Positions 1 to 64,000 of a stretch of DNA of 64,000 bases are shown piece by piece. Positions within the stretch are counted from its first letter, which is position 1; each line of letters starts with the position of its first letter. The position numbers and the translations under genes were made by a program. The stretch comes from a phage, in sequence record PZ445527.1. The stretch is one strand, 5' to 3'. Under the pieces are notes generated by a model. That model was not told where the DNA came from, searched no databases, and saw only the letters and a list, made by a program, of their open reading frames with translations.

Positions 1-93
1 GTTGCCGAACAATCTTTCGAACCTTTCAAAAATTTGCCCGCGCCCACCGACCAAAATTAAGAGATCTCGAGTGTTACGCGTGACCTAACGATT

Positions 94-1077
94 GTGACCT
101 CACGTGCGAGCGAAGTTAAGAAACGTTATCAGAAGTTCAAGCAAGAGGCTTCAAATACTGAATGCCCTACTTGCGGTACTCACCTGGATACAACTGCTGC
201 TCAAAAAGCAATGAATATGGCTAGAACAGAATATGATCCTCTGTTCAAAGAAAAGCAATCTCTTGAAGCTAAGCTAGAGCAGCTGAAGAAAGAACAACTT
301 GAGTACGTTGCGTATACTAGAGCAAAGGATGCTTTGGATAAAGCAGTGGTAGCTAGAGACGAGTTCAAAAATTCAATGAGTGATGCTTCTTTTGAAGAAC
401 TCAATGTGCAAATCCTACAGGTGCAAATCCGACAATTAGAACAGGAAATCGCTGATGGCCGCTCTAAGGTTGCAATTGCTAAAGAGCATAATGCAAATGT
501 CGAATTAGCCAATGCAAAATATAAAGCGAAACTAGAACAGATTGAGAAGGCTGAAGCAGAAATGTCTGAGATTACTTCCAAACTTGCTGGAGTATCAGAA
601 GCTGTAGCTGATCTTGATATTCTGATCGCCGCATTAAAAAATCTGGTAGGATATAAACTAGAGCATAGTGTGAAAGTATTTGAAGAACTAATTAATAAAT
701 ACCTTTCCATTATGACTGGCGGTAAATTCGCACTTGGATTTGAACTTGATGAAACGAAGTTACAAGTAGTAATCTTCAATGATGGAAACCGTACCAGTAT
801 GGAGAACTGCTCTACTGGTCAGCAAAGTAGAATTAATCTAGCAACCCTATTAGCTATTCGTATGCTGTTAACATCTATTAGTAAAGTTAATATTAATCTT
901 CTATTCCTTGATGAAGTAATTAGCTTTATTGATACAAAAGGACTTGATACTCTAGTTGAATTATTAAATGAGGAAGAAAGCCTAAATTCTATCATTGTTT
1001 CTCATGGTCATTCGCATCCACTGGCCTATAAGATTACTGTCAAAAAAGATGCAGAAGGATTTTCCTACTTAGAATGA
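94..1077 (+). CDS. SbcC/Rad50-like recombination ATPase, C-terminal portion (D13-like)
   Basis: CPTC zinc-hook-like motif, coiled-coil region, ABC signature-like STGQQS, Walker B/D-loop LLFLDE; stops in all three frames within nt 58-91 so the N-terminal half is not contiguous; GTG start. Confidence 0.55.
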   Translation: MTSRASEVKKRYQKFKQEASNTECPTCGTHLDTTAAQKAMNMARTEYDPLFKEKQSLEAKLEQLKKEQLEYVAYTRAKDALDKAVVARDEFKNSMSDASFEELNVQILQVQIRQLEQEIADGRSKVAIAKEHNANVELANAKYKAKLEQIEKAEAEMSEITSKLAGVSEAVADLDILIAALKNLVGYKLEHSVKVFEELINKYLSIMTGGKFALGFELDETKLQVVIFNDGNRTSMENCSTGQQSRINLATLLAIRMLLTSISKVNINLLFLDEVISFIDTKGLDTLVELLNEEESLNSIIVSHGHSHPLAYKITVKKDAEGFSYLE

Positions 1078-1080
1078 AAT

Positions 1081-1572
1081 ATGGCTGATCCAAGAGTTAC
1101 TGTAGAATACCTTTGGAATAGATATGATTATAGGGATGGACTGCTAATAAATAAGCAGACTAGGGGTAGGATGAAAGCAGGAGTACCTGCAGGTACTCCT
1201 AATAAGGCCGGATATCTAAGGGTTACTTTGTTCCAGAGGCAAGAGTATGTTCATAGACTGATATTTTTTATGTTCAACAATTATTGGCCAAAGGAAATAG
1301 ACCATATAGATAGAGATGTTAGTAATAATAGAATAGAAAATCTAAGAGACTGTTCTAGATCCCAGAACATGGCTAATAGGTCTAGCCCAAATACAGTTAG
1401 AGGAGTCCATTTTAATGGTAGTAGCTATATCGCTAGAATTGGCAATCCTTTCAGCAGAAAAACTGAGTATATTGGTAGCTATCCAACTGAAGAAATTGCG
1501 GCAAAAGCCTATGATATTAAAGCAAAAGAATACTTCGGAGATTTCGCAGTATTAAATTTCCCAGAGGAATAA
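1081..1572 (+). CDS. HNH homing endonuclease with AP2-like DNA-binding domain
   Basis: HNH motif EIDHIDRDVSNNRIENLR; C-terminal AP2-like segment YIGSYPTEEIAAKAYD. Confidence 0.75.
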   Translation: MADPRVTVEYLWNRYDYRDGLLINKQTRGRMKAGVPAGTPNKAGYLRVTLFQRQEYVHRLIFFMFNNYWPKEIDHIDRDVSNNRIENLRDCSRSQNMANRSSPNTVRGVHFNGSSYIARIGNPFSRKTEYIGSYPTEEIAAKAYDIKAKEYFGDFAVLNFPEE

Positions 1573-2054
1573 TGGCTGTAGATAGTAGAGAAAAAGGAAA
1601 AAGAGCTGAGTATCAAGTAAGAGATATTCTTAGAGAGCGAACAAAGCTAGAGTGGGAGAGAGTGCCTGGCTCTGGTGCGTTTGGTCAAAGTCATGGATTA
1701 AAAGGGGACATCTATCTCCCTCCACAAACAGGAAAAATCAGTAAGTACTGTTTTGAAGTAAAACATTATAAAGACGACGCATTATCAAGTAATTTATTTA
1801 ATGTTGGTGAATCCACTCTAGAGAAGTGGTGGCAGCAGTGCTCACGTGAAGGTGAGCAGATGAACTCCAAACCTGCATTAATATTCAAAAAAGACAGAGG
1901 ACAGTGGTTAGTAGCTTTGGACAGCTCAGACCCGATGGTTGACAACTTAATGAGTCGTACCCATATGGTGTTAAATAAGAAAGACATGGAAATCGTAATC
2001 GGTTTATTTGAGCCGTGGCTACATAATGCATCTGTTGAGGACTTAATTAAATAA
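1572..2054 (+). CDS. D14-like protein, possible PD-(D/E)xK nuclease
   Basis: GDIYLP ... EVKHYK resembles a D...E-x-K nuclease core; sits between HNH and flap endonuclease genes. Confidence 0.45.
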   Translation: MAVDSREKGKRAEYQVRDILRERTKLEWERVPGSGAFGQSHGLKGDIYLPPQTGKISKYCFEVKHYKDDALSSNLFNVGESTLEKWWQQCSREGEQMNSKPALIFKKDRGQWLVALDSSDPMVDNLMSRTHMVLNKKDMEIVIGLFEPWLHNASVEDLIK

Positions 2055-2929
2055 TGAGTAAATCCTGGGGAAAATTTATTGAAGAAGAGGAAGCTGAAAT
2101 GGCTTCCCGTCGTAACCTAATGATTGTCGATGGAACTAACTTAGGCTTTCGCTTCAAACATAACAACAGTAAAAAACCATTTGCCTCAAGTTATGTTTCC
2201 ACTATTCAGTCTCTTGCAAAATCTTATTCTGCTAGAACTACAATAGTTTTAGGAGATAAGGGGAAGTCTGTATTCCGCTTAGAACATCTCCCCGAGTATA
2301 AAGGTAATCGTGATGAAAAGTACGCACAACGTACAGAAGAAGAGAAAGCGCTAGATGAGCAGTTCTTCGAGTATTTGAAGGATGCTTTCGAATTGTGTGA
2401 AACTACATTCCCAACTTTTACCATTCGTGGTGTAGAAGCAGACGATATGGCAGCTTATATCGTTAAGCTCATCGGGCATCTTTATGATCATGTTTGGTTA
2501 ATCTCTACAGATGGTGACTGGGATACTTTATTAACAGATAAAGTTTCTCGTTTTTCTTTTACTACACGTCGTGAGTATCATCTTCGTGATATGTATGAAC
2601 ATCATAATGTTGACGATGTAGAGCAGTTTATCTCTCTAAAAGCAATTATGGGTGATTTAGGGGATAATATTCGTGGTGTTGAAGGGATCGGAGCAAAACG
2701 CGGATATAATATTATTCGTGAGTTTGGTAACGTACTGGATATTATTGATCAGCTTCCACTGCCTGGAAAGCAGAAATATATACAGAACCTGAATGCATCG
2801 GAAGAACTGCTTTTTCGAAACTTGATTCTGGTTGATTTACCTACCTACTGTGTGGATGCTATTGCTGCTGTAGGTCAAGACGTATTAGATAAGTTTACAA
2901 AAGATATTTTGGAGATTGCAGAACAATGA
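2054..2929 (+). CDS. D15: flap endonuclease / 5'-3' exonuclease (T5 D15-type)
   Basis: 291 aa; N-terminus MSKSWGKFIEEEEAEMASRRNLMIVDGTNLGFRF matches the T5 D15 exonuclease as I recall it; FEN motifs. Confidence 0.93.
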   Translation: MSKSWGKFIEEEEAEMASRRNLMIVDGTNLGFRFKHNNSKKPFASSYVSTIQSLAKSYSARTTIVLGDKGKSVFRLEHLPEYKGNRDEKYAQRTEEEKALDEQFFEYLKDAFELCETTFPTFTIRGVEADDMAAYIVKLIGHLYDHVWLISTDGDWDTLLTDKVSRFSFTTRREYHLRDMYEHHNVDDVEQFISLKAIMGDLGDNIRGVEGIGAKRGYNIIREFGNVLDIIDQLPLPGKQKYIQNLNASEELLFRNLILVDLPTYCVDAIAAVGQDVLDKFTKDILEIAEQ

Positions 2930-3372
2930 TTAAAATTAAGTTAACTCATCCAGATTGTATGCCTAAGATTGGCTCTGAAGATGCCGCAGGTATGGATCTG
3001 CGAGCATTCTTTGGTACTAACCCTGCCGCAGATTTACGTGCTATTGCACCAGGCAAATCCTTAATGATTGACACCGGTGTCGCGGTGGAAATTCCGCGAG
3101 GTTGGTTCGGTTTGGTGGTTCCGCGTAGTTCTTTAGGAAAGCGCCATTTGATGATCGCAAACACCGTAGGAGTAATCGACTCAGACTATCGTGGCACTAT
3201 TAAGATGAACCTCTATAATTATGGTTCTGAGATGCAAACTCTGGAGAATTTCGAAAGACTTTGTCAGTTAGTAGTAGTACCACACTACTCAACTCATAAT
3301 TTTGAAATTGTTGACGAACTAGGGGAGACTAATCGTGGGGAAGGCGGATTTGGAAGTTCAGGAAGTAAATAA
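2926..3372 (+). CDS. dut: dUTPase
   Basis: dUTPase motifs AGMDL, RSS, IDSDYRG, GGFGSSG; start overlaps D15 stop. Confidence 0.9.
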   Translation: MIKIKLTHPDCMPKIGSEDAAGMDLRAFFGTNPAADLRAIAPGKSLMIDTGVAVEIPRGWFGLVVPRSSLGKRHLMIANTVGVIDSDYRGTIKMNLYNYGSEMQTLENFERLCQLVVVPHYSTHNFEIVDELGETNRGEGGFGSSGSK

Positions 3373-3612
3373 TTTTACTGATCCTAATATGGTAAGGTCC
3401 TTTGAACATTCTTCTGCTATAACAAGCATAATGATATGTAAAAGAACCATACGTAAACAATGTAGTTCTTAAATAGGTCGTGAAGGCAATGTAATCTATT
3501 GGAATGAAGGGGGCTTTTGTTGAATTGTGTGGCAATTCGGAAGATCATATACTTAGAGCTATGTTAGCCGTATTTAAGTTAGGTATTATTGCTGGTAGTA
3601 GATAATAATAAA

Positions 3613-3644
3613 CCCCGGTGGACAATCCACCGGGGTTTTCTTTT
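3613..3644. terminator. bidirectional rho-independent terminator between convergent dut and tail-fibre genes
   Basis: hairpin CCCCGGTGG-acaat-CCACCGGGG followed by T-run on + and A-run upstream (T-run on -). Confidence 0.7.
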
Positions 3645-5826
3645 ATTTAGCAAGAAGTTGTTTTACTAGTTCCTTGAGTTCGTCAATTTGCTTCTGTTGT
3701 GCTTGAATACAACCTAAAAGATCCATTACAATTGGGTTAATATCTACACTAGGTCTATCTTGATATTCCTCCCCGATCTTGTTTCCTTCGTCATCAAAAA
3801 CCTCGGTTCCTGGTATTGGGAATTGGTTGTGTTTTATATATTGAGGCGCTATTTTTTCCGCATCCTCAGCAATTATCCCAAATCTAACACGTTGTTTTTC
3901 ATCATCCTTATAAACGAAGTTAACCATTTCAAGGTTTGTAACTCTTGATAGAGCCTCATTGCTATCTGCGGTTGAAATATCCTTTTTATACTCCCTTCCT
4001 GAAGTACCTTGAACTGCAAGAACACCACCTGTACTTGGAAGGGTGTTAATAAATTGATTAGTGTTATCATATATATTTCTTTGTACAAAATAAGGAGGAT
4101 TTCCAGCTAGCGAAGGTATCTCAAAAGATACTCTTGCTCCAATATCTGTTGAGCCACTTCTACCAGTAGCAGCTATCTCAACTCTAGGGTAAGAATTTTG
4201 TTTCAAAAAAACACAAGTTCCATTAATACTAGCATTAGAGTATAACTCAGCGAAAATGTTAACTGTTGCGTCTTCACCTATTTGAAGAATCTTTTTCCTA
4301 TAAGACCCGTCTGCTTTATATGAGTGGGCCGAAAGACTTCCGTCTGTTTCATGACCTAACCTAATAGCAGCTGTCCCATCTTCTCTATAAAAAGCAATCC
4401 ATTGATTAACTGACGCACTAGGACGCAACATAACAATAGCTTCCGAATTTAGGAATTTTTGCGTTTCCTCCCATTGTCTACCAATCTTTTGCCTTGCTTC
4501 TGAGGCTGTTATTGCTCCAGTTCCACCTCGCTCAATAGCAAGAGGTTTTGACTCTCCAGTAGTTGACTGAACGCCCCACTTGCCGTTATTGGCAATAAAC
4601 ATGCTAAGATTGCCATCAGGTGATGTAATCTGATTGAACTTGCCAGCATCTGTACCTGTAGTACAAAAAACTCCTTGCACCCCAAGATTTACCTTTGCGT
4701 CTGTTACATTCCTTGCGCCAGTACCTCCTTTGGCAACTGCCAAAGGTATAAACTGTTTACTGGTATTATCATAAGCACCCCATCCCTGTAGGTCATTAAT
4801 ATATAAATGGTAATTACCATTACCACTTTTTATTTGAGTCTCTCCACTAGGTAATTGAAAGTATCTATTAATTTGATTATCAAGAACTCCCTTCCACCAA
4901 ATAGCTCCAACATTTTTTGTCCAGCGATAGCTATATAGTGTCCCAGTATAATCACCAACAAATACCCCAGTGTAACCATGGACGCCGTCCATAGCAGAGA
5001 TAAAACCAGCTAATACGTTTTCTGAAGAAGCAATACTTGGATATCCAGTAGTTGTACTCTTAACAATACGTATAAAGCCTAGAAATTCAGATGGTTCAAC
5101 AGTAATATCAGAAACGTGTCTTGGAGAATCCCCAAGACCTATAGAAGCTTTCATACCAGAAGCTACATTTTCAGCTTTAGTAGCAGATGCCGCCGCATTA
5201 GTTTCTGAGGTCTTAGCATTGGTTTCTGATGCTTTAGCAGCATTAGCACTGTTAGCAGCAGCAGTTTTACTATTATTAGCATTAGTTTCTGAAGTTTTAG
5301 CAGCAGAAGCAGATGCAGCAGCATTAGTTTCTGAGGTTTTTGCTGCTGAAGCAGATGCAGCCGCAGCAGTTTTGCTACTATTAGCATTGGTTTCTGAGGT
5401 TTTTGCAGCCGTCTCACTAGCTTTTGCATTGGTTTCTGAAGTTTTTGCAGCCGTCTCACTAGCTTTTGCGTTAGTCTCAGAAGTTTTTGCGTTAGCCTCA
5501 GAAGTTTTGGCGGCTCCAGCACTGTTAGCGGACGCAGTAGCAGAAGAAGCAGACTGAGTTGCAGACTGCTGAGAAGATGCCGCAGAAATTTCTGCTTCAT
5601 TTTCAGAATCTTTAGCATTTAGCTCCGACTGTTTTGCATTAATTTCAGATTGCTTAGCTGCTGCAGCAGATGCTTTAGAAGACTCTATAGCAGAGACTAG
5701 CTCTCCTGCTGTAATAGAGCTGATTGTACTTCCCAGAACTATAGTATATTTAGGATATTTACTTGCAGTTATACTATTCTGGTCCATAGTGACCATTTGC
5801 TGTAAAATTATTTTAGTTATAGCCAT
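3643..5826 (-). CDS. L-shaped tail fibre protein (pb1-like) with C-terminal intramolecular chaperone (peptidase S74-like) domain
   Basis: N-terminal Ala/Ser/Thr-rich repeats (AKTSETNAKASETAAK...); C-terminal auto-chaperone-like domain; first gene of the late operon. Confidence 0.75.
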   Translation of the reverse strand: MAITKIILQQMVTMDQNSITASKYPKYTIVLGSTISSITAGELVSAIESSKASAAAAKQSEINAKQSELNAKDSENEAEISAASSQQSATQSASSATASANSAGAAKTSEANAKTSETNAKASETAAKTSETNAKASETAAKTSETNANSSKTAAAASASAAKTSETNAAASASAAKTSETNANNSKTAAANSANAAKASETNAKTSETNAAASATKAENVASGMKASIGLGDSPRHVSDITVEPSEFLGFIRIVKSTTTGYPSIASSENVLAGFISAMDGVHGYTGVFVGDYTGTLYSYRWTKNVGAIWWKGVLDNQINRYFQLPSGETQIKSGNGNYHLYINDLQGWGAYDNTSKQFIPLAVAKGGTGARNVTDAKVNLGVQGVFCTTGTDAGKFNQITSPDGNLSMFIANNGKWGVQSTTGESKPLAIERGGTGAITASEARQKIGRQWEETQKFLNSEAIVMLRPSASVNQWIAFYREDGTAAIRLGHETDGSLSAHSYKADGSYRKKILQIGEDATVNIFAELYSNASINGTCVFLKQNSYPRVEIAATGRSGSTDIGARVSFEIPSLAGNPPYFVQRNIYDNTNQFINTLPSTGGVLAVQGTSGREYKKDISTADSNEALSRVTNLEMVNFVYKDDEKQRVRFGIIAEDAEKIAPQYIKHNQFPIPGTEVFDDEGNKIGEEYQDRPSVDINPIVMDLLGCIQAQQKQIDELKELVKQLLAK

Positions 5827-6248
5827 TATTGAGTTACCCCATCACTAATATAAACTTTGCCTTCCATAATACGGAAAGAACTAGCAGCACTACCAACAGC
5901 TGTTCTAGTAATAATTACATCATAGTATCCAGCTAATCTCTGTCTAGGATTATATCTATCTCTTTCTTTGGATGCTTTGGAAGCAATAGTAGTTACAGCA
6001 CTAACGGGTAGACTTATAGATGCTACTCCTTGCTTCGCATCAACAATAGATGTAGTAAAAGATGCTAAAGTTTCAGCCCCATCTTCTAGATTGCTTTTAA
6101 TAGTACCTCTTAAAGAGAAACCAGTAAGGTCTACCGGTTTAGATGTAGAGGGATAAACACTATCATCCACATCCATAAATTGCATAAGTAAACCATAAGG
6201 TACGTTCTCGTCTACTACTAAATCAATAACTCTATTTTCTGTACTCAT
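5826..6248 (-). CDS. collar/baseplate-associated protein (T5 p132-like)
   Basis: 140 aa; position between tail-fibre and pb4-like genes matches T5 order. Confidence 0.55.
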
Positions 6249-6252
6249 TATT

Positions 6253-8355
6253 TTACCTTATATGGATATACCCGTTTTGCAGGTCTATCTTCATTTTGTA
6301 GGATCCCTCTGGGTTAGAGGATAGTGCTGCTGCACGATCATATATAATATTTACACCAATTTGTGATAAGAAAGCATTGTTAGCAACAATTTTACTAGCA
6401 GTTACCGTGCCATTAACTATCATATCCCCGTGTAAAACCATTGCAGGACTAGCCCATGCCGAACCATTCCACTGCCTAGTAAACGCTGTTCCTGGTGCTC
6501 CACTTTTATACTCGGTTAATACATCATATTTAACAGGGCCAGTACCAAAGTTAGATGTAAAGAATGAATTAGCTTGTGAATCATTCCATGCTGTTAAATT
6601 AGCGATAGCAAGAGAATACATTCCTGGACCACGTTGTCCTGTATCTCCTGGCCTACCATCAGCACCAGGTTTACCATCAGCCCCCGGTCTACCATCAACA
6701 CCTTCTGTACCACTCCATTGAACTACGTCTGACCAGCTAGTTCCAGATACTAATTGATTAGTAACAGGATCTAAAGTACCTGTAGAACAGTAAATATTTT
6801 GAGTATTAGATGTTCTATTAGGTGGAGTTTTTGACCAACCTGAAGGTGGATATGCAGGGCTTGTAGGTTTAGCAGGTAGTGAGGTTCCTAGAGTATAGAT
6901 AAATACTGTTTGCTTACCTTGTATACCTGTTGCTATATCGATGTCACCGTTAGGTGTACCAATTACAACCCCACTAGAGATTCTTAATGTATCACCGTCG
7001 TAACGAATGTACTGGGTAGCATTGCCAATATCCAGTTTTGGTTTAGCAGTAGCATTATCCATACCCATCCAGATACCAGATCTTGTATCACCCCAAGTTT
7101 TGCCTTGAGTATAAATTGCTGGATTATCTTGACCAGTTAGATTGGTCATAACAAAATTCGCAGCATTTATAGTTTTAGTGATTACACTACCATCAACGTT
7201 AACTATCTTTTTAATAGGGTCAAAAGATATTGGTGCTTTTCCTTCTGCATCTAGAAGACCTATATTAATAGCACCAGTAGCAGCATCTATCAGGAAAGTT
7301 TGTTTCCAAGTAGAACCATCTTTGATCTTGCCCTTAATATATGCGTAGTTTACCTCAATACCGGTTTCGTTTACAAAACTGTTATCTAGTGGAGTATCTT
7401 CCTTTAGTATAAAAGTTTGTACAGCAGAGTCGGTAGTATCCTGCTTACTTGGTCCCCAGGCAATAGACGACACTTTAAATTTATGCTCTACTTTCCACGG
7501 GAATGATATAATTGTTGCTGATTGGGCAGCACCCACATTAATTTTTTGTGCTTTAGTCCATCCAGTTCTTGCAAACTCTGCTGAATCTATATAGGATAGA
7601 ACAAACTCACGAACATTAGCCCCTGCACCTCTATTCCAATCCCACTGAACACGCAAATCATAGCGTTCTTTACCATCTGCAATGCGCGCTGCTTTAAACT
7701 CAATATTAGTGGGTGCGGTAGGAGGAACAAAATTATAGTTAACTTCAAAGACAGTAGGATACTCATAGTATCCAGATGAATCAATAGTAACACCGTCTGG
7801 TAGGCTTATTTGACCAGAAATTCTTACTTTATAGAATCCGATTGGTACGCCACCAAACATAATAGTTGGCATCAGTGCACCAACGTAATATTTAACCCAC
7901 GGGTTATTGGCATTAGAATTATTCTTTAATTCTATAGTACAATAATCGGCCTCCCCTGTAGTATCTATATAAACTATGGGGGCCCCAACCCCAACATCTA
8001 CTGGTTCTGACTCGCATCGAGCACCTGTGATTCTAGGTGCTGATTTCATTTTAAAAGTTTGCTTATCAGATAGATTAATTCCTATCTGTGCATTAAGAAG
8101 TTCAGAGTCTATTATGGAATCATAAAATGCACCCTGAACTTCATAAGTTGTTGTAGGTTTTAGATTATTAATAGTTACAGAGAAAGTATCAACACCCGTG
8201 AAGTCTCTACGAGTAATATTACTACCTTCTTTTAGCCAAAAAGATCTGCCTATAACGTCATAATCTGAGTAAATAGAATGCTGGATATACGCCAACGTAT
8301 ATCCAGTTAAGACGCTATTTAGAACCATTTTAGCTGGTGCATTATTTGAGATCAT
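6253..8355 (-). CDS. baseplate central fibre protein (pb4-like) with collagen-like repeat
   Basis: 700 aa; Gly-X-Y run [24 protein letters not shown]; synteny. Confidence 0.65.
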
Positions 8356-11205
8356 TTAAATAGTAGCCCAACTAACAGATTGTTCCCCACTTTCCCCTTC
8401 AGCTCGTATCCTAAATCGTAACTTACGATTGATACCTAGAGCACCTGAGTTCAGCAAAGCAAAATCCGCCTTATTATATGTTAATAGATAGTCATAAGTA
8501 TAGGCATCCTCTATCCTAATACTACGAAGCATTCTATCCTGAGAATCATGTATTTCTAGAGTGTAATAGATTTCTGGAATTATTTCTTCCTCAGGTATCT
8601 TATCCCAGGCAAGTTTCACATCTGGACCAACAAATTCAGTCACATCTCCAGAAGCTGTATTAGTTACTCTGAAGTTACTAACTACACTCAAGTTTCTAGC
8701 AGAGTTAAGATCCACGGAAAGAGTAACAGGAGAACTACGTCTACCGTTAATATCAACAGCACGTAGTTCAAAAATAGCTAAACCAGCAGGCTCACCTATA
8801 ATCTCCTGAATCATCCTTTCATTAGGATTATTCTCTAATTGCTGAATTATGTAAGGATCTACATGACCTGAATGAGCTATAGAGTAGTATACTACGTTAT
8901 TAGTAAGACTAGGTAGCCAAGATAGTTCCCCATTTTTACCTATAGCACCTATCATACCACCAGGAGTAGGAGTGTATTTAAAGTCTCTAGGAGGTAGAAC
9001 GTTATTACTAATATCAGGAATATCATTACCACTATTATCTACCTGTTCGGAATTAATAAATACATCTTCCCCGTACTCTTGGAGGACTAGATTAATTTTA
9101 CCATCACGAGTATTTTCTACTTCGTCAACCAGGAAGAACTTGTCTTTCCACCCATAACGCTCATAAGTAAACGCAATCGGATCATTTGGCTCTATACCAA
9201 TGAACTTATAAGGTACTGAGAAGCTAAGCGTACGTGAGTATCTAGATTTTTTAAGCTCTCTATCTGCGTAACTACGAGCAGTGTAGTAGTTAGTAATATT
9301 TGCAAAAGATAGCTGAAGTTTTTTATCCAAACCCTTATCTTGTTCTTTAAACTTAGAGTTATAGAATGTAATAGAGTTTGTTTTCCAACTTAGCGCAGGG
9401 TCTACTAAGGATGCTTGTACTGAGTTAAATTTATTTCTACCAGTAGTATCAGATAAGTCTAAGTCCCCATAAGTATCCAGAAAACTTATCTTCAGAGGAG
9501 TTGTAGAATGCTTCTCTACAGTTATTCTATACTCACCAGATAAGTTATTTATAGCTCCGCCAAAAGAATCCAGTACTCCTTGAACATTTTTAAATACTGA
9601 TTCGGAAGTATCTAATATAGTGTTTAACTGAACTACTTGGCGATGTTCAGAAATAGAATCACTCCAACCAACATATCTCCAATATGGTTGCCAGCTAACC
9701 TGATAAGATTCATCAATTATATCTAGAATTTTTGCTTCTGATATAATCTTTTGTAGGGGGAACTGATCTAGAGTTATATTAGCCCCATAACGTTCAGAGG
9801 TTAGATAGTCCATAAGCTGCCAGATACCGTTAAGGCTAGTTTTATCAGCTTTAACAGACCCATCAGAACTATATACTTTGACTTTCTTACCTTGTACTTC
9901 AGCACTAATTTCTGGAATTTCAGTTCTGTTCTCATTAATAGTAAATCTAACTACAGCGTAGGCTGTGTCTAAGAGCTTATAACGAGAATCCCAGTATTCT
10001 GGTCCATTGCCGTTTTGATTCTGTAAATAGAAACCTTTTCTTTTAGCAATATCCACTAATACTTGAGCTGCTGTCTGGTCTGGTTTGCCATGAAAGGTCC
10101 ATATTCTTATGTCACCATTACCATCATTATACTTATACTCTTGCCCATGAACAGAAGGTTGAGAAGTACTTGTACCAGCAGCTAGTCTATGCATTGTATC
10201 ACCCACTAGTTTCTTACGACCGAAACAGGTTCTAGCATTGGAATCCGTTTCATCGAAACAGATCATTGGGCTGTCCCCAATATAGAAATCTAGGAATCCG
10301 TCAATTTCTCCTTCCGAAAAAGCATAAACTACATACACTATATTAGGGTTATTTAGCTCAGTATCTGCAAAAATAGGGATACCAGGAATTTTCTGAACCC
10401 CATATACAACAGGTATAAATTTAGCAGCTAAGTTAAAGTCTAAATCAACTTCTTTAGTTACAGTCTCATAATACTTTTTAAGACTGTAACTTCTTGATAG
10501 ACCAAAGAGTTTCTTCTTGGACTGAAGTTTATAGCGTTCTTCTTTAACTTGGTATTTAGCTAAGATAGTGGTACTTTTATTAGAGTGGAAGAATCCATAG
10601 TCTTCTTGATATTCAGGACGTTTAGCACCATTAGAAGGCTGTAATTGTCCATTAACAACTTCAAGTCCTCGGTGAGAAGCATCATCGGTATAACGACCAT
10701 TCACCCTATCAAAGTCGTAGAACTGGTTGGAACAGTTCCATGTGATAACAGAGGTTCCTATTCCTGAAGTAGTAACATTATCTTTTATTCCGCCTCCGGT
10801 AATTCTACCACGGAAGAATAATAAAGGGCCGTCTGTACTAGGATCTACTGGAAGAATATTTCCTTCTTCATCAATTATTGCTTGATGTATAGTAATAGTT
10901 CTATCTAAGAAAGATACCCCATTTTGAACTAGTTTTAATACTTCATCTTCTGCTGTACCAGTTATAGTGAAAGATAAACTACCAATAGATAATTGGCGGT
11001 TCTGCTTATGGGAGCTTATACTTTTTACTTTACCTGATCTATATAAGATCCCGTTATAAGTAACATCTCTAAAGTAGTCAGTTAAATAAATATAAGTAGC
11101 AGCAGAGCCAGATGAACTAGGAAGCTCTAAAGCTATAAGACAAGCTGTTTTTAGCTTGTCATGAGTATTAAGATATGTTTTAGCACTATCGAGTATCTGC
11201 TTCAT
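8356..11205 (-). CDS. baseplate hub protein (pb3-like)
   Basis: 949 aa; located between distal tail protein and pb4-like genes. Confidence 0.7.
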   Translation of the reverse strand: MKQILDSAKTYLNTHDKLKTACLIALELPSSSGSAATYIYLTDYFRDVTYNGILYRSGKVKSISSHKQNRQLSIGSLSFTITGTAEDEVLKLVQNGVSFLDRTITIHQAIIDEEGNILPVDPSTDGPLLFFRGRITGGGIKDNVTTSGIGTSVITWNCSNQFYDFDRVNGRYTDDASHRGLEVVNGQLQPSNGAKRPEYQEDYGFFHSNKSTTILAKYQVKEERYKLQSKKKLFGLSRSYSLKKYYETVTKEVDLDFNLAAKFIPVVYGVQKIPGIPIFADTELNNPNIVYVVYAFSEGEIDGFLDFYIGDSPMICFDETDSNARTCFGRKKLVGDTMHRLAAGTSTSQPSVHGQEYKYNDGNGDIRIWTFHGKPDQTAAQVLVDIAKRKGFYLQNQNGNGPEYWDSRYKLLDTAYAVVRFTINENRTEIPEISAEVQGKKVKVYSSDGSVKADKTSLNGIWQLMDYLTSERYGANITLDQFPLQKIISEAKILDIIDESYQVSWQPYWRYVGWSDSISEHRQVVQLNTILDTSESVFKNVQGVLDSFGGAINNLSGEYRITVEKHSTTPLKISFLDTYGDLDLSDTTGRNKFNSVQASLVDPALSWKTNSITFYNSKFKEQDKGLDKKLQLSFANITNYYTARSYADRELKKSRYSRTLSFSVPYKFIGIEPNDPIAFTYERYGWKDKFFLVDEVENTRDGKINLVLQEYGEDVFINSEQVDNSGNDIPDISNNVLPPRDFKYTPTPGGMIGAIGKNGELSWLPSLTNNVVYYSIAHSGHVDPYIIQQLENNPNERMIQEIIGEPAGLAIFELRAVDINGRRSSPVTLSVDLNSARNLSVVSNFRVTNTASGDVTEFVGPDVKLAWDKIPEEEIIPEIYYTLEIHDSQDRMLRSIRIEDAYTYDYLLTYNKADFALLNSGALGINRKLRFRIRAEGESGEQSVSWATI

Positions 11206-11816
11206 AGACTTTCCCTCAAGGAAAGTGAAATACCAGAATAAGTACCATTGTTATTTAGGGTAGAACCGAAGGAATCTCCGTTCATTAGCTTAGTTCTAAA
11301 TAAGATACCATTAAAAACTGGTTTTTCACTACCCGTAGTAGTAATAAATAGATCAGGATATAGGGAAATATTCCATACGTTTCCTGAGCTACTAAAATTT
11401 GTTATTTTATAAACTTTAGGATGATTAGATAACTTAAATAGGTCTCCAGCTTTTGGCTGTCCAGTTAAGGTTCCATTAGTATTTAGTATAATTTGAGAAC
11501 CTTTTTGACCAGCAGGTATGGTAACACTCTTAGTATCACCACGTACTCTAAATGCTTCATACTGAGGCAGGAGTACATCTAAATAATCTCCAGTTCTTTT
11601 ATATTCTAAAAGCTTAGAGTCTAGAAATGCATATTCATCCGGGAAAAGTTCCGGGTATGAGATATTAATTCCCCAGTATTGAGCAGATATTTTAACCTCT
11701 TTGACTTTACCATTAGGTAATTCATCACGAATCATAGGGTCGTTATCTACTAAATTGACGCTTTCAAAACCTAACCCTGGGTACTCTGGGTTCGTGTATG
11801 GATCTGGTAGTCTCAT
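11202..11816 (-). CDS. distal tail protein (Dit, pb9-like)
   Basis: 204 aa; immediately downstream of tape measure gene. Confidence 0.65.
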   Translation of the reverse strand: MRLPDPYTNPEYPGLGFESVNLVDNDPMIRDELPNGKVKEVKISAQYWGINISYPELFPDEYAFLDSKLLEYKRTGDYLDVLLPQYEAFRVRGDTKSVTIPAGQKGSQIILNTNGTLTGQPKAGDLFKLSNHPKVYKITNFSSSGNVWNISLYPDLFITTTGSEKPVFNGILFRTKLMNGDSFGSTLNNNGTYSGISLSLRESL

Positions 11817-11925
11817 AGTTAATTTCTCCTCTTTAATAACAATATTATAATAGTATTGGAAAATTTTATCAAGAAATTTTTATTTTTCCATAAAGAAAAG
11901 GAGGACATAAAGTCCTCCTCCAATA

Positions 11926-14900
11926 TTAAGAATTACCAAGAGATTTCAGGGTGGTTCCATTCTCATTAAGAGCCAGTTCCACGGCATCTCTGAAAGCAGT
12001 ACTATTATTCGATGCAAAATCTCTGAAGCTTGCTGCATCCATAGTGCTGATATTCAGGATAATAGGTCTACCAGAAGAGGACCTTGATCCTTCGGAAAGC
12101 TGATCATTAGGCGTAGCTTTCATAGGAACCATAGGAGTAATTACCTCGGTACCATGCTCACCCATTTGATAGCTTACTCCAGGGTACATCATACCACCCT
12201 CAGCACGCGGAACAAAGGAGTTAGCATTACCAATACCTTTATCACCACGTAGGTAGGATAGTTCTCCTGAACTAGCTTGCATAGATACATCAACATTTTT
12301 CTGTCGTTCACCTAGAGTTAAGTACTTAGTAGTATTTGCTCCAGAATCCACAGAGGGTATAGAGGATGCACTAGAAGCAGAGGCTAAGGATAGTGCGCCT
12401 GCAGCAGCCGCAGTGGCCATCATCGTTAACCCTAATGGTAAGAACGGACGGGTAGCTGCAGCGTTCATCATAGCTACGGCTGTAGATATGATTATTTGCT
12501 TTTTAGCTTCTCGCTGCTGTATCTTAGTCTTTTCTGCCTCCAACTTCTTGATTTTAGCTTTAGATTCCTCAGACTTACCATCACGCTTCTGTTCTGCTGC
12601 AATAGCCTGGTCTATTGCACTTATTTGCTGGTTAGCAGAATATGCCATCATCTGTCCCACCATCTGCATACCTGCAGATATGGTTGTTATACTATCCAAG
12701 CTATTTTGTGCATTAGCCACCACTGCTAAGGAGAAATTACCTATGCTGTTAGCCAATGCTGTAGAAGCAGAATCCACTTCTGACATCTTAGCTATAGCCT
12801 GATCATACATAGACATTCTATTCTCAAAATCAGCAAACTCTTTATCATCACCAGATAATCCATTGGTAGGAGTGAATGTACCCCCTAGTGAGGATATGAC
12901 TGATTTGTACTTTTGATTCTCTCTTTGCTTTTTAAGCTGTTCTAGGGCCGCTGAAGTTTTATAAATCTCATTACGATATTTTATTTCTTCCTCAGTATTA
13001 GCCTTAGACAGTTCTAGCTGTTGCTGCAGAATGGATAATCTTTCCACAAGAATTTGAGATTGACCAGTAACATTTCTTTGTGTTTGGCTAACCTCTAATG
13101 CATCCATGAGGGCTGACACATGTGAGGCAGTTGCCTGATTTTCTGCTTCCCATATTTCTCTACTTATTTGTGCTTGAGCACGCCTTGACTGTTCTACTTT
13201 AGCTTGACCATCCGCTTGTTTAGAGTATAACTTCGCTTTTTCCTGCTCTAACTGCAGCTCTAGTCTTAACTGCGCTAAACGATACTGAGTACTCGTCATA
13301 GTGCGGTCATTCAGAAGAGCTATTTCTCTGTCAACACCAAGAATTTTATCTGTTTGATCCTTAACCTTTTTAGCGGTTTCAAATCCTTGAGCTTTAGTAT
13401 TAAGAATTTCTGTCTCTATCTTAGCTACTTGTTTTAATGCTTCGGGATCATTAGGGTTAATAGCTAGCAACGCTTTTGCTGCCGTAAGTTGTTCCTGCTG
13501 TTGACGCAATAATACTTCTCTAGCTGCTGCCTCTGCCTTAGCCTTGTCCTTAGTCTGGTTGTAAACCTCATCTTTGCGCTTAGCTACTTCCAGTGCATTT
13601 TGCTCACTCTTATCCATAGCAGTTACATATTCTGCTAGGCCTTTCTGAGCATTCTTAATTTGATCTAGGCTTGTGAAACCTAGATTTAGATCCTTAACTA
13701 GAGTATCTGCACTTTGCCCAGTTATTTTAGAAGTATCTTCTATTGCCTTTACAACACTGTTTAGGTCACTAGAGGCTTTCTTAGCGTTAGTAATACTACT
13801 TGCCGCCATTTTTATGTTATTTGCAGTATCACTAGAACTTTTCTTCAGGAAGTCAAAGTTCTTCTGTATCTCTGCTGCAGCTTTGAGGTTCTTAGGATCA
13901 ATTTCGAATACTCCTTTTTCTCCCGGGACAGCAGTGGCAGCATACTTCATTTTAGCTCCTAACTGCTCAGCCAGATTGCCATTACGTAACAGAGCTTCCC
14001 CGGTATCCTGTACCGCTTGTCTTAGAACCTTCTCAGTTTTGGCTCGTTCTTCTATTTCTTTGTTTTGACGAGCCAACTCATTAGTAAGTTGTACTACTAA
14101 CAGATTACTCTCATCTCTAGGAAGACCACCAAAAGCAGTCAATGCATTGACAAAAGGAGCAGTAAATGATTGTTTTGCTCTAATATCATCCAACTGCTGT
14201 TTAATCTCTTGAGCTTTCTTAATACGTTCTTCACTTTCTTTAAGATATGTATCCAGATCTTCTTGAGCCCCTACAGCATTCCCTATTAAAGCTGTAACGT
14301 TTTCAGATGGAGTAATTTTAGCGGATGCACTACGTGCCATTGCAGAAACTCTTGATTGAGAAGCCTTAGTTTGGTACAAGAAAGTATTAAGGGTATCCAT
14401 AACAGGATTTAAGTATGTAGCAGCACTTTGTTGTAAACTTCTTAGAGCTGAGTTAGCATTGGCAGCAAATTGTTCCCAAGAGGTTGCCTTAAGAGCATCA
14501 TCAAGGTATCCAAATCTACGAGTAGACTCTGCAATAACCTCATTTGCATATGCTTGTTGTTTCTGGTAGGTAGTCAGGCTATCTACAGTATATTTAATGC
14601 CTGTACTGGTAGCATTTAACTGTTTAACATAATTTGCATACGCATCGTTAAGACGAATAGTAACACCAAGTTCGTCCAGAAGTTCGATTTCTTGTTTTGA
14701 TACACCCTTAATTACACGGTTAAGTGCATCAGTCATATCAACACCAAGAACAGCAGCAGCACGACGTGCTACTAAACCAAACTGCTCCAATTGTTCACTG
14801 TCAAATCCATAAGCGGAGGCAGTAGATGCTTGACGCATAGCTTCTTCAAAGGATATAGCACCATTAGTAGCGTTTTGTAGGGATAAAGCTAATGTCTGTA

Positions 14901-15588
14901 CCGGTGTGCCTGTTATGGTGCCAACAATAGTACCGAACTGTTCTAGCCTATTTAGCTGGTCACCTACTTTTAGGCTCTCAAAAGCAGTCTGCAGGACGAA
15001 TACGTTAGAAGCAAGAGCTGCATACATAATAGGTAAACTACCACCAATTTTAGCCATTGCTGCAAAATCACGAGTAGCGCCACGAGCGGAACCAGAAGTA
15101 TTACCTATAGCTCTAGAAGCCCTGCTAGCAGCACCTGTAGTATTATTAAATCCTTTAGCTGTACCTCCTAAAGCCCTATTGGTGTCATACAATCTATCTT
15201 GAACCTTCTCTGTTGCAGCTGCAACATCATTACCCATTGCTTTAACAGACCTAGATACTCCATCAAATCCAGCCTCTAGTTTGTCTGCTACTTCAATCAT
15301 TGCAATAGCTAGATCATCCAGCTTAGCACCTATACTATCAATAGATTTAGTGATACTAAGCATGCCCCTACTAGCTTGCATATTTGTAAGACTTTTTGCT
15401 GCCCTATCCGCTGCCCTCTCAATGGAGTAAAGGGTTTTGGGCATTTTACCTAACTGCTCATTTGTCAGTTCGGAAGCAGCAGCAGCGTTTTCTAACGCAT
15501 CAGATACGTTTTCAATAGACTTTGCAGTACGGGTTGCCCCTTTCTGTTTAACGTCTATTAGTAATTCTCGTATTAGCTTATCAGTCAT
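11926..15588 (-). CDS. tail tape measure protein (pb2-like)
   Basis: 1220 aa, extended coiled-coil, hydrophobic segment, C-terminal region; size matches T5 pb2. Confidence 0.88.
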   Translation of the reverse strand: MTDKLIRELLIDVKQKGATRTAKSIENVSDALENAAAASELTNEQLGKMPKTLYSIERAADRAAKSLTNMQASRGMLSITKSIDSIGAKLDDLAIAMIEVADKLEAGFDGVSRSVKAMGNDVAAATEKVQDRLYDTNRALGGTAKGFNNTTGAASRASRAIGNTSGSARGATRDFAAMAKIGGSLPIMYAALASNVFVLQTAFESLKVGDQLNRLEQFGTIVGTITGTPVQTLALSLQNATNGAISFEEAMRQASTASAYGFDSEQLEQFGLVARRAAAVLGVDMTDALNRVIKGVSKQEIELLDELGVTIRLNDAYANYVKQLNATSTGIKYTVDSLTTYQKQQAYANEVIAESTRRFGYLDDALKATSWEQFAANANSALRSLQQSAATYLNPVMDTLNTFLYQTKASQSRVSAMARSASAKITPSENVTALIGNAVGAQEDLDTYLKESEERIKKAQEIKQQLDDIRAKQSFTAPFVNALTAFGGLPRDESNLLVVQLTNELARQNKEIEERAKTEKVLRQAVQDTGEALLRNGNLAEQLGAKMKYAATAVPGEKGVFEIDPKNLKAAAEIQKNFDFLKKSSSDTANNIKMAASSITNAKKASSDLNSVVKAIEDTSKITGQSADTLVKDLNLGFTSLDQIKNAQKGLAEYVTAMDKSEQNALEVAKRKDEVYNQTKDKAKAEAAAREVLLRQQQEQLTAAKALLAINPNDPEALKQVAKIETEILNTKAQGFETAKKVKDQTDKILGVDREIALLNDRTMTSTQYRLAQLRLELQLEQEKAKLYSKQADGQAKVEQSRRAQAQISREIWEAENQATASHVSALMDALEVSQTQRNVTGQSQILVERLSILQQQLELSKANTEEEIKYRNEIYKTSAALEQLKKQRENQKYKSVISSLGGTFTPTNGLSGDDKEFADFENRMSMYDQAIAKMSEVDSASTALANSIGNFSLAVVANAQNSLDSITTISAGMQMVGQMMAYSANQQISAIDQAIAAEQKRDGKSEESKAKIKKLEAEKTKIQQREAKKQIIISTAVAMMNAAATRPFLPLGLTMMATAAAAGALSLASASSASSIPSVDSGANTTKYLTLGERQKNVDVSMQASSGELSYLRGDKGIGNANSFVPRAEGGMMYPGVSYQMGEHGTEVITPMVPMKATPNDQLSEGSRSSSGRPIILNISTMDAASFRDFASNNSTAFRDAVELALNENGTTLKSLGNS

Positions 15589-15600
15589 AATTTATTTTTC

Positions 15601-15636
15601 CCAATAAAAAAGGCTCTGGGCAAATCACCCAGAGCC
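15601..15636 (-). terminator. intra-operon rho-independent terminator upstream of tape measure gene
   Basis: hairpin GGCTCTGGG-caaatcac-CCAGAGCC followed on - strand by TTTTTTATTGGGAAAAATAAAT; same motif as the terminator after the capsid gene. Confidence 0.6.
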
Positions 15637-15671
15637 AAGCCTCATCGTGGAACGCCCATTGGAGGAAACTT

Positions 15672-16040
15672 TTACCGTGCTCGAGATTTAGCATGTGGCT
15701 TAACGTTAGGTATTCTACCGTTTTGCGGCTTATGCTTCTCAGCACGTTTACGTGCAGCGTCTACAGCTTTAGCATCAAATATATTGATAATGTGTAGAAC
15801 AAATTCTTTCTCTATAGGATCGGTAATCCCATAAATATCGAATAAAACACCTAAAGCAGCCCTGTCTTTACCTATAAAGATAGGGAAGTCACCAGGTATG
15901 AAACAGTCAACTAGACTATTATAAATATTCATACTAATAGCTACAATAGGTGGAAAGTCTTCAAGTTCAACAGGCATAGCCTTAGGATCAGGCTCTATAC
16001 CCATTGATTCACAAAGTATTAAATATTGTTGTTTAGTCAT
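15672..16040 (-). CDS. putative tail assembly chaperone (downstream frame)
   Basis: 122 aa between tail tube and tape measure genes; its frame is open upstream to nt 16127 and overlaps the 3' end of the preceding ORF in the +1 frame. Confidence 0.4.
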   Translation of the reverse strand: MTKQQYLILCESMGIEPDPKAMPVELEDFPPIVAISMNIYNSLVDCFIPGDFPIFIGKDRAALGVLFDIYGITDPIEKEFVLHIINIFDAKAVDAARKRAEKHKPQNGRIPNVKPHAKSRAR

Positions 16041-16101
16041 TTTAGATGCTGAGCTTTTAATACACTTATCTGCAAAATCAGCAACAGCATCTAGTAATTC
16101 T

Positions 16102-16506
16102 TTACGCTTTTGAGCTACGAAAAGTGTCTAAGTGGAACACTGTCTGGTTGATCCAAGAATCAAACGCAGCAGAGTTCTGCATAAGCATTACAGCATTATC
16201 ACGACTAAAGGGAACTTCAGTAGTAGGATCAGCATCTGTTTCAATCAGCATCAGCTTCTCAACGTCACCTACAGTCAAACCAGTCCAACCTTTAATTGCA
16301 GCATCAACGAAAGCTTCAATAAACTTATCGTCATCCTGTACTTGAACTAGAGTACCATTAACCCACTCATCGCGTTTGGCGGAAGAGATAACACGCTTCG
16401 AGGTAGCACGAGACATATAGTTAAGCTCTAACTTAAAGTTAGGCATACCTGGGTATGAAAGAGTAATAGTACGGGTATCGAGAGTAATATCTTTTAAGTT
16501 AATCAT
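16102..16506 (-). CDS. putative tail assembly chaperone
   Basis: 134 aa, acidic; canonical position between tail tube and tape measure genes. Confidence 0.45.
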   Translation of the reverse strand: MINLKDITLDTRTITLSYPGMPNFKLELNYMSRATSKRVISSAKRDEWVNGTLVQVQDDDKFIEAFVDAAIKGWTGLTVGDVEKLMLIETDADPTTEVPFSRDNAVMLMQNSAAFDSWINQTVFHLDTFRSSKA

Positions 16507-17402
16507 TATTTTCTTTCTCCAAAGAAGTTTATTTCTACAGGATCTGAATCAGCAGTAGGAATTACATCATACTCTACCTGATACAAATCTGAGAATTTTA
16601 GGCGTTTTGAAATACGTGCTAAAGGAAATGTTACAGAAACATATTTATTTTTAATAATTAGTGGAGTTCTTGTTTCAGGATCTAGATTCAAGAACTTATC
16701 TCCTACCAATCTCTTAACGTAATAGAAAGCTAGCGTTGCGGAAGCATTCATTTCATTGACATAAGCTCGTTTATTAGTATAAACTTTATTTATATCAAAT
16801 ATACTTCTATCTTCTCTCCAAGAACATTGTTGTTGGAAGGACATAGATGCTGAAATTAATGCCGGCAGCGGAGCGCTATTAGTATACACAGCTGGAGGAC
16901 TATACGGAAGTACTTCACCTTGTGTAATTGTATATCCATCACGGAAAGTAGATACTTCAGAGAATTTTCCAGACTCAATACCAACATTTAGAATTGGTAC
17001 ACTCTTATCTAGAGAAAAATCAACTGTTGATACATAACAGTTTTCGAAATAAATACAGCTATTATTATAATTAATAATATACATATTGAACATAATAGGT
17101 TCAATATTGGGAGTATTTCTTGGCAAAAATAATGAATTTCCCTCACGCGTGAATCCCATCCAATCAAAGAAATTAGACTCAATAAGCGTAGTACTGAAAT
17201 TTATTGCCAATGAAATAGATGAAGGATCTTGAGCATTAATAATAGAGTCTGCATAGTTTGTACGATTATGAATAGTACGTCTAAGAGTTTTAAACTCTTG
17301 AAAAGACGTACTAGCGTCATAGTTAGAGAGGGCATCAAAATGATACCCTCTACCATCATACTCAATAACTATTTTAGACTCTCGCATGAGAGAATAAAAC
17401 AT
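16506..17402 (-). CDS. tail protein (T5 p140-like)
   Basis: 298 aa; synteny downstream of major tail tube gene. Confidence 0.5.
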   Translation of the reverse strand: MFYSLMRESKIVIEYDGRGYHFDALSNYDASTSFQEFKTLRRTIHNRTNYADSIINAQDPSSISLAINFSTTLIESNFFDWMGFTREGNSLFLPRNTPNIEPIMFNMYIINYNNSCIYFENCYVSTVDFSLDKSVPILNVGIESGKFSEVSTFRDGYTITQGEVLPYSPPAVYTNSAPLPALISASMSFQQQCSWREDRSIFDINKVYTNKRAYVNEMNASATLAFYYVKRLVGDKFLNLDPETRTPLIIKNKYVSVTFPLARISKRLKFSDLYQVEYDVIPTADSDPVEINFFGERK

Positions 17403-17406
17403 TTAA

Positions 17407-18798
17407 TTAACCACCTGTTACAGTAATCTGTTTAGTACCTTTAACTCCAGAACCATCTTTAGCAGTAGCTTCTACAGTTACTGCACCAGTTTTACCAGCA
17501 TTTGCTGTTAGTAACCCTGTTGCACTGATAGTAGCTGCATCACCGGCAGTGATAGCCCAAGTAACTTCCTTATTCTTTGCGGAAGAAGGAGTAACTTCAA
17601 CACTCATCTGAAGAGTAGCTGATCTATTTAATGTAGTAGCATTTCCAGCAGACTTAACAGTAATTGCGGTTACAGCTTCAGAAGCACCGTCACCGTTAAC
17701 AATTAGATTATTAATAGTTGTTTTGGTATATTTACTAGAGAAGCCCAAGTAACCCTCATCACCAGCATCCAGATCTGACGGAATAGCTTTAAATTCTACT
17801 GAAGTACCAAGTACATCATCAGTCTCAATAGTAGGAATATTAACGTGTGCCTGTTTAGCTACCAGAATAGCGGCAGGACGTTCATCATCGTATTCACCAC
17901 CAAGTACCAGAGCGATTTCGAAGCGGTTAACTACTTTCAGAGCTTTGATAAGATCTTTATACAGTTCCATAGAACCAAGAGATTTATCATTCAGGTAAGC
18001 AGTTAATGAACCAGTTAATTCAAAAGCACCAGTAAATGAGCCGATAGGAATAGTAACACGAGACATTACGTTAGGTGTCAGATAAGTAATGTTGTTGTTA
18101 ATAGTAAAAGTACCACCGGTAATTGGTATATCATAAGACTTATTGGTATCCATGTCCTTGATCTTCAAGACAGTTAATTTGTTCTTAATGTAAGAACCCT
18201 GGATAGTCATATAAGTTTCATCATCAATACCTATTTTATCTGGATCAAATGGTTGCGCGTCCAGTGGGATTAGCTGGTTACCATTACCAGACCAAGTTAC
18301 ACGACCAATATCTTCAATATCAACGTTAACTTCTGCCTGATTAATCTGACAGGAATCGATATAACTCCATGTTTTATCAGTCAGAATGTAAATATGTAAC
18401 ATTGCTAACTCATGATAGGAGTTATCTTTAAAGTTAACCATGAAGTTAGTAGCATTATTATGTGCTCCAGTAGTTCCTTCAAGATTAATAGCTCTACCAC
18501 TAGAAAGTGCATGCCATAACATATAGTCAGGAACAATTTGTTTGCTAGTAGTTTTATCCTTGTAGGGCAGGATATAGGTAGAGAAGCTCCACTCAGCCGC
18601 ATTCAAGGAATCGTTAAAACGTTTAGAACCACGAGTTGGACGCGGACCAGCTTCATTAACAGTAATATCTGTTGAGTTACTGTCCTGACCCCAAGAAATA
18701 TCATCCTGAACTAGAATCTCTTGCGTGTTGGTCTTATTGTGACCAGTCTTAACCGTAGACACGAAGATTCGAGTATTACGTAATAGTTGTAAAGACAT
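17407..18798 (-). CDS. major tail tube protein (pb6-like) with C-terminal Ig-like domain
   Basis: 463 aa; C-terminal Thr/Ala-rich Ig-like segment; size and position match T5 pb6. Confidence 0.82.
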   Translation of the reverse strand: MSLQLLRNTRIFVSTVKTGHNKTNTQEILVQDDISWGQDSNSTDITVNEAGPRPTRGSKRFNDSLNAAEWSFSTYILPYKDKTTSKQIVPDYMLWHALSSGRAINLEGTTGAHNNATNFMVNFKDNSYHELAMLHIYILTDKTWSYIDSCQINQAEVNVDIEDIGRVTWSGNGNQLIPLDAQPFDPDKIGIDDETYMTIQGSYIKNKLTVLKIKDMDTNKSYDIPITGGTFTINNNITYLTPNVMSRVTIPIGSFTGAFELTGSLTAYLNDKSLGSMELYKDLIKALKVVNRFEIALVLGGEYDDERPAAILVAKQAHVNIPTIETDDVLGTSVEFKAIPSDLDAGDEGYLGFSSKYTKTTINNLIVNGDGASEAVTAITVKSAGNATTLNRSATLQMSVEVTPSSAKNKEVTWAITAGDAATISATGLLTANAGKTGAVTVEATAKDGSGVKGTKQITVTGG

Positions 18799-18824
18799 TT
18801 AATTATTTTCTCCTAATCTGTAAC

Positions 18825-19310
18825 TTATCTGCGAAGTGACCTACGTGGAGGCTGATACCTCACTGTTACATTTATTTCTGCTAAACCATATGGGGCCAGT
18901 AGACCCTCATCTGTACTAACTGATGTAATGATCATATCAGTTGCCTCACATGGGAAGGTCGATCCATTAGGTTTACTAACAGTATATTCTAAATTTCCAC
19001 CTGTGTCAATAACGGTTTTTATATCCGCTACGAGTTTTTCAAGTTGCTCTTGAATGTCTGTTTTCTCTTTATCGTACACCAGGATTGGAAGTTCTAAAAA
19101 CATCCACTGTTGGCCTGAAGGAAGATACTGCCCAGTTTCAGTTCCGATATGAACTGCTACATAAGGAAACTCTCGTATTTCCTCAAATTTATAAGTTTGA
19201 CGAGAAACGTTTCCATATAGGTTATTAAAATATTCGTCAGGTTGAGAACCATCCATTTGTTTAGAGATTCGGTCAACCATAGCTTGTGCAATACTTGTTC
19301 TATGGTCCAT
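18825..19310 (-). CDS. tail terminator protein (p142-like)
   Basis: 161 aa; immediately upstream of tail tube gene. Confidence 0.5.
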   Translation of the reverse strand: MDHRTSIAQAMVDRISKQMDGSQPDEYFNNLYGNVSRQTYKFEEIREFPYVAVHIGTETGQYLPSGQQWMFLELPILVYDKEKTDIQEQLEKLVADIKTVIDTGGNLEYTVSKPNGSTFPCEATDMIITSVSTDEGLLAPYGLAEINVTVRYQPPRRSLRR

Positions 19311-19313
19311 TTA

Positions 19314-20081
19314 CTAGGTTCCTTGATTAACCTTAATTTTATATCTGGAGTGAATTAGGTCTCTTGCAGCTTTTGCTATAGCCTCACCAATAAGTTTTTG
19401 TGGGTTTCTAGCGCCAGGATAAGGTCGTAGGGATAATCTTCTATATGTAGATACTGCTGGGTTGAATACAGAATATGGACGAGTCATATAATTATATGTT
19501 ACGTTTAATTCAGGAGAGCCTTTACTGGTTTCAGAATCACGAAGCATAACATCTTTAATTTTTAAAGAGTTTGCAAAGCGACCAGTTCTAAACTTTAATG
19601 GTGCTCCAGCTTTTTTCATATCCTTTATTAAGTATTCTTTAGCAACTATCTCTAGTATAGTCTTCATATTGCTGTTAGACACGAAACGTCCAGAAGCACC
19701 TGTTACTGCACCAGAATATCCATCTTCTACGTCTCTAGGATCACCAAAGTTTACCTGCACTCTACCAGTAGAACGTTTTTTACCTACTGAGGATTTTTTA
19801 CCAGCGGTTGCTTGTATTAGATTCTCCAAAGCACCTAAGTCTCCTGTTAGATCTAAGCTAGAAGAAACTGCTTTTAGTATAGAGGCTGTTCTAACGTTAA
19901 GGAGATCTTGTGATACAGGTTTTGAAAACTTGAAAGATACTTGAGCAACAGTACCATCTCTGGTAGGATCTTTTAATCCTGTTTCAACAGAGTATACAAC
20001 AGTATTCTTATTGTTCTCAGATCGGCTTGCAGTATCTAGCTGCTCCTTAATAATTTGTGTAGCTAAATCAGAAAGAGACAT
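19314..20081 (-). CDS. head-tail joining / tail completion protein (putative)
   Basis: 255 aa; between head completion and tail terminator genes. Confidence 0.4.
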   Translation of the reverse strand: MSLSDLATQIIKEQLDTASRSENNKNTVVYSVETGLKDPTRDGTVAQVSFKFSKPVSQDLLNVRTASILKAVSSSLDLTGDLGALENLIQATAGKKSSVGKKRSTGRVQVNFGDPRDVEDGYSGAVTGASGRFVSNSNMKTILEIVAKEYLIKDMKKAGAPLKFRTGRFANSLKIKDVMLRDSETSKGSPELNVTYNYMTRPYSVFNPAVSTYRRLSLRPYPGARNPQKLIGEAIAKAARDLIHSRYKIKVNQGT

Positions 20082-20593
20082 TATACTCTCCTGTAAACTT
20101 CAATAATAGTACGAATATGCTCTGGAATGCCAGACTTAGTATTATTAAAAGTAACTGTTTCTCCGCCAATTGTTTTAGCTTGACGGTAATCCTGTTTATG
20201 CCAATGGTCTACTAGCATACATGCTGCAAGTTTGAGATCCTCAGGCATTGGATTAAATCCCCCTTGTGTGTACTCTACATCCATATAACCTTCTGGAGGA
20301 CTAAATTTAAGAAGTATAACCCCATCAGAGTACAACTTATACTGTTCGGGATCTATCTCCTTATCATTAATAGTCATTTTGATTATTGAAGTAGCTGAGG
20401 GAGAGCTTAAAAAGTATTTTTTACGAGTAGGTTTTGTATTGATTAACTGGTCTACCGCATCAGCATCATCCATACCTAAAAGGCTAGTAATCAGCGCATT
20501 GGCAGCAGTAATCATCACCTCTACTCCAGATTCTAGTTCCGGTCGTTTTAACCCGCCATATAATCTATAGTCTTCAGCTGTGATTATTTGCAT
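20081..20593 (-). CDS. head completion / connector protein (putative)
   Basis: 170 aa; first gene after major capsid terminator. Confidence 0.4.
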   Translation of the reverse strand: MQIITAEDYRLYGGLKRPELESGVEVMITAANALITSLLGMDDADAVDQLINTKPTRKKYFLSSPSATSIIKMTINDKEIDPEQYKLYSDGVILLKFSPPEGYMDVEYTQGGFNPMPEDLKLAACMLVDHWHKQDYRQAKTIGGETVTFNNTKSGIPEHIRTIIEVYRRV

Positions 20594-20599
20594 TTATTT

Positions 20600-20631
20600 T
20601 TCCCAATAAAAAAGGAGAGCCGAAGCTCTCC
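20600..20631 (-). terminator. rho-independent terminator after major capsid protein gene
   Basis: hairpin GGAGAGC-cgaa-GCTCTCC followed on - strand by TTTTTTTATTGGGAAAAATAAATG, which runs into the next start codon. Confidence 0.7.
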
Positions 20632-20652
20632 TTATCGGCTGAAAAGCCTGTA

Positions 20653-22029
20653 TTAAGATGCAGCGTAAGCACCGGATACAACGCCATTATTAAAGTAACG
20701 TTGCAGGTTAACACGCTGAGTAACGTAGTATGCATCACGCTGTTTACCAGCTTGGCGCTCACGTTCAACAGTAACAGCACGCTGACGCGGCATTACGAAG
20801 TTATCTTTATAAACAATAACTGCGAATTCTGCTGAGTTAGCTTTAGTCGGGAAATACTCGGAAACTACAACCGGCAGACCATAAATACGACCAACCTGAC
20901 CCTGCAGTTTAACAGCATCGTTACCAACTTGGGAAACATCCTGCCATTCTTCATCTTCCAGCAGATCGTAGTAAGCATCCATAGATACGATCAGTACCAG
21001 CTTGCTCAGTTTCAGACCATGGCGGCCCAGTTTACGACGCAGTTTAGAGATAGTCTTAGCAGTTACCTTCACGGAACCGTCAGCTTTAGCTTCTGTGACA
21101 ACCTTAGCACTATCTTCACTAGCAAGGGTCAACAGACCTTTCGGCTTACCAGAACCATCACCAGTCATAAACGCTTCTTCGATAGAAACAGCGTGTGCTT
21201 CAATCAGACGTTTACGCAGCAGCGGTAACAGAGAGAAGATTGCATCTTCTTCAGTTTCATCAGTAATGAAGGACTTAGCAGCCAGTTTGTAGGTTTTAAA
21301 ACTAATTTCAGTTAATGCACCTTTAACTTCGTTACCAGTAGTATTGTCAGTACCATAAGCGGAAGCATCTACCCAAGTAGCTTTACCAGCTTCTGGTTCA
21401 ACCAGCATAGTAAGAATCTTACTAGACATCGGCAGTTCTTCGAACAGTGCACCAACTACCAGCTCTTTCTGCAGATCACGAATGATACGCTGGGAGAAAA
21501 TAGTTTCATAGTTTTCACTGGAAACCTGAACTGAAGAAGAGGTGTTTACAGCTTTAAGGTGATTCTGACCATGTTCAGTTTCGAATACGCCTTTTTCCAT
21601 TACATAAGATAACAGAACCAGTTTTTCAACTTCATCTTCAAAGGCTTCCTGAGTACCGTACAGTGCTTTAGCAACACTATCCCCTACGAAGGAACGACCT
21701 TCACGAGCTGTCAACAGGGATTTGATTTCATCCTGAAGACCAACAATAGTTTCCTGTTGTTTTTCTACAGTTTGTGCAAACAGTTCTGCACTCTTCTTAG
21801 ATTTCTCATCCAGGGACTTAACCAGTTCCAGAGCTTCTTCCAGACGCTTACGGTCTTCGCCAACTGCCTTAGAAACCAGGTCATTCATACGAGCCAGTTC
21901 TTTTTCTTCCTGCTCTTTACGCATACGTTCAGCTTCCTGAGCTTTCTGAGCAGCGGTCAGACCTTCCAGAGATTTAGCCAGATCACCCAGACCAAGTTCT
22001 TCTTTCAGCTTATTAATATCAATAGTCAT
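20653..22029 (-). CDS. major capsid protein precursor (pb8-like, HK97 fold with N-terminal scaffold domain)
   Basis: 458 aa; N-terminal coiled-coil scaffold-like region; follows prohead protease gene. Confidence 0.88.
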   Translation of the reverse strand: MTIDINKLKEELGLGDLAKSLEGLTAAQKAQEAERMRKEQEEKELARMNDLVSKAVGEDRKRLEEALELVKSLDEKSKKSAELFAQTVEKQQETIVGLQDEIKSLLTAREGRSFVGDSVAKALYGTQEAFEDEVEKLVLLSYVMEKGVFETEHGQNHLKAVNTSSSVQVSSENYETIFSQRIIRDLQKELVVGALFEELPMSSKILTMLVEPEAGKATWVDASAYGTDNTTGNEVKGALTEISFKTYKLAAKSFITDETEEDAIFSLLPLLRKRLIEAHAVSIEEAFMTGDGSGKPKGLLTLASEDSAKVVTEAKADGSVKVTAKTISKLRRKLGRHGLKLSKLVLIVSMDAYYDLLEDEEWQDVSQVGNDAVKLQGQVGRIYGLPVVVSEYFPTKANSAEFAVIVYKDNFVMPRQRAVTVERERQAGKQRDAYYVTQRVNLQRYFNNGVVSGAYAAS

Positions 22030-22046
22030 TTTTAAATAATTCTCCG

Positions 22047-22679
22047 TTATTCTTTAACGTAGCCTAAAGCTATCGCAAGTTTTTCTAGTTCAGAAAGATT
22101 ACGTTCTTGAGCTGGGACAGCTTTAGAACTTATTGCAGTAAAAGATTTACGCCATTCAGTATAATCATGACCATTCATGCTCTTAGCGAGATTGAACGTT
22201 GAGTCTTGATTACAAGGTACAGAAACTACCGAAACTTCGTATAGTTCTAAATCTTTAATAATAAATATATCAGTAGCTTCATCCCACTCTGCATCTAGGC
22301 AGCGGAATCCGATACTAAAAGTTTTCAGTACACCGTTTTTAATTAGTGAAAAGATAGCCGGATCGGAACTTTCATAGATCTCACATTCGATTTCGAGACC
22401 CATTTCAGTAGGGTTAAGATCAATACACTTACCGATTGGACGACGATGATCGTGTCCGAAAAGAATAATCGGGTTTTTCATGTAGTTAGTAAGTGCATTA
22501 GACGTTTTCCACGCAGAAGCAGGAATTATATCACCAGCGCGATCTTTACTAATTGTATTAGCGAATCCACGGATTTTTACAACGCCCTCTTTGGATTCGC
22601 TATCAATAGATTTAATATAAGCATCTAAATGAACCGGTGCTGATTTCAACTTATTATAGTCAATAGCAGCTTGTGTCAT
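22047..22679 (-). CDS. prohead maturation protease (pb11-like)
   Basis: 210 aa; GHDH and ELYEVSVVS motifs typical of HK97-type prohead protease. Confidence 0.8.
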   Translation of the reverse strand: MTQAAIDYNKLKSAPVHLDAYIKSIDSESKEGVVKIRGFANTISKDRAGDIIPASAWKTSNALTNYMKNPIILFGHDHRRPIGKCIDLNPTEMGLEIECEIYESSDPAIFSLIKNGVLKTFSIGFRCLDAEWDEATDIFIIKDLELYEVSVVSVPCNQDSTFNLAKSMNGHDYTEWRKSFTAISSKAVPAQERNLSELEKLAIALGYVKE

Positions 22680-22682
22680 TTA

Positions 22683-23174
22683 TTAGCCTCCAACACCAGG
22701 GTTAACTGTCACAGTACACGCAGTAGAATCCTTACTTACTCGCTTACTATCTGTTACAGTTACTTTATAAGAGCCGGCATCCTCAGCTGCTGCTGCAGGC
22801 TTAGTATAGGTAGCCCCTGAAGCACCAGGAATAGGAGAACCATCTTTAGTCCATGCATAAGTATATGGACCAGTACCACCAGTTGCAGTAACAGAGAGTG
22901 TTAATGCTGCTCCCTCTTCAACTGACATGCTCGCAGTTAAATCTTTAGAAAGAGTTAATGGTGGAGCCGGTGGAGCAGGAGGAACTGCTTTACCATAAGC
23001 CTCTACAAATTTCTTCCATACTTTACGGTTAGTATGCGCAGATGAAAGCCCTAGTTCTCTACGCAGAAAAGCATAGCTAGGAACATATTTATGCGCAGCA
23101 ACCGTAGCAAAGAAGATATGAGATTCTGGCAGTTTTTCACCAAAAATGGTCTTTAGACCATTATAATCAATCAT
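22683..23174 (-). CDS. capsid decoration protein (pb10-like) with C-terminal Ig-like domain
   Basis: 163 aa; Pro-rich linker PPAPPAPP then Ig-like domain. Confidence 0.65.
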   Translation of the reverse strand: MIDYNGLKTIFGEKLPESHIFFATVAAHKYVPSYAFLRRELGLSSAHTNRKVWKKFVEAYGKAVPPAPPAPPLTLSKDLTASMSVEEGAALTLSVTATGGTGPYTYAWTKDGSPIPGASGATYTKPAAAAEDAGSYKVTVTDSKRVSKDSTACTVTVNPGVGG

Positions 23175-24388
23175 TCTTTATCTCCCTCGGTGGAACCTTG
23201 AGGTCTACCACCTTCTTGACCAGATACACCTGTTGCAGAACCAGCAACGTTAGCAGGAATACGAATCCTATCCATCTGCTCATCATCTAAAGGTTCAAGG
23301 TTCAGCTCTAAACGAGCTTCGTTACCAGTCATAATACCATTATTAACCAATGAGGTTAAATGTTTAGCCTCAGCTTCTTTATCTGGTGTTAATGCAGCTA
23401 CCTCCTTAGTATTAGGGGTAATCTTATAACCAAAAAAGAAAGTAAGAGAACTAGTCAGTTTGTTCAGCATAGGAATGATAGTCATATAATAGAACAATTC
23501 GATGTTTGGTCGAATATTCGCATTATTACCACCATCAAGCAGTACTTGCGGAACTCCAAAGGCTAGACAAATAGATTTATTGAATCCTTCGATGTCTTCC
23601 TTAAAGTCTAGATCTTTAAAAGAGGATATTTGGGAGTACGGTTTAGCTTTCATGCCACCATCTAGAATCAGGACAGAAGACTGACCAGTACTAGGATTAT
23701 AATCGAGTTGTAATTCTTCTTGTTTACGCTCACGCAATTTCTTGTTCAGGATTTCATCCGTTTCAAGAATAAGACCAATCACGGTTCCGTTATCTAGGAA
23801 TTTCTCTTTAAAGTTAAGCATCTTAGAACGCTTCTCAAGAGAATCAATAACAGTAGCAACACGAGATTGTCCAGAAATTTGAGAGTTTGTGCCACACACG
23901 TAACTGTTATCCTTTATAAAGATAATCTCATCTACGCGATAGTTTATCTGATTATTAAATATAAATTTTTTGATAAACTTATTGGCATCTGCCTCGACCT
24001 GCATAAGAGCAGCCGGGACATGGTAAAGCGATGTGCCATCCCAATAGATGTATGCACAACCTTCAAAAAGTAGGTCAGTGACTACAAGTCTACGGAATGT
24101 GCTTATATCCATGAATGGATTAGGTCGTACATTTAAGAGAGTGTCTAGAGTCTTTGTCTTGATGCCATTGGCATACGTGACAATATTATATTTATCTCCG
24201 ACAGTATAAGAACACTCCGCCGCACTATCTATAACCATATTAGCAGTTCTATTGAGAATCTCAATTTTACTGTAGGCTTGTCCAGTGGTAAAAGGCTTAC
24301 GGTTAGTGCGATGACTAACTGGTTCCATGTCTCTTATAATACGTTGACCCGGATTTAGCTTTTCAGTAATCCAGCTTTTAAAACCCAT
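23171..24388 (-). CDS. portal protein (pb7-like)
   Basis: 405 aa; between terminase and protease genes. Confidence 0.82.
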   Translation of the reverse strand: MGFKSWITEKLNPGQRIIRDMEPVSHRTNRKPFTTGQAYSKIEILNRTANMVIDSAAECSYTVGDKYNIVTYANGIKTKTLDTLLNVRPNPFMDISTFRRLVVTDLLFEGCAYIYWDGTSLYHVPAALMQVEADANKFIKKFIFNNQINYRVDEIIFIKDNSYVCGTNSQISGQSRVATVIDSLEKRSKMLNFKEKFLDNGTVIGLILETDEILNKKLRERKQEELQLDYNPSTGQSSVLILDGGMKAKPYSQISSFKDLDFKEDIEGFNKSICLAFGVPQVLLDGGNNANIRPNIELFYYMTIIPMLNKLTSSLTFFFGYKITPNTKEVAALTPDKEAEAKHLTSLVNNGIMTGNEARLELNLEPLDDEQMDRIRIPANVAGSATGVSGQEGGRPQGSTEGDKE

Positions 24389-24840
24389 TATAAGAACCTT
24401 GCGAATCCTGATTTTGTTTCAGTCTTGACTTGTGTCTTTTCTTGAGGATTCTGTATTTTGTCTTTCTGCTTTTGAACCCACGCTTTTTGCTTATTAGCAG
24501 AAAATAAGGGAGGTTCTTTCGTGTAAACCTTATGTAATAGTTGGTGATGGTGCTGGCACAATGTTACCACGTCCCTAACTAACTCATGCTCATATTTCTT
24601 GTAGAATGCTTCCCTATTTGAAAGGACGATATTCTCATCAGTGAAATCCAGCTGGAGTTCTTTAGCAAATTTTTTTATTAGCTGAGATATAGTATGATAA
24701 TGATGAAGTTCTAGGTCTTCACTACTACCACATATAGCACAGCAACCATCCTTACTATACCTAGATTTTATACCATCCCTCATTATGGAAATGGCATCAC
24801 GTTTGTACTTAGTATTAGTGGCCATACTCCTCCAATCCAA
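24388..24840 (-). CDS. HNH endonuclease (packaging-associated or homing)
   Basis: zinc-finger CAIC ... HHYH ... CQHHH HNH motifs; start overlaps portal gene. Confidence 0.75.
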   Translation of the reverse strand: MDWRSMATNTKYKRDAISIMRDGIKSRYSKDGCCAICGSSEDLELHHYHTISQLIKKFAKELQLDFTDENIVLSNREAFYKKYEHELVRDVVTLCQHHHQLLHKVYTKEPPLFSANKQKAWVQKQKDKIQNPQEKTQVKTETKSGFARFL

Positions 24841-25342
24841 AGCTACTTAGAAAGATTACTATATCCTCTAGGGCAACATTGAGATTCCATCTAATGTGGT
24901 ATAGCATATATGACCCTTATTGTGTTATAGATGTAGTTTTTATTAGTATAGTTATTTAATGGCACATACCCTATTCTGAGTATTTTGGCTTTAATAGCTA
25001 CATCTAGTGATATAGTGTAAAGGTGCAATGTGGTGTTGCTTCCCAAACGTGTGCTCTCTGGCATCTAAATACTGTTTTTGTACGTTGGTTTACATATTCA
25101 CCTACAATTTGGATTCCACGATCAGCTAATCTAATATTTATATCTTTTATTGTTAGCTTTTGTCGACCTATAGAATCTCCTACACCCCATGTAGAGCATT
25201 AATTTTTCTTGTTTACGTTCTATTATGGGAGAAGTTCTCCCGATCAATGAATATAGTATACATAATCGTATCGAATTTGTAAAGGAGATTTTAAAATACA
25301 GGAATGGGGTACCAACTGAGTAGTATCCCATCCTATACTTAT

Positions 25343-26659
25343 TTATTTACCACGGGAAATAGAGTAAATTCCATAGCGCAGCGCATCACAAAGGTGAGAG
25401 TTAGCATCATGACGTGGTTTTTCACGTGATAATTTCTCTTCACCTTCTTGGAAATCCCACTTATAGTTCTGCAATGCATGGATTAATGAGGAACATGAAG
25501 CATCTACAATAATCTTACCCTGTTGGAACAGTGCTTGCAGGCATGCTAGACCATCTAAGACAGATTTTTTAGCTGGAGCCGATGCAATTTCATGCTCATA
25601 AGCTAAGTCCTGGCGGAACTGAGCTGCTGCAGAGTCAACAAAAATACGATCAACTTTATAACGATCTATACAGTGCTGAATATAAGCAGCATGCTGAGCT
25701 GTAGTTTTCTCCGCCTGCTGGTATTCTTCTAACACATAGTAGGTATCTGTATCGTAATGATATTTAATAGTAAGAACTGCTGTAGGATCACGATAACCAA
25801 CGTCAATACCAAGCAACGTTTCGAATGCTTCATCATCTTTAAAGAAGTGACGCATACCTTTGAGGTCTTTAACATGATCGATAGCATTAAAGGTATCAAA
25901 GATCTGGCCTTCGAATACAGAGAAGTCAGCCTCGTATTCCTGGCGGAAGTAGTTTTTACTAACTGTACGACGTGCTTCCTCAATGTCATTCAGATCAGCA
26001 CGAGGATTATCACGATATGTACCATGAATAGATACCCAGTTAGGTAACGTATCATCGAATCCGTAGGCGTAAAACTCTTTAAACCAGTTACCCCCACGAG
26101 GGGTGGAAATAAATAGAGCCTTAGAATTAGGTTTATCTAGAGTAGGACGCAGCTGAACCCTGAAGGCATCACCACCCACGTCGGAAATTGCCGCCTCGTC
26201 AAAGATGATAAAATCATATGAACGCCCAACTGCGGAGTCAGCCTGAGCCGCGGAAGCTAGTTTAAATAGAGAACCATTAGCTAACTCAATCTCTTTATCT
26301 TTAGCGTTTTCACGTTCGGTTTGTAGGCCATACTTCTTAATAAGACCACGAATCTGAGACCATCCGATATTAGCCAGTGAATAGTTAGGGGCAACTACTA
26401 GTACCTTCACATTAGGTTCCAGCAATTTTAGGAACCCAAGTGTATACGCTATAAAAGACTTGCCTACACGGCGTGATACACACGCCGTTACAAAACGATG
26501 TCTAGGGTCTTCTAGGGCATTGATAATTGCTATTTGAGGGCCATTAGGTGTAATACCCTCTTGTGCTAGTATTCCAGAAACAGGTAGACGGAAGAAACGT
26601 TTGTCTATTCCGAAATCAATAACGTCTACTGTATTAACATAGGGTCTTGATACTTCCAT
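25343..26659 (-). CDS. terminase large subunit
   Basis: 438 aa; Walker A-like VSRRVGKSF; C-terminal nuclease-like region. Confidence 0.88.
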   Translation of the reverse strand: MEVSRPYVNTVDVIDFGIDKRFFRLPVSGILAQEGITPNGPQIAIINALEDPRHRFVTACVSRRVGKSFIAYTLGFLKLLEPNVKVLVVAPNYSLANIGWSQIRGLIKKYGLQTERENAKDKEIELANGSLFKLASAAQADSAVGRSYDFIIFDEAAISDVGGDAFRVQLRPTLDKPNSKALFISTPRGGNWFKEFYAYGFDDTLPNWVSIHGTYRDNPRADLNDIEEARRTVSKNYFRQEYEADFSVFEGQIFDTFNAIDHVKDLKGMRHFFKDDEAFETLLGIDVGYRDPTAVLTIKYHYDTDTYYVLEEYQQAEKTTAQHAAYIQHCIDRYKVDRIFVDSAAAQFRQDLAYEHEIASAPAKKSVLDGLACLQALFQQGKIIVDASCSSLIHALQNYKWDFQEGEEKLSREKPRHDANSHLCDALRYGIYSISRGK

Positions 26660-27141
26660 TACTTTTTACCTCCAGTAGCTAGGGAAGTAATTAGGTCCAT
26701 GTAGTTTTGATCCCCGGCTCCAGCAATAATGTTATTCTGGATATTGGTCTGATTAGCAGGAGCTCGAACGGCAGCTTTAGCTTTTTCTAACTCTACCATC
26801 ATCTTCATTTCTTCCATCTTCATCTTATGTGCTTTCCAGAGAATATCCATAATATCCTGGTCAGAACCCATGCCAGTTTCTTCTAACTCTTCTAGCTTGC
26901 GCTTAATAACTTCGTCTAGAACACCAAATAAACGATCTCTATTACGGAATCCGCTTTCCATAAAAATATCGTTTAAGTAGTTCTTAACTTCACTACGATT
27001 CATAATATCTCGGAAAGCTATTTCTGACATTCCAAGACTACGTGCGGCAAAAGGCACATCACTGCCGCACTGTAAATAAGCTTCAATCACATCCATCCCT
27101 TCAGGGGACATAAGATCTGGTACTAATACATCATTTGCCAT
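26659..27141 (-). CDS. putative terminase small subunit / DNA-binding protein
   Basis: 160 aa with N-terminal HTH-like segment; directly upstream of and overlapping terminase large gene. Confidence 0.45.
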
Positions 27142-27151
27142 ATTTCCTCCT

Positions 27152-28939
27152 TTAGGTAAGGCGTTGAATTGTTACTCTTAATCTAGGTAAGAAGACGGCG
27201 GCGGATTCATTTGCATGTATAACTACACCCAACTCAGCGTTACCGTTACCCAAATTTTTAATAGTATAAATAAACCCACTTCTAGTAAATGTTAAGTCAT
27301 CTGGTCGACTAGCCCACTGTTGTGTATAACTATAGGAAGCTGTAGTATGAAATGGCACCAAATGATTAGGAGGTAGAGTTAATATTTGATGAAATATCCC
27401 ATCACCTCCTGTATAACTTTGCTGCCTTCTCCCCTGCACCTGCCATGCAGTGCCACCATATGTTCGTATAGGACCCCCTGCTGTATTAAGGTTTCCAGCA
27501 ACCACCTCAGTAGTTAGGATTACTGTAGAGTTTGCATTTGGTAGCCCAAGACTTACTGTGGATAAGGCTACATACTTATTACCTGTACCTGGGTAAGAAG
27601 GGTTTATGTCATCACCTATGTAAGTACTAGCTACGTTATTCGGTAGTAATCGTAAAGGTACTGAAGAAGGCCCCCAAACGACCCCGTGCTCATTACCTAT
27701 AGTATTATTGTTGGAATTAACATACCATTGTTTACCGGCAGAGAATTTGTAAATACTTATCTGAGACTTAGAACCCCCATAATTTACGGGAGACCATAGA
27801 GAGCCATTATTAGACCCCACAATTTCGCATCTTGCTGTAGTATCTCCAAATACTCCAGTATAAGCAACGTTATTTCCAATATATTCCATATCAGGTCTAG
27901 ATGATAAGTTACCAAAGGCATTCTGATTAATGAATTTGTAACTAGTATTTGGAAGACTAACACCTTTTATAGTAAAGTTAGAGGGGCTTATAAGAATATC
28001 GGATCCAGTAAATGGGTTACTAGCAACGCTCATACCACCATTAGAATATCTAAGGTTCAGCACATACCAGATAACTTTGGTTGGAGTAATATTATAACTA
28101 TCTTGCACATACTGCTTCTTTGCTGCTTGTGATGCTAAGTTAGACGTTGAGCCTCTACATACATAAACCTTATCTGGATAGGTTGAAGAATTATATAGTA
28201 CACTAACATTACTTGGCGTAGTACCCTTTTTACCAGCGTATCCACGTATATTGGAGTTACAAACATAAAACCAAGTATGCCCCCTTTTCCCCGCCCCTAT
28301 AGGAGCCTGCCAGTTAGGGTGCCAGAAGTCAACATTACCACTATTTATCGATACTTTAGATGCTCCGGCTGGAAATCCTGCTAGAGTCCACGCTCTGCCC
28401 ATAGCTTCGGCGGCGTACGCCCCTCCTGGTCTGTATAAGTTAAACCCAGAAGCCTGTGATATAGTACCGCCAGTACCTTGTCTAGCTATTGATTCTTCAT
28501 GCCCTAGACTAGAGTTATAAGTATAAGTACCATGTGCTAAACTATTACCAGATGCAAAAGCTGATGTAAGACCTACTTCAGCACCAGCCCTACCAATAGG
28601 AGGGTCTTCAAAAAATGCAAGAAATTGTCCAACCTGGGATTGAGTACCGTTCAAAAAACCACGATGAGTACCATTAATTTCAACAGCGGTTAGTATAACT
28701 CTACCAGGATCGTTGCTCTTTAGATTAGCTATTACAGAAGGCATTTGGCACACAAAGAACCCATTACCCGCGTTACTTAATGCACTCTCATACGTACTCT
28801 CGACTAGAACAAATGGCATATCAGAATGAAATATAGTATTGGCGTTAGGAGTTTTGTGAGCATTAATATCCCCACCATTCACCTTGTTTAGTGATAATAC
28901 AGTTTTACCATCACTATATTTTCCAGCGAAAAAACCCAT
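27152..28939 (-). CDS. receptor-binding tail protein (pb5-like)
   Basis: 595 aa Gly/Ser/Thr/Asn-rich; divergently paired with lipoprotein gene as in T5 oad-llp. Confidence 0.65.
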
Positions 28940-28964
28940 ATAATCTCCTATTATAAAAATGTAT

Positions 28965-28993
28965 TTGCTTTCATCCCTCTATTTTGCTATAAT
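28965..28993 (+). promoter_or_regulatory. sigma70-like promoter for llp-like gene
   Basis: extended -10 TGcTATAAT (28985-28993), -35-like TTTGCT 17 nt upstream, RBS GGAGAG before ATG 29025. Confidence 0.5.
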
Positions 28994-29024
28994 ATATTCA
29001 TAAATTAGAAATGGAGAGATAAAT

Positions 29025-29291
29025 ATGAAAAAGTTTGTGACTGCACTAGTTGCCGCAGTTATGTTATCTGGTTGTGCACCTGCCCCCAAACCATTTTGTA
29101 CGGGATTTGTAAAATCTTTTGGTGGTGCGGGAGAGGAACATTACGGCCTCAAGGTTCAAAAAGTTCGTATTAAGGGAGATCGCTTTCCAGTAGTACAGCT
29201 CCGTACTAAATTTGGGTGGTGGGATCTCAGTCAGTTTGACCTTAAATATGGTGATTGTAAATTTAAACTAGAGCAATCTAATTACCTGTAA
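29025..29291 (+). CDS. llp: Llp-like lipoprotein (candidate receptor-blocking superinfection exclusion)
   Basis: 88 aa; signal peptide with lipobox LSGC; divergent from receptor-binding protein gene. Confidence 0.65.
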   Translation: MKKFVTALVAAVMLSGCAPAPKPFCTGFVKSFGGAGEEHYGLKVQKVRIKGDRFPVVQLRTKFGWWDLSQFDLKYGDCKFKLEQSNYL

Positions 29292-29467
29292 TTAGTATAA
29301 AGCAAAAAGACATCTAAGTAAACTAAATTTTTTATTTCTTGGATGGTGTACTGGCAGAAACCACTATATGAGAAAAGTTGAAGTCCTTCTAGGAGTTCAC
29401 AGGCACGGTTGGTTGCGCACAAATTGTAGAATATTTTAAATACCACACTTATAGGAGCATAAAAGAT

Positions 29468-29596
29468 ATGTCAAACAAGAGAAAGAGCAGACGTGGAGAA
29501 GTGTATGATAGTTGGATTAATAGCTTTGGATTCGGAACTATCCTATTCTTTATTTTCGTAGGTTTTTGGTTGGCAGCTATGGCGGGGTGGATTTAA
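29468..29596 (+). CDS. small membrane protein (42 aa)
   Basis: RBS AGGAG 7 nt upstream of ATG; one TM helix; stop overlaps next start (TAATG). Confidence 0.45.
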   Translation: MSNKRKSRRGEVYDSWINSFGFGTILFFIFVGFWLAAMAGWI

Positions 29597-29703
29597 TGGA
29601 ATGGGTAATTATTGCACTACTAGGGGTTGTGATTATTGGGCAATGTATTTTAGATAATCACTTAGCTAGAATTGAAACTTTATTAACGGAGAAACGTAAA
29701 TGA
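29596..29703 (+). CDS. small membrane protein (35 aa)
   Basis: translationally coupled (ATGA overlap with next ORF); one TM helix. Confidence 0.4.
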   Translation: MEWVIIALLGVVIIGQCILDNHLARIETLLTEKRK

Positions 29704-29894
29704 TAGAAGTAGTAGCTACACTAATAGTAATACTAGTCTGGGCAACTTTCATTGTTTCTTATAACGCATATGTTCGCCTAAAAACTCTAGAGGCTCAGGT
29801 AAAGCAGCAACAATTTGCTATAGAAAAATTATTAGAACTGCAACGTTGTGATAGTATCCGTATTCTGCAAGTTGAGAGGGAATTAGATGTTTAG
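29700..29894 (+). CDS. small membrane protein (64 aa)
   Basis: N-terminal TM helix then coiled-coil-like segment. Confidence 0.5.
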   Translation: MIEVVATLIVILVWATFIVSYNAYVRLKTLEAQVKQQQFAIEKLLELQRCDSIRILQVERELDV

Positions 29895-30132
29895 TATTAT
29901 AGTTGCTTTTATTATCGGGATAATCGCGGGAGTTTTCGGAATGACTGCGGCTATTAACAAGCATCGCAAATATATTGCGGAAGTATCGCGGGAGATTGCG
30001 GAAAGGGAGCGGAGGTTTGATGAGAAGCGTGCGGAGTTTGAGCGGGAGTGGAATGATGGTTCTCGGGCGTCGCGGAAGAGATTCCGTGAGTTCAGACCAG
30101 AACACAGGTTTGATGACCCTTCTATGCGCTAA
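29887..30132 (+). CDS. small membrane protein (81 aa) with Arg/Glu-rich cytoplasmic tail
   Basis: N-terminal TM helix; overlaps preceding ORF. Confidence 0.5.
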   Translation: MFSIIVAFIIGIIAGVFGMTAAINKHRKYIAEVSREIAERERRFDEKRAEFEREWNDGSRASRKRFREFRPEHRFDDPSMR

Positions 30133-30243
30133 TTGACTTTTGCCAAATTCTTTGGATTACGTACGCGTGGGTGTGCTCACTACCTCCGGCGAAAATACTT
30201 AGTCTCCTAACCGCCACCCCCGTTACTATTATCATGCTAACTG

Positions 30244-30280
30244 TTTCACCCTGCAACCATTTTAATTGCAAGGTGAAACA
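30244..30280. terminator. long hairpin between convergent genes (candidate bidirectional terminator)
   Basis: GTTTCACCCTGCAA-ccattttaa-TTGCAAGGTGAAAC, 14-bp stem with one mismatch. Confidence 0.5.
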
Positions 30281-30296
30281 ATTTCAACTTTAATTA

Positions 30297-31031
30297 TTAT
30301 GCGACTTTTAGTTTCTCAATATATTGTTGCGGGCTGCAACTATATTCTGCGCGTTCTTCCTCGGTCATACTTTCCCAACATAATTGCAAACGGTCGGCTA
30401 GGAACTGATAATCATTATCATCGTCGAGAGATTCATCGATAAAGGTTTCACCTATCAATGTAACGCCGATTGATAGAATATCGTTAACGGCTTGCGCGTC
30501 CAGCGTTTTAAATCCGTATGATGCCGCCGCCGCCAATACTCCTTTATGGTCGTCGATCATCGTGAAATCAGCGTTCGGATATAGCTGCTTAAATAACTCA
30601 AAATAATGGCTTTTATATATAGCGTCTTTACTGTGGTATATTTCGCTAACTTTATCAGCTTCAAAATATTTATGTAGTGTATCGCGGGAAAATACACGGA
30701 TATTACTATCCCCACGCCCTCGCAGTCCTTGCTTGCGTAGGTAATAATAATCTGATTTGCTCATTAGTCGAGCGGTGCAAATAATGTTTAACGTGTTGGC
30801 GTCATTCATGCATTGGCGCATATATGTAACAAGCGGCAATAGTGTGTCTTGCATTATTAAATCATGTTTACACGCTTCATTCTTATACTTATTTAGATCT
30901 AGATTGCCCTCACTATCAAAGCAAGGCGCTACGCGATGGAATGAATTAACGACCGTGCCGTCAAGATCCCAAATCATGACGCGGGAAATATGCGGGAAAT
31001 TACGGGTAATATTCGTTTTAACTTGATTCAT
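30297..31031 (-). CDS. dmp: 5'-deoxyribonucleotidase (HAD family), T5 Dmp-like
   Basis: 244 aa; HAD motif I WDLDGTVV; size matches T5 Dmp. Confidence 0.8.
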   Translation of the reverse strand: MNQVKTNITRNFPHISRVMIWDLDGTVVNSFHRVAPCFDSEGNLDLNKYKNEACKHDLIMQDTLLPLVTYMRQCMNDANTLNIICTARLMSKSDYYYLRKQGLRGRGDSNIRVFSRDTLHKYFEADKVSEIYHSKDAIYKSHYFELFKQLYPNADFTMIDDHKGVLAAAASYGFKTLDAQAVNDILSIGVTLIGETFIDESLDDDNDYQFLADRLQLCWESMTEEERAEYSCSPQQYIEKLKVA

Positions 31032-31105
31032 TTTGTTACGTTCTCCATTAAAGGGATTAAATTAAATTAATTCAGCCCACTGGATGGGCTGGACTATTCC
31101 AGCTA

Positions 31106-31501
31106 TTAAAGGCCAGACGCTAACGCATCAGCGATGACGGTAATATCTTCGCCCGATACGCTGGAACGAATCCCCGCACAAGTATATACTTTTGCGCTCG
31201 CTAGCTGGTCATCAAGGCAAGCGGGGCAAGGCGTGACAACTGCAAAGGCTAACCCTGATTTCACCGCGTCAATAATGGTCGTTTCCTGCTTCATCGTGTC
31301 AATGTAAACGCCTTTCGCCTTGATGCGGCTGGATAGTTTGCCCGTGGTATAGGCGAAAGTAGTGATCTGTAGCGCCTCATTAAACTCGATTAAATCATCG
31401 ACAACGTGACCGGCCTCAACGTGATACCGCTCACCATTAGAATAAACCAGAACGATAGAAGACTGAGCGCGATCGAATGGAATACGGTTAGAAATAGCCA
31501 T
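31106..31501 (-). CDS. hypothetical pre-early protein
   Basis: 131 aa ORF between dmp and A1. Confidence 0.5.
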   Translation of the reverse strand: MAISNRIPFDRAQSSIVLVYSNGERYHVEAGHVVDDLIEFNEALQITTFAYTTGKLSSRIKAKGVYIDTMKQETTIIDAVKSGLAFAVVTPCPACLDDQLASAKVYTCAGIRSSVSGEDITVIADALASGL

Positions 31502-31570
31502 TTTTATAACTCCAATTAATTTAATAAACTTTTATAGGGGCGGTATATTTCAACCGCCAACCTGATTTAT

Positions 31571-33235
31571 TTACGCAAAAAATTTACCGTTCTTAAAGTC
31601 GATCAAAGTGCGCTGACCGTTTGCATAGGTAATTAAATGCGTTTGCGTCCAGCTTGACGCGCCAACGTTGTAACCCATGTCCAGACTACCAGCCACGCCG
31701 GCGGTATATACCCCGCCGTAAATGCTGGCGGTATGAGTGTGCCCCGTGTTTAATTTGCCCAATTTCTTAAATTGCTTCGGATTGCCGCGGCTCCCGTTTA
31801 TGCCATTGTGACCGTGTACGCCGCACTCAATGCCTGCAATCTTGAAAGATTGGTCAGTCGTTAGAAAAATGGCGTTAAATTCACAACCTGCAACCTTGCG
31901 CAACGCATAATCAAGCACGTTGAAAGTATCGTCTTTTTCTGCAATAGCTCCGTAAATTGCAGCATTAAGGCGGTGATATAGTTCCGCGTTCGCTGGGTCG
32001 TCTTTAATGTTAGCATTACGATCATCAAGCCAACGGGATAGCGCCAAATCGTGATTCGATTCAACAATGATTGTTTGAGAAAAATCGCGCTCCATCGATT
32101 CCAGCACGCGACCGGTATCGATAAGATCATCCAGAATTTTATCACGTCCAGCGGCGTACTGTTTTGCTAGGAATACACCGCTGGCGCGATTGTGATGGTT
32201 GCGTGATGTAAAATCATGCACGTCATGCACGAATTGATATTTTGGTTTAAGAATATCAAGCAAGCTATTTTCGCCAGCCCATGACGCTGCGGCGCAATCG
32301 TCATCTAATTTTTCGGCGTGTATGTCACCATATTGCAAGCCTAAAACATGCCCCGACGTTTCATAGCATCCGGCGGGAGTGGCGCAAATATTCAAATCGT
32401 AAAACACGCCGCTTTCATCCATCGTTTCAAGCTGGCGAACAAAAAATTCTCCGTCTTCGTCGAACTCGACAACAAGCGCGCCAAAGTTATGCAGCGCCTC
32501 CGCTTTCTGTCCTGCTTTCTGCTGGATGTAATTTTTTAGCGTTGCCGTTCCGGTTGAATACATACGGCGCACTACTTCACCTTTTAAAGCTGGAACGCTT
32601 TCGGCGGTGATTTTAGCCGCTCCAATTGCCAGACCTTCAAGATTAAGCGCGGTTGCAGTTTCAGCGAATCCAGAAAGCGGATAGTCTGCGGTAGGTAAAA
32701 CGTTAATTTCAGCCATGAAAGCAAAGCGGCGGTTATTTAAAAATACATTCTTATTGCAGATATATTTGTCAAAAGCGGAATCATATTTGATTCCGTTGGC
32801 GCCCTCGCCATTTTGAAAACCGTTTTTGTTATAAATAAACTTGCTAACCAGCAAATCAGCGCCGATAAATTGGGCATATTGCTCCAGTGAGGCCAAAAAG
32901 TTTTTATGCGGGAACGTATTATTCTGAATCGATGTAATAATAAAGCGTTTTCCCTGCTTTACTTCCCATTGCTCGATCGTGCTAGAAATAACTCCAGCGG
33001 CTTCAGGGCGGTCATCGTTTTTTATGGCTTTTGCTACTTTCGCCGCTTTTGGTTTCGCTGGTTTATTTGCTTCCAGCCAGTCACAAATCGCAGTGGAATG
33101 TTTTGCAGTATCGTAAACCGCTTTTGATATATCGTCGCATACTTCCAGCTTAGTAGCGCGCAGACGTTTACCGTAGAAATTGAAATCAGCGGCAAGGTTG
33201 AGGATCTGGGTTTGTTTTTCTGCGGAAATAACCAT
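31571..33235 (-). CDS. A1: A1-like pre-early protein (calcineurin-like metallophosphoesterase / nuclease)
   Basis: 554 aa; metallophosphatase motifs GDIHAE, HDVHDF, ESNHD, GHTH. Confidence 0.8.
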   Translation of the reverse strand: MVISAEKQTQILNLAADFNFYGKRLRATKLEVCDDISKAVYDTAKHSTAICDWLEANKPAKPKAAKVAKAIKNDDRPEAAGVISSTIEQWEVKQGKRFIITSIQNNTFPHKNFLASLEQYAQFIGADLLVSKFIYNKNGFQNGEGANGIKYDSAFDKYICNKNVFLNNRRFAFMAEINVLPTADYPLSGFAETATALNLEGLAIGAAKITAESVPALKGEVVRRMYSTGTATLKNYIQQKAGQKAEALHNFGALVVEFDEDGEFFVRQLETMDESGVFYDLNICATPAGCYETSGHVLGLQYGDIHAEKLDDDCAAASWAGENSLLDILKPKYQFVHDVHDFTSRNHHNRASGVFLAKQYAAGRDKILDDLIDTGRVLESMERDFSQTIIVESNHDLALSRWLDDRNANIKDDPANAELYHRLNAAIYGAIAEKDDTFNVLDYALRKVAGCEFNAIFLTTDQSFKIAGIECGVHGHNGINGSRGNPKQFKKLGKLNTGHTHTASIYGGVYTAGVAGSLDMGYNVGASSWTQTHLITYANGQRTLIDFKNGKFFA

Positions 33236-33332
33236 AATAATAAAACTCCATTAAAGGGATTAAAAACGTTTGTTATTGGCAAATATTGCCAGATATAACG
33301 CCTCAAATAATAGGCGTTATAATTTGCAATAT

Positions 33333-33548
33333 TTAACTAATTGGCATTAGGCTAGAACTAACCCCACAAGCAATGGCGGCTATTAAACAAAGTAAGCCCA
33401 ACCGCTTTGCTAATTTAGCTTTACGCTTAAAATAATACGAATCCAGATCATTTTGGAAGTATGCAAATAATAATGAGGCCGCCATAATAAATAAGCCTAG
33501 AATGAGGGATTCAGTAGGGTAAAAGACCATTTTAATAACTCCAGTCAA
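33333..33548 (-). CDS. small membrane protein
   Basis: 71 aa, two predicted TM helices. Confidence 0.4.
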   Translation of the reverse strand: MTGVIKMVFYPTESLILGLFIMAASLLFAYFQNDLDSYYFKRKAKLAKRLGLLCLIAAIACGVSSSLMPIS

Positions 33549-33586
33549 AGGAAATTATAGCGGGGAATATTCCCCGCTAATTAAAT

Positions 33587-33994
33587 TTATTCGCCTGCGG
33601 CTTGTTTTACTTCATCGGCAACGCCTAACAGCTGCGCCACGGCGTCCAGCGTTTCTAATTTTGCGCTTTCCAGGGATGCCAGATCGTCAACGTCTTTGAT
33701 AATGCCGGAATCAATGGCATGTTTTGCAATAACGCGCACGTAATGCGCTTTGCGGATAGAACTACCGCCGCCAACTTTGCGCGGCTTATCGCTTTTCTGA
33801 TACGCTTTCGCGCTGGTCAATTTTGAGCGAACGGACACGGGAGAAGTCGCGCCAACTGCTTTTGCAATTTCTCTCAGGCCGTCGCTGTTGGCGAACTCCA
33901 AGCCGTTCTCATTGATTAGCTGTTGATACATGGTAACAGCCTGCTGGGTGTTTTCTTCATTCCAAGAGAATTTTGCGGTTTTAACGTTAGTCAT
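33587..33994 (-). CDS. A2: A2-like pre-early DNA-binding protein
   Basis: 135 aa; position upstream of A1 as in T5. Confidence 0.65.
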   Translation of the reverse strand: MTNVKTAKFSWNEENTQQAVTMYQQLINENGLEFANSDGLREIAKAVGATSPVSVRSKLTSAKAYQKSDKPRKVGGGSSIRKAHYVRVIAKHAIDSGIIKDVDDLASLESAKLETLDAVAQLLGVADEVKQAAGE

Positions 33995-34090
33995 GATATA
34001 AACTCCAATTAATTTAATTTAAGGGATAAGATTAACACAATGTTAATCGTTATATACCCCGAACTGCTGGGGTATATAAAGTTAACACTA

Positions 34091-34342
34091 TTACGCTACA
34101 GCTTCCCATTTTTCGTTACGTTGAACAACCTTTACAACGTCGCCGGATTTAACGCGAACGTTATAAATAGTTTTCCCGTTGTTACTCCGTTCCGTTTCAG
34201 CGTAAACCGCATCAATTACATCAAACGGCATAAGCGACGCGCCTTTAATGCGTTCGGCTTTTCCGGTTAGTTCATCCGTTTTAGTAACGAAAGGAATGAA
34301 GACGGATTGACCAATTTTCGGCGCATTAGTAACGTTTTTCAT
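34091..34342 (-). CDS. hypothetical pre-early protein
   Basis: 83 aa ORF upstream of A2. Confidence 0.45.
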   Translation of the reverse strand: MKNVTNAPKIGQSVFIPFVTKTDELTGKAERIKGASLMPFDVIDAVYAETERSNNGKTIYNVRVKSGDVVKVVQRNEKWEAVA

Positions 34343-34569
34343 AGTATAAACTCCAGTTTATTTCGTGGATTGTTCCGCATTACCTGCTAAAAAGTAACAG
34401 GTAATAAGAAAAAATCCGCTCGCCAATATAATCAATTTAAAGAACTCCACTCAGGCCGCTATATCCCGTTAGGGGGCGGGGCACATTTTGGCAAGTACCG
34501 GCCGTCAAATTGTATCAAGTTATCGCTCTTATCGAACTGGGTACATCTTAAAGCCTATCGGCTAGGGTG

Positions 34570-34773
34570 TCAAACTATTTTTTGCAGTTTTTTATGATTT
34601 TCCTTCAGGTCGATCATAATATTTCGCCAGATCATTTCTAGACCTTGCTGGCGGCCTTTCTTGTACTGCTTAAATCGATATTTTACCGATCTTTGCGCTA
34701 TTGTCAATAGCTTTCTAGTATTGCCATCCAGTTTTTTGGCTGGTTTACCAGTGACTAATAAAGTTTGTTTCAT
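34570..34773 (-). CDS. hypothetical basic protein
   Basis: 67 aa Lys/Arg-rich ORF. Confidence 0.3.
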   Translation of the reverse strand: MKQTLLVTGKPAKKLDGNTRKLLTIAQRSVKYRFKQYKKGRQQGLEMIWRNIMIDLKENHKKLQKIV

Positions 34774-35446
34774 ATCTGCGATCCCTTATAATGTAATAAG
34801 TTTGCCGCCGATAGACTTTAAGATATACCCAATTTTTAAAGAGCGCGGCGGTAAACTTCCCGCCGTGTAGTTCGTCATTGCCGCCCTACGAGATAAATAA
34901 TAACAAATGCCAAAAATGGCGCAACCTTATTTTTGTAAAGAAACGTAAAGAAAGCAAATACTCGCACCGCGTCCGGCGATTGCCCAAGTTTAAAGGAAAC
35001 GGGCGCGCGGATACCATAAAATCCAGCAGATAGGCAAGTAATTTTTTCATTTATATTTGCCTTGCCCTACTTGATTTTTCTAGAATCCATCAGGTGACGA
35101 TAAACGGGCTATCCCTTTATGATGGGATACCTGAAAAATTTACCTCGTTGTAGGACGTTTTAGGCCGCTTATTTTCGAGTTAACAAATATTTAACAAAAG
35201 CAAAATTGAAAAATAGTTGTAAAAGGTATTGACTTTTAAAAATCAAGATTAAACGAGTTATTTTATAAAATTAATTAATTGACTTTTATTTGTTGTTGTG
35301 TACTAGAAAGATAGCAGACTAATAATTACTAGAATGATAATCATGCTGGTGGATTGTAACAGCCTGAACCATTAGCAGACTACTAATTCCGGAAAATCTC
35401 ATTAGCCAACTAACTATTTCCTGAGTTATAATATAAACATAAATTA

Positions 35447-35600
35447 ATGAGAAATAATAACTATAAAAATAATCACCATTATAATAATAACTATAAAAAT
35501 AATAACTATAAAAATAATCGCCATTATAATAATAATTATAAAAATAATCGCCATTATAATAATAACTATAAAAATAATCACCATTATAATAATAACTATA
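35447..35600. repeat. tandem direct repeats, about 26-27 bp unit, about 5.5 copies
   Basis: unit ATAATAA(C/T)TATAAAAATAATC(A/G)CCATT repeated head to tail. Confidence 0.85.
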
Positions 35601-35639
35601 AGAAACTATCGGTCTAAGTGAGAATCACTATCATTTAAG

Positions 35640-35721
35640 TTATTCACAAAGTTATCCACAGCACAAAATGATTTGACACGATAGGCGGCGATATAAGGGC
35701 TTATCCACAGACTTATCCACA
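35640..35721 (+). promoter_or_regulatory. cluster of DnaA boxes
   Basis: TTATTCACA (35640), TTATCCACA at 35652, 35701 and 35713 (three perfect consensus boxes), all same orientation. Confidence 0.75.
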
Positions 35722-36041
35722 GGTTTTCCTACTGTATAAATATACAGGGTAAAAAGGTAGTGTTAACGACTGCAATCAATTTTAAGCGGCCTAAATCGCT
35801 TTCTAACGAGCTAAATGATGCGGGGTAATATTAAAGTAAAGCCTCCACCCGTTGCCCTGGGTGAAGGGTATTGATATTTCTACTTTTACCGTTAACAACG
35901 AAAACGAGTAATAATTAACCTAATGTAAAGTTTTGTAAAGGTCGCCATAATCGGTGGCTTTTTTGTTATAATGCCCCTACACCGTTTGAGGACGGTTGAA
36001 AATTTTCCCAAAAAAATTTTGGAGGCTTAAAATGGTTGCGT

Positions 36042-36262
36042 ATTCTTCTTCTGACGCTCTTTTCACTGGAAAAGGCTGGGTATCAAATCGCTGGATCATT
36101 CAAGAAATGGTGCGGGAGTTCGGCATTGCTAAAACTTACACTACCATTCAGGCGCTTTATGATAATGATCAAATCGATCAGCAAACGGCGGGCTTTTTGC
36201 TGGATACCCTGAAGGCGGAACATTGTACTAAAAAACAAGCCGCCAAAATTGCTTTAATGTAA
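36042..36262 (+). CDS. hypothetical protein (73 aa)
   Basis: RBS GGAGG 6 nt upstream of ATG 36042; first gene of + strand cassette between inverted DnaA-box arms. Confidence 0.5.
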
Positions 36263-36304
36263 CTAATAACGGGGCGTTATTTTCGCCCCACTAACTAGGG
36301 GGGA

Positions 36305-36457
36305 ATGAAAATGGTTATTTTTCGATCAATTCTGGCGGGTATCTTGGGCGCTGTTTTATCACTTTTTGCCATAGCTTTCGGCGTTCACGCGGTTATTGTT
36401 GGCGCGGGTATCGCCGTTTTTTCTTATTTGCTGGGCTGCATGAGTAAAGGGGAATAA
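36305..36457 (+). CDS. small membrane protein (50 aa)
   Basis: two hydrophobic helices; G-rich RBS. Confidence 0.4.
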   Translation: MKMVIFRSILAGILGAVLSLFAIAFGVHAVIVGAGIAVFSYLLGCMSKGE

Positions 36458-36459
36458 AA

Positions 36460-36672
36460 ATGATCCGCAACGTTTCTCTTGCTCGTTCGAAAGGCTTTAA
36501 GCTGGTGGACGTTAACACGTTCGAGCGGGAAGATTGTAAAATTGAATATATAGCACGGAATAAAAACGCCTTCCGTGTTACTGAAAAGAAATTCGATAAG
36601 CGCGGCAACGTGATCGCTGAAACGGTTAGACACTTTGCCACCTTTTACGCGGCCTTTCGTGGGGTACTATGA
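36460..36672 (+). CDS. hypothetical protein (70 aa)
   Basis: ORF tightly packed after previous gene. Confidence 0.5.
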   Translation: MIRNVSLARSKGFKLVDVNTFEREDCKIEYIARNKNAFRVTEKKFDKRGNVIAETVRHFATFYAAFRGVL

Positions 36673-36794
36673 AAAGCGTTGTTATTGTTATCCTTGCAAT
36701 GGTTGGCGGTTTTACCGCCACCTTATTTAAGAATGATCCCCTTTCATTGGGGATTTTTATGCTTTTATCTGGTTACCTGATTGGGAGGTTATAA
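36669..36794 (+). CDS. small membrane protein (41 aa)
   Basis: ATGA start/stop overlap with previous ORF; TM helix. Confidence 0.4.
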   Translation: MKSVVIVILAMVGGFTATLFKNDPLSLGIFMLLSGYLIGRL

Positions 36795-36795
36795 A

Positions 36796-37140
36796 ATGGT
36801 AATTTATGAAGGCAATCGCTTTGTTACTAATTGCCGCCCGGCATTGTTAGCAAACTACTTAAACCAGCTTTCTCCTGAATATAAGGGCGTTGTTAATATT
36901 TACGAGGGAAAAGCGCATTATAAGATTAATGCGGTCGTTGCCCGTGAACTAGCGTTTCAATTTTTGACCTTTGCATCTTGTGATATTCAGGTCATGGGGG
37001 AGGCGTTAATCGCAGAAAATGAAAATGATTTTATTAATATTTTTCGCAAAGTATGCACCGAGCGCCTGATAATGAAAGGCGCATATATTCAATCCACTGC
37101 GGATAGTATTGAAACAGCGTTTCGAAAGGTGGCACAATGA
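36796..37140 (+). CDS. hypothetical protein (114 aa)
   Basis: RBS GGGAGG then ATG 36796. Confidence 0.5.
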   Translation: MVIYEGNRFVTNCRPALLANYLNQLSPEYKGVVNIYEGKAHYKINAVVARELAFQFLTFASCDIQVMGEALIAENENDFINIFRKVCTERLIMKGAYIQSTADSIETAFRKVAQ

Positions 37141-37155
37141 AATTATATATTTTCG

Positions 37156-37434
37156 TTGGTAATAGTAAGGCAGCTAATGATTCCGCTGGGGGCGATAACG
37201 TTCGCCACTATTGGCAAAAATATATTTACTAGGGTTATTATGAGCAATAAAATTATTATAACTAAAACTACCACAATGGTAGACGTTTTTTACGTGCCCG
37301 ATACGCCGGAAAACCGGCAAGCGGTCGAGCGGGGTGATTATGGTAGCGTTATTTATGATGCCGATGGCTATTATCGGCATTTGGTCGATTCCTATGGGGA
37401 AGAGGAGAAGATCACGCATCGACTACCAGACTAA
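37156..37434 (+). CDS. hypothetical protein
   Basis: 92 aa ORF, start uncertain. Confidence 0.35.
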   Translation: MVIVRQLMIPLGAITFATIGKNIFTRVIMSNKIIITKTTTMVDVFYVPDTPENRQAVERGDYGSVIYDADGYYRHLVDSYGEEEKITHRLPD

Positions 37435-37469
37435 TAATAACGGGGCGCAACTATCAGGGAGTGCCCCCA

Positions 37470-37507
37470 ATTCTCAAATGAGAATCATTCTCAAATGAGA
37501 ATGATTC
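37470..37507. repeat. overlapping near-perfect palindromes TCAAATGAGAAT(C/G)ATTCTCATTTGA
   Basis: dyad symmetry read directly; flanked by GGGGCGC...GTGCCCC inverted repeat. Confidence 0.8.
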
Positions 37508-37747
37508 TCATTTGACCGCGCCCGCGATGGTTAGCCTGCTAATGATTAGGGTGTTACGTGTCGCCTTGTGTGATCGTTAGCTCGCTAACTAATTTTCAAG
37601 CCTCCTCCAATTTTGCCCTTGTTTTAGTATCCCCGCCAAAATTAAACGCGTTAGAATGCGATTCAGGACGTTTTAGCGGTATATTAGAATTATTCACTGC
37701 ATAGGAATACTGTATAAATATACAGTAGAATAACCTGGGGATAAGTC

Positions 37748-37816
37748 TGTGGATAACGCTTCAAAATGGCTAGGATTCTGTCAAGTCAAATCGTGCTGTT
37801 GATAAGTCTGTGGATA
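37748..37816 (-). promoter_or_regulatory. DnaA boxes in inverted orientation
   Basis: TGTGGATAA at 37748-37756 and 37808-37816 (reverse complement of TTATCCACA), preceded by palindrome TACTGTATAAATATACAGTA (37708-37727). Confidence 0.75.
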
Positions 37817-37839
37817 ACTTAAATAACAGTGTTTCTCAC

Positions 37840-38047
37840 TTCCGTTTTTAAATGCGAATCATTATCATTCGTATTCCACTATCTAACCGATAATCATTCC
37901 ACTTTTTAAATGAGAATCGTTTCACTTCTTGAATAGTTCTCATTCCCTTTCTTAAATGCGAATAATTATCATTCGCATTTCACTTTTTAAATGAGATTGA
38001 TTCTCATTATCATTCGCATTCAGGCGAGCAGGGCAATTGCCCTGCGC
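37840..38047. repeat. array of AATG(C/A)GAAT...ATTCGCATT palindromic motifs ending in perfect 18-bp palindrome GCAGGGCAATTGCCCTGC
   Basis: repeated TTTTTAAATG(A/C)GAAT units and dyad-symmetric AATGCGAATAATTATCATTCGCATT. Confidence 0.75.
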
Positions 38048-38050
38048 TTT

Positions 38051-38276
38051 TGTGCAAATCCGACATCTGCTCCAAGGGTTACGTGCTGGCGTGTATGTGC
38101 AAATCCGACAATTTTTGGTAGTGTGCAAATCCGACCCGAAAAATTTTTATAGTGTGCAAATCCGACGACGAATCTGTCTCCCAAAAACTCCAGCAATCAC
38201 GAACTGCGTTCGAATCCTGTGGGATATGTGCAAATCCGACATGGTTTTTCTAGGATTAAGATGTGCGAATCCGACA
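38051..38276 (+). repeat. six direct 14-mer iterons GTGCAAATCCGACA (one variant GTGCGAATCCGACA)
   Basis: copies at 38051, 38097, 38123, 38154, 38228, 38263; irregular 25-75 bp spacing; same orientation. Confidence 0.85.
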
Positions 38277-38605
38277 AGATTTTTGTGACTTCGATTGAAG
38301 GGTGTGTGATTGTGTGGGTTTGAGGAGAAGATGAGAGAGCGAGAGAAATTTTGGGACTAGAAGGATGTGGGCGCAGGATTGGTGCGGAGCACCTGATTTG
38401 CGGGGATTTTGGGGAAGATGTGGGATAATTTGGGAAGATTTGAGATAGGTGCAGAAAAAGTGAAATTTTATTAGCAAAATGGGGCAAAATAGCTTGACAA
38501 GTGAAAATTTCTGTGGCTCTAAAAACTCAGGCAATCATGGGCCTTCGGCCCGAAATAATGCTGCTATTTTCAGGAGAGTAGGAGTTCCTAAAAACTTAGG
38601 CGTTT

Positions 38606-38654
38606 GTGCAAATCCTACCATAAATTTCTAGAATATCAATGTGCAAATCCGACA
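38606..38654 (+). repeat. two further copies of the 14-mer iteron
   Basis: GTGCAAATCCTAC (38606) and GTGCAAATCCGACA (38641). Confidence 0.8.
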
Positions 38655-38694
38655 GTAATTTCTGGAAATGTGTTTTCGAAAAATGTCTCCTAGA

Positions 38695-38770
38695 AATAAC
38701 CGCCCTCCCTATAACCGCCCTATATTAACCGCCTATTGCTAGAGTTTCTAGGAACAATGAAAACCGCCTG
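38695..38770 (+). repeat. four direct AACCGCC heptamer repeats
   Basis: ATAACCGCCCTCC, ATAACCGCCCTAT, TTAACCGCCTATT, AAAACCGCCTGAG. Confidence 0.6.
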
Positions 38771-39189
38771 AGTTGACTAAAGTTTTCATAAAAACTTAGG
38801 AGTCTAGAAGAAAGTGTTGTGCCATCCTAGCAGATGAGCGGCAACAGGTGTATCATCTTGAATGTAAATTATATGGTCAAAAGTTTTACTTTTATTTTAA
38901 ATATAAGATCCCCCAGGGTTCTCATATAGAGCTTTGCCCCCGCCAGAAGGTCTCGTGATGTTTCTAGCAATTTATATTAAATTACTTATTAACTTGTCCT
39001 GTCGCTCCGTATCCTCCGCTACAAGTTAGTAATTTTAAATTACTGAACCACCACACCTTCTGTGTGGCAACTCTAAATGGTTAATTCTATTAACTCATAG
39101 AGTTATGATAACATACATTTAGCTATCTGTCAACGAAAGTTTGTATTTGAGTCTCGGTACAGGTATTGTGCACCGAGACATGCAGAGTA

Positions 39190-40074
39190 TTATAATAATT
39201 CTTGGTATGCTTTTTGATACGCCTCAGTATCTGTAGGTGTATCTTTTGCTAACGCAATTAGTTCATCTGTTATCTGAACATTCGTACTATAACGTTGGTG
39301 GAACTCTTCTGGGATTTCTAGGTATCTATTTATGAACGCTGCAGCAAGCGGTGTAACTAACCCAATTTCTAGGGATAACTTAACTTGTTTCTCATAAATT
39401 AAATATTGAGAGTCAGATGGGGTTGGTGGGGTTACATCAACTTTTTCTGGTTCTTTTTCTGGAAGCAATGGATTGTTATACAATGCTTCATCTGGAAGCA
39501 CAGATTTACGCTCTTTAAATATATAAGTTTCTAGATCCGATGCTTTAGATCCTGAGTAAACAGCGAAGATGCTAGCTTTACCTTGAGATGCCCTAACTGG
39601 TAAGTAACTAGTAGGATAGCTCCTTAATGCATCGTGGAATGGACTTCCTGAGTATTTGTACGTATCCCCATAGAGATCATCAATATTCATTCGTTCATCT
39701 TCAAAGATATGGAAAGAGCTAAATGATGGAATGGTGAAGTATTCCATCTGTAACCCATAAACTAAGAAACGATGTGCATATGCGCTAATCTTTAAGACTG
39801 TAAATGCTTTCTCACCTTCTTTATAAGAATTGCCCTTTGAAGTAACTTGATAACGCTTACAAAACATCTCTACTAGACGTTTCTCATTAATATTGAGTGA
39901 GGAATATAAACGTCCATTTAGCCCTAGAAGGGCATCAAACATAAATGCTAACTTATCTTTTTCTTCTTGGGACAGTTCTGGAAATGGTAATACTTTCGCA
40001 TTAGGAACATTATTGTTCTCTTTAGGTTTTGTTTTACCAGCATTTTGTCTTAGCTTATCTTTAAAGTTATACAT
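39190..40074 (-). CDS. hypothetical early protein
   Basis: 294 aa ORF, first early gene next to repeat region. Confidence 0.55.
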   Translation of the reverse strand: MYNFKDKLRQNAGKTKPKENNNVPNAKVLPFPELSQEEKDKLAFMFDALLGLNGRLYSSLNINEKRLVEMFCKRYQVTSKGNSYKEGEKAFTVLKISAYAHRFLVYGLQMEYFTIPSFSSFHIFEDERMNIDDLYGDTYKYSGSPFHDALRSYPTSYLPVRASQGKASIFAVYSGSKASDLETYIFKERKSVLPDEALYNNPLLPEKEPEKVDVTPPTPSDSQYLIYEKQVKLSLEIGLVTPLAAAFINRYLEIPEEFHQRYSTNVQITDELIALAKDTPTDTEAYQKAYQELL

Positions 40075-40153
40075 TATTATCTCCCGTTTTTAAGGTCTGG
40101 ATGACCTTCTTTTTATTTTAGAGCCTCCATAGAGGCTCGTGTATTAGGAATTA

Positions 40154-40765
40154 TTAATCCTTTTTACTTTCGTTAATAACAGCCCCTAATGCTTCCATAA
40201 TTGCATCTTCTAAACTTCCATGTTTATCAGGATTGCTTAAGTGAATAGTATAAACAGAATTCCTAGAAACTCCAGAGTCCGCTGGTGCTACGCTTTTCAT
40301 GTCAGATTCAAAAGCTTCTTGAGTATGTTTCAATTGTACAGAAGGTCCATAATCTTCACCAACTCGGTAGGACTGATTAGACGACAGTGTACCACCACAT
40401 GGAACATTGTGCAAATCCGACGTTATTTTAGGGCTGTTCCACATTGTAATTGGCCCTGACTGCCACGGATCTCGAATAGTCACAGGAGTACTAGGACGGT
40501 TAACCTCAGTCTTCACAAGTTTATAGCCAGCATCGATTAGTGTATTAATTAGATTATCAGCTGGGATGCGAGCTTTGCCAAAGATCTTACGAGCGTTGTT
40601 GAGCCTACCTTCAAAATCTTTACATGCTTTAATATTAGTGTGCGCAAAGGTTAGCTTCATAGATTTGAACTGTACAGTGGCAGTTAAATCTTTAAAAGCA
40701 TAATCCCACGTATTCAGTTCATGATCTGGTACTACTTGAATAGATTGCTGTGCATATAAAGTCAT
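40154..40765 (-). CDS. hypothetical early protein
   Basis: 203 aa ORF; contains an in-frame copy of the GTGCAAATCCGAC iteron at 40429-40441. Confidence 0.55.
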   Translation of the reverse strand: MTLYAQQSIQVVPDHELNTWDYAFKDLTATVQFKSMKLTFAHTNIKACKDFEGRLNNARKIFGKARIPADNLINTLIDAGYKLVKTEVNRPSTPVTIRDPWQSGPITMWNSPKITSDLHNVPCGGTLSSNQSYRVGEDYGPSVQLKHTQEAFESDMKSVAPADSGVSRNSVYTIHLSNPDKHGSLEDAIMEALGAVINESKKD

Positions 40766-40950
40766 TATTTATTCTCCAGTTTGTCTAACATCTTATGAGC
40801 TGCTAGGTTATATTGTTTAAGTTCACGATTAAGGATTTGGTTCTCACACTTTAGTTCTAGGTTCTCCTTGTTAAGGAGATTGCAGATTAGTAGAAGTGCT
40901 AGTATAACTAGCAGAGAACCTACGAGCATTAAAAGAAAAAGAGTTTCCAT
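40765..40950 (-). CDS. small membrane protein
   Basis: 61 aa, N-terminal TM helix. Confidence 0.45.
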   Translation of the reverse strand: METLFLLMLVGSLLVILALLLICNLLNKENLELKCENQILNRELKQYNLAAHKMLDKLENK

Positions 40951-41183
40951 TATTTAATTCCCATGTAACGTTTGAGATACATGATGAAGTCTTCTGTTGT
41001 ATGTTCTACGCTACCCTGAACCACAAACAACTTTAAAGCCTCACGCTGTAATTTAAGAGCAGCTAACTCACCGCGTAATTTTGTTATATCTTCCGCTAGT
41101 TCTCTAGCTCTGCGCATAATAGCAAATGATACAGATGTTACAATAAATAACATAACTGCTAAAATAATTACTATGAACTCCAT
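40950..41183 (-). CDS. small membrane protein
   Basis: 77 aa, N-terminal TM helix and coiled-coil. Confidence 0.45.
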   Translation of the reverse strand: MEFIVIILAVMLFIVTSVSFAIMRRARELAEDITKLRGELAALKLQREALKLFVVQGSVEHTTEDFIMYLKRYMGIK

Positions 41184-41461
41184 ATTAACATCCAGCTCTT
41201 ATCGTATATTTGGGCATGTTCTACTAATTCATTTATTGATATAGAATTATCGTAGATACTCTCTAGTAAACATTTTCTGTCAAATTTATCTACCAAATAC
41301 TCCGCGCCATTTATCACTACCCTATATAGCTCTGGAACTAAGGGGTGTTTGTTTGGTATTGGGCGACTGCCTAAGTCTATTTCATTATATCCCCACGTTG
41401 TTTTAAATAGTTTGTTACTAAGTGCTGCTAGTGGGTTTGACCATACAATATAGCTACTCAC
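41171..41461 (-). CDS. hypothetical protein
   Basis: 96 aa ORF. Confidence 0.45.
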   Translation of the reverse strand: MSSYIVWSNPLAALSNKLFKTTWGYNEIDLGSRPIPNKHPLVPELYRVVINGAEYLVDKFDRKCLLESIYDNSISINELVEHAQIYDKSWMLIWSS

Positions 41462-42002
41462 TATTTATCTCCATTCTTAACTTTGAAAACTTATTATACC
41501 AAACTATGTAATTATCGTCAATTACAAATTTATGATAACATGCTGGTACGGTATAAGTTCCATAATCCGTGACACGCTGCACAACCTTGTGTGCGCACAG
41601 TCGACATCCATGCCCTTCTAAATGAGATCTAGCAGTTTGCCAGTAATAACCATCATGGTCTGGACAATAGATCTCGACTTGCTGTTGCATTGTCTTATAA
41701 TTTACACGCTCATACCCGAAGAAAGCCCCGTGAGCTGCAATAGCTTTCTTGATAAATATAAGGTTTAGCGCTTCTTGCTGGAAGTCGGGATGTAGCTGCT
41801 TAATTTTAGTTCTATTAATAGACCCATCCGATTTGATGAACCTATTTATTGGAAAGTTGTTAGCTTCCTCGATTAATAATTCATTTACTTTCTCTCTCAT
41901 ATTAGATACTCTCACAACTAAGGTGGAAACATTCGTAAGCATCCCCAGTAAACTCTTTATCTTGTAATAAACACTTAGCCTGGTCTTCCGGTACTCCAGC
42001 AT
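41454..42002 (-). CDS. Cys/His-rich putative zinc-binding protein
   Basis: CPDHDGYYW...HLEGHGCRLCAH; start likely at an internal Met. Confidence 0.45.
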   Translation of the reverse strand: MLEYRKTRLSVYYKIKSLLGMLTNVSTLVVRVSNMREKVNELLIEEANNFPINRFIKSDGSINRTKIKQLHPDFQQEALNLIFIKKAIAAHGAFFGYERVNYKTMQQQVEIYCPDHDGYYWQTARSHLEGHGCRLCAHKVVQRVTDYGTYTVPACYHKFVIDDNYIVWYNKFSKLRMEINSE

Positions 42003-42105
42003 CTAATAATTGTTGTTTACTTGGCTTTTCAGCAAATACCTTTACAAAATACTCGCCATCCTGATTATACTCATTTATATCTCTAGTAAGGACATATACT
42101 TGCAT
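41902..42105 (-). CDS. hypothetical protein
   Basis: 67 aa ORF. Confidence 0.35.
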   Translation of the reverse strand: MQVYVLTRDINEYNQDGEYFVKVFAEKPSKQQLLDAGVPEDQAKCLLQDKEFTGDAYECFHLSCESI

Positions 42106-42161
42106 TTAAAGTTCCTTGAAAACATAAAAGGCCAGAACAATTAAGTCCTGGCCTCCTAAAA

Positions 42162-42599
42162 TTAATGAAGTTGTTTACCACTTCTTAACATAGTGGCCGT
42201 TTCCATAAGACCTAGCGTAGCATCACGCTTATTGATCTGTTTACCAAGTTCATCAGTACGTTTACTGATGTAAGCATTAATAGCCATATTCATAGCTGTA
42301 GCGAGATCTTCTTTGGTTATCTCTTCATCGTCTAAAGCTAATTTAGCCAAAGAATCAAATGTGCTAGAGAGTCCTATAAGATCTGAGGTTTCTCCAGCCA
42401 AAATAGGATTAATATTATCTACTGTTACTTCTAGCATGGAGTTGACAATATCTTCACCGTCTATTAGACCAGTTTCAATATTACTCTCCCACTCCTTCAT
42501 CTGCTCCAATAATGGATTTTTCTTTTCTGTCATGGTAGAGGTTTCCTGTGTCAGTCGGTAAGAAGGATGATTGCGTTTTAGGTGGATGTTGCTTAGCAA
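42162..42599 (-). CDS. hypothetical acidic protein
   Basis: ORF; true start probably internal (MTEKKN). Confidence 0.45.
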   Translation of the reverse strand: MLSNIHLKRNHPSYRLTQETSTMTEKKNPLLEQMKEWESNIETGLIDGEDIVNSMLEVTVDNINPILAGETSDLIGLSSTFDSLAKLALDDEEITKEDLATAMNMAINAYISKRTDELGKQINKRDATLGLMETATMLRSGKQLH

Positions 42600-42942
42600 T
42601 CCAGTTAAGAATCAGCACGCGACTAGGAACAATATCGGTGTTATACCAAAAATCGTGAACCCATTGACGAGCGTCTTCAAACTTACCAAATTTATATGCT
42701 TTCTTAAACAATTCAAATCCAAAACAATCTGGTGTAAAGTCTACTTCGCGATATTGAATTACTTTAGAACCAGTTAGGTCTTGGATCGCTGCATTAATTT
42801 CTGTATGTGAGAATTTTGTTTCATGAAACTTATTAAAGAATCGGTAGTTGAAGCGTCCGTTCGTTTCGACAAACAACTGGATGAAAAGATCGTTAAATTG
42901 GTTATCAAACCAGTAATTCTGTAGTTGTTGTAGTGCTGTCAT
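42481..42942 (-). CDS. hypothetical protein
   Basis: 153 aa ORF. Confidence 0.45.
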   Translation of the reverse strand: MTALQQLQNYWFDNQFNDLFIQLFVETNGRFNYRFFNKFHETKFSHTEINAAIQDLTGSKVIQYREVDFTPDCFGFELFKKAYKFGKFEDARQWVHDFWYNTDIVPSRVLILNWIAKQHPPKTQSSFLPTDTGNLYHDRKEKSIIGADEGVGE

Positions 42943-43139
42943 TTACGAACCCCGTTAATCGCCATAATGATGCCTTCGTACATAAAAGGAAGTAGCCCAG
43001 AAGTATAGAATATACTTTCCGTTATTCCTAGATGTCGAAAAAGTACATTAAATAACGCTGTTAGAAATACAATCTGAGGCAATAATACAAAATACTCAGT
43101 TACAATCTTTGGTGCCTGATAAACAAGACGTTTTATCAT
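42939..43139 (-). CDS. small membrane protein
   Basis: 66 aa, two hydrophobic segments. Confidence 0.4.
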   Translation of the reverse strand: MIKRLVYQAPKIVTEYFVLLPQIVFLTALFNVLFRHLGITESIFYTSGLLPFMYEGIIMAINGVRK

Positions 43140-43238
43140 TGTTTTTAAGTCTCCTTATTACTTTGGCCTGCTCCACAATAATGAAAACTGCGAGCACTAA
43201 TAGTGCTATTAGCCCCGCAGTAATTGGTACTAAATCAA

Positions 43239-43583
43239 TCATGGGAGACGCCATACGTAATTAGCTGTCTGTAGGACCATAGGAGTACCATTATGGTGCA
43301 TTACTACAGACGTTGGAGAGTAACTATTCGCCAGTTCTGTACGAACCATCTCACGTTCTTCTCCAGTTTCAATATTTTTAACAACCACCTTCATTTTGAG
43401 AGGTGTCAGTTCAGAGAGCGGTTTCCAAGAGTCCTCAATTTCAATTCCTACCTTTTTCTCAATTAACATGAGAACTTCTAGTGTATCATCTGGAATACTA
43501 ATATTATTATTTACAAACTGTAACAGCTCATGCAAAGTATTTAATTCGTTGAAATTAAGTTTCATCTTTAAGAATATCCTCAA
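43239..43583 (-). CDS. hypothetical protein
   Basis: 114 aa ORF. Confidence 0.45.
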   Translation of the reverse strand: MRIFLKMKLNFNELNTLHELLQFVNNNISIPDDTLEVLMLIEKKVGIEIEDSWKPLSELTPLKMKVVVKNIETGEEREMVRTELANSYSPTSVVMHHNGTPMVLQTANYVWRLP

Positions 43584-43800
43584 TCATATCACAGGACTGT
43601 TGCAATTCGTCAGCAATGCGCTTAACATCGGTCTTCGTCACTTTACCGATTAACATCACTAGTAGCATAGAAAATATAACAAGGGGAACTGGAATAACAA
43701 ATAATGCTACCTTAACTACATTCTTTGGTGCCCATGTATGGTATTTAGTAACTAGAACTCCCACCACGATTAGATAAAATGCTAGAATAAACATCATCAT
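43555..43800 (-). CDS. small membrane protein
   Basis: 81 aa, two TM helices. Confidence 0.45.
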   Translation of the reverse strand: MMMFILAFYLIVVGVLVTKYHTWAPKNVVKVALFVIPVPLVIFSMLLVMLIGKVTKTDVKRIADELQQSCDMIEDILKDET

Positions 43801-44078
43801 TTTTTAATCTCCGTAATTATCTGTGCACGCATTACTTTATTAGGTAATTTTGTATTCCCAGCTATTGCTTCAATATTATTTAGTTTTTCTTTAAGAATAT
43901 CTGAGCGTCTTTGTGCTAATTCAATATCTTGCTCTTGCTCTAGTAACCGGTGGTGTAGCCCATCATTAGTAATGAGCATACTTTCCATGTTTTTTCGTGC
44001 GTTTACAATCCCAATAACTCCACCAATCGCTACTAGCGTAGTAAGAACCAGTAACCCAATAAGAATTTCAATCAACAT
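43797..44078 (-). CDS. small membrane protein with coiled-coil
   Basis: 93 aa, N-terminal TM. Confidence 0.45.
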   Translation of the reverse strand: MLIEILIGLLVLTTLVAIGGVIGIVNARKNMESMLITNDGLHHRLLEQEQDIELAQRRSDILKEKLNNIEAIAGNTKLPNKVMRAQIITEIKK

Positions 44079-44241
44079 TAAATGTCCTTACATTTTTCAT
44101 TGTTTGGAACTAGTTTACACATCTCCACATTTAACTCGTGGATAGAATTGTCTAGTTCTTCTAAACGTGTGTGAAGAAAAACTATACTATATATTAACAC
44201 TCCTAAAAGGAGTGACAGCATAAAAATGGATAGTCTTTCCA

Positions 44242-44538
44242 TTATTTCTTACCTTTCAGTTGTTTAACTTCACGCTCAAAGCTAGCTGCACGGCGTTCTG
44301 CCACTGCTTGATGCTCCTTAGCAAAGCGTGCCTCTTGTTTTGCTAAGTTAAAGGCCATAGCGTTCTTGTTAAGAGAATCATACATCTTCTTCATCGCCGG
44401 AATAGACATTTTCATCAGTTGCCCCTCAAATCCTTGCATGTCGAGGAGAATTGCTAATACATTGGCCATTTCAGTCTTGGTAAGGTTAGAGGCGTCGAAG
44501 TCTTTAGTCATGTTTTCCATTAGAATTTCCTCTCTCAT
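44242..44538 (-). CDS. hypothetical protein
   Basis: 98 aa ORF with own promoter-like element upstream. Confidence 0.5.
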   Translation of the reverse strand: MREEILMENMTKDFDASNLTKTEMANVLAILLDMQGFEGQLMKMSIPAMKKMYDSLNKNAMAFNLAKQEARFAKEHQAVAERRAASFEREVKQLKGKK

Positions 44539-44544
44539 TAATTT

Positions 44545-44590
44545 ATGAACTTATTATACAGAATTTTGAGGTTTAAAGCAACTGAATTTT
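44545..44590 (-). promoter_or_regulatory. early sigma70-like promoter
   Basis: on - strand TGTATAAT (reverse complement of 44553-44560), A/T-rich upstream, then AATTAATGAGAGAGG RBS region. Confidence 0.45.
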
Positions 44591-44598
44591 TTAATTAC

Positions 44599-45030
44599 TT
44601 ACCAATCGTTAACAACACCAGAGAACTCAGAAGCAAAAACTTTCTCAAATTTTTCTGCAATTTCAGGATGATCCTTACAGATCAACTCAATACATGCTTC
44701 TGGAGTCATTCCTTCGTCTTCAGGATCACCATAATACTTGTCCCAAAGATCGTCAGGGATGATGTGCTCTGCCAAATCTTGGAAAGAGATTAGCTGATAA
44801 CGTTCTGCTTCCTCAGGGATAAGGATTTCACAAAGATCTTTATCTATATCACTACGGTAATCAGCAATTAGCAGGGCATTGCAAGCATGACACTCCCAAA
44901 CCATCAAGCGTTCAGAAATAGAATTAGACTTATCCTGAATGTAGGACTGAAACAGGGTTCGAAAAGTAGCTTTAACTTGTTCAAACTTATCTGCTGCTGC
45001 AAAAACTAGAGCTTTATCAACTTTGTTCAT
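44599..45030 (-). CDS. hypothetical protein
   Basis: 143 aa ORF. Confidence 0.5.
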   Translation of the reverse strand: MNKVDKALVFAAADKFEQVKATFRTLFQSYIQDKSNSISERLMVWECHACNALLIADYRSDIDKDLCEILIPEEAERYQLISFQDLAEHIIPDDLWDKYYGDPEDEGMTPEACIELICKDHPEIAEKFEKVFASEFSGVVNDW

Positions 45031-45057
45031 TTTGTTTCCTTCTCATCAATTTATAAA

Positions 45058-45100
45058 GTAATTATACAGAAACTTAGGCATTTTAGCAAATAAAACTTTT
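45058..45100 (-). promoter_or_regulatory. early sigma70-like promoter
   Basis: - strand TTTGCT-18nt-TGTATAAT (reverse complement of 45061-45068); downstream TTTATAAATTGATGAGAAGGAAACAAAATG. Confidence 0.45.
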
Positions 45101-45197
45101 AATTAAAATGCCTAATCCTGTACTAATAGCAATACAAATGATTATAAGTATTGCTACTGCTTGTATGACTCGTTTAATGATAACCTCAGCTATATAC

Positions 45198-45719
45198 TTA
45201 GACATTTAACATCCAGCTAGTTTTATCATGGGAAGTATACTTACCACTCATGATGTCTTCCAGGCGTACTGGTGATTTTGCATACTCTACACAAACGTTA
45301 ATATAACGAGGGTCTCCCATTAACTCAAAGTGAGTATGCCCATGTAAGTTCTTTTTACCCCTCAGCTCCTCTGGATGTACTGGAGCATGGGAAAGCCAAA
45401 AGTTTTTATACTTAACTAGGGATTGTACATTATCTACTACTCCTACTAAGTCTTTGAAAGATAACCCTTCTCGTTCTAAGTCGTGGTTCCCCAAAACTAA
45501 TATAGTTCTAACATTGCTAAAGAGTTTTTCGAACTTTTCCAAACCATTTCTAGATACAAATGCATCTCCTAAAATATAAAATACTGTACGCTTATCTTTC
45601 ATGGATGTAATAGTATCCATAATAAATTCATCATGCTCTTCCATAGTAGAGAAGATTGGTCTGAATTTAGTAATATTTGCATGTCCTAAATGGAGATCAC
45701 TCCAAAAGCAAACTTTCAT
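45198..45719 (-). CDS. metallophosphoesterase (calcineurin-like)
   Basis: DLHLGH, GDAF, GNHD, GHTH motifs. Confidence 0.7.
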   Translation of the reverse strand: MKVCFWSDLHLGHANITKFRPIFSTMEEHDEFIMDTITSMKDKRTVFYILGDAFVSRNGLEKFEKLFSNVRTILVLGNHDLEREGLSFKDLVGVVDNVQSLVKYKNFWLSHAPVHPEELRGKKNLHGHTHFELMGDPRYINVCVEYAKSPVRLEDIMSGKYTSHDKTSWMLNV

Positions 45720-46594
45720 TAAAGGATCCTCTGTACACCACAGCTATTATTTTTGTCAGTGGTAAATGCTGTGATTTTGCCAGTTTCATCATTAACCTGC
45801 GCAACCGTCAACTGCCCGTTGAAAACACCGCCAGTATCAAGATAAACACGGTTTTTATAAAGAAGTGGGTAAGGTACTCCAGTATGCCCGTGAAACACGA
45901 AATCTATCCCTTTAACTTCTGGCACTTCCACCATATATTCTTCTTTAAATCCTGCATAACGCTGGAAATAGGGGTGTTCCTCAACATTTTTAGACAAGTG
46001 GAAGCCTATTTCTTGGATTACATCTCGATCCCATAAATATGGTTCAACATGGTATCCAGGAGGGTCATGTGGGTCTTCCTTAGCTGCTTCTACTTGTGCA
46101 ATAAGGTTATCCCATACTGGGGTTTCAACTTCGTTACCACATTCTTTGTACATAAAAGGTACACCACCATGAACAACACCATATTTCTTGCCACGATGTT
46201 TAACAGTTAGGAATACTGGCATTTTTTCAGCCATGTCTTCGGCAATATTTTTAATGGTATCTGCATCTAGTTCATTCATAGCCCACATACCACCGTTATA
46301 CATCCAGTTAGCCCAATCTCCTACAATCATAAACTGGTCATGATTTCCACGAACGCTACAGAAACGTGGATTATACAGGAATTTGGCTAAAACTTGTAGG
46401 TTCTGCGTGCCTCGATCAATTAAATCTCCCACGCATACAACGCAATCTTTCTTGCCGTTATAGCCAGCTAATTGTAGTGCATCTTCTAGCAAATCGTTGC
46501 ATCCATGAATATCACCAACAAAGAATAAGTTAACATCATCAGGTACTACTAGTGTTTTATGTACATTAAATTCTTTTTTCATAATTATTCCCAA
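45719..46594 (-). CDS. Ser/Thr protein phosphatase (PPP family)
   Basis: GDIHG, GDLIDRG, GNHD motifs. Confidence 0.75.
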   Translation of the reverse strand: MGIIMKKEFNVHKTLVVPDDVNLFFVGDIHGCNDLLEDALQLAGYNGKKDCVVCVGDLIDRGTQNLQVLAKFLYNPRFCSVRGNHDQFMIVGDWANWMYNGGMWAMNELDADTIKNIAEDMAEKMPVFLTVKHRGKKYGVVHGGVPFMYKECGNEVETPVWDNLIAQVEAAKEDPHDPPGYHVEPYLWDRDVIQEIGFHLSKNVEEHPYFQRYAGFKEEYMVEVPEVKGIDFVFHGHTGVPYPLLYKNRVYLDTGGVFNGQLTVAQVNDETGKITAFTTDKNNSCGVQRIL

Positions 46595-46830
46595 ATAACA
46601 TTTAAAATAGTTGTACCATAGTTATTCGATAGTTTGAGAGTATAACCCTCTTTATTGAGGGCTTTTATAGCCTCATAACTAATTTCGTCACGATTAAGCT
46701 GTACAAAGGAACCTCCAATCTCGACAGAAGATACTATCCTCCGCTTAACCCATCTATACGTTTTCTTTCGGCTCTTAAGGAGTGCAGCTCTATTAACCCT
46801 AGCTAAATGTTTTGCTTGCTCTGCTAACAT
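46585..46830 (-). CDS. hypothetical protein
   Basis: 81 aa ORF; extended -10 (TGGTATAAT on - strand, 46858-46866) upstream. Confidence 0.45.
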   Translation of the reverse strand: MLAEQAKHLARVNRAALLKSRKKTYRWVKRRIVSSVEIGGSFVQLNRDEISYEAIKALNKEGYTLKLSNNYGTTILNVIWE

Positions 46831-46927
46831 TTAATCCTCCTATCAATCTATATAAATATTATACCAAAATTTTTAGCAAAAAGCAAGTAAAATAAAAGCC
46901 TGATCCGCTAAGATCAGGCTTGGTTTA

Positions 46928-47224
46928 TTAATCCTCTGGATTATCATCCAGGAAATTTTTAATAGCTTCGTGCATAGTTTCCTTACGAAGCTGACGTCCA
47001 ATCAAAATATGGTTAGCTTCTACTCGACCATTAGGTAAGCGATCTGCCAGAACTACTACAGGTACTTGACGTACACCAAATTTCTGCATTAATTCTGTAT
47101 TATCAGTCTCTTTATGGACTTCCAAGTTATAGTCATTGACTACTTTATCAAATACTGGCTCGAAAAGAGCACAAGGACGACACGTGGAACCTTTTAATAA
47201 ATAAATAATTTTGCTCATATACAC
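46928..47224 (-). CDS. thioredoxin/glutaredoxin-like protein
   Basis: CRPC redox motif, about 98 aa. Confidence 0.55.
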   Translation of the reverse strand: MYMSKIIYLLKGSTCRPCALFEPVFDKVVNDYNLEVHKETDNTELMQKFGVRQVPVVVLADRLPNGRVEANHILIGRQLRKETMHEAIKNFLDDNPED

Positions 47225-47231
47225 TCCTATT

Positions 47232-47771
47232 TTACTTGTTAAGCTCTTCTAAATCTGGTATATATCCAAGAAACTCCTCAATTAAAGCGTACTCCCCAGC
47301 AATCTCCTGTCTAGACTTATTCGCTAAGTCTACTGCCAGAGCTAAGTCTTCATAATTGAAGGTTCCTTTCATACGTTTTCGGCCTGTTTCATCCGTAATT
47401 TGAACTCTCCATTTCTGCCTATCTTTAGCCCACATAACATTTGCATATCCAGATTTGGACTTTCTATGCTTCTTATTACGACAATTTTGTGGTTTAGATG
47501 CAGAACGTAAGTTTTTCCATCGGTTATTTTGTGGATTTCTATCTATGTGATCCACAAATTCAGGTATATATCCTTCCATATATAGGAAGGCCCATCTATG
47601 GGCTCCCTGCCTCTCCCCTTCCACCATTATCATTATGTAATCATTGTTATATAGAGTTCCAGCTTCCATTCCCCTCTTTACATACTGATTATTACCATCT
47701 ATCTTCCAGGTAAATATCCCGGTTTCTGGATTATATTCTAGTAATTCTTTTAGTCTTTCTTGAGTGATCAC
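47232..47771 (-). CDS. HNH homing endonuclease
   Basis: HNH motif EFVDHIDRNPQNNRWKNLR; AP2-like C-terminal region. Confidence 0.75.
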   Translation of the reverse strand: MITQERLKELLEYNPETGIFTWKIDGNNQYVKRGMEAGTLYNNDYIMIMVEGERQGAHRWAFLYMEGYIPEFVDHIDRNPQNNRWKNLRSASKPQNCRNKKHRKSKSGYANVMWAKDRQKWRVQITDETGRKRMKGTFNYEDLALAVDLANKSRQEIAGEYALIEEFLGYIPDLEELNK

Positions 47772-48172
47772 AATTTATTAATGGCCTCTAAGAAGTTTTT
47801 CATGCACTTAACAGTTGCGGTGCTGAGGTCTAGAGTAGTTCCTAAACATTCTGTTAATGCTGCCTGGTAAGGCGCTTTTAAACGCCCTTCAGGGACTTCT
47901 ACCTTTTTGTAGGTTTTATTCTTTACTTTATCTAGCATAGCTTCAAGAACATTGAGAGGCAACTTCGCACCCTCAATATTCACACCAAGCATTTCGGTCA
48001 GCATGTTATTAAGATCAATACGAGTAAGTTTCTTGCCTTTAGACATAGTAGTTCCTGCCTTCTTCTCAAGTTTTTTACGCTCTGGTGAATCGAGGTCACG
48101 TAATGCGATGTTCAACTCATATGGAGCCATGTTATAATGTTCCGCCATTTGAGTGTAGAAACGATCAGACAT
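47768..48172 (-). CDS. hypothetical protein
   Basis: 134 aa ORF. Confidence 0.5.
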   Translation of the reverse strand: MSDRFYTQMAEHYNMAPYELNIALRDLDSPERKKLEKKAGTTMSKGKKLTRIDLNNMLTEMLGVNIEGAKLPLNVLEAMLDKVKNKTYKKVEVPEGRLKAPYQAALTECLGTTLDLSTATVKCMKNFLEAINKL

Positions 48173-48247
48173 AGTATATACCTCTCTTAACTAATTTATG
48201 TATATATTATATAATAACTAGGGCTAAAAGTCAACTACTTTTTTATC

Positions 48248-48664
48248 TTAATCTACTGCATGTATAAATCTTTTCCTAACTAGATACATAGTTATTGGGT
48301 AAATTGAGTACATAAGTATAGGGGAGAAAAGGGTGAAATACGCTGTAACTCCCCCAGCTAACATCAAAGGTATTAATGCTAGAGTAAGGGCCATAAGAAT
48401 CATACCGAATGAAACAGCCAAAGCTATGGATATAGGATTCTCTAGTTCCATCCATAACCAACAATATTTCGTATCTCTGTGGCAATTGCATTTACAAACG
48501 CCGAATAAACCCATAATTATATACTCTAGTCCGTGAATAACCTTTATTAATAAGCTATTTCGGGTAGTTAATGCAATGATAGTAAAGACTATCATTAAAA
48601 CGAATACTACTAGACTTATTTTCCAAATACCTAGCAGCATCATAGTGAATAGTTCTGCAAACAT
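48248..48664 (-). CDS. integral membrane protein
   Basis: 138 aa, about 4 TM helices. Confidence 0.5.
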   Translation of the reverse strand: MFAELFTMMLLGIWKISLVVFVLMIVFTIIALTTRNSLLIKVIHGLEYIIMGLFGVCKCNCHRDTKYCWLWMELENPISIALAVSFGMILMALTLALIPLMLAGGVTAYFTLFSPILMYSIYPITMYLVRKRFIHAVD

Positions 48665-48703
48665 GGCTTTCTCCTATCTTCAAAAGTTATTAAAGCCCCC
48701 TTT

Positions 48704-48730
48704 GCCTAAAAAGGCGGGAGTATTCCCGCC
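48704..48730 (-). terminator. rho-independent terminator after endolysin gene
   Basis: hairpin GGCGGGA-gtat-TCCCGCC followed on - strand by TTTTTAGG. Confidence 0.55.
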
Positions 48731-48739
48731 GTATCTTAC

Positions 48740-49153
48740 TTAAATCAATTCTATATGTGGGCCATCAAAAGTACCACGTTGGATTTCATCCTTATAACTT
48801 CCGTTCTGGTTCCAATCACCACCCCATCTAATCTTTACCCCTAGCTCTTCTGCTGCCTTAAAGAAGGCATCTGCCACTAATTTGAATGATTCTAAATCAT
48901 TCCAATCAATCTTCCCATTTTTAAGAGGAGCAAAGTCAACGGCCAGCCCTTGTACGTGTTTTGACTTGCTCGGGTCTTTTAAAAACGAGGTTCCATTCTT
49001 AATATTTTGGGCGCTTTGTTCTAAGGAACGTAATCCTTCTGTAATTGTAAAATCATATGGGCTTAATTCTAAAGCTCTATGAGTTACTCTTACTAAATCT
49101 GGATGAACACCCTTTAATCTATCTAAACTTCTTTTACTAAATTTAAAACTCAT
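48740..49153 (-). CDS. endolysin, L-alanyl-D-glutamate peptidase (T5 endolysin-like)
   Basis: 137 aa; H...D...H zinc-peptidase signature (HVQGLAVDF ... GDWNQ...HIE); adjacent to holin. Confidence 0.8.
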   Translation of the reverse strand: MSFKFSKRSLDRLKGVHPDLVRVTHRALELSPYDFTITEGLRSLEQSAQNIKNGTSFLKDPSKSKHVQGLAVDFAPLKNGKIDWNDLESFKLVADAFFKAAEELGVKIRWGGDWNQNGSYKDEIQRGTFDGPHIELI

Positions 49154-49860
49154 ATTGACCTACCTAAAGACCTCTGTTGTGGGGAACAGAGCTTTGCTAA
49201 ATATTCCTTGAACTGTTCAGAATCAGCTGTATCTACCGGATTATCTTTCCAAGCAATACCAATGTACCCAGCATAGATATTTTTTAGATTGAAGTATGGA
49301 CAAGTGTATATGTAATTAAAAGTAATGTTTTTAAACGCAGGTATATTTAACCCCATATATTTATTTACTCTTACACTTAAATCCGATGCGTAGTTAAAGC
49401 CCTCTAAATGACGTCTGTATAATTCAGACGTTTTATTTACCGCTTTATCGGCCAAGTCAGCCCTATCTAATTGCGCATTACTTTCCCATGCAATAATATT
49501 GGAATAATCATTGATAGCATCTGGTTTATACTTGACTACAAAAACAGCATCTGCACCCGTCTGAGAGAAGAGAACCATGCTCTTTTCCCTCGCCACATTA
49601 GGGAAGTTATCTATCCTCTGGGTTTGTAAATCCTGTAAAACTGCAGACGTGGAAAAAGTCTTTAAGAATGACATCACTTCACTAGTATTACTAACGAATA
49701 AGAAAATAATGACAGCAACTAAGATAGTTAGCAGACGTTTAAGAAGCGATGCTGGGTCTTTCGCTTCTTGGAGCAGTACTGTTAATAATTGTAAGAACTT
49801 TTCCAATTTGTAACCTCCTCTAACCAGTACCATTATACTAATTTTGGAGGAAAATTTCAA
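49150..49860 (-). CDS. holin (T5-type)
   Basis: 236 aa with single TM helix (LLTILVAVIIFLFV); immediately upstream of endolysin with overlapping stop/start. Confidence 0.65.
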   Translation of the reverse strand: MKFSSKISIMVLVRGGYKLEKFLQLLTVLLQEAKDPASLLKRLLTILVAVIIFLFVSNTSEVMSFLKTFSTSAVLQDLQTQRIDNFPNVAREKSMVLFSQTGADAVFVVKYKPDAINDYSNIIAWESNAQLDRADLADKAVNKTSELYRRHLEGFNYASDLSVRVNKYMGLNIPAFKNITFNYIYTCPYFNLKNIYAGYIGIAWKDNPVDTADSEQFKEYLAKLCSPQQRSLGRSI

Positions 49861-49962
49861 TGGGTTTTTAAATGTTATACTTGGAGCACAAAATTATGTC
49901 GTTGTCAAGAAGAATTTTAGATAAAAGAAAAGCCAGGGTACTTAACCCTGGCTTAAAATTAC

Positions 49963-50562
49963 TTACTCTTCGTTGCGCTCCTCGGATTGAGGTAACTGCG
50001 CTTTATTATATTGCTCAGATCGATATTTTGCCAAGATTTCAATACGTTTATGGATTTCCTTGCTATCTAGATAGATATTTTTGTTGTCTTTTACCATCTC
50101 GTCGATTTCATCTATTGAGAAGAACGGATAGTAGACATCTAGCATCATATCTTCTACGAACTTGTTGTAAGATTCATAGGCTTTCTTGATTTCTTGACCT
50201 TTCTCACAGAACCCGCCAGAGAACGTGTGTCCCATTAGCGTAGCATGTGGATGTACTACCCATCCATGACAAGATAGGAAAATTGTGCAGTAAGCAGAAG
50301 CACTAGGACCAATCAGGTGTCCTATAACTGTTCCACGGCAATTAGCAATTAAGTTAGATAACTGTGCAGCGGTATCAACATAGCCACCAGGGCCATTAAT
50401 CATCAGATTAATTTCATCGTCCTCATTTGCCTGCATAAGTACCATTGATAAATCACGGTATTCATCCGGCGGACCAAGTTCTTCATCAAAGAAAAAGGTA
50501 TACTCGTTAGATTGGCGAATAGAGTGGAACAGGTTAGTCTTTTCTTCTTTTTTATTAGTCAT
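49963..50562 (-). CDS. ClpP-like serine peptidase
   Basis: INGPGGYV and GPSASA motifs resembling the ClpP family. Confidence 0.5.
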   Translation of the reverse strand: MTNKKEEKTNLFHSIRQSNEYTFFFDEELGPPDEYRDLSMVLMQANEDDEINLMINGPGGYVDTAAQLSNLIANCRGTVIGHLIGPSASAYCTIFLSCHGWVVHPHATLMGHTFSGGFCEKGQEIKKAYESYNKFVEDMMLDVYYPFFSIDEIDEMVKDNKNIYLDSKEIHKRIEILAKYRSEQYNKAQLPQSEERNEE

Positions 50563-50574
50563 AGCGATCCTTGA

Positions 50575-51327
50575 TTATCCAACTAGTGGTTCTAGCTCTA
50601 AGTCACAGAAGTTATACACTTCTAGTTTAAGGTTATTGATACCATCGAATTTATTAACTAATTCATGAGTAATATATTTTGCAGGAATACCACTTTCAGA
50701 TGGATGATCTGATTTAATAGTGAACTTCTGCTCAGCGGGCACTACATTTACTAGTAAAGAATCCATATCTAAATGGTTTGTTTCTCTGAGTAACTCTCCT
50801 TCATTGGGGAATCTCACATCTGTTATTACGGCGACATCTGGGTCGTCTTTAGCGATGGATTGCTCCAGAATTATGAGCCAAATGCGTTCATGTACTAGCT
50901 GCCTTCCTAGCTCTGTTCCTACGAGCTGTAACATTTTTCTCGGAGAAATAAATAAACTATAAAGTCCATCTTCTTTATTCTCTGAGATAAGTTGTTGAGG
51001 ATTAAGATATTTTTCCTCAAAAATAGGCCAAACGTACGAGAAGTCCTCAAACTTATCGATACCATATTTAAACCATACGTCTCTAGCTCGCTCCAATTGA
51101 TATTGTGTGACCGTAAACCATTGGTCAATCTCTTTCCCCCTGCGCTCTCCTAGAAACTCTGGAGTTACCCCGAGGATTACGGATGCAAGCTCATAAACTG
51201 GTTTAGCAAAACTGTAACGACGTGGTAAACACGTTGGATACGTGTCATTACACCAATCGATAATTAATTTTGCAACGGTATCTTTTCCTGCACCTGCCTC
51301 GCCATGTAAACCTACTAATACTGACAT
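50575..51327 (-). CDS. dnk: deoxynucleoside monophosphate kinase
   Basis: P-loop GLHGEAGAGKDT similar to T4-type dNMP kinase; 250 aa. Confidence 0.65.
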   Translation of the reverse strand: MSVLVGLHGEAGAGKDTVAKLIIDWCNDTYPTCLPRRYSFAKPVYELASVILGVTPEFLGERRGKEIDQWFTVTQYQLERARDVWFKYGIDKFEDFSYVWPIFEEKYLNPQQLISENKEDGLYSLFISPRKMLQLVGTELGRQLVHERIWLIILEQSIAKDDPDVAVITDVRFPNEGELLRETNHLDMDSLLVNVVPAEQKFTIKSDHPSESGIPAKYITHELVNKFDGINNLKLEVYNFCDLELEPLVG

Positions 51328-51680
51328 TAATCTTTCCTATTGTTAATGGGTGGATAGTAAATTAAGCAACGTTTTTCTTGTAAATCTTGGCGATAGAAGC
51401 AAACCATACTAGTCAATCGTGAGATATATGAATATTCTGCCTCCCGACATTTTGCTAACATATTCCAATCTTTATATGGTACAACAACTACTACACCATC
51501 TTCGCCATTTGTAGCTAATTTCTTTTCGAATTTGAAATCAAAGCTACAAGGCTGAAGTCCTTTAGGCCAATCTACATGAGCTGTTGGTAGCTCATGTGTA
51601 GGTTCTGGCTTTACTTCTTGTGCACAGCCTGTGATTGTGATTGCGGCTGTGAGCAGTATTCCACACTTCCAGTTAAACAT
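51327..51680 (-). CDS. candidate o-spanin (outer-membrane lipoprotein)
   Basis: signal peptide with lipobox ITGC; overlaps 3' end of upstream i-spanin-like gene in a different frame. Confidence 0.5.
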   Translation of the reverse strand: MFNWKCGILLTAAITITGCAQEVKPEPTHELPTAHVDWPKGLQPCSFDFKFEKKLATNGEDGVVVVVPYKDWNMLAKCREAEYSYISRLTSMVCFYRQDLQEKRCLIYYPPINNRKD

Positions 51681-52054
51681 GCTAATCTTTCCTCGAACTC
51701 CTTACTCTGCTTTTTAGCAATTAATGTAACCAATCCAGGCTTTGCAGCTATAATATCTTGACGACTAAGTGCTTTATCAAGCTGGGAGATCTTCTTATCA
51801 AGATCTTGTTGGGAAATATTATGGAAAGTGAAATATTGATTCATACGTGTTTCACGTTGTTCACTTTCAACTTTAATCTTGTTTAAGGAAGTTTCTAGAG
51901 TAGAGATCTTTTTAGTAGCTACTGCAAGATCACCTGATAGAGTCTCAACCTTATTAACTAAGTGATAAGCACCGAATCCGATGCCTATCGCTAGACCTGC
52001 TCCCAGGATATACCATTTACCTTGCCATAGAGAACTAATAAAGTTTTTTATCAT
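51611..52054 (-). CDS. candidate i-spanin (Rz-like)
   Basis: N-terminal TM helix then coiled-coil; 147 aa. Confidence 0.5.
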   Translation of the reverse strand: MIKNFISSLWQGKWYILGAGLAIGIGFGAYHLVNKVETLSGDLAVATKKISTLETSLNKIKVESEQRETRMNQYFTFHNISQQDLDKKISQLDKALSRQDIIAAKPGLVTLIAKKQSKEFEERLACLTGSVEYCSQPQSQSQAVHKK

Positions 52055-52731
52055 CTTTTCATATTCCTGAATGACGTAACCGTATCAAATCCATGTGCTG
52101 CTAGGCGGTCTTTATCAGAAGTGGTAATAATATCTGGTTCTCCTGTTCCAAGTACACCCCAAATATACTGCTCGATTCTTTGGTGCAGCCGATATAGGTT
52201 AGGTTCCACACTCTGCCACGGAATACCTGATAGGTGTAGACGCGGATTAGTTATAACCTTGAAGTATTTATTGTTATCTTTATCATTTGGAACTAATGAA
52301 TCTAGAACTGCTAACGGTACTCTTAACTCAGTTAAGGCTTCTTCAGCTTTGGGGGTAACTTCTTCTTGCCATGCTAAGATAGACTCTTTTGGCTTCCCCC
52401 TATTTATGTCTAGCAAAGAAAACCCTGTTGACCATCCCTTCTCCTCCAAAATTTCTAACGCCTCGTCCAAACTGAAGGTTTTTACTTGGGTATCCAGTAC
52501 ATCAATGTGGTATAACCAGTAAATCTCCCCAGCTAGGAAGAAAGGCAAAATTTTAAAGTAGCCAATCTTTCCCTCAATACGAGCAATCCTACGTTCTTGC
52601 ATGATCATATAGTTGTCATCATCTGGGGCTTTTATTGTTAGCTCTTCAGTTTTACGTTCCCAAACGCGATCGGGGTCGAACAAACTGTTCTGCAAATCAT
52701 ACACATCTACGAATTTAGAGATGATTCTCAT
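52051..52731 (-). CDS. hypothetical protein
   Basis: 226 aa ORF. Confidence 0.5.
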   Translation of the reverse strand: MRIISKFVDVYDLQNSLFDPDRVWERKTEELTIKAPDDDNYMIMQERRIARIEGKIGYFKILPFFLAGEIYWLYHIDVLDTQVKTFSLDEALEILEEKGWSTGFSLLDINRGKPKESILAWQEEVTPKAEEALTELRVPLAVLDSLVPNDKDNNKYFKVITNPRLHLSGIPWQSVEPNLYRLHQRIEQYIWGVLGTGEPDIITTSDKDRLAAHGFDTVTSFRNMKR

Positions 52732-52885
52732 ATTTAATCCTCTTGCCTCAATCTATGAATATATTATACAAAAGTTTGGGCATCTATGCAACTAAAATTT
52801 TATTACAAAAATAGCCCAGTCGCAAAAGTGCAGGCTGGGCTTTGTCATTATTTGCTTTTGCTAGTAAGTTGACTTAGTGTCAATC

Positions 52886-53266
52886 TTATGTAATATTAGT
52901 TTCTCTAGCTTTGCGTAGTACCCCTGCATTTCTCCATAACTTAATATCGTCTACTGTTTCTTTATAAGGAGCTATGGTAAAACCTAGTGGGCCAGCACTA
53001 AATAATCCTAAGAATCCTATTGCACGCATATAGAATAAACATTCTTCGCCTGTCATTTCTTCAACTGCTTTTCTTTGTTTTTCGTTTTCAAACTCGTGAT
53101 CCTTGTTGTCTATACGAAGGTGTTTAATGAACCATTCAGCAGAATATTCATCTAAGTGTCTAAGTATGGCTACTGCATACCCAGCACCAATTAAAAACCA
53201 AGTGGTAACAAGAATTAATACTATAGTCATATCATCTCCAGTTAAGGTCAGCGACCAACTCACCAC
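52886..53266 (-). CDS. membrane protein
   Basis: 126 aa, N-terminal TM helices. Confidence 0.45.
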   Translation of the reverse strand: MVSWSLTLTGDDMTIVLILVTTWFLIGAGYAVAILRHLDEYSAEWFIKHLRIDNKDHEFENEKQRKAVEEMTGEECLFYMRAIGFLGLFSAGPLGFTIAPYKETVDDIKLWRNAGVLRKARETNIT

Positions 53267-53340
53267 TTACCGCACTAAGGGGCACGACTCCCTTATCCGT
53301 AACAGTTGCAGGTGACGCAACTCGGTCCTACGCGAGTTCT

Positions 53341-53625
53341 TTAAGTATTCTGCATTTCTGCTTTAAATTTTCTCATATTACGGGTTTTTCGGTAATAGAA
53401 AAATACAGATGTTGGGCCTAAAAGAATGTCTATAATAAATATTGCAGATCTAGCACACCTGAGCAACGTTTTATCATCAAGAGGTGCTAGGTCTGATGGA
53501 CGTGTTTTATGTACAACATATAAGATCACATCTTTATTCTTGGAGATGAATAAATCATCTATTAGACTATAAATAGCAACCACAGAGCCGATGACGAACC
53601 AAAGAGCAAATGGAGAAACAATCAT
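53341..53625 (-). CDS. membrane protein
   Basis: 94 aa, two TM helices. Confidence 0.45.
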   Translation of the reverse strand: MIVSPFALWFVIGSVVAIYSLIDDLFISKNKDVILYVVHKTRPSDLAPLDDKTLLRCARSAIFIIDILLGPTSVFFYYRKTRNMRKFKAEMQNT

Positions 53626-53918
53626 TTCAGATCCTTTTCATTAATTAAAATATTTGTAAATAATGGAGTATTTCCTAAACTCATAGTAGGTCCAAATGTT
53701 TTCATAGCTACCCATAACTGCATAGTAATCATGCCATCTTTAATTTCTGGATCTTTATACTCCTCGATACGTTTTTTAGCAAAGGCAACTACATCTGGAG
53801 TGCTGCCATTCTTTATAACATGATCATGCCAAAATTGTGCATCCTCACTACGCAGGAATGTTAAGATGTCCTTAGTTGCTGGAATCTGCACTGTGCTATT
53901 GATGTTTAGCTTTTTCAC
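53622..53918 (-). CDS. hypothetical protein
   Basis: 98 aa ORF. Confidence 0.45.
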   Translation of the reverse strand: MKKLNINSTVQIPATKDILTFLRSEDAQFWHDHVIKNGSTPDVVAFAKKRIEEYKDPEIKDGMITMQLWVAMKTFGPTMSLGNTPLFTNILINEKDLK

Positions 53919-54315
53919 GTTCTTCTCTCCGACGTTTGCATTCTTTCATCATATGAGCTGCTACTACTTCATGGTAGTAGTCATTAATGTTATCTTCTGG
54001 CAAGAAATGCTTAATAGTCTCTAGCTGACAAATAACTCGATGAAGATGATTATTTGGTAGACACAATTTCATACCTGCAACAAATCCAGAGAAGCCTGGA
54101 ACACTGAACATGGGTTGGGCTTCTACTCTACCTTCAGAGTTGATATTAAGCTCAATTGAGATACCCATTTTCATGCTATAAAGCTGGCAGTATTCCCCAT
54201 TACCAGATCTTGACCAAATAGTGAAGTCTTCATCAATTTGATCTTGGATTTCTGTAATTGCAAATTTAATTCTAGGATCTAAATTATTCATCTTCACCTT
54301 CAAAGTCGCAATCAT
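53896..54315 (-). CDS. hypothetical protein
   Basis: 139 aa ORF. Confidence 0.45.
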   Translation of the reverse strand: MIATLKVKMNNLDPRIKFAITEIQDQIDEDFTIWSRSGNGEYCQLYSMKMGISIELNINSEGRVEAQPMFSVPGFSGFVAGMKLCLPNNHLHRVICQLETIKHFLPEDNINDYYHEVVAAHMMKECKRRREEREKAKHQ

Positions 54316-54694
54316 AACGACAAGTAAAAGAACTAGAGCTATTAGTACGTTGAGTAGTTATCTCACCGCGTTTGCTAATGGTAATAGCTGGTGTAGAGAA
54401 ATTTTTGTTAGTGTATACCTCTACTTTACCATTACGTTCCCTAACATCACGAACTTTACCATACTCGGTAATAATACCATTCTGTTGTACCCTAACATTC
54501 CCATTTTTCATAAAAACTTTGGTAGATGCTAGAGAACCGAAACTAACTGCTGAAACCATCAGTGCAATAATAAACTTATTCATCATGGTCTTCCTCATTG
54601 CAGTCACGGCATACATCATAATCATTGAAGGAATGTTCGTGGGCTTCACACCACCAAGAACAAGAATCACAGAGGAATATTTCGGTTTTCTCAA
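54284..54694 (-). CDS. putative secreted protein
   Basis: 136 aa with N-terminal signal-like hydrophobic segment. Confidence 0.45.
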   Translation of the reverse strand: MRKPKYSSVILVLGGVKPTNIPSMIMMYAVTAMRKTMMNKFIIALMVSAVSFGSLASTKVFMKNGNVRVQQNGIITEYGKVRDVRERNGKVEVYTNKNFSTPAITISKRGEITTQRTNSSSSFTCRYDCDFEGEDE

Positions 54695-54857
54695 GTGCTT
54701 GGCCTAAAAGATCATCAGCTTCCTCAGCAGTAATCTTCAATCCACATACATCTGCCACACGTTCTTTAATTAAGCGACCTGCCTCATGGTAAGACATACA
54801 GGTTCCAACAACACTATGCTCGACAACGTGAATAGCACAGTCTAGACGAGTTTTCAT
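54576..54857 (-). CDS. Cys-rich small protein
   Basis: 93 aa; CDSCSWWC and CRDC motifs; promoter-like TTGTTATAAT upstream on - strand. Confidence 0.45.
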   Translation of the reverse strand: MKTRLDCAIHVVEHSVVGTCMSYHEAGRLIKERVADVCGLKITAEEADDLLGQALEKTEIFLCDSCSWWCEAHEHSFNDYDVCRDCNEEDHDE

Positions 54858-54933
54858 TTCAAACCTCTCTCATCAATTTATAAATATATTATAACAAGAA
54901 AAGAGAGGTTTAGCAAATGAATTATTTCAGAAA

Positions 54934-55281
54934 TTAGTCGTAGCACCACCATAACCCACGCTTACGCATGTCATGATCGCGATTATAGTCGTAATTTTCT
55001 GGATCTTTCATCACGCGGTGGAGTTCTTGACGATTCCCTTGACGAACCATTTTATTAGAATGCCACTTAACATTCTTACTAATGGAATTCCAGTTATAAC
55101 CATCCTTTTTCTCATTACGAATGGTTGCTTCCTTCATTTCTTTTTTGATGTCGTCCCAGGATTTAGCATAAGTAACACGAATCCAGTAGCCATTTTCTTT
55201 TAGGAAAGAATATTCTTGAGAGAATTGTTCTTTAGACTTCCACCACTGATCACCAGATTGTTTACGATAAGTACGGCTCAT
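54934..55281 (-). CDS. hypothetical basic protein
   Basis: 115 aa ORF. Confidence 0.45.
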   Translation of the reverse strand: MSRTYRKQSGDQWWKSKEQFSQEYSFLKENGYWIRVTYAKSWDDIKKEMKEATIRNEKKDGYNWNSISKNVKWHSNKMVRQGNRQELHRVMKDPENYDYNRDHDMRKRGLWWCYD

Positions 55282-55402
55282 ATTACCTCCATTAAGTCTT
55301 TTAAACTAACCTAATGTGGATGAATTTTGTTATACATATATTATGTACCTTTATACAGAAAAACCCCAGACTACTTATTCAATAGCTGGGGTTTGTTATT
55401 AA

Positions 55403-55714
55403 TCACAGATCGGGGCGCTTATCTTCTAAACAGTCCGAGCTAATATCTTCTCCGAATCCTACGAAGCCATCAAATTCATTTGAAATATCCGTAATCATTG
55501 CTTCCATTTTCCTAATCTCCGAGGTTTTCATCCCTGCTTTACTATTCTTAAAGTGTTTGCGAGGATTCCCGCACATCCAACAAGAACAGATACAAGGAGT
55601 AGTAGTGATAATACCTAACCGTTTAGGGCTTTCTTCATGCGGGAAGACTGTCCAATATTTCTTGCGGTTGTTCTTCACACGTTGCCGGTGATGACGTCTT
55701 AATGCTCGATCCAC
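55403..55714 (-). CDS. putative zinc-binding protein
   Basis: CICSCWMCGNPRKH motif. Confidence 0.45.
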   Translation of the reverse strand: MDRALRRHHRQRVKNNRKKYWTVFPHEESPKRLGIITTTPCICSCWMCGNPRKHFKNSKAGMKTSEIRKMEAMITDISNEFDGFVGFGEDISSDCLEDKRPDL

Positions 55715-55795
55715 ACATTTCTCCTAAAACTTGGGAGATAAATGGAGTTTGCTCGACTACCTTACGTAGTTCGTAGAAACCGTATCCAAGCCCCA

Positions 55796-56164
55796 TTACA
55801 TCGCCTGAGTAAATGTACGACTAATAACGTCGTTCTGCTGTTCACGCGTCAGTGCGTTAAAACGCACAGCATAACCAGAAACACGAATGGTTAGCTGAGG
55901 ATATTTTTCAGGATGTTTCTGAGCATCCAAAAGCTGGTCACGACTTAACACATTGACATTTAGGTGTTGACCCCCTTCAATTTGAGGGGCGACTTCCACC
56001 TTGACTTCACGAAAGGATTCGGGGTCAAAGTGAGGTGTGATACCTTCTAGATCCTCAACTAGAACTTTTTGTTTAAGTTCACCATCTTTAGAGTATAATT
56101 GAATAATCTGATTATTATGAACAATATTAATTACGCCAGATTTAAGATTTTGATATGCTTTCAT
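55796..56164 (-). CDS. grcA: autonomous glycyl radical cofactor (GrcA/YfiD-like)
   Basis: 122 aa; C-terminal glycyl-radical motif [13 protein letters not shown] and GGQHLNVNV...[19 protein letters not shown] closely resemble E. coli GrcA and the pyruvate formate-lyase C-terminus. Confidence 0.8.
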
Positions 56165-56529
56165 TAGATCTCCCTGATGTTAGAATTTGGCTCAGCTTTT
56201 TGTTAACCCAGAAGCAAGATAAAAACTGGAAGGCAGGCTTGCTTTTCTCTTAACCACTAGGCTACTTTTGGGTGCTAGCATTCCGGTGAGATTGATGGTC
56301 TCGGTTAAGAAGAAAAACACGGGACTTCTGTTTTAACGTCGTGCTCCCGGATTGATGCGACTACGTGATTGCTCGCGCTAAGACAATGGCTATCTAAAGT
56401 CTTAGCTTCTACATTTATACTCCTGGATAGCATGGAGTTGCAGTCTACTTCCTGCTGTCACGCCCGGTCATTTATAGAATGTGGACTCTCTTCTCAGCAA
56501 GTTCTGGCACTATGGCCTGATCTTCTGTT

Positions 56530-56604
56530 TGGTAGTTAGTAGTGGAATCGAACCAGGTTCCACGGTTTACAAGACCGTTGCATCGCCAGCAATGCTTTAA
56601 GAGC
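56530..56604 (-). tRNA. tRNA-Thr(UGU)-like element with unpaired acceptor stem
   Basis: CCA end, T-loop TTCGATT, perfect anticodon arm ACGGT-CTTGTAA-ACCGT, D-arm GCAT-TGCTGGCG-ATGC; the 5' seven nucleotides do not pair with the 3' acceptor strand; abuts HNH gene stop. Confidence 0.35.
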
Positions 56605-56996
56605 TATCGTTGTCTTGTTGAAACTCTATTTCTGGCCCTATGCGTAGAGGTCATAGAGTGGCAGTTAGGGCAGAGAATCTTTAGATTTTCTGGAGAACAG
56701 TTAGTTGCATCTCCATCTATATGATCTACCTCAGTTAAAACTGCTCCGTCAATTGGATGTTTCCCATCCCAACCACATACTTCACAAGCAGTACCACGAG
56801 TATCCCACAGCCACTTCCTAACAAAAGGTTTTAATTGTGCAGCTTTACCAGTATAACCAGGTTCTTCACCTGCCAGCCACTTTAATACTTTTTGCTTTGT
56901 CTGGTACTCCTGCTGACAAGCAGGACCACAATACTTACCTGCGGAACCTCTACTTTTAGGTTTTGTGATTCCGCAATTTAAACAAGTAAACTCCAT
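56604..56996 (-). CDS. HNH endonuclease with N-terminal zinc finger
   Basis: CLNC...CGPAC zinc finger and HNH motif EVDHIDGDATNCSPENLKILCPNCHS. Confidence 0.75.
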   Translation of the reverse strand: MEFTCLNCGITKPKSRGSAGKYCGPACQQEYQTKQKVLKWLAGEEPGYTGKAAQLKPFVRKWLWDTRGTACEVCGWDGKHPIDGAVLTEVDHIDGDATNCSPENLKILCPNCHSMTSTHRARNRVSTRQR

Positions 56997-57160
56997 GTTG
57001 CTTCCTATTTCAACGGGATTTCTTTTTCAATAACAAGGGCTTATCAGTCATAACTGTCATTGCCATTTGTTGTAGAAATTCAAAGGTGAAGGCTACACGT
57101 TCTTCACCAATCTCTACTTCTACACGTTTCTTTTGTTTGTCAACCTTTAATTTTAGGCTA

Positions 57161-57382
57161 TCAGCCATCTTCGGATTCTCGTTGCTCGGCTACTGCTAGC
57201 CAGTCTGGTAAAAGAAACTTAGTACGAAACTCTTCATACGTTTCTTCTGGATAAAAGCTAAAACCCCCTTTCTCATCATTCAAGATAACAGAGCCGTCAG
57301 TTTGTTCATATGCTCGATATGTTTCTCCAATAATGATAACTCGCTTATCAGTACTTTTATTACGAAACTCAAAAACGTGCAT
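57161..57382 (-). CDS. hypothetical protein
   Basis: 73 aa ORF. Confidence 0.4.
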   Translation of the reverse strand: MHVFEFRNKSTDKRVIIIGETYRAYEQTDGSVILNDEKGGFSFYPEETYEEFRTKFLLPDWLAVAEQRESEDG

Positions 57383-57398
57383 AACGTTTCCTTAAAGT

Positions 57399-57474
57399 TG
57401 GAGCGGCTAGAGGGAATCGAACCCTACTCAGCGAGGCTTGGAAGGCCTGCGACACAACCCGTGTGCTTAACCGC
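57399..57474 (-). tRNA. tRNA, anticodon tentatively UCC (Gly)
   Basis: encoded CCA, T-arm TAGGG-TTCGATT-CCCTC, 7-bp acceptor stem with one G-U; anticodon loop CTTCCAA; atypical short D-loop. Confidence 0.5.
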
Positions 57475-57482
57475 TTATTGTT

Positions 57483-57557
57483 TGGCAGGGGATATTGGAT
57501 TTGAACCAATGATCTCGACTTCAAAGGCCGTTGTGCTAACCGTTACACTACTCTCCA
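57483..57557 (-). tRNA. tRNA-Gln(UUG)-like
   Basis: perfect T-arm ATTGG-TTCAAAT-CCAAT, D-arm GTGT-AACGGTTA-GCAC, anticodon loop CTTTGAA, CCA encoded; acceptor stem pairs poorly (4 of 7). Confidence 0.4.
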
Positions 57558-57648
57558 ATTGTTTGGCTGGAGTGCCTGATTCAATCCCAGGCACCTTCGG
57601 AGTCAGAGGCCGACGACTTGACAATTGATCTACACCTCAAGAATACTA

Positions 57649-57885
57649 TTAACTAGATGCTGGTTCTGCTGGCTGAGATACAGCAGGCTGTTCTAATGTA
57701 TCTGGTGCTGATACAGAGAAAAGAGCTTGTAATGCTGCAATATCACGCTCGTAAGTTTCAATACGAGTAGTAAGAGTATCTACCATCTGTTTATGATAGG
57801 CTAAGTTATTCTGAGATTCATCTCGAAGGGTTTGCAGTTCTGCAAGACGTGTTAACATAATTTCACTAATTAAAGCATTACTCAT
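57649..57885 (-). CDS. hypothetical protein
   Basis: 78 aa coiled-coil ORF. Confidence 0.45.
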   Translation of the reverse strand: MSNALISEIMLTRLAELQTLRDESQNNLAYHKQMVDTLTTRIETYERDIAALQALFSVSAPDTLEQPAVSQPAEPASS

Positions 57886-58075
57886 TTGTTTCTCCTAAAT
57901 TTTCCGGTTCTTCTAAACGTTTGCCTTCATGATCTACTCGAATAACTCCGCATCCTTCGCAAATCACAACTGCACCATAACCTTCTTTGACTTCAGCTTC
58001 TGTAATCAAACCAGAAAGATCACCAGTATCTCTGCCCCACATATCAATGGAGCATTGTTTGCAGAAATCAGCCAT
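57878..58075 (-). CDS. zinc-ribbon protein
   Basis: CKQC ... CEGC. Confidence 0.45.
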   Translation of the reverse strand: MADFCKQCSIDMWGRDTGDLSGLITEAEVKEGYGAVVICEGCGVIRVDHEGKRLEEPENLGETNE

Positions 58076-58100
58076 ATTTTATTTCCTATTTAAGTTAATT

Positions 58101-58177
58101 TGGGGTGGCTAGTGGAACTCGAATCCACATAGGCCTGATTCACAATCAGGATCATTAACCAATTATGATATAGCCAC
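58101..58177 (-). tRNA. tRNA-His(GUG)
   Basis: hand-folded cloverleaf: acceptor GTGGCTA/TAGCCAC, D-arm TCAT/ATGA, anticodon arm CCTGA-TTGTGAA-TCAGG, T-arm GTGGA-TTCGAGT-TCCAC, discriminator C, CCA encoded. Confidence 0.85.
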
Positions 58178-58406
58178 AATTGAAAACTCGCAGGGTTAGC
58201 GAAACCATCCTCAATTAGCATGTTCTAGAATACTAATCAAGTTATCTCCTATTGCACGCAGCTCAAGACGAGTACGAATTTTCAATTGTGGCGGCTCTCA
58301 GAAACTCTTCTATTCTAGCCTCAGAAGCTTACCCCCGAACGCATGTCGGGAAAGTCTTTCCAAGCGCATCAAATAGCACCGTTACACTTTGAGCCATTGA
58401 TGTATC

Positions 58407-58476
58407 AAGGAATAGAAGGACTTGAACCTTCATGAGTTAGACCATTTAACTCAACCGCTTTTTAGGGTATATTTCT
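58407..58476 (-). ncRNA. aberrant tRNA-like element
   Basis: canonical T-arm GAAGG-TTCAAGT-CCTTC and acceptor-like ends, but only one internal hairpin (TGAGTTA-AATGGTC-TAACTCA); no separate anticodon arm found. Confidence 0.3.
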
Positions 58477-58543
58477 AGGAGTGGATGTTCCTAGTAAACC
58501 TATTCGGCAGTCCCGTCTACCAATTCCGGCATATTCCAAGATT

Positions 58544-58638
58544 TGGAGGTAGGTAAGGGGATCGAACCATTACACCGTATCACTACGGTCAACCGATTTC
58601 AAGTCGGAGTCCATCGCCAGCCGTTGGATTGACCTACC
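58544..58638 (-). tRNA. tRNA-Ser(UGA)
   Basis: acceptor GGTAGGT/ACCTACC, anticodon loop CTTGAAA, long variable arm ACCGTA-gtga-TACGGT, T-loop TTCGATC, CCA encoded. Confidence 0.82.
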
Positions 58639-58650
58639 TTATAAATTGTT

Positions 58651-58735
58651 TGGTGGGTTAGGAGAGACTCGAACTCTCACGCACTTAAGCAAGGGCTTCT
58701 AAGACCCTCGTGGCTACCAATTACACCACTAACCC
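58651..58735 (-). tRNA. tRNA-Leu(UAG)
   Basis: acceptor GGGTTAG/CTAACCC, anticodon arm AGGGT-CTTAGAA-GCCCT, long variable arm, perfect T-arm GAGAG-TTCGAGT-CTCTC, CCA encoded. Confidence 0.8.
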
Positions 58736-58741
58736 CTAATT

Positions 58742-58816
58742 TGGTGGACAGTAGGAGAGTCGAACTCCTCACTCCTGAGTGCAAGTCAGGTATTTTCCCA
58801 GATAAACTAACCGCCC
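58742..58816 (-). tRNA. tRNA-Ala(UGC)
   Basis: acceptor GGGCGGT/ACTGTCC (two G-U pairs), anticodon arm CCTGA-CTTGCAC-TCAGG, T-arm AGGAG-TTCGACT-CTCCT, CCA encoded. Confidence 0.82.
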
Positions 58817-59185
58817 AAATTCTTTAATTTACTAAGGCTATTAGCTCGGCGTAACTACAGCACCTTCGCTTCAAGCGGAAGGAACCGCGTCATCTCGCAA
58901 ACCCAATACACTATTCAGTTGCCGCTGAATCTAGTGGACTAATCTAGAACTTCTCCCGAGTCGTAGGGATCGTGCTTTTTGGCAGCCAGTCCTAGGTCGA
59001 GCTAATACCTTAGTGAATTATGATGAGGATTTCTCCCATATCAATTTATATAAATATTATAACAAGAAATTAATCATCAAGCAATTGAGTTTTTCTTGAA
59101 ATTGGTAGCGGGTTCCAGTACTGCCCTGGACTTACTTAGCTTATGAGACTAAGAAGAACTCTATGCCTTCCACCCGCAATTGTTT

Positions 59186-59309
59186 GGTTATTCTAGACAG
59201 GATTCGAACCTGTTATCACTTGTGCGGACTTACGAGAACCATTCTTTCACTCGAATCGAACGAGCTTCTGCCCTAGCCAAGCTGGTTTCCCCATCAACCA
59301 CGCTAGAAT
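59186..59309 (-). ncRNA. about 121-nt tRNA-like element containing two T-arm-like hairpins
   Basis: perfect 7-bp acceptor-like pairing ATTCTAG/CTAGAAT enclosing D-arm-like TGGT-TGATGGGGAA-ACCA and T-arms GCTCG-TTCGATT-CGAGT and ACAGG-TTCGAAT-CCTGT. Confidence 0.3.
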
Positions 59310-59431
59310 GTTTGATTGTTTTCAGTGCAAGAGTCCGAGTCTTGGACACGACCGTTTCGCAAGTACATAGGCAGCTTATCATGAGTCAGCACTTCCGAAT
59401 TGCTAGCCCCGTGTTCTGCACTGAAATTTTA

Positions 59432-59779
59432 TTAGTTTAACCGTAAAGTATTATCTAATTCACCATTAATTGTTCGGCATTCCTCTGGAATTGCTGGTGT
59501 GGCCTTGTATTCCCACCACTCAGCACCATCATATTCCCCACGTTCTAGCCAAGTTCCGTCGGCAAACCATACATTACCATAAAGTAATTGTCCACCGTAT
59601 CCAGAATCATACTCAAAGTCTAGGTTATCAAGAAAATCCTCAATATCTTCTTCTGTATAGCCTAAAGGTAATACCCAAACTTTTTTATCCCCATAATACC
59701 CGAATTCTATTTTAATACACTTAATTTTAGAATTGGTATTTTTTAAGGCAAGTAACAACTCTTCTTTAGCATTACGCAT
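59432..59779 (-). CDS. hypothetical protein
   Basis: 115 aa ORF. Confidence 0.5.
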   Translation of the reverse strand: MRNAKEELLLALKNTNSKIKCIKIEFGYYGDKKVWVLPLGYTEEDIEDFLDNLDFEYDSGYGGQLLYGNVWFADGTWLERGEYDGAEWWEYKATPAIPEECRTINGELDNTLRLN

Positions 59780-59802
59780 AGTATATTCTCATACTGAATT
59801 AA

Positions 59803-59879
59803 TTTGGCGCGACTGATGGGATTTGAACCCACATTCCCTCCCGTGATAGGGGAGTACCATTACCAAGCCAGCCACGGTC
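59803..59879 (-). tRNA. tRNA with atypical anticodon loop CTATCAC (anticodon uncertain)
   Basis: CCA encoded, T-arm GTGGG-TTCAAAT-CCCAT, acceptor 6 of 7 paired, perfect anticodon stem CTCCC/GGGAG. Confidence 0.45.
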
Positions 59880-59890
59880 GCATAATTTAT

Positions 59891-60076
59891 TTACTCAGCT
59901 TTGAGTTTTTCAATAGCTGCATTAAGTTCTTTAAGAAACTCTTTTCGTACATTAAGACGATTGAGACTTACTAGTATATCATGTTTAAGTTCTTCGATGT
60001 ATTTCTTCTCAACTTCAATATTGTTGATAGTGCTATCACGATGAACTTCTAGCTGCGCAATCACATTCTTGGACAT
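59891..60076 (-). CDS. hypothetical coiled-coil protein
   Basis: 61 aa ORF. Confidence 0.4.
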   Translation of the reverse strand: MSKNVIAQLEVHRDSTINNIEVEKKYIEELKHDILVSLNRLNVRKEFLKELNAAIEKLKAE

Positions 60077-60178
60077 GCTTGTTTCCTCAGTTATTAATGA
60101 AAATGGTATCTGTGGCTGAATTAGATGTCAGCAATGATAGCTGGTTGGCTACCGGTTTACTTAACTCTACACAGAATT

Positions 60179-60261
60179 TGGCGGGCCGTGTAGGATTCGA
60201 ACCTACGTTGTCTTTCGACACGGATTAACAATCCGCCGCCAAACCGCTTGGCTAACGACCC
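60179..60261 (-). tRNA. tRNA-Asn(GUU) with unusually long variable region
   Basis: acceptor GGGTCGT/ACGGCCC, D-arm GCCA-AGCGGTT-TGGC, anticodon arm GCGGA-TTGTTAA-TCCGT, 13-nt variable region GTCGAAAGACAAC, perfect T-arm, discriminator G, CCA encoded. Confidence 0.65.
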
Positions 60262-60416
60262 TAAAAAATTTATATTGCTGACTAGGGTTTTCACCTAGAC
60301 GGAGTTAGCACCGTAGCGTGTAGCGGCATACCTCTCCAAACCGTGCCTCATCTTTCAATTACGGAGACAGTGTTCCTACGCGTGCCTGAATTGATTTAAC
60401 AATTCTTTCAGCAAAT

Positions 60417-60492
60417 TGGACGACCGCATGAGGATTGAACTCACATAAAAAGGATTTGCAATCCTTCGCCTAAGCCATTCAGCCAACGGTCG
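60417..60492 (-). tRNA. tRNA-Cys(GCA)
   Basis: acceptor CGACCGT/GCGGTCG, anticodon arm AAGGA-TTGCAAA-TCCTT, T-loop TTCAATC, CCA encoded. Confidence 0.82.
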
Positions 60493-60670
60493 ATTTATCT
60501 TGTTTTTCGAGATCTTCAAACTCTAAATCATTGAAGTTCCCTAGAGTACGGGTATAGAACCCATCCCCTGCGTCATAGCCTGATTTACCACAATCACACA
60601 TTTTAAATTCGCGCAGGTGTGTGAAAACATGTTCAGAACCACAACACTTAAATCTAACTAATCGTTTCAT
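60479..60670 (-). CDS. zinc-finger protein
   Basis: 63 aa; CCGSEH...CDCG motifs; 3' end overlaps tRNA-Cys by about 14 nt. Confidence 0.4.
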   Translation of the reverse strand: MKRLVRFKCCGSEHVFTHLREFKMCDCGKSGYDAGDGFYTRTLGNFNDLEFEDLEKQDKSTVG

Positions 60671-61009
60671 TAGCTTCTCCAGTTCAATTTATGTAATTAT
60701 TATATAGAACTTTTGGGAACTAAGCAACTACATTTTTTAAGAATTTGATGCCTTTCTTTTTCTTCTTATATTTCCACGTTAATGGATTCTGTCGATTATG
60801 AACGCTTGAGATCTTTGTCTCGTCAAAGTTCTTCAATATCATGTAATCACAAGATAATTGTTCTAGTGGAATGTGATCACCGTCAAAAGCGTATACATAA
60901 GGCTGTTGACTAGCACGATAATGATAGACTTTGTTAATTCTACGTTTCAGCGACTTATCCGCGCAGTAAATAAAGAAGTTTTAAGGGTGCATCAGCATCT
61001 CCTTCAATT

Positions 61010-61093
61010 TGGTGCATCGTGCTGGATTTGAACCACCAACCCCGAAGGGCACGGATTTACAGACCGCTGCAATAGCCATTCTGCCAACGATGC
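61010..61093 (-). tRNA. tRNA-Tyr(GUA)
   Basis: acceptor GCATCGT/ACGATGC, D-arm GCAG/TTGC, anticodon loop CTGTAAA, long variable arm GCCC-ttc-GGGG, discriminator A, CCA encoded. Confidence 0.82.
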
Positions 61094-61143
61094 ACATTTA
61101 AAAGTATTCAAATACTAGTTTAAACACTTTTAAATATGTTTCC

Positions 61144-61160
61144 AAATTAGATAACTATTA
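61144..61160 (-). promoter_or_regulatory. extended -10 promoter element upstream of tRNA-Tyr
   Basis: - strand TGGTATAAT (reverse complement of 61147-61155). Confidence 0.4.
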
Positions 61161-61221
61161 TACCAAGTTTTAAGGCACTGAGCAAGTCAGATTTTGAAGA
61201 ACTTGCTCAGTGCTGTATTAG

Positions 61222-61506
61222 TTAGTCGAACTTAGGAGTGACAGATAAGGAGAACGGAAGTTCAAAAACTTCTTCACCCTCATTACTAACGGTAACTACA
61301 CGACCTTTAAGTTCAGACATTAAAATATCAATATCAGCTTTTGCATCTGGAGCCATGCCAGCTTCAATACATTTAGCTTTAACTTCCGGTAAAAGCTCTA
61401 CGTTATAGAGATAGAGCCACTCAATCTCACCTTCCCAGTCTTCCCAGTCTTCCCAGGATTTGCAGATTGCACTTTCAATACCAGTTGCTACAACACGATT
61501 TTGCAT
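61222..61506 (-). CDS. hypothetical acidic protein
   Basis: 94 aa ORF; repeat WEDWEDWEGEIEW. Confidence 0.5.
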   Translation of the reverse strand: MQNRVVATGIESAICKSWEDWEDWEGEIEWLYLYNVELLPEVKAKCIEAGMAPDAKADIDILMSELKGRVVTVSNEGEEVFELPFSLSVTPKFD

Positions 61507-61539
61507 TCGTTAACTCCTTCATCAATTTATATAACTATT

Positions 61540-61580
61540 ATACCAGAAATTTAAAGCAAAAGGCAAGTACATTTTTAAAA
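61540..61580 (-). promoter_or_regulatory. early sigma70-like promoter
   Basis: - strand TGGTATAAT (reverse complement of 61543-61551) then ATATAAATTGATGAAGGAG RBS region. Confidence 0.45.
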
Positions 61581-61596
61581 ATTCTGTTTGGAGGAG

Positions 61597-61803
61597 CTAA
61601 ACTCCAGATTCTTCTGCCAAGTCTAGACTAATAAGAGTTATAGCCATAATTGCTGCACCGTGTTCTTTTTCTCCGGTGTTTTTAGCAGAGTCTATAATAT
61701 CCTTAATCTGTTCGTAATAACTTTTTACTTCTTGTTCAATGCCTGCCTCGGCTATCATGCCTTTAGTCATGAGTCGTTGCATGGTAATTTCAGTATTAGC
61801 CAT
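61597..61803 (-). CDS. hypothetical protein
   Basis: 68 aa ORF. Confidence 0.45.
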   Translation of the reverse strand: MANTEITMQRLMTKGMIAEAGIEQEVKSYYEQIKDIIDSAKNTGEKEHGAAIMAITLISLDLAEESGV

Positions 61804-61978
61804 GTTGTTTCTCCAGTTTCATTTTTAATAGTTTACAAATGAAATCAACGTCTTCATCCGTGCCTAGATCTCTATCTTCAAGGGTTGCCTTGAAATTTTT
61901 TGTTAGTTCCATAAGAATAACTTCCCTGGAACGACGTGTTGGCGGGGGTGGATGTCTATACATCTTATTTCCTTAATT

Positions 61979-62053
61979 TGGTGGGTCGGAGGAGAATCTA
62001 ACTCCTACTCGTTAGCTTATGAGGCCACCGCTTTAACTTTAAGCTACCGACCC
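61979..62053 (-). tRNA. tRNA-Met or Ile2 (anticodon CAU)
   Basis: acceptor GGGTCGG/CCGACCC perfect, D-arm GCTT/AAGC, anticodon loop CTCATAA, T-arm AGGAG-TTAGATT-CTCCT (atypical T-loop), CCA encoded. Confidence 0.65.
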
Positions 62054-62059
62054 TATGTT

Positions 62060-62148
62060 TGGCGGAAGAAGTGGGAATCGAACCCACAAGGCTATATTTC
62101 AAACCGACAGATTAGCAATCTGCTGCAATACCGTTATGCTATTCTTCC
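62060..62148 (-). tRNA. tRNA-Ser(GCU)
   Basis: acceptor GGAAGAA/TTCTTCC perfect, anticodon arm GCAGA-TTGCTAA-TCTGT, long variable arm, T-arm GTGGG-TTCGATT-CCCAC, CCA encoded. Confidence 0.8.
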
Positions 62149-62168
62149 GAATTTATAAATATATTATA

Positions 62169-62687
62169 TTAGAAATTTAGCTTCATAGCAAGAAAATTTT
62201 TCAAGTTTTCGGTAGACATCTCATCCACATCTACAGGAGAAACAAATCCATTTAATTGTCTAGCAAATTTTTTACCAGCAGGATCATTATCCCCAACAGC
62301 TACCAATTTAAAAGGTAGTAATTTCAATTGCTTTAATAGCGCTTTTCCTGGAGAAGAACCCAACATTGCCAAGGCTGGATAACCAGCGTTATGTAACGCA
62401 ACTGCCTTAAATACAGATTCAGCAATCAATACCACTTTTTCATCTCCATTGAGAGTTTCTAGTCCCCATACACACTGTGTAGTAGAATAAGTAAAATATC
62501 TAGCTTCAAAGGGGCACTTACCATGACCTTTTGGAGCAGAAGGATTATAAGTCTGATAGCCTCTCAACATCCCAGAGAAGTCATACAATGGGACTGTTAG
62601 CCATCCTTCCGGGCTTAACCAGCAATGATATTTATCTGTATCAAACCCTCTAGATAAGAGATGTTCTGTTAGTTCATCAACAGTCAT
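62169..62687 (-). CDS. Toprim-like domain protein
   Basis: 172 aa; LIAESVFKA (conserved Glu) and GDNDPAGKKFA (DxD) resemble a Toprim fold. Confidence 0.4.
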   Translation of the reverse strand: MTVDELTEHLLSRGFDTDKYHCWLSPEGWLTVPLYDFSGMLRGYQTYNPSAPKGHGKCPFEARYFTYSTTQCVWGLETLNGDEKVVLIAESVFKAVALHNAGYPALAMLGSSPGKALLKQLKLLPFKLVAVGDNDPAGKKFARQLNGFVSPVDVDEMSTENLKNFLAMKLNF

Positions 62688-62783
62688 ATTTGATCCCCTA
62701 GTTAGTTGTATAAATACATTATACAGAAAAGCCCTGCGCTCTCCAGTGAACGCAGGGCTTACTTCGAATATTACGTGTGGGTA

Positions 62784-63731
62784 TTACTTGTTACGCATAT
62801 CCATAATCATTTGGCCATCGTAACCAGTGCCAACCACAGTCTGCGGTACACCACCTTGATACTTCTGAGCACGAATCATTTCAACTTCTAGTTGCTTCCA
62901 GCGAATCATCTCAGGAGTAATGGTACGTTGCAGAGCGGCGTTAGCTTCAGCTTCTTTCTTAGCTGCGTACAGTTTAGCATCTGCATCACGTTCGTTTGCA
63001 ATAGCTTGGTTGTTACGAGCTTCACGATCTGCTTCTGCTTGTTTAACCTTCTGCTGTGCTTCTTGTTCAACACGAGCCAACTCAGCTTTCGCAGCATTAA
63101 CTTGTTCTTCACGAACTTTGGTATTCTGTACCTGTTCCATGATTACAGGCGGCAAAGTAATATCCTGAAGGAACACTTGCTTAACTGTGTAACCATAAGG
63201 GCGTGCATACTCTTCAACTTCCTGTTGAATTGCAGTTTGCAATTGAGCCTGAATTTTAGCATCAAACAAATCTTGTGCTTTAGGTACAGACTTACCAAAC
63301 TCACGAATAGTAGACAGTAATTTTTCAGTTACATACTTGTCTAGTGCCTGATCCTGAGTACCTGCATTAATACGGTTAATCGGTGCCTTAGAACCATCAA
63401 ACTGCAACATAACAGTCAGGTCAACAGTGGATTTAAACTTATCCTGACTAGGAACCTGAAGTTTATCTAATTTTACAGCAATATCTTTTGTACTGAAAGT
63501 ATCGAAAGATGCAAACGGGTTTACAATATGGAAACCAGGTAATACTGGATTAGGGTCTACTTTACCAAGAAATGTTTGGGTTTTAACCGTACCATCAGAA
63601 ACAATAGTATATGAATTAAAAGCTAGGATTAAACCTGCTAAACCAACTACAGCACCAATACCCCAACGTTTAATAGTACGGATTACTTTCTGCTCAGAAG
63701 TCAGTTCTTTCATATTTTTAGTAGCAAACAT
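62784..63731 (-). CDS. SPFH/Band-7 (prohibitin/HflK-like) membrane protein
   Basis: N-terminal TM helix, SPFH-like core, long C-terminal Ala/Glu/Gln-rich coiled-coil. Confidence 0.65.
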   Translation of the reverse strand: MFATKNMKELTSEQKVIRTIKRWGIGAVVGLAGLILAFNSYTIVSDGTVKTQTFLGKVDPNPVLPGFHIVNPFASFDTFSTKDIAVKLDKLQVPSQDKFKSTVDLTVMLQFDGSKAPINRINAGTQDQALDKYVTEKLLSTIREFGKSVPKAQDLFDAKIQAQLQTAIQQEVEEYARPYGYTVKQVFLQDITLPPVIMEQVQNTKVREEQVNAAKAELARVEQEAQQKVKQAEADREARNNQAIANERDADAKLYAAKKEAEANAALQRTITPEMIRWKQLEVEMIRAQKYQGGVPQTVVGTGYDGQMIMDMRNK

Positions 63732-63764
63732 ATATTTCCTTTGTTTTAGTTACAGTTAATAAAA

Positions 63765-63839
63765 TTGGCCGAGGTGACAGGATTCGAACCTGCATAAAGG
63801 AATTTAGAAGACTCCTGCCTCTCCCTTAGACTACACCCC
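63765..63839 (-). tRNA. tRNA-Arg(UCU)
   Basis: acceptor CGGGGTG/CACCTCG, D-arm GTCT/AGGC, anticodon arm GGAGT-CTTCTAA-ATTCC, T-loop TTCGAAT, CCA encoded. Confidence 0.82.
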
Positions 63840-64000
63840 GTTTAAGTATTTTTAAGAACTCTCGTAAAAACTCTTAAAAATACAGACGATACCGGGAGAG
63901 TCATAAGTCTCACTCATTAAGTATTTCAAGACAAAATACAGTAACGTCTATTATTTTCCAGTTTAAGTCAGGGTGACTTAGTGGTTATGTCCTGCGGTAT

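Follow-up and report, generated by a model that had tools for sequence, protein, structure and literature searches.

Identity and Genomic Setting of the Element

Within the window (the whole 64,000-nt stretch of phage DNA analyzed here, sequence record PZ445527.1), a 121-nt tRNA-like element is encoded on the minus strand, running from position 59309 to 59189. All 12 tRNA genes identified in the window by ARAGORN lie on this same strand, and the open reading frame upstream of the element (59432-59779, minus strand) is 97% identical to T5.067; beyond this homolog lies tRNA-Asp (59805-59881, minus strand), as in phage T5. Comparison with the T5 locus, which had been proposed in the first-pass annotation, located an ortholog there: the window copy is 96.0% identical, over 126 of 127 nt, to T5 NC_005859 32960-33085, a region annotated "rna2: RNA2," and this T5 feature (rna2/T5s06) projects onto window positions 59310-59186 with boundaries that agree. 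Because of this identity to an annotated feature with the same neighbors, the element is, judged by its sequence, the ortholog of phage T5 RNA2, and is thus already known rather than new. The label given to rna2/T5s06 in the T5 RefSeq record (NC_005859) is "tRNA-like stable RNA with unknown functions," which agrees with the general idea of the first-pass annotation, a tRNA-like RNA other than an ordinary tRNA; the RNA2 annotation is also present in AY543070 and in Salmonella phage 5 (AJ604531). RNA2 has been annotated in T5 records for about 20 years. The status of ∼125-nt "stable RNA" is the depositors' annotation in the T5 record, and is treated as putative here.

Under the covariance model, T5 RNA2 reaches 147.6 bits and the window copy 149.8 bits. 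Models R1 and R2 match window positions 59189-59309 (minus strand) at 149.8 and 135.2 bits, respectively, and the model search returned no second copy in the window, such that RNA2 is present in single copy. No Rfam family is dedicated to the element, and none was matched by it at gathering thresholds or at E-values up to 10. Neither a terminator-like site nor a promoter excess was found around it. Degenerate tRNA-like sequences occur near the element in the window.

The element block was recovered by blastn in 437 phage records, and the alignments of divergent relatives stop near the element boundaries; it is annotated in almost none of these records, and in some a hypothetical protein is called across it. 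Among records holding the T5-type head gene, RNA2 is kept in 261 of 267 from Salmonella and 115 of 132 from Escherichia phages, a retention of ∼94% of enteric T5-like genomes, and it is missing from DT57C. T5-like phages have a recombinogenic tRNA region, and strain T5Mos, in which 30661-38625 (RNA2 included) is deleted, is viable (PMC11464382). Spontaneous loss of the T5 tRNA-rich region in laboratory strains sensitizes the phage to retrons (PMC11555353).

Architecture of the Element

On the minus strand, the parts follow one another in the order ATTCTAG CG TGGT-TGATGGGGAA-ACCA G CTTGGCTAGGGCAGAAG CTCG-TTCGATT-CGAG TGAAAGAA TGGTT-CTCGTAA-GTCCG CACAAGTGATA ACAGG-TTCGAAT-CCTGT CTAGAAT A, then ACCA. 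These features are located as follows:

59185..59310, minus strand: whole RNA2 element, with C(-1) at 59310, the 121-nt core at 59309-59189, and A plus CCA at 59188-59185 (lineage-specific)
59303..59309, minus strand: acceptor stem 5' strand, ATTCTAG; 7/7 pairs change on both sides, 89.9% of cells paired
59283..59300, minus strand: D arm, TGGT-TGATGGGGAA-ACCA; 4/4 pairs covary, 93.8% of cells paired
59242..59281, minus strand: inserted 40-nt module (arm II, first T-like hairpin, and linker); its removal in silico gives a callable tRNA
59265..59281, minus strand: arm II, CTT-GGCTAGGGCAG-AAG, a G-rich loop on a short outer stem; outer 3 pairs covary, 79% of cells paired
59250..59264, minus strand: first T-like hairpin (H1), CTCG-TTCGATT-CGAG; 100% of cells paired, 3/4 pairs change on both sides
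59242..59249, minus strand: purine-rich linker, TGAAAGAA; mean identity 0.96 over 13 lineage representatives
59225..59241, minus strand: arm IV, anticodon-type, TGGTT-CTCGTAA-GTCCG, loop C-U-CGU-A-A; RNA positions 69-85
59214..59224, minus strand: variable region, CACAAGTGATA, 11 nt; length and sequence both vary, identity 0.65
59197..59213, minus strand: genuine T arm, ACAGG-TTCGAAT-CCTGT; 97.2% of cells paired, 3/5 pairs change on both sides
59189..59196, minus strand: acceptor 3' strand CTAGAAT and position 73 (A at 59189); covariation

The perfect 7-bp terminal helix, the D-arm-like hairpin, the two T-loop hairpins, and the 121-nt length described in the first-pass annotation were all found. 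Other statements in it required revision: the GG...CC closure that it gave to both T-arm hairpins is not that of the first, which reads CG-TTCGATT-CG, and the anticodon-type arm, of which it saw no convincing example, exists as arm IV. The thermodynamic fold taken alone is not distinctive (z = -0.59), as is common among tRNAs, and stability was set aside as uninformative.

Family Members and Compensatory Change

The relatives of RNA2 collected here comprise 22 distinct sequences, from T5-like phages, phages of Serratia, Pectobacterium, and Yersinia, T4-like Acinetobacter phages, and metagenome contigs. In a search space consisting of sequences retrieved by exact patterns, the covariance model scored these 22 at ≥45.6 bits and everything else (ordinary tRNAs) at ≤21.9 bits. 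A second viral-contig pattern, built on arm II, matched only two phage types that were known already, and paralogy with the other T5 stable RNAs (RNA1, RNA2H, RNA3, and RNAIV) was rejected, none of them outscoring tRNAs. Most relatives sit within tRNA clusters, on the tRNA strand, and one such array, on a 1.46-Mb contig, holds 47 tRNA genes. No ORF family within 4 kb is common to the clades as a shared protein neighbor.

Divergent members were aligned by hand and with Infernal instead of MAFFT, because MAFFT mis-gapped the 5' end even with N-padding. The formal pair count used a family alignment fitted to the structure of the model; in it, standard pairs occupy 89.0% of pair cells vs. 68.7% in shuffles (0/500 shuffles reach this value), both partners vary in 23 of 30 pairs, and slid partners give 34-50%. 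The pattern of the element is far beyond chance.

The compensatory changes in these alignments support the acceptor helix, the D stem, and both T-arm hairpins. Acceptor versions that are unrelated in sequence yet complementary occur, including GGGTACT/GGTACCC, GACTTTG/CAAAGTC, and ACTGACC/GGTCAGT. In the hand alignment, the D arm shows 100% pairing and three pair types per position; it is of canonical tRNA form in L005, L062, and L074 (e.g., GCTC-ATGGGTA-GAGC), while the stem of H1 occurs in six variants among relatives. Arm IV is backed by such changes more weakly than the acceptor, D, and T-arm helices: its stem has an invariant G-C/G-C core flanked by wobble pairs that vary, and at one position 18 of 22 sequences carry U.U. 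Arm II is the least certain helix, as its inner pairs are weak (68% of cells paired) and it was not predicted for the family by RNAalifold; its loop carries the conserved motif C-GAG/TAG-GG.

Conservation is distributed unevenly along the element. Within the family, conservation peaks in the loop of the inserted T-like hairpin (0.98, with 6/7 columns invariant), followed by the linker (0.96) and the 5' strand of arm IV (0.95), vs. 0.46-0.50 for the acceptor and D stems. The linker is swapped for another sequence, GAAGTCAAA, only in DU_PP_V and phiR2-01. The most constrained part of the element is thus a continuous block that begins with the inserted T-loop, includes the linker, and ends with the anticodon-like arm, while the acceptor and D stems drift freely provided that pairing persists. 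The loop of arm IV follows the consensus C-N-C-R-U-A-A, with any of the four bases (U, C, A, or G) at position 33.

A tRNA Skeleton With a 40-nt Insertion

No ordinary tRNA was called at the element by ARAGORN at default settings. The Rfam tRNA model (RF00005) reaches 20.6 bits, below its gathering score of 29, spanning 59189-59239 only, and the source of this partial match is the genuine T arm. The outcome that the first-pass annotation had named as its refutation, resolution of the locus into one or two ordinary tRNAs, was therefore found neither with default ARAGORN nor at Rfam thresholds. At lowered thresholds ARAGORN returns weak calls, either two that overlap or one with an "intron." A reading as two ordinary tRNAs with other boundaries was rejected, as there is no default call and the weak, overlapping calls appear only at -ps70. 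An intron-containing tRNA was rejected as well: ARAGORN with -i finds no genes at default, gives only "tRNA-Arg(ccg), 48-nt intron at 34" at -ps80, and the insertion precedes the anticodon stem rather than lying inside the loop.

Deletion of RNA positions 29-68 (40 nt) in silico converts the window copy into a default ARAGORN tRNA-Thr(CGU), with arm IV taken as the anticodon arm in this construct, and the same deletion in the relative L062 gives a default tRNA-Met(CAU). Overall, removal of the 40 nt yields tRNA-Thr(cgt) or tRNA-Met(cat) by default in five of seven lineages, and in the other two at -ps90. The removed segment consists of the small G-rich hairpin, the first T-like hairpin, and the linker UGAAAGAA; removing the other module instead never yields a tRNA in ARAGORN at default. 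T4 tRNAs align to the family model in two ways, matching the two deletions, and the anticodon arms of T4 tRNA-Leu and tRNA-Ser align to arm IV.

The element is thus composed of a tRNA skeleton into which 40 nt are inserted where the D stem would otherwise adjoin the anticodon stem. Unlike in a four-arm cloverleaf, two extra hairpins separate the D stem from the anticodon-type stem, and a tRNA is called only after their deletion. Because only removal of the 40-nt module gives a default call, one skeleton carrying a two-hairpin insertion fits better than the fused tRNA pair suggested in the first-pass annotation. The anticodon-type loops of the family read CUCGUAA, CCCGUAA, CACGUAA, CGCGUAA, CGCAUAA, and CACAUAA, such that neither U33 nor the anticodon is fixed, and the "anticodon" alternates between CGU and CAU.

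The 3' End and the Eighth Acceptor Pair

In most lineages, the base preceding the 5' acceptor strand pairs with the "discriminator," extending the stem to 8 bp. This -1:73 pair is C-G in the T5 clade and U-A in L005, L062, and L098; in the window, the potential eighth pair uses the C at 59310 and is a C.A mismatch. The window lacks RNAIV, T5.066, and tRNA-Pro, all of which come after RNA2 in T5, and RNA2 therefore abuts A-CCA and the tRNA-Pro trailer: the window sequence CCAAACAATTGCGGG is the 3' end of T5 tRNA-Pro plus its trailer, joined to RNA2 via the deletion. The near-CCA observed in the first-pass annotation is present in the window, but is lineage-specific and, from this comparison with T5, a local accident of the deletion; after the acceptor helix, other family members read GACA, GACT, GACC, AACA, AACT, or AAAT. 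The CCA is not encoded in most family members, and is encoded by every true tRNA gene here.

Proposed Explanation and Alternatives

Relative to the existing T5 annotation, this analysis may add a covariation-supported structure, the recognition of a tRNA skeleton with a 40-nt insertion bearing a second T-arm, the identification of that insertion as the most constrained part, and a family that extends well past the T5-like phages. We consider it probable that RNA2 is a tRNA-derived structured RNA, processed by tRNA enzymes, that no longer decodes (i.e., a non-decoding tRNA mimic). RNA2 would be transcribed together with the neighboring tRNA genes, and its acceptor/T stack would be recognized by RNase P, 3' trimming, and CCA addition, with processing freeing a stable, ∼125-nt RNA. 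The acceptor/T-arm stack and D arm would have been retained and decoding lost, while the conserved block of inserted T-loop, linker, and anticodon-like arm may form a binding surface through which RNA2 could mimic tRNA toward some tRNA-binding factor.

Alternatively, RNA2 could be a working tRNA of odd shape, in which arm IV serves as the actual anticodon arm (in the T5 clade, CGU reading ACG), and which is charged with Thr or Met and decodes, its insertion being tolerated or removed. The loop CUCGUAA of the window and T5 clade is canonical-looking (C32 U33 CGU A37 A38), ARAGORN calls tRNA-Thr or tRNA-Met by default once the insertion is gone, compensatory change maintains the acceptor, D, and T arms, and a discriminator-like A and CCA follow in the window, as at true tRNA genes. 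We nevertheless regard this reading as unlikely, given that position 33 may be any base and the anticodon is CGU in some members and CAU in others, the remaining loop being fixed, that U.U is conserved in the stem (18/22), that most lineages have 8 acceptor pairs, and that most members leave unencoded the CCA that all true tRNA genes here encode. Acceptor sequences are, moreover, unrelated between lineages, and therefore no single synthetase identity is preserved; the T5 record annotates a 125-nt stable species, and we know of no bacterial mechanism for removing a 40-nt insert at tRNA position 26/27. It is rather unlikely that the element acts instead in cis, with the tRNA-like fold recruiting RNase P or other RNases to punctuate or stabilize tRNA/mRNA transcripts and the freed RNA having no role. 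Such a function would suit its location between ORF T5.067 and further tRNA genes, where neither a terminator-like site nor a promoter excess was found, and the occurrence of relatives mostly in tRNA clusters on the tRNA strand, but an ordinary tRNA gene would punctuate equally, and this account explains neither why conservation is highest in the inserted T-loop, linker, and anticodon-like loop, nor why the same module is kept across unrelated phage families with differing neighbors.

It seems highly improbable that RNA2 is the decaying remnant of a tRNA gene, damaged when illegitimate recombination introduced a piece of another tRNA, and now without function. The T5-like tRNA region is recombinogenic (in the window, a deletion joins RNA2 to the tRNA-Pro trailer), degenerate tRNA-like sequences lie nearby, and RNA2 is dispensable in the laboratory and absent from DT57C; against this, five helices stay paired through compensatory changes across lineages without shared stem sequence, the loops and linker are nearly invariant, and the element occurs in T4-like Acinetobacter phages and metagenome lineages as well as in ∼94% of enteric T5-like genomes. 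Next to no likelihood attaches to a miniature tmRNA-like RNA, i.e., a tRNA-like domain with the short tag ORF AUG GUU CUC GUA AGU CCG CAC AAG UGA. An AUG in the conserved core, after a purine-rich stretch, does open an 8-codon frame in the window, but in relatives the frame ranges from 6 to >20 codons, and DU_PP_V and phiR2-01 lack the AUG, by which this mini-ORF is refuted; the ARAGORN tmRNA search (-m) was likewise negative.

If RNA2 is a non-decoding tRNA mimic, its most likely use, which we put forward tentatively, would be that of a decoy or competitor in phage-host conflict over tRNAs, a role favored here because the element lies in a dispensable, tRNA-rich region that supplies counter-defense tRNAs. 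In this region of T5-like phages, recent work found tRNAs that neutralize PARIS and retron defenses (PMC11464382, PMC11555353), and RNA2, as a strongly conserved, apparently non-decoding RNA in the same region, is therefore a reasonable candidate for counter-defense. PARIS suppression maps to a fragment of the T5 tRNA-rich region that lacks RNA2 (PMC11464382), and rescue from retron-Eco2 and retron-Eco7 within this region maps to tRNA-Tyr and ORF75 only (PMC11555353); because these effects map outside RNA2, the three tested defense systems are not its targets. In the accessible literature, T5 RNA2 and T4 rnaC/rnaD are the subject only of statements that their function is unknown, and no experiment assigns one.

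A more speculative reading, and one that we hold with still less confidence, is that RNA2 could be the founder of an uncurated family of phage RNAs ("tRNA plus inserted T-arm module") that has spread with tRNA clusters across unrelated phages, including T5-like phages, T4-like Acinetobacter phages, and uncultured large phages (the 47-tRNA array). Its invariant block (the second T-loop, the UGAAAGAA linker, and the C-N-C-R-U-A-A loop) might trap or compete for a specific tRNA-binding factor, such as a tRNA-cleaving or tRNA-modifying defense effector. If RNA2 does trap a tRNA-binding defense factor, it would represent an RNA-only counter-defense element, and if it founds such a family, the T4 species 1 RNA (rnaC) could be a reduced relative.

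Comparison With Known Systems

T5 RNA2 resembles the window copy in sequence (96% identity), boundaries, and neighbors (T5.067 upstream, with tRNA-Asp beyond), and differs in the eighth acceptor pair, which is C-G in T5, whereas window position 73 is A, leaving the C.A mismatch. With canonical tRNAs, especially tRNA-Thr(CGU) and tRNA-Met(CAU), RNA2 shares the acceptor, the D arm, an anticodon-type arm with a 7-nt loop, a TTCGAAT T arm, and a location in a tRNA cluster; it differs in the 40-nt, two-hairpin insertion at the D/anticodon junction, the 8-bp acceptor stem of most lineages, the 11-nt variable region, a variable position 33, the U.U in the anticodon stem, and scores under tRNA thresholds. 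Bacterial tRNA-Sec is similar in its 8/5 acceptor/T stack, which most RNA2 lineages share and in which the window copy has the C.A mismatch at the eighth pair. The D stem of RNA2, however, has 4 pairs with a 10-nt loop, instead of 6 pairs with a 4-nt loop, its anticodon-type loop carries CGU rather than UCA, and the Rfam tRNA-Sec model (RF01852) reaches 12.2 bits at the element vs. a threshold of 47.

The species 1 and 2 RNAs of T4 (rnaC and rnaD) are also stable, tRNA-like RNAs of 119-139 nt, located at the end of a phage tRNA cluster. Between rnaC and the RNA2 family there are two collinear local similarities, TCGATTCGAG-GAAA...CGTAAG-CCG and the T arm, but rnaC is without a counterpart of the 5' acceptor strand, the D arm, and arm II. 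With filters off, model R2 scores rnaC at 15.7 bits, within the 10.7-22.7 bits of ordinary T4 tRNAs, and does not match rnaD. Local alignment of rnaC with the window copy scores 24, which is reached by 1 of 500 shuffles (3 of 1000 without the 3' T arm), and with the Acj9 copy scores 33, reached by 0 of 500; the local similarity is suggestive, but under the family model rnaC does not stand apart from ordinary tRNAs, and any homology is putative.

In the tRNA-like domain of tmRNA, the tRNA-like module of YrlA/Y RNA, and mascRNA, the acceptor/T-arm stack is kept for tRNA enzymes and the decoding part is replaced. Rfam models of mimics of this type gave no match at the locus at E-values up to 10. 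RNA2 is alike in concept, and differs in that it has no tag ORF and combines a complete cloverleaf with an inserted T-arm module.

Identity of the RNA2 Element

All 12 tRNA genes called by ARAGORN in the window lie on the minus strand (57.4–63.8 kb), and the tRNA-like locus must be read on that strand. In RNA sense, it consists of the following:

From 59309, minus strand: 5′ half, ATTCTAG CG TGGT-TGATGGGGAA-ACCA G CTTGGCTAGGGCAGAAG CTCG-TTCGATT-CGAG TGAAAGAA
Down to 59189, minus strand: 3′ half, TGGTT-CTCGTAA-GTCCG CACAAGTGATA ACAGG-TTCGAAT-CCTGT CTAGAAT A, then ACCAAAC

This sequence bears out the first-pass annotation, which had described an element of 121 nt whose ends form a perfect 7-bp helix around a D-arm-like hairpin and two T-loop hairpins. 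The prospect that a detector might resolve an ordinary tRNA here was not realized: ARAGORN made no call with default settings or the intron option, and Rfam gave no match in an 8-kb scan (E up to 1). On the element alone, the Rfam tRNA model matched only in part, at 20.6 bits against a threshold of 29, and the tRNA-Sec model reached 12.2 bits against 47. The minimum-free-energy fold is no better than that of shuffled sequences (z = −0.59), so thermodynamics alone is uninformative. The family model finds a single copy in the window.

The element is not new: it is RNA2 of phage T5. In the T5 RefSeq record (NC_005859), the misc_RNA rna2 (locus tag T5s06, 32959–33083) corresponds to window 59310–59186 and is annotated as “RNA2, tRNA-like stable RNA with unknown functions”; it is also annotated in AY543070 and in Salmonella phage 5 (AJ604531). 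Synteny with T5 extends to an ORF (59432–59779, minus strand) 97% identical to T5.067, with tRNA-Asp beyond it. By blastn, 437 of 50,697 phage records contain the RNA2 block; with few exceptions they are from T5-like phages of Salmonella, Escherichia, and Shigella, and alignments in more divergent phages stop near the element edges. In nearly all records RNA2 is unannotated or overlain by a “hypothetical protein”; such coding sequences (Acj9p148 at 1384–1614 of the Acj9 locus, and T5-like records, e.g., H16, H25, H45, and H56) are probably false gene calls on a structured RNA. Five further “stable RNAs” of this region appear in the T5 record, but by the family model none of them resembles RNA2. 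What may be new is the account of RNA2 structure and phylogeny given here.

RNA2 Relatives Beyond T5-Like Phages

Weak blast matches in T4-like Acinetobacter phages revealed a shared core, [stem]-TTCGATT-[stem] TGAAAGAATGGTTC-N-CGTAA, and further lineages were obtained by exact-pattern scans of viral, metagenome, and genome collections, followed by filtering. These added Serratia phage Slocum, Pectobacterium phage DU_PP_V, Yersinia phage phiR2-01, several contigs (L005, 164-kb viral; L062, 1.46-Mb metagenome; L074/L112, 247-kb; L098, 10-kb), and Acinetobacter-type copies (loci L002, L003, L008, L050, L051, and L136). A covariance model seeded with eight T5-type rows and a hand-drawn structure recovers 22 distinct members at or above 45.6 bits (E at most about 4e-8), while all other matches, at 21.9 bits or less, are ordinary tRNAs.

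Most members lie within tRNA clusters, on the tRNA strand: directly after tRNA-Gly in Acj9, 8 nt past tRNA-Ala in L074, and between tRNA-Gly and tRNA-Pro in L062. The clear exception is L005, where the 10-kb locus has no tRNA gene; the elements of L098 and Henu6 lie 0.5–1 kb from their closest tRNA genes. No protein-coding neighbor common to the clades was found. In L062 (Ga0308158_10000004), positions 1–8283 hold 47 tRNA genes on one strand within 8.3 kb, with the RNA2-family member at 6023–6138. A contig of 1.46 Mb appears to exceed the size of a phage, so the family may extend to a cellular genome or to a mobile element of very large size. Near the RNA2-like elements of two T4-like Acinetobacter-type genomes lies an amber-reading tRNA with a CTA anticodon, labeled “tRNA-Pyl” by the callers (Acj9 locus L002, 2773–2845; L136, 7053–7127), which in L136 immediately adjoins the element.

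Helices and Conserved Surface

Among 15 full-length members aligned by hand, three to four Watson-Crick pair types occur at each acceptor position; the D stem forms in all of them (three types per position), and the first T-like hairpin in nearly all (two to three types). Unrelated acceptor 5′ strands (ATTCTAG, GGGTACT, GACTTTG, and ACTGACC) each come with a matching 3′ strand. In the Infernal alignment of 22 members, standard pairs fill 89.0% of pair cells versus 68.7% in shuffles (0/500 reach the observed value), 23 of 30 pairs have both-sided changes, and sliding the partners by 1–3 columns lowers pairing to 34–50%. This alignment is fitted to the model and thus biased toward its structure, but the hand alignment agrees with it, and all helices except arm II, a small G-rich hairpin, also emerge when RNAalifold derives a structure of its own. 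Arm IV, the anticodon-type arm, has two invariant G-C pairs and, at one position, a U.U in 18/22 sequences.

Pair support by helix (Infernal alignment, 22 members): pairs with both-sided changes; cells paired
Acceptor: 7/7; 89.9%
D stem: 4/4; 93.8%
Arm II, outer: 3/3; 79.4%
Arm II, inner: 1/2; 68.4%
First T-like hairpin: 3/4; 100%
Arm IV: 2/5; 80.0%
T arm: 3/5; 97.2%

In most lineages, the base before the 7-bp helix, at which the T5 rna2 annotation starts, forms a pair with the “discriminator” (C-G in the whole T5 clade; U-A in L005, L062, and L098), giving an 8/5 acceptor/T stack in place of 7/5. The window itself has a C.A mismatch here, and the next pair outward does not form.

Conservation by segment: mean fraction identical over 13 lineages, one representative each
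Inserted T-loop (T-loop 1): 0.98
Linker UGAAAGAA: 0.96
Arm IV 5′ strand: 0.95
Genuine T-loop (T-loop 2): 0.89
Anticodon-like loop: 0.88
Acceptor and D stems: 0.46–0.50

The stems are preserved as pairs only, not as sequence. The conserved surface of RNA2, presumably its functional part, is the block that starts with the inserted T-loop and runs to the anticodon-like loop.

A tRNA Skeleton With an Insertion

From in silico dissection of seven family members, the description that fits RNA2 best is a single tRNA skeleton into which two hairpins are inserted where the D stem meets the anticodon stem. With RNA positions 29–68 removed (40 nt, window 59281–59242, comprising arm II, the first T-like hairpin, and the linker), ARAGORN at default settings calls tRNA-Thr(CGU) for the window, T5, L025, and L005 and tRNA-Met(CAU) for L062, and calls Slocum and L098 at the lowered threshold -ps90; when the other module is deleted, 0/7 members are called at default. 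A broader model run over the T4 tRNA cluster aligns ordinary tRNAs in two ways: tRNA-Leu and tRNA-Ser through the acceptor, arm IV (their anticodon arm), variable region, and T arm, with 51 model positions skipped, and tRNA-Arg through the acceptor, D arm, arm II, and first T-like hairpin, with the remainder skipped. The first-pass observation is confirmed and its interpretation is right in part, but its statement that there is no convincing anticodon arm does not hold, since arm IV serves as one in the tRNA calls after deletion and in the tRNA-Leu and tRNA-Ser alignments.

Sequences Around RNA2

In T5, CCAAACAATTGCGGGT comprises the encoded CCA and trailer of tRNA-Pro, then the start of the next gene. 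The same CCAAACAATTGCGGGT directly follows RNA2 in the window, which indicates that this lineage lost RNAIV, T5.066, and tRNA-Pro, leaving RNA2 with A-CCA behind it. The near-CCA of the first pass is therefore real in the window but is that of tRNA-Pro, acquired by deletion; other members have GACA, GACT, GACC, AACA, AACT, or AAAT there. DT57C shows the opposite, with tRNA-Pro directly after T5.067 and no RNA2. The breakpoint falls at window 59182–59189 (versus 3060–3090 of locus L001), where the tRNA-Pro CCA and trailer CCAAACAATT stand right behind RNA2, and phages phA11 and SE11 (H2 and H3) have about 490 bp extra at the RNA2 3′ junction. The 3′ ends of tRNAs are the sites at which this region is being rearranged.

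Other sequences of note in the window are as follows:

59103–59177, minus strand: divergent copy of the T5 initiator tRNA-fMet gene (T5t14), directly downstream of RNA2
59311–59431, minus strand: 121-nt stretch between T5.067 and RNA2
59805–59881, minus strand: tRNA-Asp, anticodon ATC (A34) versus GTC in T5 and DT57C
57402–57475, minus strand: sub-threshold Rfam tRNA-Sec match, 30.9 bits
56534–56604, minus strand: sub-threshold Rfam tRNA match, 24.5 bits
58407–58476, minus strand: sub-threshold Rfam tRNA match, 22.2 bits

The T5t14-like copy keeps the acceptor (GCGGGT.../...ACCCGC) and CTCATAA loop, with a non-canonical D region and a T-loop reading GGCAGTA; it is missed by ARAGORN at default and by Rfam (E up to 1), is called tRNA-Met (cat) only at lowered ARAGORN thresholds, and may be a degenerate tRNA or another tRNA-like RNA. 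The 121-nt stretch, 97–98% conserved in the closest T5-like phages but not in Epseptimavirus-type relatives, contains a weak “tRNA-Ser” call (59327–59413, ARAGORN -ps70) and may be an RNA2 precursor leader or another degenerate tRNA. The tRNA-Asp gene, with an A34 that would be unusual for a bacterial-type tRNA-Asp and a C6.A67 mismatch in its acceptor stem, is either in decay or a variant in its anticodon. The three sub-threshold matches, without ARAGORN calls, may be other “tRNA-like stable RNAs” of T5 (RNA1, RNA3, and others).

Possible Roles of RNA2

The literature searched assigns no function to T5 RNA2. Decoding appears unlikely from sequence, though the T5 clade, which has U33, may still decode. 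Across the family the anticodon-like loop follows the consensus C-N-C-R-U-A-A, position 33 varies among U, C, A, and G, the “anticodon” alternates between CGU and CAU, the stem carries the U.U, acceptor identity differs between lineages, and most members do not encode CCA, whereas the true tRNA genes in the window all encode CCA followed by AA(A/T). A tmRNA-like mini-ORF was rejected because its frame is not conserved. Decay to a relic is very improbable given the compensatory changes and wide retention: among records with a T5-type head gene, RNA2 is kept in 261/267 Salmonella, 115/132 Escherichia, and 4/4 Shigella phages. At blast sensitivity, it is detected in only 4/81 Klebsiella and 0/352 Vibrio records. 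No terminator-like site or promoter excess was found around RNA2, which fits co-transcription with neighboring genes. A cis-acting processing signal is a rather poor candidate, as it leaves the conservation of the insertion unaccounted for.

The identity and architecture of RNA2 follow directly from the comparisons above. As to its processing and role, we infer that RNA2 is a non-decoding tRNA mimic, in which the acceptor/T stack and D arm would be kept for RNase P, 3′ trimming enzymes, and the CCA-adding enzyme, whose action would release and stabilize the RNA, and the conserved block would provide a binding surface. RNA2 could plausibly act as a decoy or competitor in the tRNA conflict already known for its genomic region, although we hold a counter-defense role to be doubtful. 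T5Mos is viable without 30661–38625, RNA2 included, and PARIS resistance is restored by fragment 31885–32870, which does not contain RNA2 (PMC11464382); laboratory strains spontaneously lose the roughly 8-kb tRNA-rich region, and among nine cloned fragments only tRNA-Tyr and ORF75 rescue from retrons Eco2 and Eco7 (PMC11555353). RNA2 is therefore not needed for growth in the laboratory, nor is it what suppresses PARIS, Eco2, or Eco7.

The T4 analogs rnaC and rnaD were still called “unknown” in function in 2010 and 2025. Homology of rnaC to the RNA2 family is conjectural: although TCGATTCGAG-GAAA...CGTAAG-CCG and the T-arm block occur in both, and in the same order, the family model scores rnaC at 15.7 bits, inside the ordinary T4 tRNA range.

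Follow-up and report, generated by a model that had tools for sequence, protein, structure and literature searches.

A tRNA-Asn(GUU) gene with a long variable arm in a T5-like phage and its relatives across phages

The DNA analysed here, a stretch of 64,000 nucleotides that we call the window, comes from a T5-like phage (Demerecviridae) and carries a tRNA-Asn(GUU) gene whose variable region is a 13-nt hairpin arm. Textbooks reserve a long variable arm in bacteria for the tRNAs of Leu, Ser, Tyr and Sec. The gene belongs to a 'class II-like' kind of tRNA-Asn that is widespread, in essence confined to viruses, and apparently undescribed in the searchable literature. Our preferred reading, held with moderate confidence, is that the gene encodes a working tRNA-Asn that would be charged by AsnRS, and that its arm has been selected because it would shield the tRNA from tRNA-cutting defences.

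Structure of the tRNA gene

ARAGORN identified a tRNA-Asn(gtt) gene of 83 nt on the minus strand, with ends exactly at 60179-60261. It is among the twelve tRNA genes that the program placed on this strand in the interval 57.4-63.9 kb of the window, and it would be transcribed with this T5-type tRNA cluster, from the minus strand. The Rfam tRNA model (RF00005) aligned to the gene at full length (model positions 1-71) with a score of 58.4 bits (gathering score 29, E=6e-11) and assigned ten inserted nucleotides to the variable region. The unconstrained minimum free energy (MFE) fold is a cloverleaf with an additional GUC/GAC hairpin closed by a GAAA loop (-33.9 kcal/mol, z = -3.1). The gene sequence, taken from the minus strand, is GGGUCGU-UA-GCCA-AGCGGUU-UGGC-G-GCGGA-UUGUUAA-UCCGU, then the variable region GUCGAAAGACAAC, then GUAGG-UUCGAAU-CCUAC-ACGGCCC-G-CCA. 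Its parts are listed below.

60179..60261, minus strand: complete tRNA-Asn(GUU) gene, 83 nt including CCA (ARAGORN, Rfam RF00005, cloverleaf MFE fold)
60255..60261, minus strand: 5' strand of the acceptor stem, GGGUCGU, pairing with 60183-60189 (ACGGCCC) and giving G1-C72, G2-C71 and G3-C70
60238..60252, minus strand: D arm, GCCA-AGCGGUU-UGGC, with a 4-bp stem (A13-U22) and a 7-nt loop containing C16
60220..60236, minus strand: anticodon arm, GCGGA-UUGUUAA-UCCGU, which keeps U36-A-A-U-C-C41
60227..60229, minus strand: anticodon GUU, positions 34-36 (ARAGORN, gene position 33)
60207..60219, minus strand: 13-nt variable region GUCGAAAGACAAC, made up of stem GUC (60217-60219), loop GAAA (60213-60216), stem GAC (60210-60212) and unpaired AAC (60207-60209)
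60190..60206, minus strand: T arm, GUAGG-UUCGAAU-CCUAC (from the sequence; 100 per cent paired in the 16-homolog alignment)
60182, minus strand: discriminator G73 (from the sequence)
60179..60181, minus strand: genome-encoded CCA 3' end (from the sequence)

By the features that RF00005 describes (7-bp acceptor stem, all arms, T loop and score), this is a canonical elongator tRNA. Its helices are perfect, at 7, 4, 5 and 5 bp, its acceptor and T helices have the standard lengths of 7 and 5 bp, and its T loop is canonical. The variable region is that of a class II tRNA, being at least 10 nt long and forming a stem-loop (13 nt, GUC-GAAA-GAC). The D arm is not: it has a 4-bp stem and a 7-nt loop, where a class II D arm has a 3-bp stem, a non-Watson-Crick 13:22 pair and an extended loop. 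The stretch 60179-60261 is a real tRNA gene.

The initial annotation of this gene, made from the letters alone, had described a GUU anticodon, G73 and a 13-nt variable region able to form GUC-GAAA-GAC, and all of these are confirmed. It had also called so long a variable region unusual for tRNA-Asn. For comparison, the tRNA-Asn of E. coli is 76 nt long and its variable loop measures 5 nt in each of the 21,695 copies found, with a 100 per cent match in 5,425 of 5,426 complete genomes. The neighbouring tRNA-Tyr, at 61010-61093, does have the long arm ascribed to it, likewise of 13 nt (GCCCUUCGGGGUU). We considered whether the gene might fold differently, with a variable loop of 5 nt, and ruled this out, as the Rfam alignment, ARAGORN and the MFE fold all put the excess in the variable region; since the excess length sits wholly between the anticodon and T stems, there is no such fold.

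Distribution among phages and near-absence from cells

We compared the long allele and the T5 allele with 50,697 phage records by BLAST. The window tRNA-Asn matched 638 GenBank phage records, 526 of which cover at least 80 per cent of the gene in one piece, and the records at least 95 per cent identical to it number 270. Salmonella phages GEC_vB_N3, VSe12 and HMD-P4 carry a gene that is 100 per cent identical. In GEC_vB_N3 this is the sole tRNA-Asn of the phage, and several phages have a long-arm gene as their only tRNA-Asn. The long-arm tRNA-Asn of SP15 is 96.4 per cent identical to the window gene, and further long alleles, of SB9 and SuperGirl type, are about 80 per cent identical to it.

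At an identity of at least 90 per cent, about 276 T5-like records match the long allele and about 136 match the class I allele of T5. The long allele is present in about two thirds of T5-like phages, and the class I allele of T5 is the alternative at the same locus. These counts mark the long arm as a common trait of the lineage and not an oddity of one genome. The initial annotation had left room for the long loop being standard in all T5-like tRNA-Asn genes. It is common, with about 276 records, but it is not universal, given that T5 and the other records in the group of about 136 are class I.

Homologs of 83-87 nt also occur beyond the T5-like phages. They were found in T4-like phages (Serratia CBH8, Enterobacter CC31 and many Klebsiella phages) and in Phapecoctavirus, Marfavirus F48, Proteus PM135 and the Pseudomonas jumbo phage 2PS, and all of them have GUU, G73 and an encoded CCA. 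Novosibvirus is likewise among the phages with homologs. The homolog in Klebsiella phage KpnM6E1 carries the annotation tRNA-Cys.

We also searched the viral contigs of IMG/VR with a long-gap pattern (TGTTAA, a gap of 19-30 nt and the T-loop motif). About forty-five of the 120 loci listed held long-arm tRNA-Asn genes, and these are very diverse. A scan of IMG/VR that allowed short as well as long gaps gave about eight long genes among about 100 tRNA-Asn genes (about 8 per cent, from a small sample).

The long-gap pattern was applied in the same way to cellular genomes, where each bacterial or archaeal species was represented by a single genome. Here only two of the 120 loci listed were true long-arm tRNA-Asn genes, against about 45 of 120 among the viral contigs. 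One lies in a dense array of thirty-five tRNAs in 8 kb and the other in an equally long stretch with eighteen, and each array breaks the rules in other ways too (e.g. a short-arm tRNA-Leu). At 101 of the 120 listed cellular loci ARAGORN found no tRNA gene, so these pattern matches are presumably due to chance. BLAST of E. coli genomes returned no long-arm homolog (0/5,426); one hit was to an odd 67-nt gene annotated 'tRNA-Asn'. Long-arm tRNA-Asn is frequent across many phage families and nearly absent from cells.

We found no earlier description of a long-arm tRNA-Asn in the openly searchable literature (reviews of tRNA identity and of non-canonical tRNAs, and papers on PARIS, retron-Eco7 and anticodon-loop mutations), though an older one may exist in subscription journals. 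A paper on bacterial Schlafen contained no relevant link to type II tRNAs.

Covariation and geometry of the arm

In an alignment of sixteen homologs, all four pairs of the variable-arm helix show two-sided changes (4/4) and 88 per cent of cells are paired. This is comparable to the canonical helices; the acceptor helix is 90 per cent paired, with double changes in 7/7 pairs. Alignment columns 48-58 hold UA nine times, GC four times, GU twice and AU once; columns 49-57 hold CG nine times, UA three times, GC twice and AU once; and columns 50-56 hold CG ten times, AU twice and UG once. Compensatory changes across homologs are present in every helix. The structure as a whole is 93.4 per cent paired, compared to 64.6 per cent in shuffles, none of which (0/500) reaches 93.4 per cent, and sliding the partners lowers the pairing to 33-40 per cent. 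Among forty-eight distinct long-arm genes the mean best arm stem is 3.23 bp, against 2.44 bp (sd 0.13) for shuffled arms, and a GAAA loop caps the arm in 16/48. We infer from this pattern of substitution that the arm is maintained by selection.

Across the family the arm is 11-22 nt long and the sequence of its stem is highly variable. Most members have stems of 3-4 bp followed by 3-4 unpaired 3' bases, while some relatives have stems of 4-6 bp. In the same data the most common length of the 3' spacer is 3 nt for phage tRNA-Tyr and 1 nt for Ser and Leu, and Ser stems are of 5-6 bp (mode 5 bp) with the 1-nt spacer. The window arm, with 3 bp followed by AAC, has the Tyr-type form (about 3 bp and about three unpaired bases) and lacks the Ser-type form (as a rule 5-7 bp and about one unpaired 3' base). 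Calling the arm 'Tyr-like', as had been done at the outset, is therefore apt, since a 3-4-bp stem with a 3-4-nt 3' spacer fits phage tRNA-Tyr, unlike Ser and Leu. A 3-bp D stem of the class II type occurs in 26/49 long-arm tRNA-Asn genes compared to 19/108 short ones, and G13.A22 is frequent.

Identity and decoding

The identity elements of E. coli AsnRS are the anticodon and G73 (PMC9976931). Every member of the long-arm family has the anticodon GUU, within the loop CUGUUAA or UUGUUAA in 48/49 cases, and G73 is present in 43/49 of the genes. The window tRNA has both the GUU and the G73 of a tRNA-Asn and lacks the class I body with its 4-5-nt loop. Since GUU and G73 are the two elements that E. 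coli AsnRS reads, charging by the host AsnRS is most likely, and the window gene is most likely a functional tRNA-Asn that decodes AAC and AAU. Class II aaRSs approach the tRNA from the variable-loop side, and we assume that AsnRS tolerates the extra arm.

TyrRS has A73 and U35 as its main determinants, and G73 acts as an antideterminant against both TyrRS and LeuRS (PMC9976931). With G73 and GUU, the window tRNA lacks the A73 and the GUA anticodon of a tRNA-Tyr, and its G73 should keep TyrRS and LeuRS from charging it. The initial annotation had proposed that an anticodon-shifted or hybrid tRNA could alter decoding. This suggestion fared poorly, as the AsnRS elements are present and conserved and G73 counts against TyrRS and LeuRS (PMC9976931), and mis-decoding by the window tRNA appears unlikely.

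Nuclease evasion as a proposed reason for the arm

The arm probably makes the phage tRNA unlike that of the host, so that tRNA-cutting defences would miss it; the suggestion in the initial annotation that such a tRNA could evade host nucleases is thus plausible. One such defence is AriB of PARIS, which targets the tRNAs for Lys, Thr and Asn and depletes E. coli tRNA-Asn(GUU) through a cut between positions 40 and 41 (PMC12409363). The T5 tRNAs for these three isotypes jointly rescue cells, and the class I tRNA-Asn of T5 contributes to rescue from AriB toxicity (PMC12409363). In an AlphaFold 3 model the AriB dimer spans from the cleavage site to U16-U17 of the D loop, and a U16-to-C change impairs cleavage of tRNA-Lys (PMC12409363).

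The AriB site (U36AAUC/C41, cut at the slash) is the same in the window tRNA and the host tRNA-Asn. The window tRNA has C16 in place of U16, and its extra arm emerges three nucleotides from the cut. As the anticodon stem is identical to that of the host, evasion of AriB would need to act through shape or the D loop and not through the cleavage site. In the mechanism we propose, the arm and C16 would together give the tRNA a different shape on the face that extends between the D loop and the 3' side of the anticodon stem. Defences that deplete tRNA-Asn (e.g. PARIS AriB) would then bind or cut the long-arm tRNA poorly, and AAY codons would stay readable during infection.

Variable arms matter in another defence as well: PtuAB of retron-Eco7 cuts tRNA-Tyr within the variable loop, and the variable loop of SP15 tRNA-Tyr is needed for evasion (PMC12673091). 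The long-arm tRNA-Asn of SP15 has itself been used in one published experiment that we could find, as a negative control that gave no rescue from PrrC170 (PMC11555353). The published PARIS data also include Bas34, which needed the T5 tRNA-Asn for rescue despite having a tRNA-Asn of its own. We set this case aside as a test of the long arm; the tRNA-Asn of Bas34 (Escherichia phage SelmaRatti, MZ501103) is a 77-nt class I gene, so the result says nothing about the long-arm form. The arm is dispensable for a T5-like life cycle, since T5 and about 136 related records do well with a class I tRNA-Asn.

Alternative explanations

The arm could instead be a historical legacy, an account that we consider possible but doubtful. 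The ancestor of the gene would then be a class II tRNA, in the simplest case the tRNA-Tyr of a phage, altered by A36 to U (GUA to GUU) and A73 to G, and the gene would retain a functionless arm to which the core is co-adapted. The anticodons GUU and GUA are indeed one base apart, and the geometry of the arm is that of tRNA-Tyr, with 13 nt in both window genes, a 3-bp stem and a 3-nt 3' spacer. By a hand count, the Asn and Tyr bodies of the window share about 73 per cent of core positions, compared to about 60 per cent between the window tRNA-Asn and that of E. coli; in pairwise alignments, the window tRNA-Asn scores higher with the window tRNA-Ser(GCU) than with Tyr (22 and 17). We ran a nearest-neighbour analysis on forty-eight fixed core positions of 613 phage tRNAs, in which Tyr was the nearest non-Asn class for 13/49 long-arm bodies and for 0/21 short tRNA-Asn. 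The class II-type D arm in about half of the long-arm family fits such a descent too. However, the nearest-neighbour signals are weak (nearest class among the forty-nine bodies: Tyr thirteen, Asn twelve, Gln six, Ser five), and the same analysis of 613 phage tRNAs showed no within-genome affinity of long-arm tRNA-Asn to Tyr. Many members of the family have acceptor stems typical of tRNA-Asn (U1, UCC...) and class I D arms, which suggests several origins or insertions; the D arms and acceptor stems of the family include class I as well as class II forms, and a single origin and several are equally likely. Moreover, two findings sit badly with a neutral relic: the long-arm form accounts for about 8 per cent of viral tRNA-Asn and yet is found in 0/5,426 E. 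coli genomes, and covarying stems with GNRA caps persist among very distant phages.

The remaining alternatives are less probable still. A GNRA-capped arm might serve as a handle for a protein or RNA, binding a phage or host factor (for modification, repair, processing or delivery), or might act as a decoy for a nuclease of long-arm tRNAs such as PtuAB. The strong bias towards GAAA and GNRA loops (16/48 loops are GAAA) would fit a handle. For a decoy speak the cleavage of the tRNA-Tyr variable loop by PtuAB, the neutralization of PtuAB toxicity by tRNA-Tyr overexpression (PMC12673091) and the proposal of the PARIS authors that some viral tRNAs are competitive inhibitors (PMC12409363). We nevertheless think this improbable: GNRA loops are frequent, too, on the ordinary tRNA-Ser arms of the same data; an arm of 11-22 nt with variable stems argues against a sequence-specific partner common to such different phages; and no candidate partner was identified. 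Far less probable is deliberate mis-decoding, in which the class II body would attract SerRS (or TyrRS) and AAY codons would be read in part as Ser or Tyr, in the manner of nev- and allo-tRNAs. SerRS ignores the anticodon and depends on the Ser-type long arm, and besides its long arm the window tRNA has G73, G1-C72, G2-C71 and C11-G24, all of them features of E. coli tRNA-Ser (PMC9976931). From G73 and the two acceptor pairs, some serylation is possible, and some relatives have arm stems of 4-6 bp. Yet this Ser-type acceptor is not conserved in the family (U1 in 30/49 members), while GUU and G73 are, and the arm of 3-4 bp with a 3-4-nt 3' spacer differs from the 5-6 bp and 1 nt of tRNA-Ser, so that the short stem and 3-nt spacer of the window tRNA should prevent charging by SerRS. 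TyrRS and LeuRS would be blocked by G73 (PMC9976931). In several phages, furthermore, the long-arm gene is the sole tRNA-Asn, and a proteome-wide substitution of Ser for Asn would be costly. That the gene is a pseudogene, or arose from faulty prediction or assembly, is hardly credible. Its unusual length might raise the thought, and nothing further does; against it stand the perfect 7/4/5/5-bp helices, the canonical T loop, the encoded CCA, the 58.4 bits on the covariance model, the 100 per cent identity in several independent isolates with 270 records at least 95 per cent identical, and the compensatory changes in all helices across homologs.

Long arms on other phage tRNAs and significance

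The viral loci with long-arm tRNA-Asn also contain long arms with GNRA loops on tRNAs for Lys (UUU, CUU), Thr (UGU), Ile (UAU, GAU) and Met, and occasional long arms on those for Glu, His, Gly, Val, Pro, Cys and Trp. Asn, Lys, Thr, Ile and Met are decoders of ANN codons, the group that contains the AriB targets Lys, Thr and Asn. In these loci, which were chosen for long tRNA-Asn, 18/133 tRNAs for Lys, Thr, Ile and Met have long arms compared to 11/318 for the other class I isotypes. In a sample not chosen by arm length, about 2-3.6 per cent of class I phage tRNAs are long-armed, and part of the pattern may thus reflect a generally relaxed tRNA architecture in phages. Many phage tRNA-Leu genes are without a long arm. 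With arms gained on class I tRNAs and missing from tRNA-Leu, phage tRNAs break the class I/II rule both ways, and Asn is the commonest gain.

We tentatively suggest that Tyr-type arms on tRNAs that are normally armless might serve phages generally as structural camouflage against host defences. The anticodon and discriminator that the synthetase reads would be kept, and the silhouette on which a nuclease docks would be changed. Nucleases that dock from the anticodon stem via the variable region to the D loop would no longer fit.

If the arm protects against PARIS, retron or PrrC-type nucleases or against colicins, it would represent a structural escape route beside the known point mutations of the anticodon loop and stem, and would explain why such phages carry a tRNA-Asn of their own. 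The family is also an experiment of nature that could show how far AsnRS, EF-Tu and the ribosome accept additional structure on a class I isoacceptor, knowledge that would help in engineering orthogonal tRNAs. For annotation, isotype models may mis-score long-arm tRNA-Asn genes.

Comparison with known tRNAs

The host counterpart is the class I tRNA-Asn(GUU) of E. coli (asnT/U/V/W). Both tRNAs have the anticodon GUU and G73, and their anticodon stems (GCGGA/UCCGU) are identical. The anticodon loops differ at one position, which is C32 in the host and U32 in the window, and both tRNAs have U33-G34-U35 (the Tgt context) and U36-A37 (the t6A context). The differences lie elsewhere: the 5-nt variable loop AUGUC of the host compares with the 13-nt hairpin arm; U1-A72 and C2-G71 of the host acceptor compare with G1-C72 and G2-C71; and the D loop of the window tRNA is shorter and has C16 in place of U16.

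The tRNA-Asn(GUU) of T5 (T5t17) shares GUU, G73 and the encoded CCA with the window tRNA, and it occupies the same genomic slot, downstream of tRNA-Cys and upstream of the 'RNA3' element. Unlike the window tRNA, it is a class I tRNA, with a total length of 78 nt and a variable loop of 5 nt, and its anticodon stem has diverged near the AriB site. The window tRNA-Asn keeps the anticodon stem of the host and has the long arm instead.

With class II tRNA-Tyr(GUA) the window tRNA-Asn shares a 13-nt variable region, a 3-bp stem, a 3-nt 3' spacer and G34-U35, and the anticodon arm of the window's own tRNA-Tyr is similar to that of its tRNA-Asn. The two types are told apart by A36 and A73 in tRNA-Tyr as opposed to U36 and G73 in the window tRNA-Asn. 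The tRNA-Tyr of SP15 is alike in being a T5-like phage tRNA whose variable arm decides the clash with a tRNA nuclease, and SP15 also has a long-arm tRNA-Asn. The SP15 arm is native to its isotype, however, and differs from that of the host in length and sequence, whereas the window arm sits on an isotype that is normally armless.

Nematode nev-tRNAs (PMC7954030) and bacterial allo-tRNAs (PMC7609411) likewise combine a long variable arm with the anticodon of a class I amino acid. They are charged according to their bodies (with Leu, Ser or Ala), which leads to recoding (PMC7954030; PMC7609411). Allo-tRNAs have acceptor and T helices of 8/4 or 9/3 bp, compared to 7/5 in the window tRNA-Asn, which therefore lacks the allo-tRNA structure. 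In contrast to both groups, the window tRNA retains the anticodon and G73 by which its own isotype is recognized, and does not have the A73 needed for Leu. With its Asn elements kept, faithful decoding is expected.

The tRNA-Asn locus in T5-like phages

The long-arm tRNA-Asn gene of the window is directly followed by a second small RNA feature:

60104-60178 (-): homolog of T5 'RNA3', immediately 3' of tRNA-Asn

RNA3 is annotated in T5 as a putative tRNA-like stable RNA, and no Rfam family matched its homolog in the window. The homolog folds into a long hairpin with ACCA at its end (-19.7 kcal/mol, z = -3.4), and an equally good fold was found in none of 200 shuffles. It is kept beside both tRNA-Asn alleles, the long-arm form and the class I form. 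In T5 (locus L009), the class I allele overlaps the 3' end of the T5.069 ORF (L009 7953-8525, corresponding to T5 33952-34524), and in relatives the annotation at this spot is a protein with a T5orf172 domain or else a putative homing endonuclease. This suggests cassette exchange between the two tRNA-Asn alleles, in which a mobile endonuclease gene takes part.

Variable arms in other tRNAs

GNRA-capped extra arms also occur in viral contigs on other isotypes that normally lack them, including Lys (UUU and CUU), Thr (UGU), Ile (UAU), Met, and Gly, among others. Examples are in the viral loci L061 (407-494 and 668-755), L062 (1394-1479), and L088 (1655-1739), as well as the tRNA-Met of L259 and the tRNA-Gly of L277. 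These tRNAs often share a contig with a long-arm tRNA-Asn. Among loci that were themselves selected for a long tRNA-Asn, the extra arm is commoner in ANN-decoding isotypes (18/133) than in other class I tRNAs (11/318).

The reverse departure is seen in tRNA-Leu, where many genes from phages or tRNA arrays measure just 74-77 nt and lack the long variable arm (e.g. L256 5839-5915; L185 3209-3283, 3284-3357, 3456-3530, and 5471-5545). By our own parser, thirty-seven of ninety-eight phage tRNA-Leu genes are of this short type.

Among the matches listed, only two cellular assemblies carry a long-arm tRNA-Asn, both in very dense tRNA arrays: L185, from a Thermoguttaceae MAG (35 tRNAs in 8 kb), and L241 (18 tRNAs). 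A different oddity is annotated on the E. coli 730V1 chromosome, where a 67-nt feature labelled tRNA-Asn (L361 83-149) has the GUU loop and a truncated 5' half. Its similarity to the phage gene is limited to the T arm and the 3' end, and it could represent a remnant left at a site of integration.

Other tRNA-like features of the window

Three sub-threshold model matches and an unusual tRNA-Asp lie nearby:

56534-56604 (-): tRNA, 24.5 bits
57402-57475 (-): tRNA-Sec, 30.9 bits
58407-58476 (-): tRNA, 22.2 bits
59805-59881 (-): tRNA-Asp, anticodon AUC (A34)

ARAGORN made no call at any of the three sub-threshold matches. They are probably degenerate tRNAs or tRNA-like stable RNAs, which are known in T5.

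In the tRNA-Asp, U8 replaces G8, and the acceptor stem contains a C6.A67 mismatch. None of eighty-eight related GenBank phage records holds an identical copy, the closest being 96.1 per cent identical. The gene may be in decay, or it could represent a rare allele or a variant selected for escape. To our knowledge, A34 in bacteria is otherwise confined to tRNA-Arg, and the AUC anticodon of the window differs from the GUC found in both T5 and the Salmonella phage GEC_vB_N3.

Follow-up and report, generated by a model that had tools for sequence, protein, structure and literature searches.

Introduction

The described primases nearest to the gene reported here are bacterial DnaG and gp4 of phage T7, in which an N-terminal RNA-polymerase subdomain and a Toprim domain form the catalytic core. 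DnaG possesses in addition a CHC2 zinc ribbon, a DnaB-binding domain, and a larger RNA-polymerase domain (RPD) to which a helical subdomain is attached C-terminally; T7 gp4 possesses an N-terminal Cys4 zinc-binding domain (ZBD) and a fused helicase. The cores of the T7 and E. coli primases do not make template-directed primers de novo when the ZBD is missing. A DnaG-like protein that works on RNA is the archaeal exosome-associated DnaG.

Accessory primases that act outside the replisome are represented by TraC1 of plasmid RP4 and Sog of R64 (Pfam Toprim_2/3/4), each a domain within a large protein that is transferred and is encoded on a T4SS element. Toprim_2 is an active Toprim of such DnaG-like primases of mobile elements, and the Toprim_2/3/4 mobile-element primases are never found in phage polyvalent proteins (Iyer et al. 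2017, PMC5512222).

The gene of a T5-like phage that is described here, termed mini-primase gene in the following, very probably encodes a stand-alone catalytic core of the DnaG/T7-gp4 type (N-terminal RNA-polymerase subdomain plus Toprim), an accessory paralogue without zinc ribbon, helicase-binding or helicase module. Literature searches returned nothing specific on T5.076 (its orthologue in phage T5), on any other member of the family, or on a phage Toprim primase that lacks a ZBD and has been characterised.

Gene and flanking features

The mini-primase gene is located on the minus strand at positions 62169..62687 of the window, i.e. the whole 64,000-nucleotide stretch of phage DNA (record PZ445527.1) that was analysed. 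It comprises 172 codons and a TAA stop, in agreement with the 172-aa ORF called in the initial annotation. The DNA of this region is 94-97% identical to that of T5-like phages (Demerecviridae, Markadamsvirinae), e.g. Shivani, DT57C and SHSML-45, and T5.076 ('DNA primase-like') is the orthologue of the mini-primase gene. The orthologue in DT571/2 is annotated as 'hypothetical protein T5.076 (DNA primase-like protein)', and the RefSeq name is 'DNA primase'. A comparison of 26 distinct T5-like alleles of the gene gave a median dN/dS of 0.055, with a median dS of 0.25; the ORF is clearly a real gene that is under strong purifying selection where it is present.

The upstream neighbour is a gene for an SPFH/Band-7 protein (62784..63731, minus strand), which is core in T5-like phages and is closed by a terminator-like hairpin of 13 pairs followed by a T-run (62729..62760, minus strand). 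Overlapping this hairpin is a promoter-like site upstream of the mini-primase gene, TGGAGA-16-TATAAT (62718..62745, minus strand), which is weak evidence of a promoter, being drawn from a consensus scan that as a whole gave no enrichment relative to shuffled sequence. The promoter-like site is followed by a Shine-Dalgarno sequence, AGGGGA, 5' of the ATG. On the other side, genes for tRNA-Ser(GCT) and tRNA-Met(CAT) (61979..62148, minus strand) begin 20 nt past the mini-primase stop codon on the same strand, and in both, the CCA end is genome-encoded, as read from the sequence. The window contains 12 tRNA genes, from 57.4 to 63.9 kb, and the mini-primase gene sits among them.

Domain organization and conserved residues

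The best Pfam match of the 172-aa protein is Toprim_2 (residues 88-149; 24.7 bits relative to a gathering cut-off of 22.1; E=3.2e-5), and the protein matches PHROG 849, 'DNA primase', over residues 3-167 (E=5.3e-62), with the match spanning profile positions 146-337 only, of 435. An AF2 model, for which an alignment of 125 homologues was used as input, has a pLDDT of 95.2 and a pTM of 0.91. From the order of secondary-structure elements in this model, the Toprim domain extends over residues 83-160 (62208..62441, minus strand), and the chain ends about 12 residues beyond it. Residues 1-80 (62448..62687, minus strand) form the N-terminal subdomain of a primase RPD. The similarity to Toprim and primase families greatly exceeds what chance would produce. 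The Toprim assignment of the initial annotation is correct, and the non-Toprim fold that would have refuted it was not obtained; the protein is more than a bare Toprim domain, however.

When the model was compared with the PDB using Foldseek, which is the kind of structure check that had been suggested for the Toprim assignment, the top matches were all Toprim-containing primase catalytic cores and spanned the entire chain. They comprised DnaG of Mycobacterium tuberculosis, E. coli (1dde, TMq 0.70), Pseudomonas aeruginosa, Aquifex aeolicus and Staphylococcus aureus, and also the primase of T7 gp4 (1nui, rmsd 3.4 Å over about 186 columns) and Twinkle. RNase M5 superposed on the Toprim half only (TMq 0.43-0.47), and neither an OLD nuclease nor a topoisomerase was among the matches listed. 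A structure search of viral proteins in BFVD gave the same primase picture. At the sequence level, a single-sequence search of PDB sequences returned nothing meaningful, and a profile of the family was needed to retrieve E. coli DnaG (E=2e-6). In a comparison with the T5-type replicative primase using hhalign (96.8% probability), residues 27-171 aligned with primase residues 126-286, which are all that follows the zinc ribbon of that protein. No zinc-ribbon Pfam family matched the 172-aa protein, and a helicase-binding C-terminal domain or a fused helicase is absent. Since the entire chain corresponds to a primase RPD, assignment of this protein to the bare Toprim nucleases (OLD, topoisomerase or RNase M5 type) was rejected.

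The two sequence segments on which the Toprim assignment had initially been based, LIAESVFKA (residues 87-95; 62403-62429) and GDNDPAGKKFA (residues 132-142; 62262-62294; both minus strand), contain the expected acidic residues at a Toprim-like spacing, with 43 residues from E90 to D133. Conservation was counted over the 125 homologues, and positions in E. coli DnaG were taken from the family-profile alignment. The Toprim catalytic glutamate, E90 (62418..62420, minus strand), equals E265 of E. coli DnaG and is kept in 124 of the homologues; D133 and D135 of the DxD motif D133-N-D135 (62283..62291, minus strand) equal D309 and D311 and are kept in 110 and 118, respectively. A fourth conserved acidic residue, D153 (62229..62231, minus strand; 116/125), matches by position the 'PEGKDPGD' segment of the T5-type primase. 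The second acidic position of the EGxxD motif, D269 in DnaG, is occupied by K94 (62406..62408, minus strand); lysine is found at this position in 43 of the 125 homologues and aspartate in 68.

The N-terminal subdomain is represented by a conserved set of residues, L10, R13, G43-Y-Q-x-Y47-x-P49, K53, R63-Y64-F-T66 and W74-G75-L. G43, Y64 and G75 are invariant among the 125 homologues, at least 90% of which also have L10, R13, Y47, E90, F93, D135, G138 and D153. W74-G75-L matches LYGL of DnaG in the family-profile alignment. Judged by its order and spacing relative to W-G-L, the segment R63-Y64-F65-T66 (62490..62501, minus strand; [RK]-Y-[FY]-T in the family) is the putative counterpart of DnaG motif III (K-Y-L-N-S). 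Conservation of the motif III-like and W-G-L motifs points to nucleotidyl transfer rather than to a plain nuclease.

The N-terminal Cys/His cluster noted in the initial annotation did not withstand comparison. C22, H55, C58 and C72 are present in this protein, but no more than 16, 14, 6 and 9 of the 125 homologues, respectively, retain them, and a 59%-identical relative already lacks H55 and C58 of the H-G-K-C segment; an N-terminal zinc or metal cluster was therefore rejected, and the mini-primase is taken to have no zinc site, because these residues are not conserved.

An optional second primase-like gene

T5-like phages encode a replicative primase of 296 aa (Zn_ribbon_DnaG, DNAG_N and Toprim), whose gene is located directly after that for the D6 DnaB-like helicase and before that for the DNA polymerase; in a BLASTP comparison, the mini-primase is barely significantly similar to it (E=0.036). 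Guernseyvirinae have a separate gene annotated as 'replicative helicase-primase', and at a locus of the Privateer lineage (L039), a gp4-like ORF, judged by eye from its sequence features, is found within 4.5 kb of the mini gene. Thus, a separate full primase is present in every lineage checked (T5-likes, Guernseyvirinae, Privateer-lineage).

In the phage collection at a threshold of at least 80% identity, the canonical primase was found in 442 records, the SPFH protein in 441, and the mini-primase in 272; the last is missing from about 40% of the T5-like records. In Epseptimavirus S113, the slot between the SPFH and tRNA-Ser genes holds genes for a NadR-type NMN adenylyltransferase and PnuC and a small ORF instead, and truncated or frameshifted mini-primase copies occur in a few T5-like genomes (L033, L036). 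A viable T5 strain, T5Mos, carries a deletion of T5 positions 30661-38625 (PMC11464382). By coordinate conversion to the 121,750-bp T5 record (locus L016), T5.076 is at about 37282-37797 and appears to be inside this deletion, with the proviso that the published coordinates may differ by a few bases. In T5-like phages, the mini-primase gene is a second, primase-like gene that is optional and dispensable. Its product is not the replicative primase, because a complete DnaG-type primase is encoded beside the DnaB-like helicase.

Three other arrangements were considered and rejected. A split replicative primase, with its zinc finger encoded by a nearby small ORF, is at variance with the complete primase that is encoded elsewhere in T5-like phages; the Cys-rich small ORFs at 60479..60670 and 57878..58075 gave no match to a primase-type zinc ribbon and belong to unannotated PHROGs, with only a sub-threshold DUF7695 match in addition for the former. 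Obligate pairing with the upstream SPFH gene conflicts with the record counts given above, the SPFH gene being core and the mini-primase gene not. A strict either/or relationship with NadR/PnuC in a single slot is excluded by numbers, since 272 plus 207 records exceed the 442 T5-like records; SB10-type phages have space for both.

Distribution and genomic context

In a full HMMER scan of 1.84 billion representatives, with counts given as 50%-identity clusters, a threshold of E<=1e-3 yielded 444 clusters and one of E<=1e-10 yielded 251; the family hence comprises at least 444 clusters. The members are mostly stand-alone proteins of 165-190 aa, and among 156 homologues retrieved, 124 have a length of 155-215 aa. 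The longer members are fusion proteins. Two of the fusions involve CCA-adding-type tRNA nucleotidyltransferases, and in opposite domain order: in one (P0154), a CCA-adding-type part (PolyA_pol, RNA-binding and HD domains) precedes the mini-primase; in the other (P0073, locus L094), the mini-primase precedes a PolyA_pol head, and the next gene encodes HD/tRNA_NucTran2_2. Other fusion partners are Mom, a cytidylyltransferase-like (NMNAT-like) domain, a GNAT domain together with an Arr-type ADP-ribosyltransferase, a HAD domain (P0087), ParB_N, and a DUF3268 zinc-finger domain.

The genomic context was inspected at 110 loci from IMG/VR, GenBank phages, plasmids and metagenomes, which fall into 24 lineages (single linkage, 60% identity). 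The commonest context is a tRNA cluster: a tRNA gene is found within 1 kb at 46 of the 110 loci, representing seven of the 24 lineages; 17 lineages have no tRNA gene within 1 kb, and 16 have none within 3 kb. Further RNA-related neighbours comprise a tRNA nucleotidyltransferase gene that adjoins and overlaps the mini-primase gene in Vibrio phage F100, RtcB beside it in Erwinia phage Deimos-Minion, RNA_ligase (two occurrences), HAD_SAK_2, AAA_33, DUF2828/DUF7788, and Metallophos. Genes of NAD+ salvage (NAMPT, NMNAT-Nudix) and Acb1 (two occurrences) are also found nearby, and SPFH genes in about five lineages, including Acinetobacter plasmids of about 105 kb, which may be phage-plasmids. Replication-related neighbours are gp32 preceded by an ORF that was judged gp59-like by eye (eight loci, one lineage), ATP-dependent DNA ligase (four occurrences), PolA accompanied by an SNF2 helicase, a 5'-3' exonuclease, and ribonucleotide reductase. 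A DnaB-type helicase gene was never adjacent to the mini-primase gene in the loci examined. In jumbo phages of Erwinia and Klebsiella, the mini gene is split over two frames.

Provision of tRNAs, RNA repair, NAD+ supply and signal degradation have been described as phage adaptations to conflict (PMC7824862), and the neighbour categories of the mini-primase match these. Its accessory status and its location in islands with tRNA, NAD+-salvage, RNA-repair and Acb1 genes fit only loosely to the possible anti-defence role raised in the initial annotation.

Predicted function

For the function of the mini-primase, our tentative first choice is that of an auxiliary primase with relaxed template specificity, which we put ahead of a role at tRNA or other RNA ends while regarding it as possible rather than probable. 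The parts for the chemistry are conserved (the acidic metal site and the motif III-like contacts to NTP and primer), and those for template-site choice (the zinc finger) and helicase coupling are missing, as would be expected of a free-standing RNA-polymerising core. An auxiliary primase is suggested by the homology to primases, by the relationship of Toprim_2 to the accessory primases of mobile elements (PMC5512222), and by the replication contexts that occur in several lineages. In the mechanism that we envisage, single-stranded DNA would be held in the cleft between the two subdomains; E90, D133, D135 and D153 would bind Mg2+/Mn2+, K53 and R63-Y64-T66 would contact the incoming NTP and the primer 3' end, and a short RNA would be synthesized or extended. 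With the zinc finger missing, initiation might be non-specific, or a ZBD might be supplied in trans, possibly by the 296-aa phage primase, or the enzyme might mainly extend existing 3' ends. Its likely, optional use would be to prime or reprime phage DNA additionally under conditions that impede normal replication.

Several observations count against an auxiliary primase. The T7 and E. coli cores depend on their ZBD for de novo priming, as outlined above, and the DnaG metal-ligand aspartate (D269) is replaced by K94 in the subgroup of this mini-primase. Furthermore, the commonest contexts are tRNA clusters, RNA-repair and NAD+-salvage genes and not replication genes, the two fusions with CCA-adding tRNA nucleotidyltransferases are independent of each other, and adjacent DnaB-type helicase genes are lacking in the loci examined.

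These contexts give rise to a serious rival that we nevertheless consider rather unlikely, namely that the primase-type active site acts on RNA and not on the phage chromosome. In one variant, the enzyme would fill in or extend damaged tRNA 3' ends before CCA addition, with the acceptor stem's 5' strand serving as the template; in another, it would take part in other tRNA processing that maintains the translation apparatus against tRNA-targeting immunity. The proximity to tRNA clusters on the same strand argues for such a role, as do the fusions with CCA-adding-type domains in both orders, the gene overlap in phage F100, the adjacent RtcB in Deimos-Minion, the RNA_ligase, HAD_SAK_2, AAA_33, DUF2828/DUF7788 and Metallophos neighbours, and the HAD-domain fusion in one member. 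A zinc finger would be dispensable for an enzyme that only extends, and Toprim enzymes that act on RNA are known, e.g. RNase M5; AriB and P2 OLD are also described as Toprim tRNases.

Against a role on RNA stand the majority of lineages without a tRNA gene in the vicinity, and the Guernseyvirinae, which keep the mini gene though they have no annotated tRNA genes. Both tRNAs checked in the T5-like phage encode their own CCA, and we know of no CCA-adding enzyme in T5-like phages and of no DnaG-type RPD that uses an RNA template or a tRNA primer. In addition, large phages have their tRNA clusters in regions that are accessory in general, where proximity may represent co-transfer and not function, and the 24 lineages are not mutually independent. 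Still less probable, in our estimate, is the wider proposal that the family as a whole represents an RNA polymerase which arose from a primase and now maintains tRNAs. It would rebuild or process damaged 3' or acceptor ends so that a CCA-adding enzyme, which in some phages is fused to it, can finish the repair, and it would act jointly with RNA ligases, NAD+ salvage and the tRNAs of the phage in counter-defence against tRNA-targeting bacterial immunity.

A Toprim nuclease, as considered in the initial annotation, that cuts DNA or RNA via the E/DxD metal site, in anti-defence, host takeover or pre-tRNA processing, is improbable. The intact Toprim acidic residues, the match of the RNase M5 Toprim to the C-terminal half, the accessory, conflict-island location, and the departure of K94 from the primase EGxxD motif are compatible with it; on the other hand, the whole primase N-subdomain is conserved, including [RK]Y[FY]T and the invariant glycines and tyrosine, and would be superfluous for a simple nuclease, neither an OLD-type ATPase nor the C-terminal domain of RNase M5 is present in the mini-primase, and the best structural matches are all primases. 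Like a nuclease, a non-catalytic remnant or regulator (a truncated primase copy that serves as decoy or subunit, e.g. to modulate the replicative primase or the helicase, or else a pseudogene in decay) fits the conservation pattern poorly and is the least probable reading: two of three primase modules are missing, the gene is absent from many T5-like records, damaged in a few, and split in jumbo phages, but the low dN/dS, the catalytic residues conserved across 444 clusters and down to about 30% identity, the compact and confident AF2 model, and a stand-alone size that is the rule of the family and no accident all argue against such a reading.

Implications

The present analysis amounts to a correction of annotation rather than to a new system, since hundreds of phage genomes call the mini gene "DNA primase"; the fold is known, in an uncharacterised, widespread and accessory form. 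The family moves between phages as a cassette, is strongly conserved where present, and is accompanied by tRNA, RNA-repair, NAD+-salvage and anti-CBASS genes. The role of a bare primase core would reveal either a new replication-rescue route or a new RNA-repair activity, and either would extend the counter-defence repertoire of phages; if the RNA-directed reading were true, the family would provide the first demonstrated case of a viral DnaG-type catalytic core that works on RNA substrates. The question is directly testable by T5 genetics and simple in vitro assays.

Comparison with described systems

With the RPD of T7 gp4 (1NUI, 6N9V), the mini-primase shares a fold of two subdomains that takes up almost its entire chain (rmsd 3.3-3.5 Å, TMq 0.67-0.69), a similar minimal size, and the Toprim glutamate and DxD motif; in contrast to gp4, it has neither ZBD nor helicase, and the identity is 14-17%. 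The core of bacterial DnaG (E. coli 1DDE/1EQN, A. aeolicus 2AU3, S. aureus 4E2K) is homologous by profile as well as by fold, whereas the zinc ribbon, the C-terminal helical subdomain and the DnaB-binding domain of DnaG have no counterpart in the mini-primase, and the position of DnaG D269 is taken by K94. The T5-type replicative primase is of the same phage lineage and the same superfamily; it has a ZBD and is core, whereas the mini-primase is ZBD-less and accessory.

The mini-primase belongs to the group named 'DNA primase' in PHROG 849 and RefSeq and 'Toprim domain-containing protein' in UniProt, the members of which are found in T5-like, Privateer-like, Guernseyvirinae and jumbo phages and on the Acinetobacter plasmids of about 105 kb; for this group, 'DNA primase' is a name assigned by homology. 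A short DnaG-like paralogue that exists alongside a true DnaG, the 'DNA primase-like protein' MG010 of Mycoplasma (TIGR00646), was matched weakly (E=7.8e-5; 22 bits relative to a cut-off of 261). MG010 is cellular, not viral, and is outside the mini-primase family; the weak resemblance shows that ZBD-less DnaG paralogues exist in cells too.

TraC1 and Sog are related through Toprim_2; they are parts of large transferred proteins, whereas the carrier of the mini-primase is a virulent phage. The 'D-aromatic-N-acidic' motif before strand 4, diagnostic of the TraC1/Sog type, is only loosely matched by D153-V-D155-E156 (D-[LV]-[DG]-E in the family). RNase M5 (6Z2B, 6TPQ) superposes on residues ~83-160 and is without the primase N-subdomain that the mini-primase has. 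Three features that define a bona fide DnaG-type primase are lacking, namely the zinc ribbon, the coupling to the helicase and, within this subgroup, one of the acidic ligands; the protein is therefore filed not as 'a DNA primase' but as a distinct stand-alone variant.

Variable cargo site and possible cassette exchange

T5-like phages have a variable cargo site that is flanked by the SPFH gene and tRNA-Ser(GCT) (62688-62783 in the window; 3946-6397 in L095, Salmonella phage S113). In the window this slot is occupied by the mini-primase, while in S113 it contains a NadR-type NMN adenylyltransferase/ribosylnicotinamide kinase, a PnuC transporter and a 98-aa ORF; the mini-primase and the NadR/PnuC set seem to be present together in SB10-type phages. 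A locus on a contig of 112,564 bp that appears to be Salmonella phage S124 (L013, 4897-6519) encodes a mini-primase allele that is 99% identical to that of the window, whereas its SPFH protein is only 92.7% identical, and this difference in sequence identity suggests a recent exchange of the mini-primase cassette between Tequintavirus and Epseptimavirus.

Neighboring genes

The SPFH/Band-7 protein (62784-63731, minus strand) is core in T5-like phages (441 records). Counterparts with 60-80% identity are encoded by Klebsiella, Enterobacter, Citrobacter and Aeromonas phages of about 170-180 kb, and in distant phages and Acinetobacter plasmids of about 105 kb an SPFH gene is again located near the mini-primase.

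A promoter-like site (TTGCTA-17-TATAAT; 62163-62191, minus strand; a consensus match only) is located within the final codons of the mini-primase ORF, directly upstream of tRNA-Ser. Because of this position, the tRNAs past the ORF may be expressed independently as well as by transcription that continues from the ORF. An additional tRNA gene, tRNA-Asp with the unusual anticodon ATC (59805-59881, minus strand), was predicted using ARAGORN; the corresponding gene is inconsistently named tRNA-Asp(UGG) in the record of phage DT571/2.

A small Cys-rich ORF (60479-60670, minus strand; weak match to DUF7695, PHROG 7042) is located no more than about 1.5 kb away from the mini-primase in the window, and it also occurs in Proteus Novosibvirus and another phage lineage of about 108 kb (L010, 4246-4416; L076 and L082, 6634-6951). 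When this ORF was compared with the primase-type zinc ribbon, no match was obtained.

Split and fused homologues

In many Erwinia and Klebsiella jumbo-phage genomes (L004, L011 and L083-L091, around 6000-6520), the mini-primase homologue is distributed over two reading frames or ORFs, with the break near residue 77, i.e. at the boundary of the N-subdomain and the Toprim domain. Such a split could reflect a programmed frameshift or a genuine division into two genes, or the homologue could be a pseudogene.

A Mom-like DNA-modification gene is encoded in one operon with the mini-primase in Guernseyvirinae (L092, Salmonella phage vB_CECAV_044, 1-6163), and a faint match to a Mom-like gene was found near the mini-primase at another locus (L094, 898-2436); in the homologous protein P0101, a Mom-like domain is fused to the mini-primase.

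Four long metagenomic fusion proteins (P0057, P0083, P0100 and P0107) have in common the mini-primase module and the repeated motif 'NPxTGNxILVKTALKYxxxHPAY', supplemented by ART-like, ParB_N or NMNAT-like domains. Iyer et al. 2017 (PMC5512222) described the polyvalent proteins of phages as being without Toprim primases; the architecture of these four fusion proteins resembles the 'polyvalent proteins' of that study.
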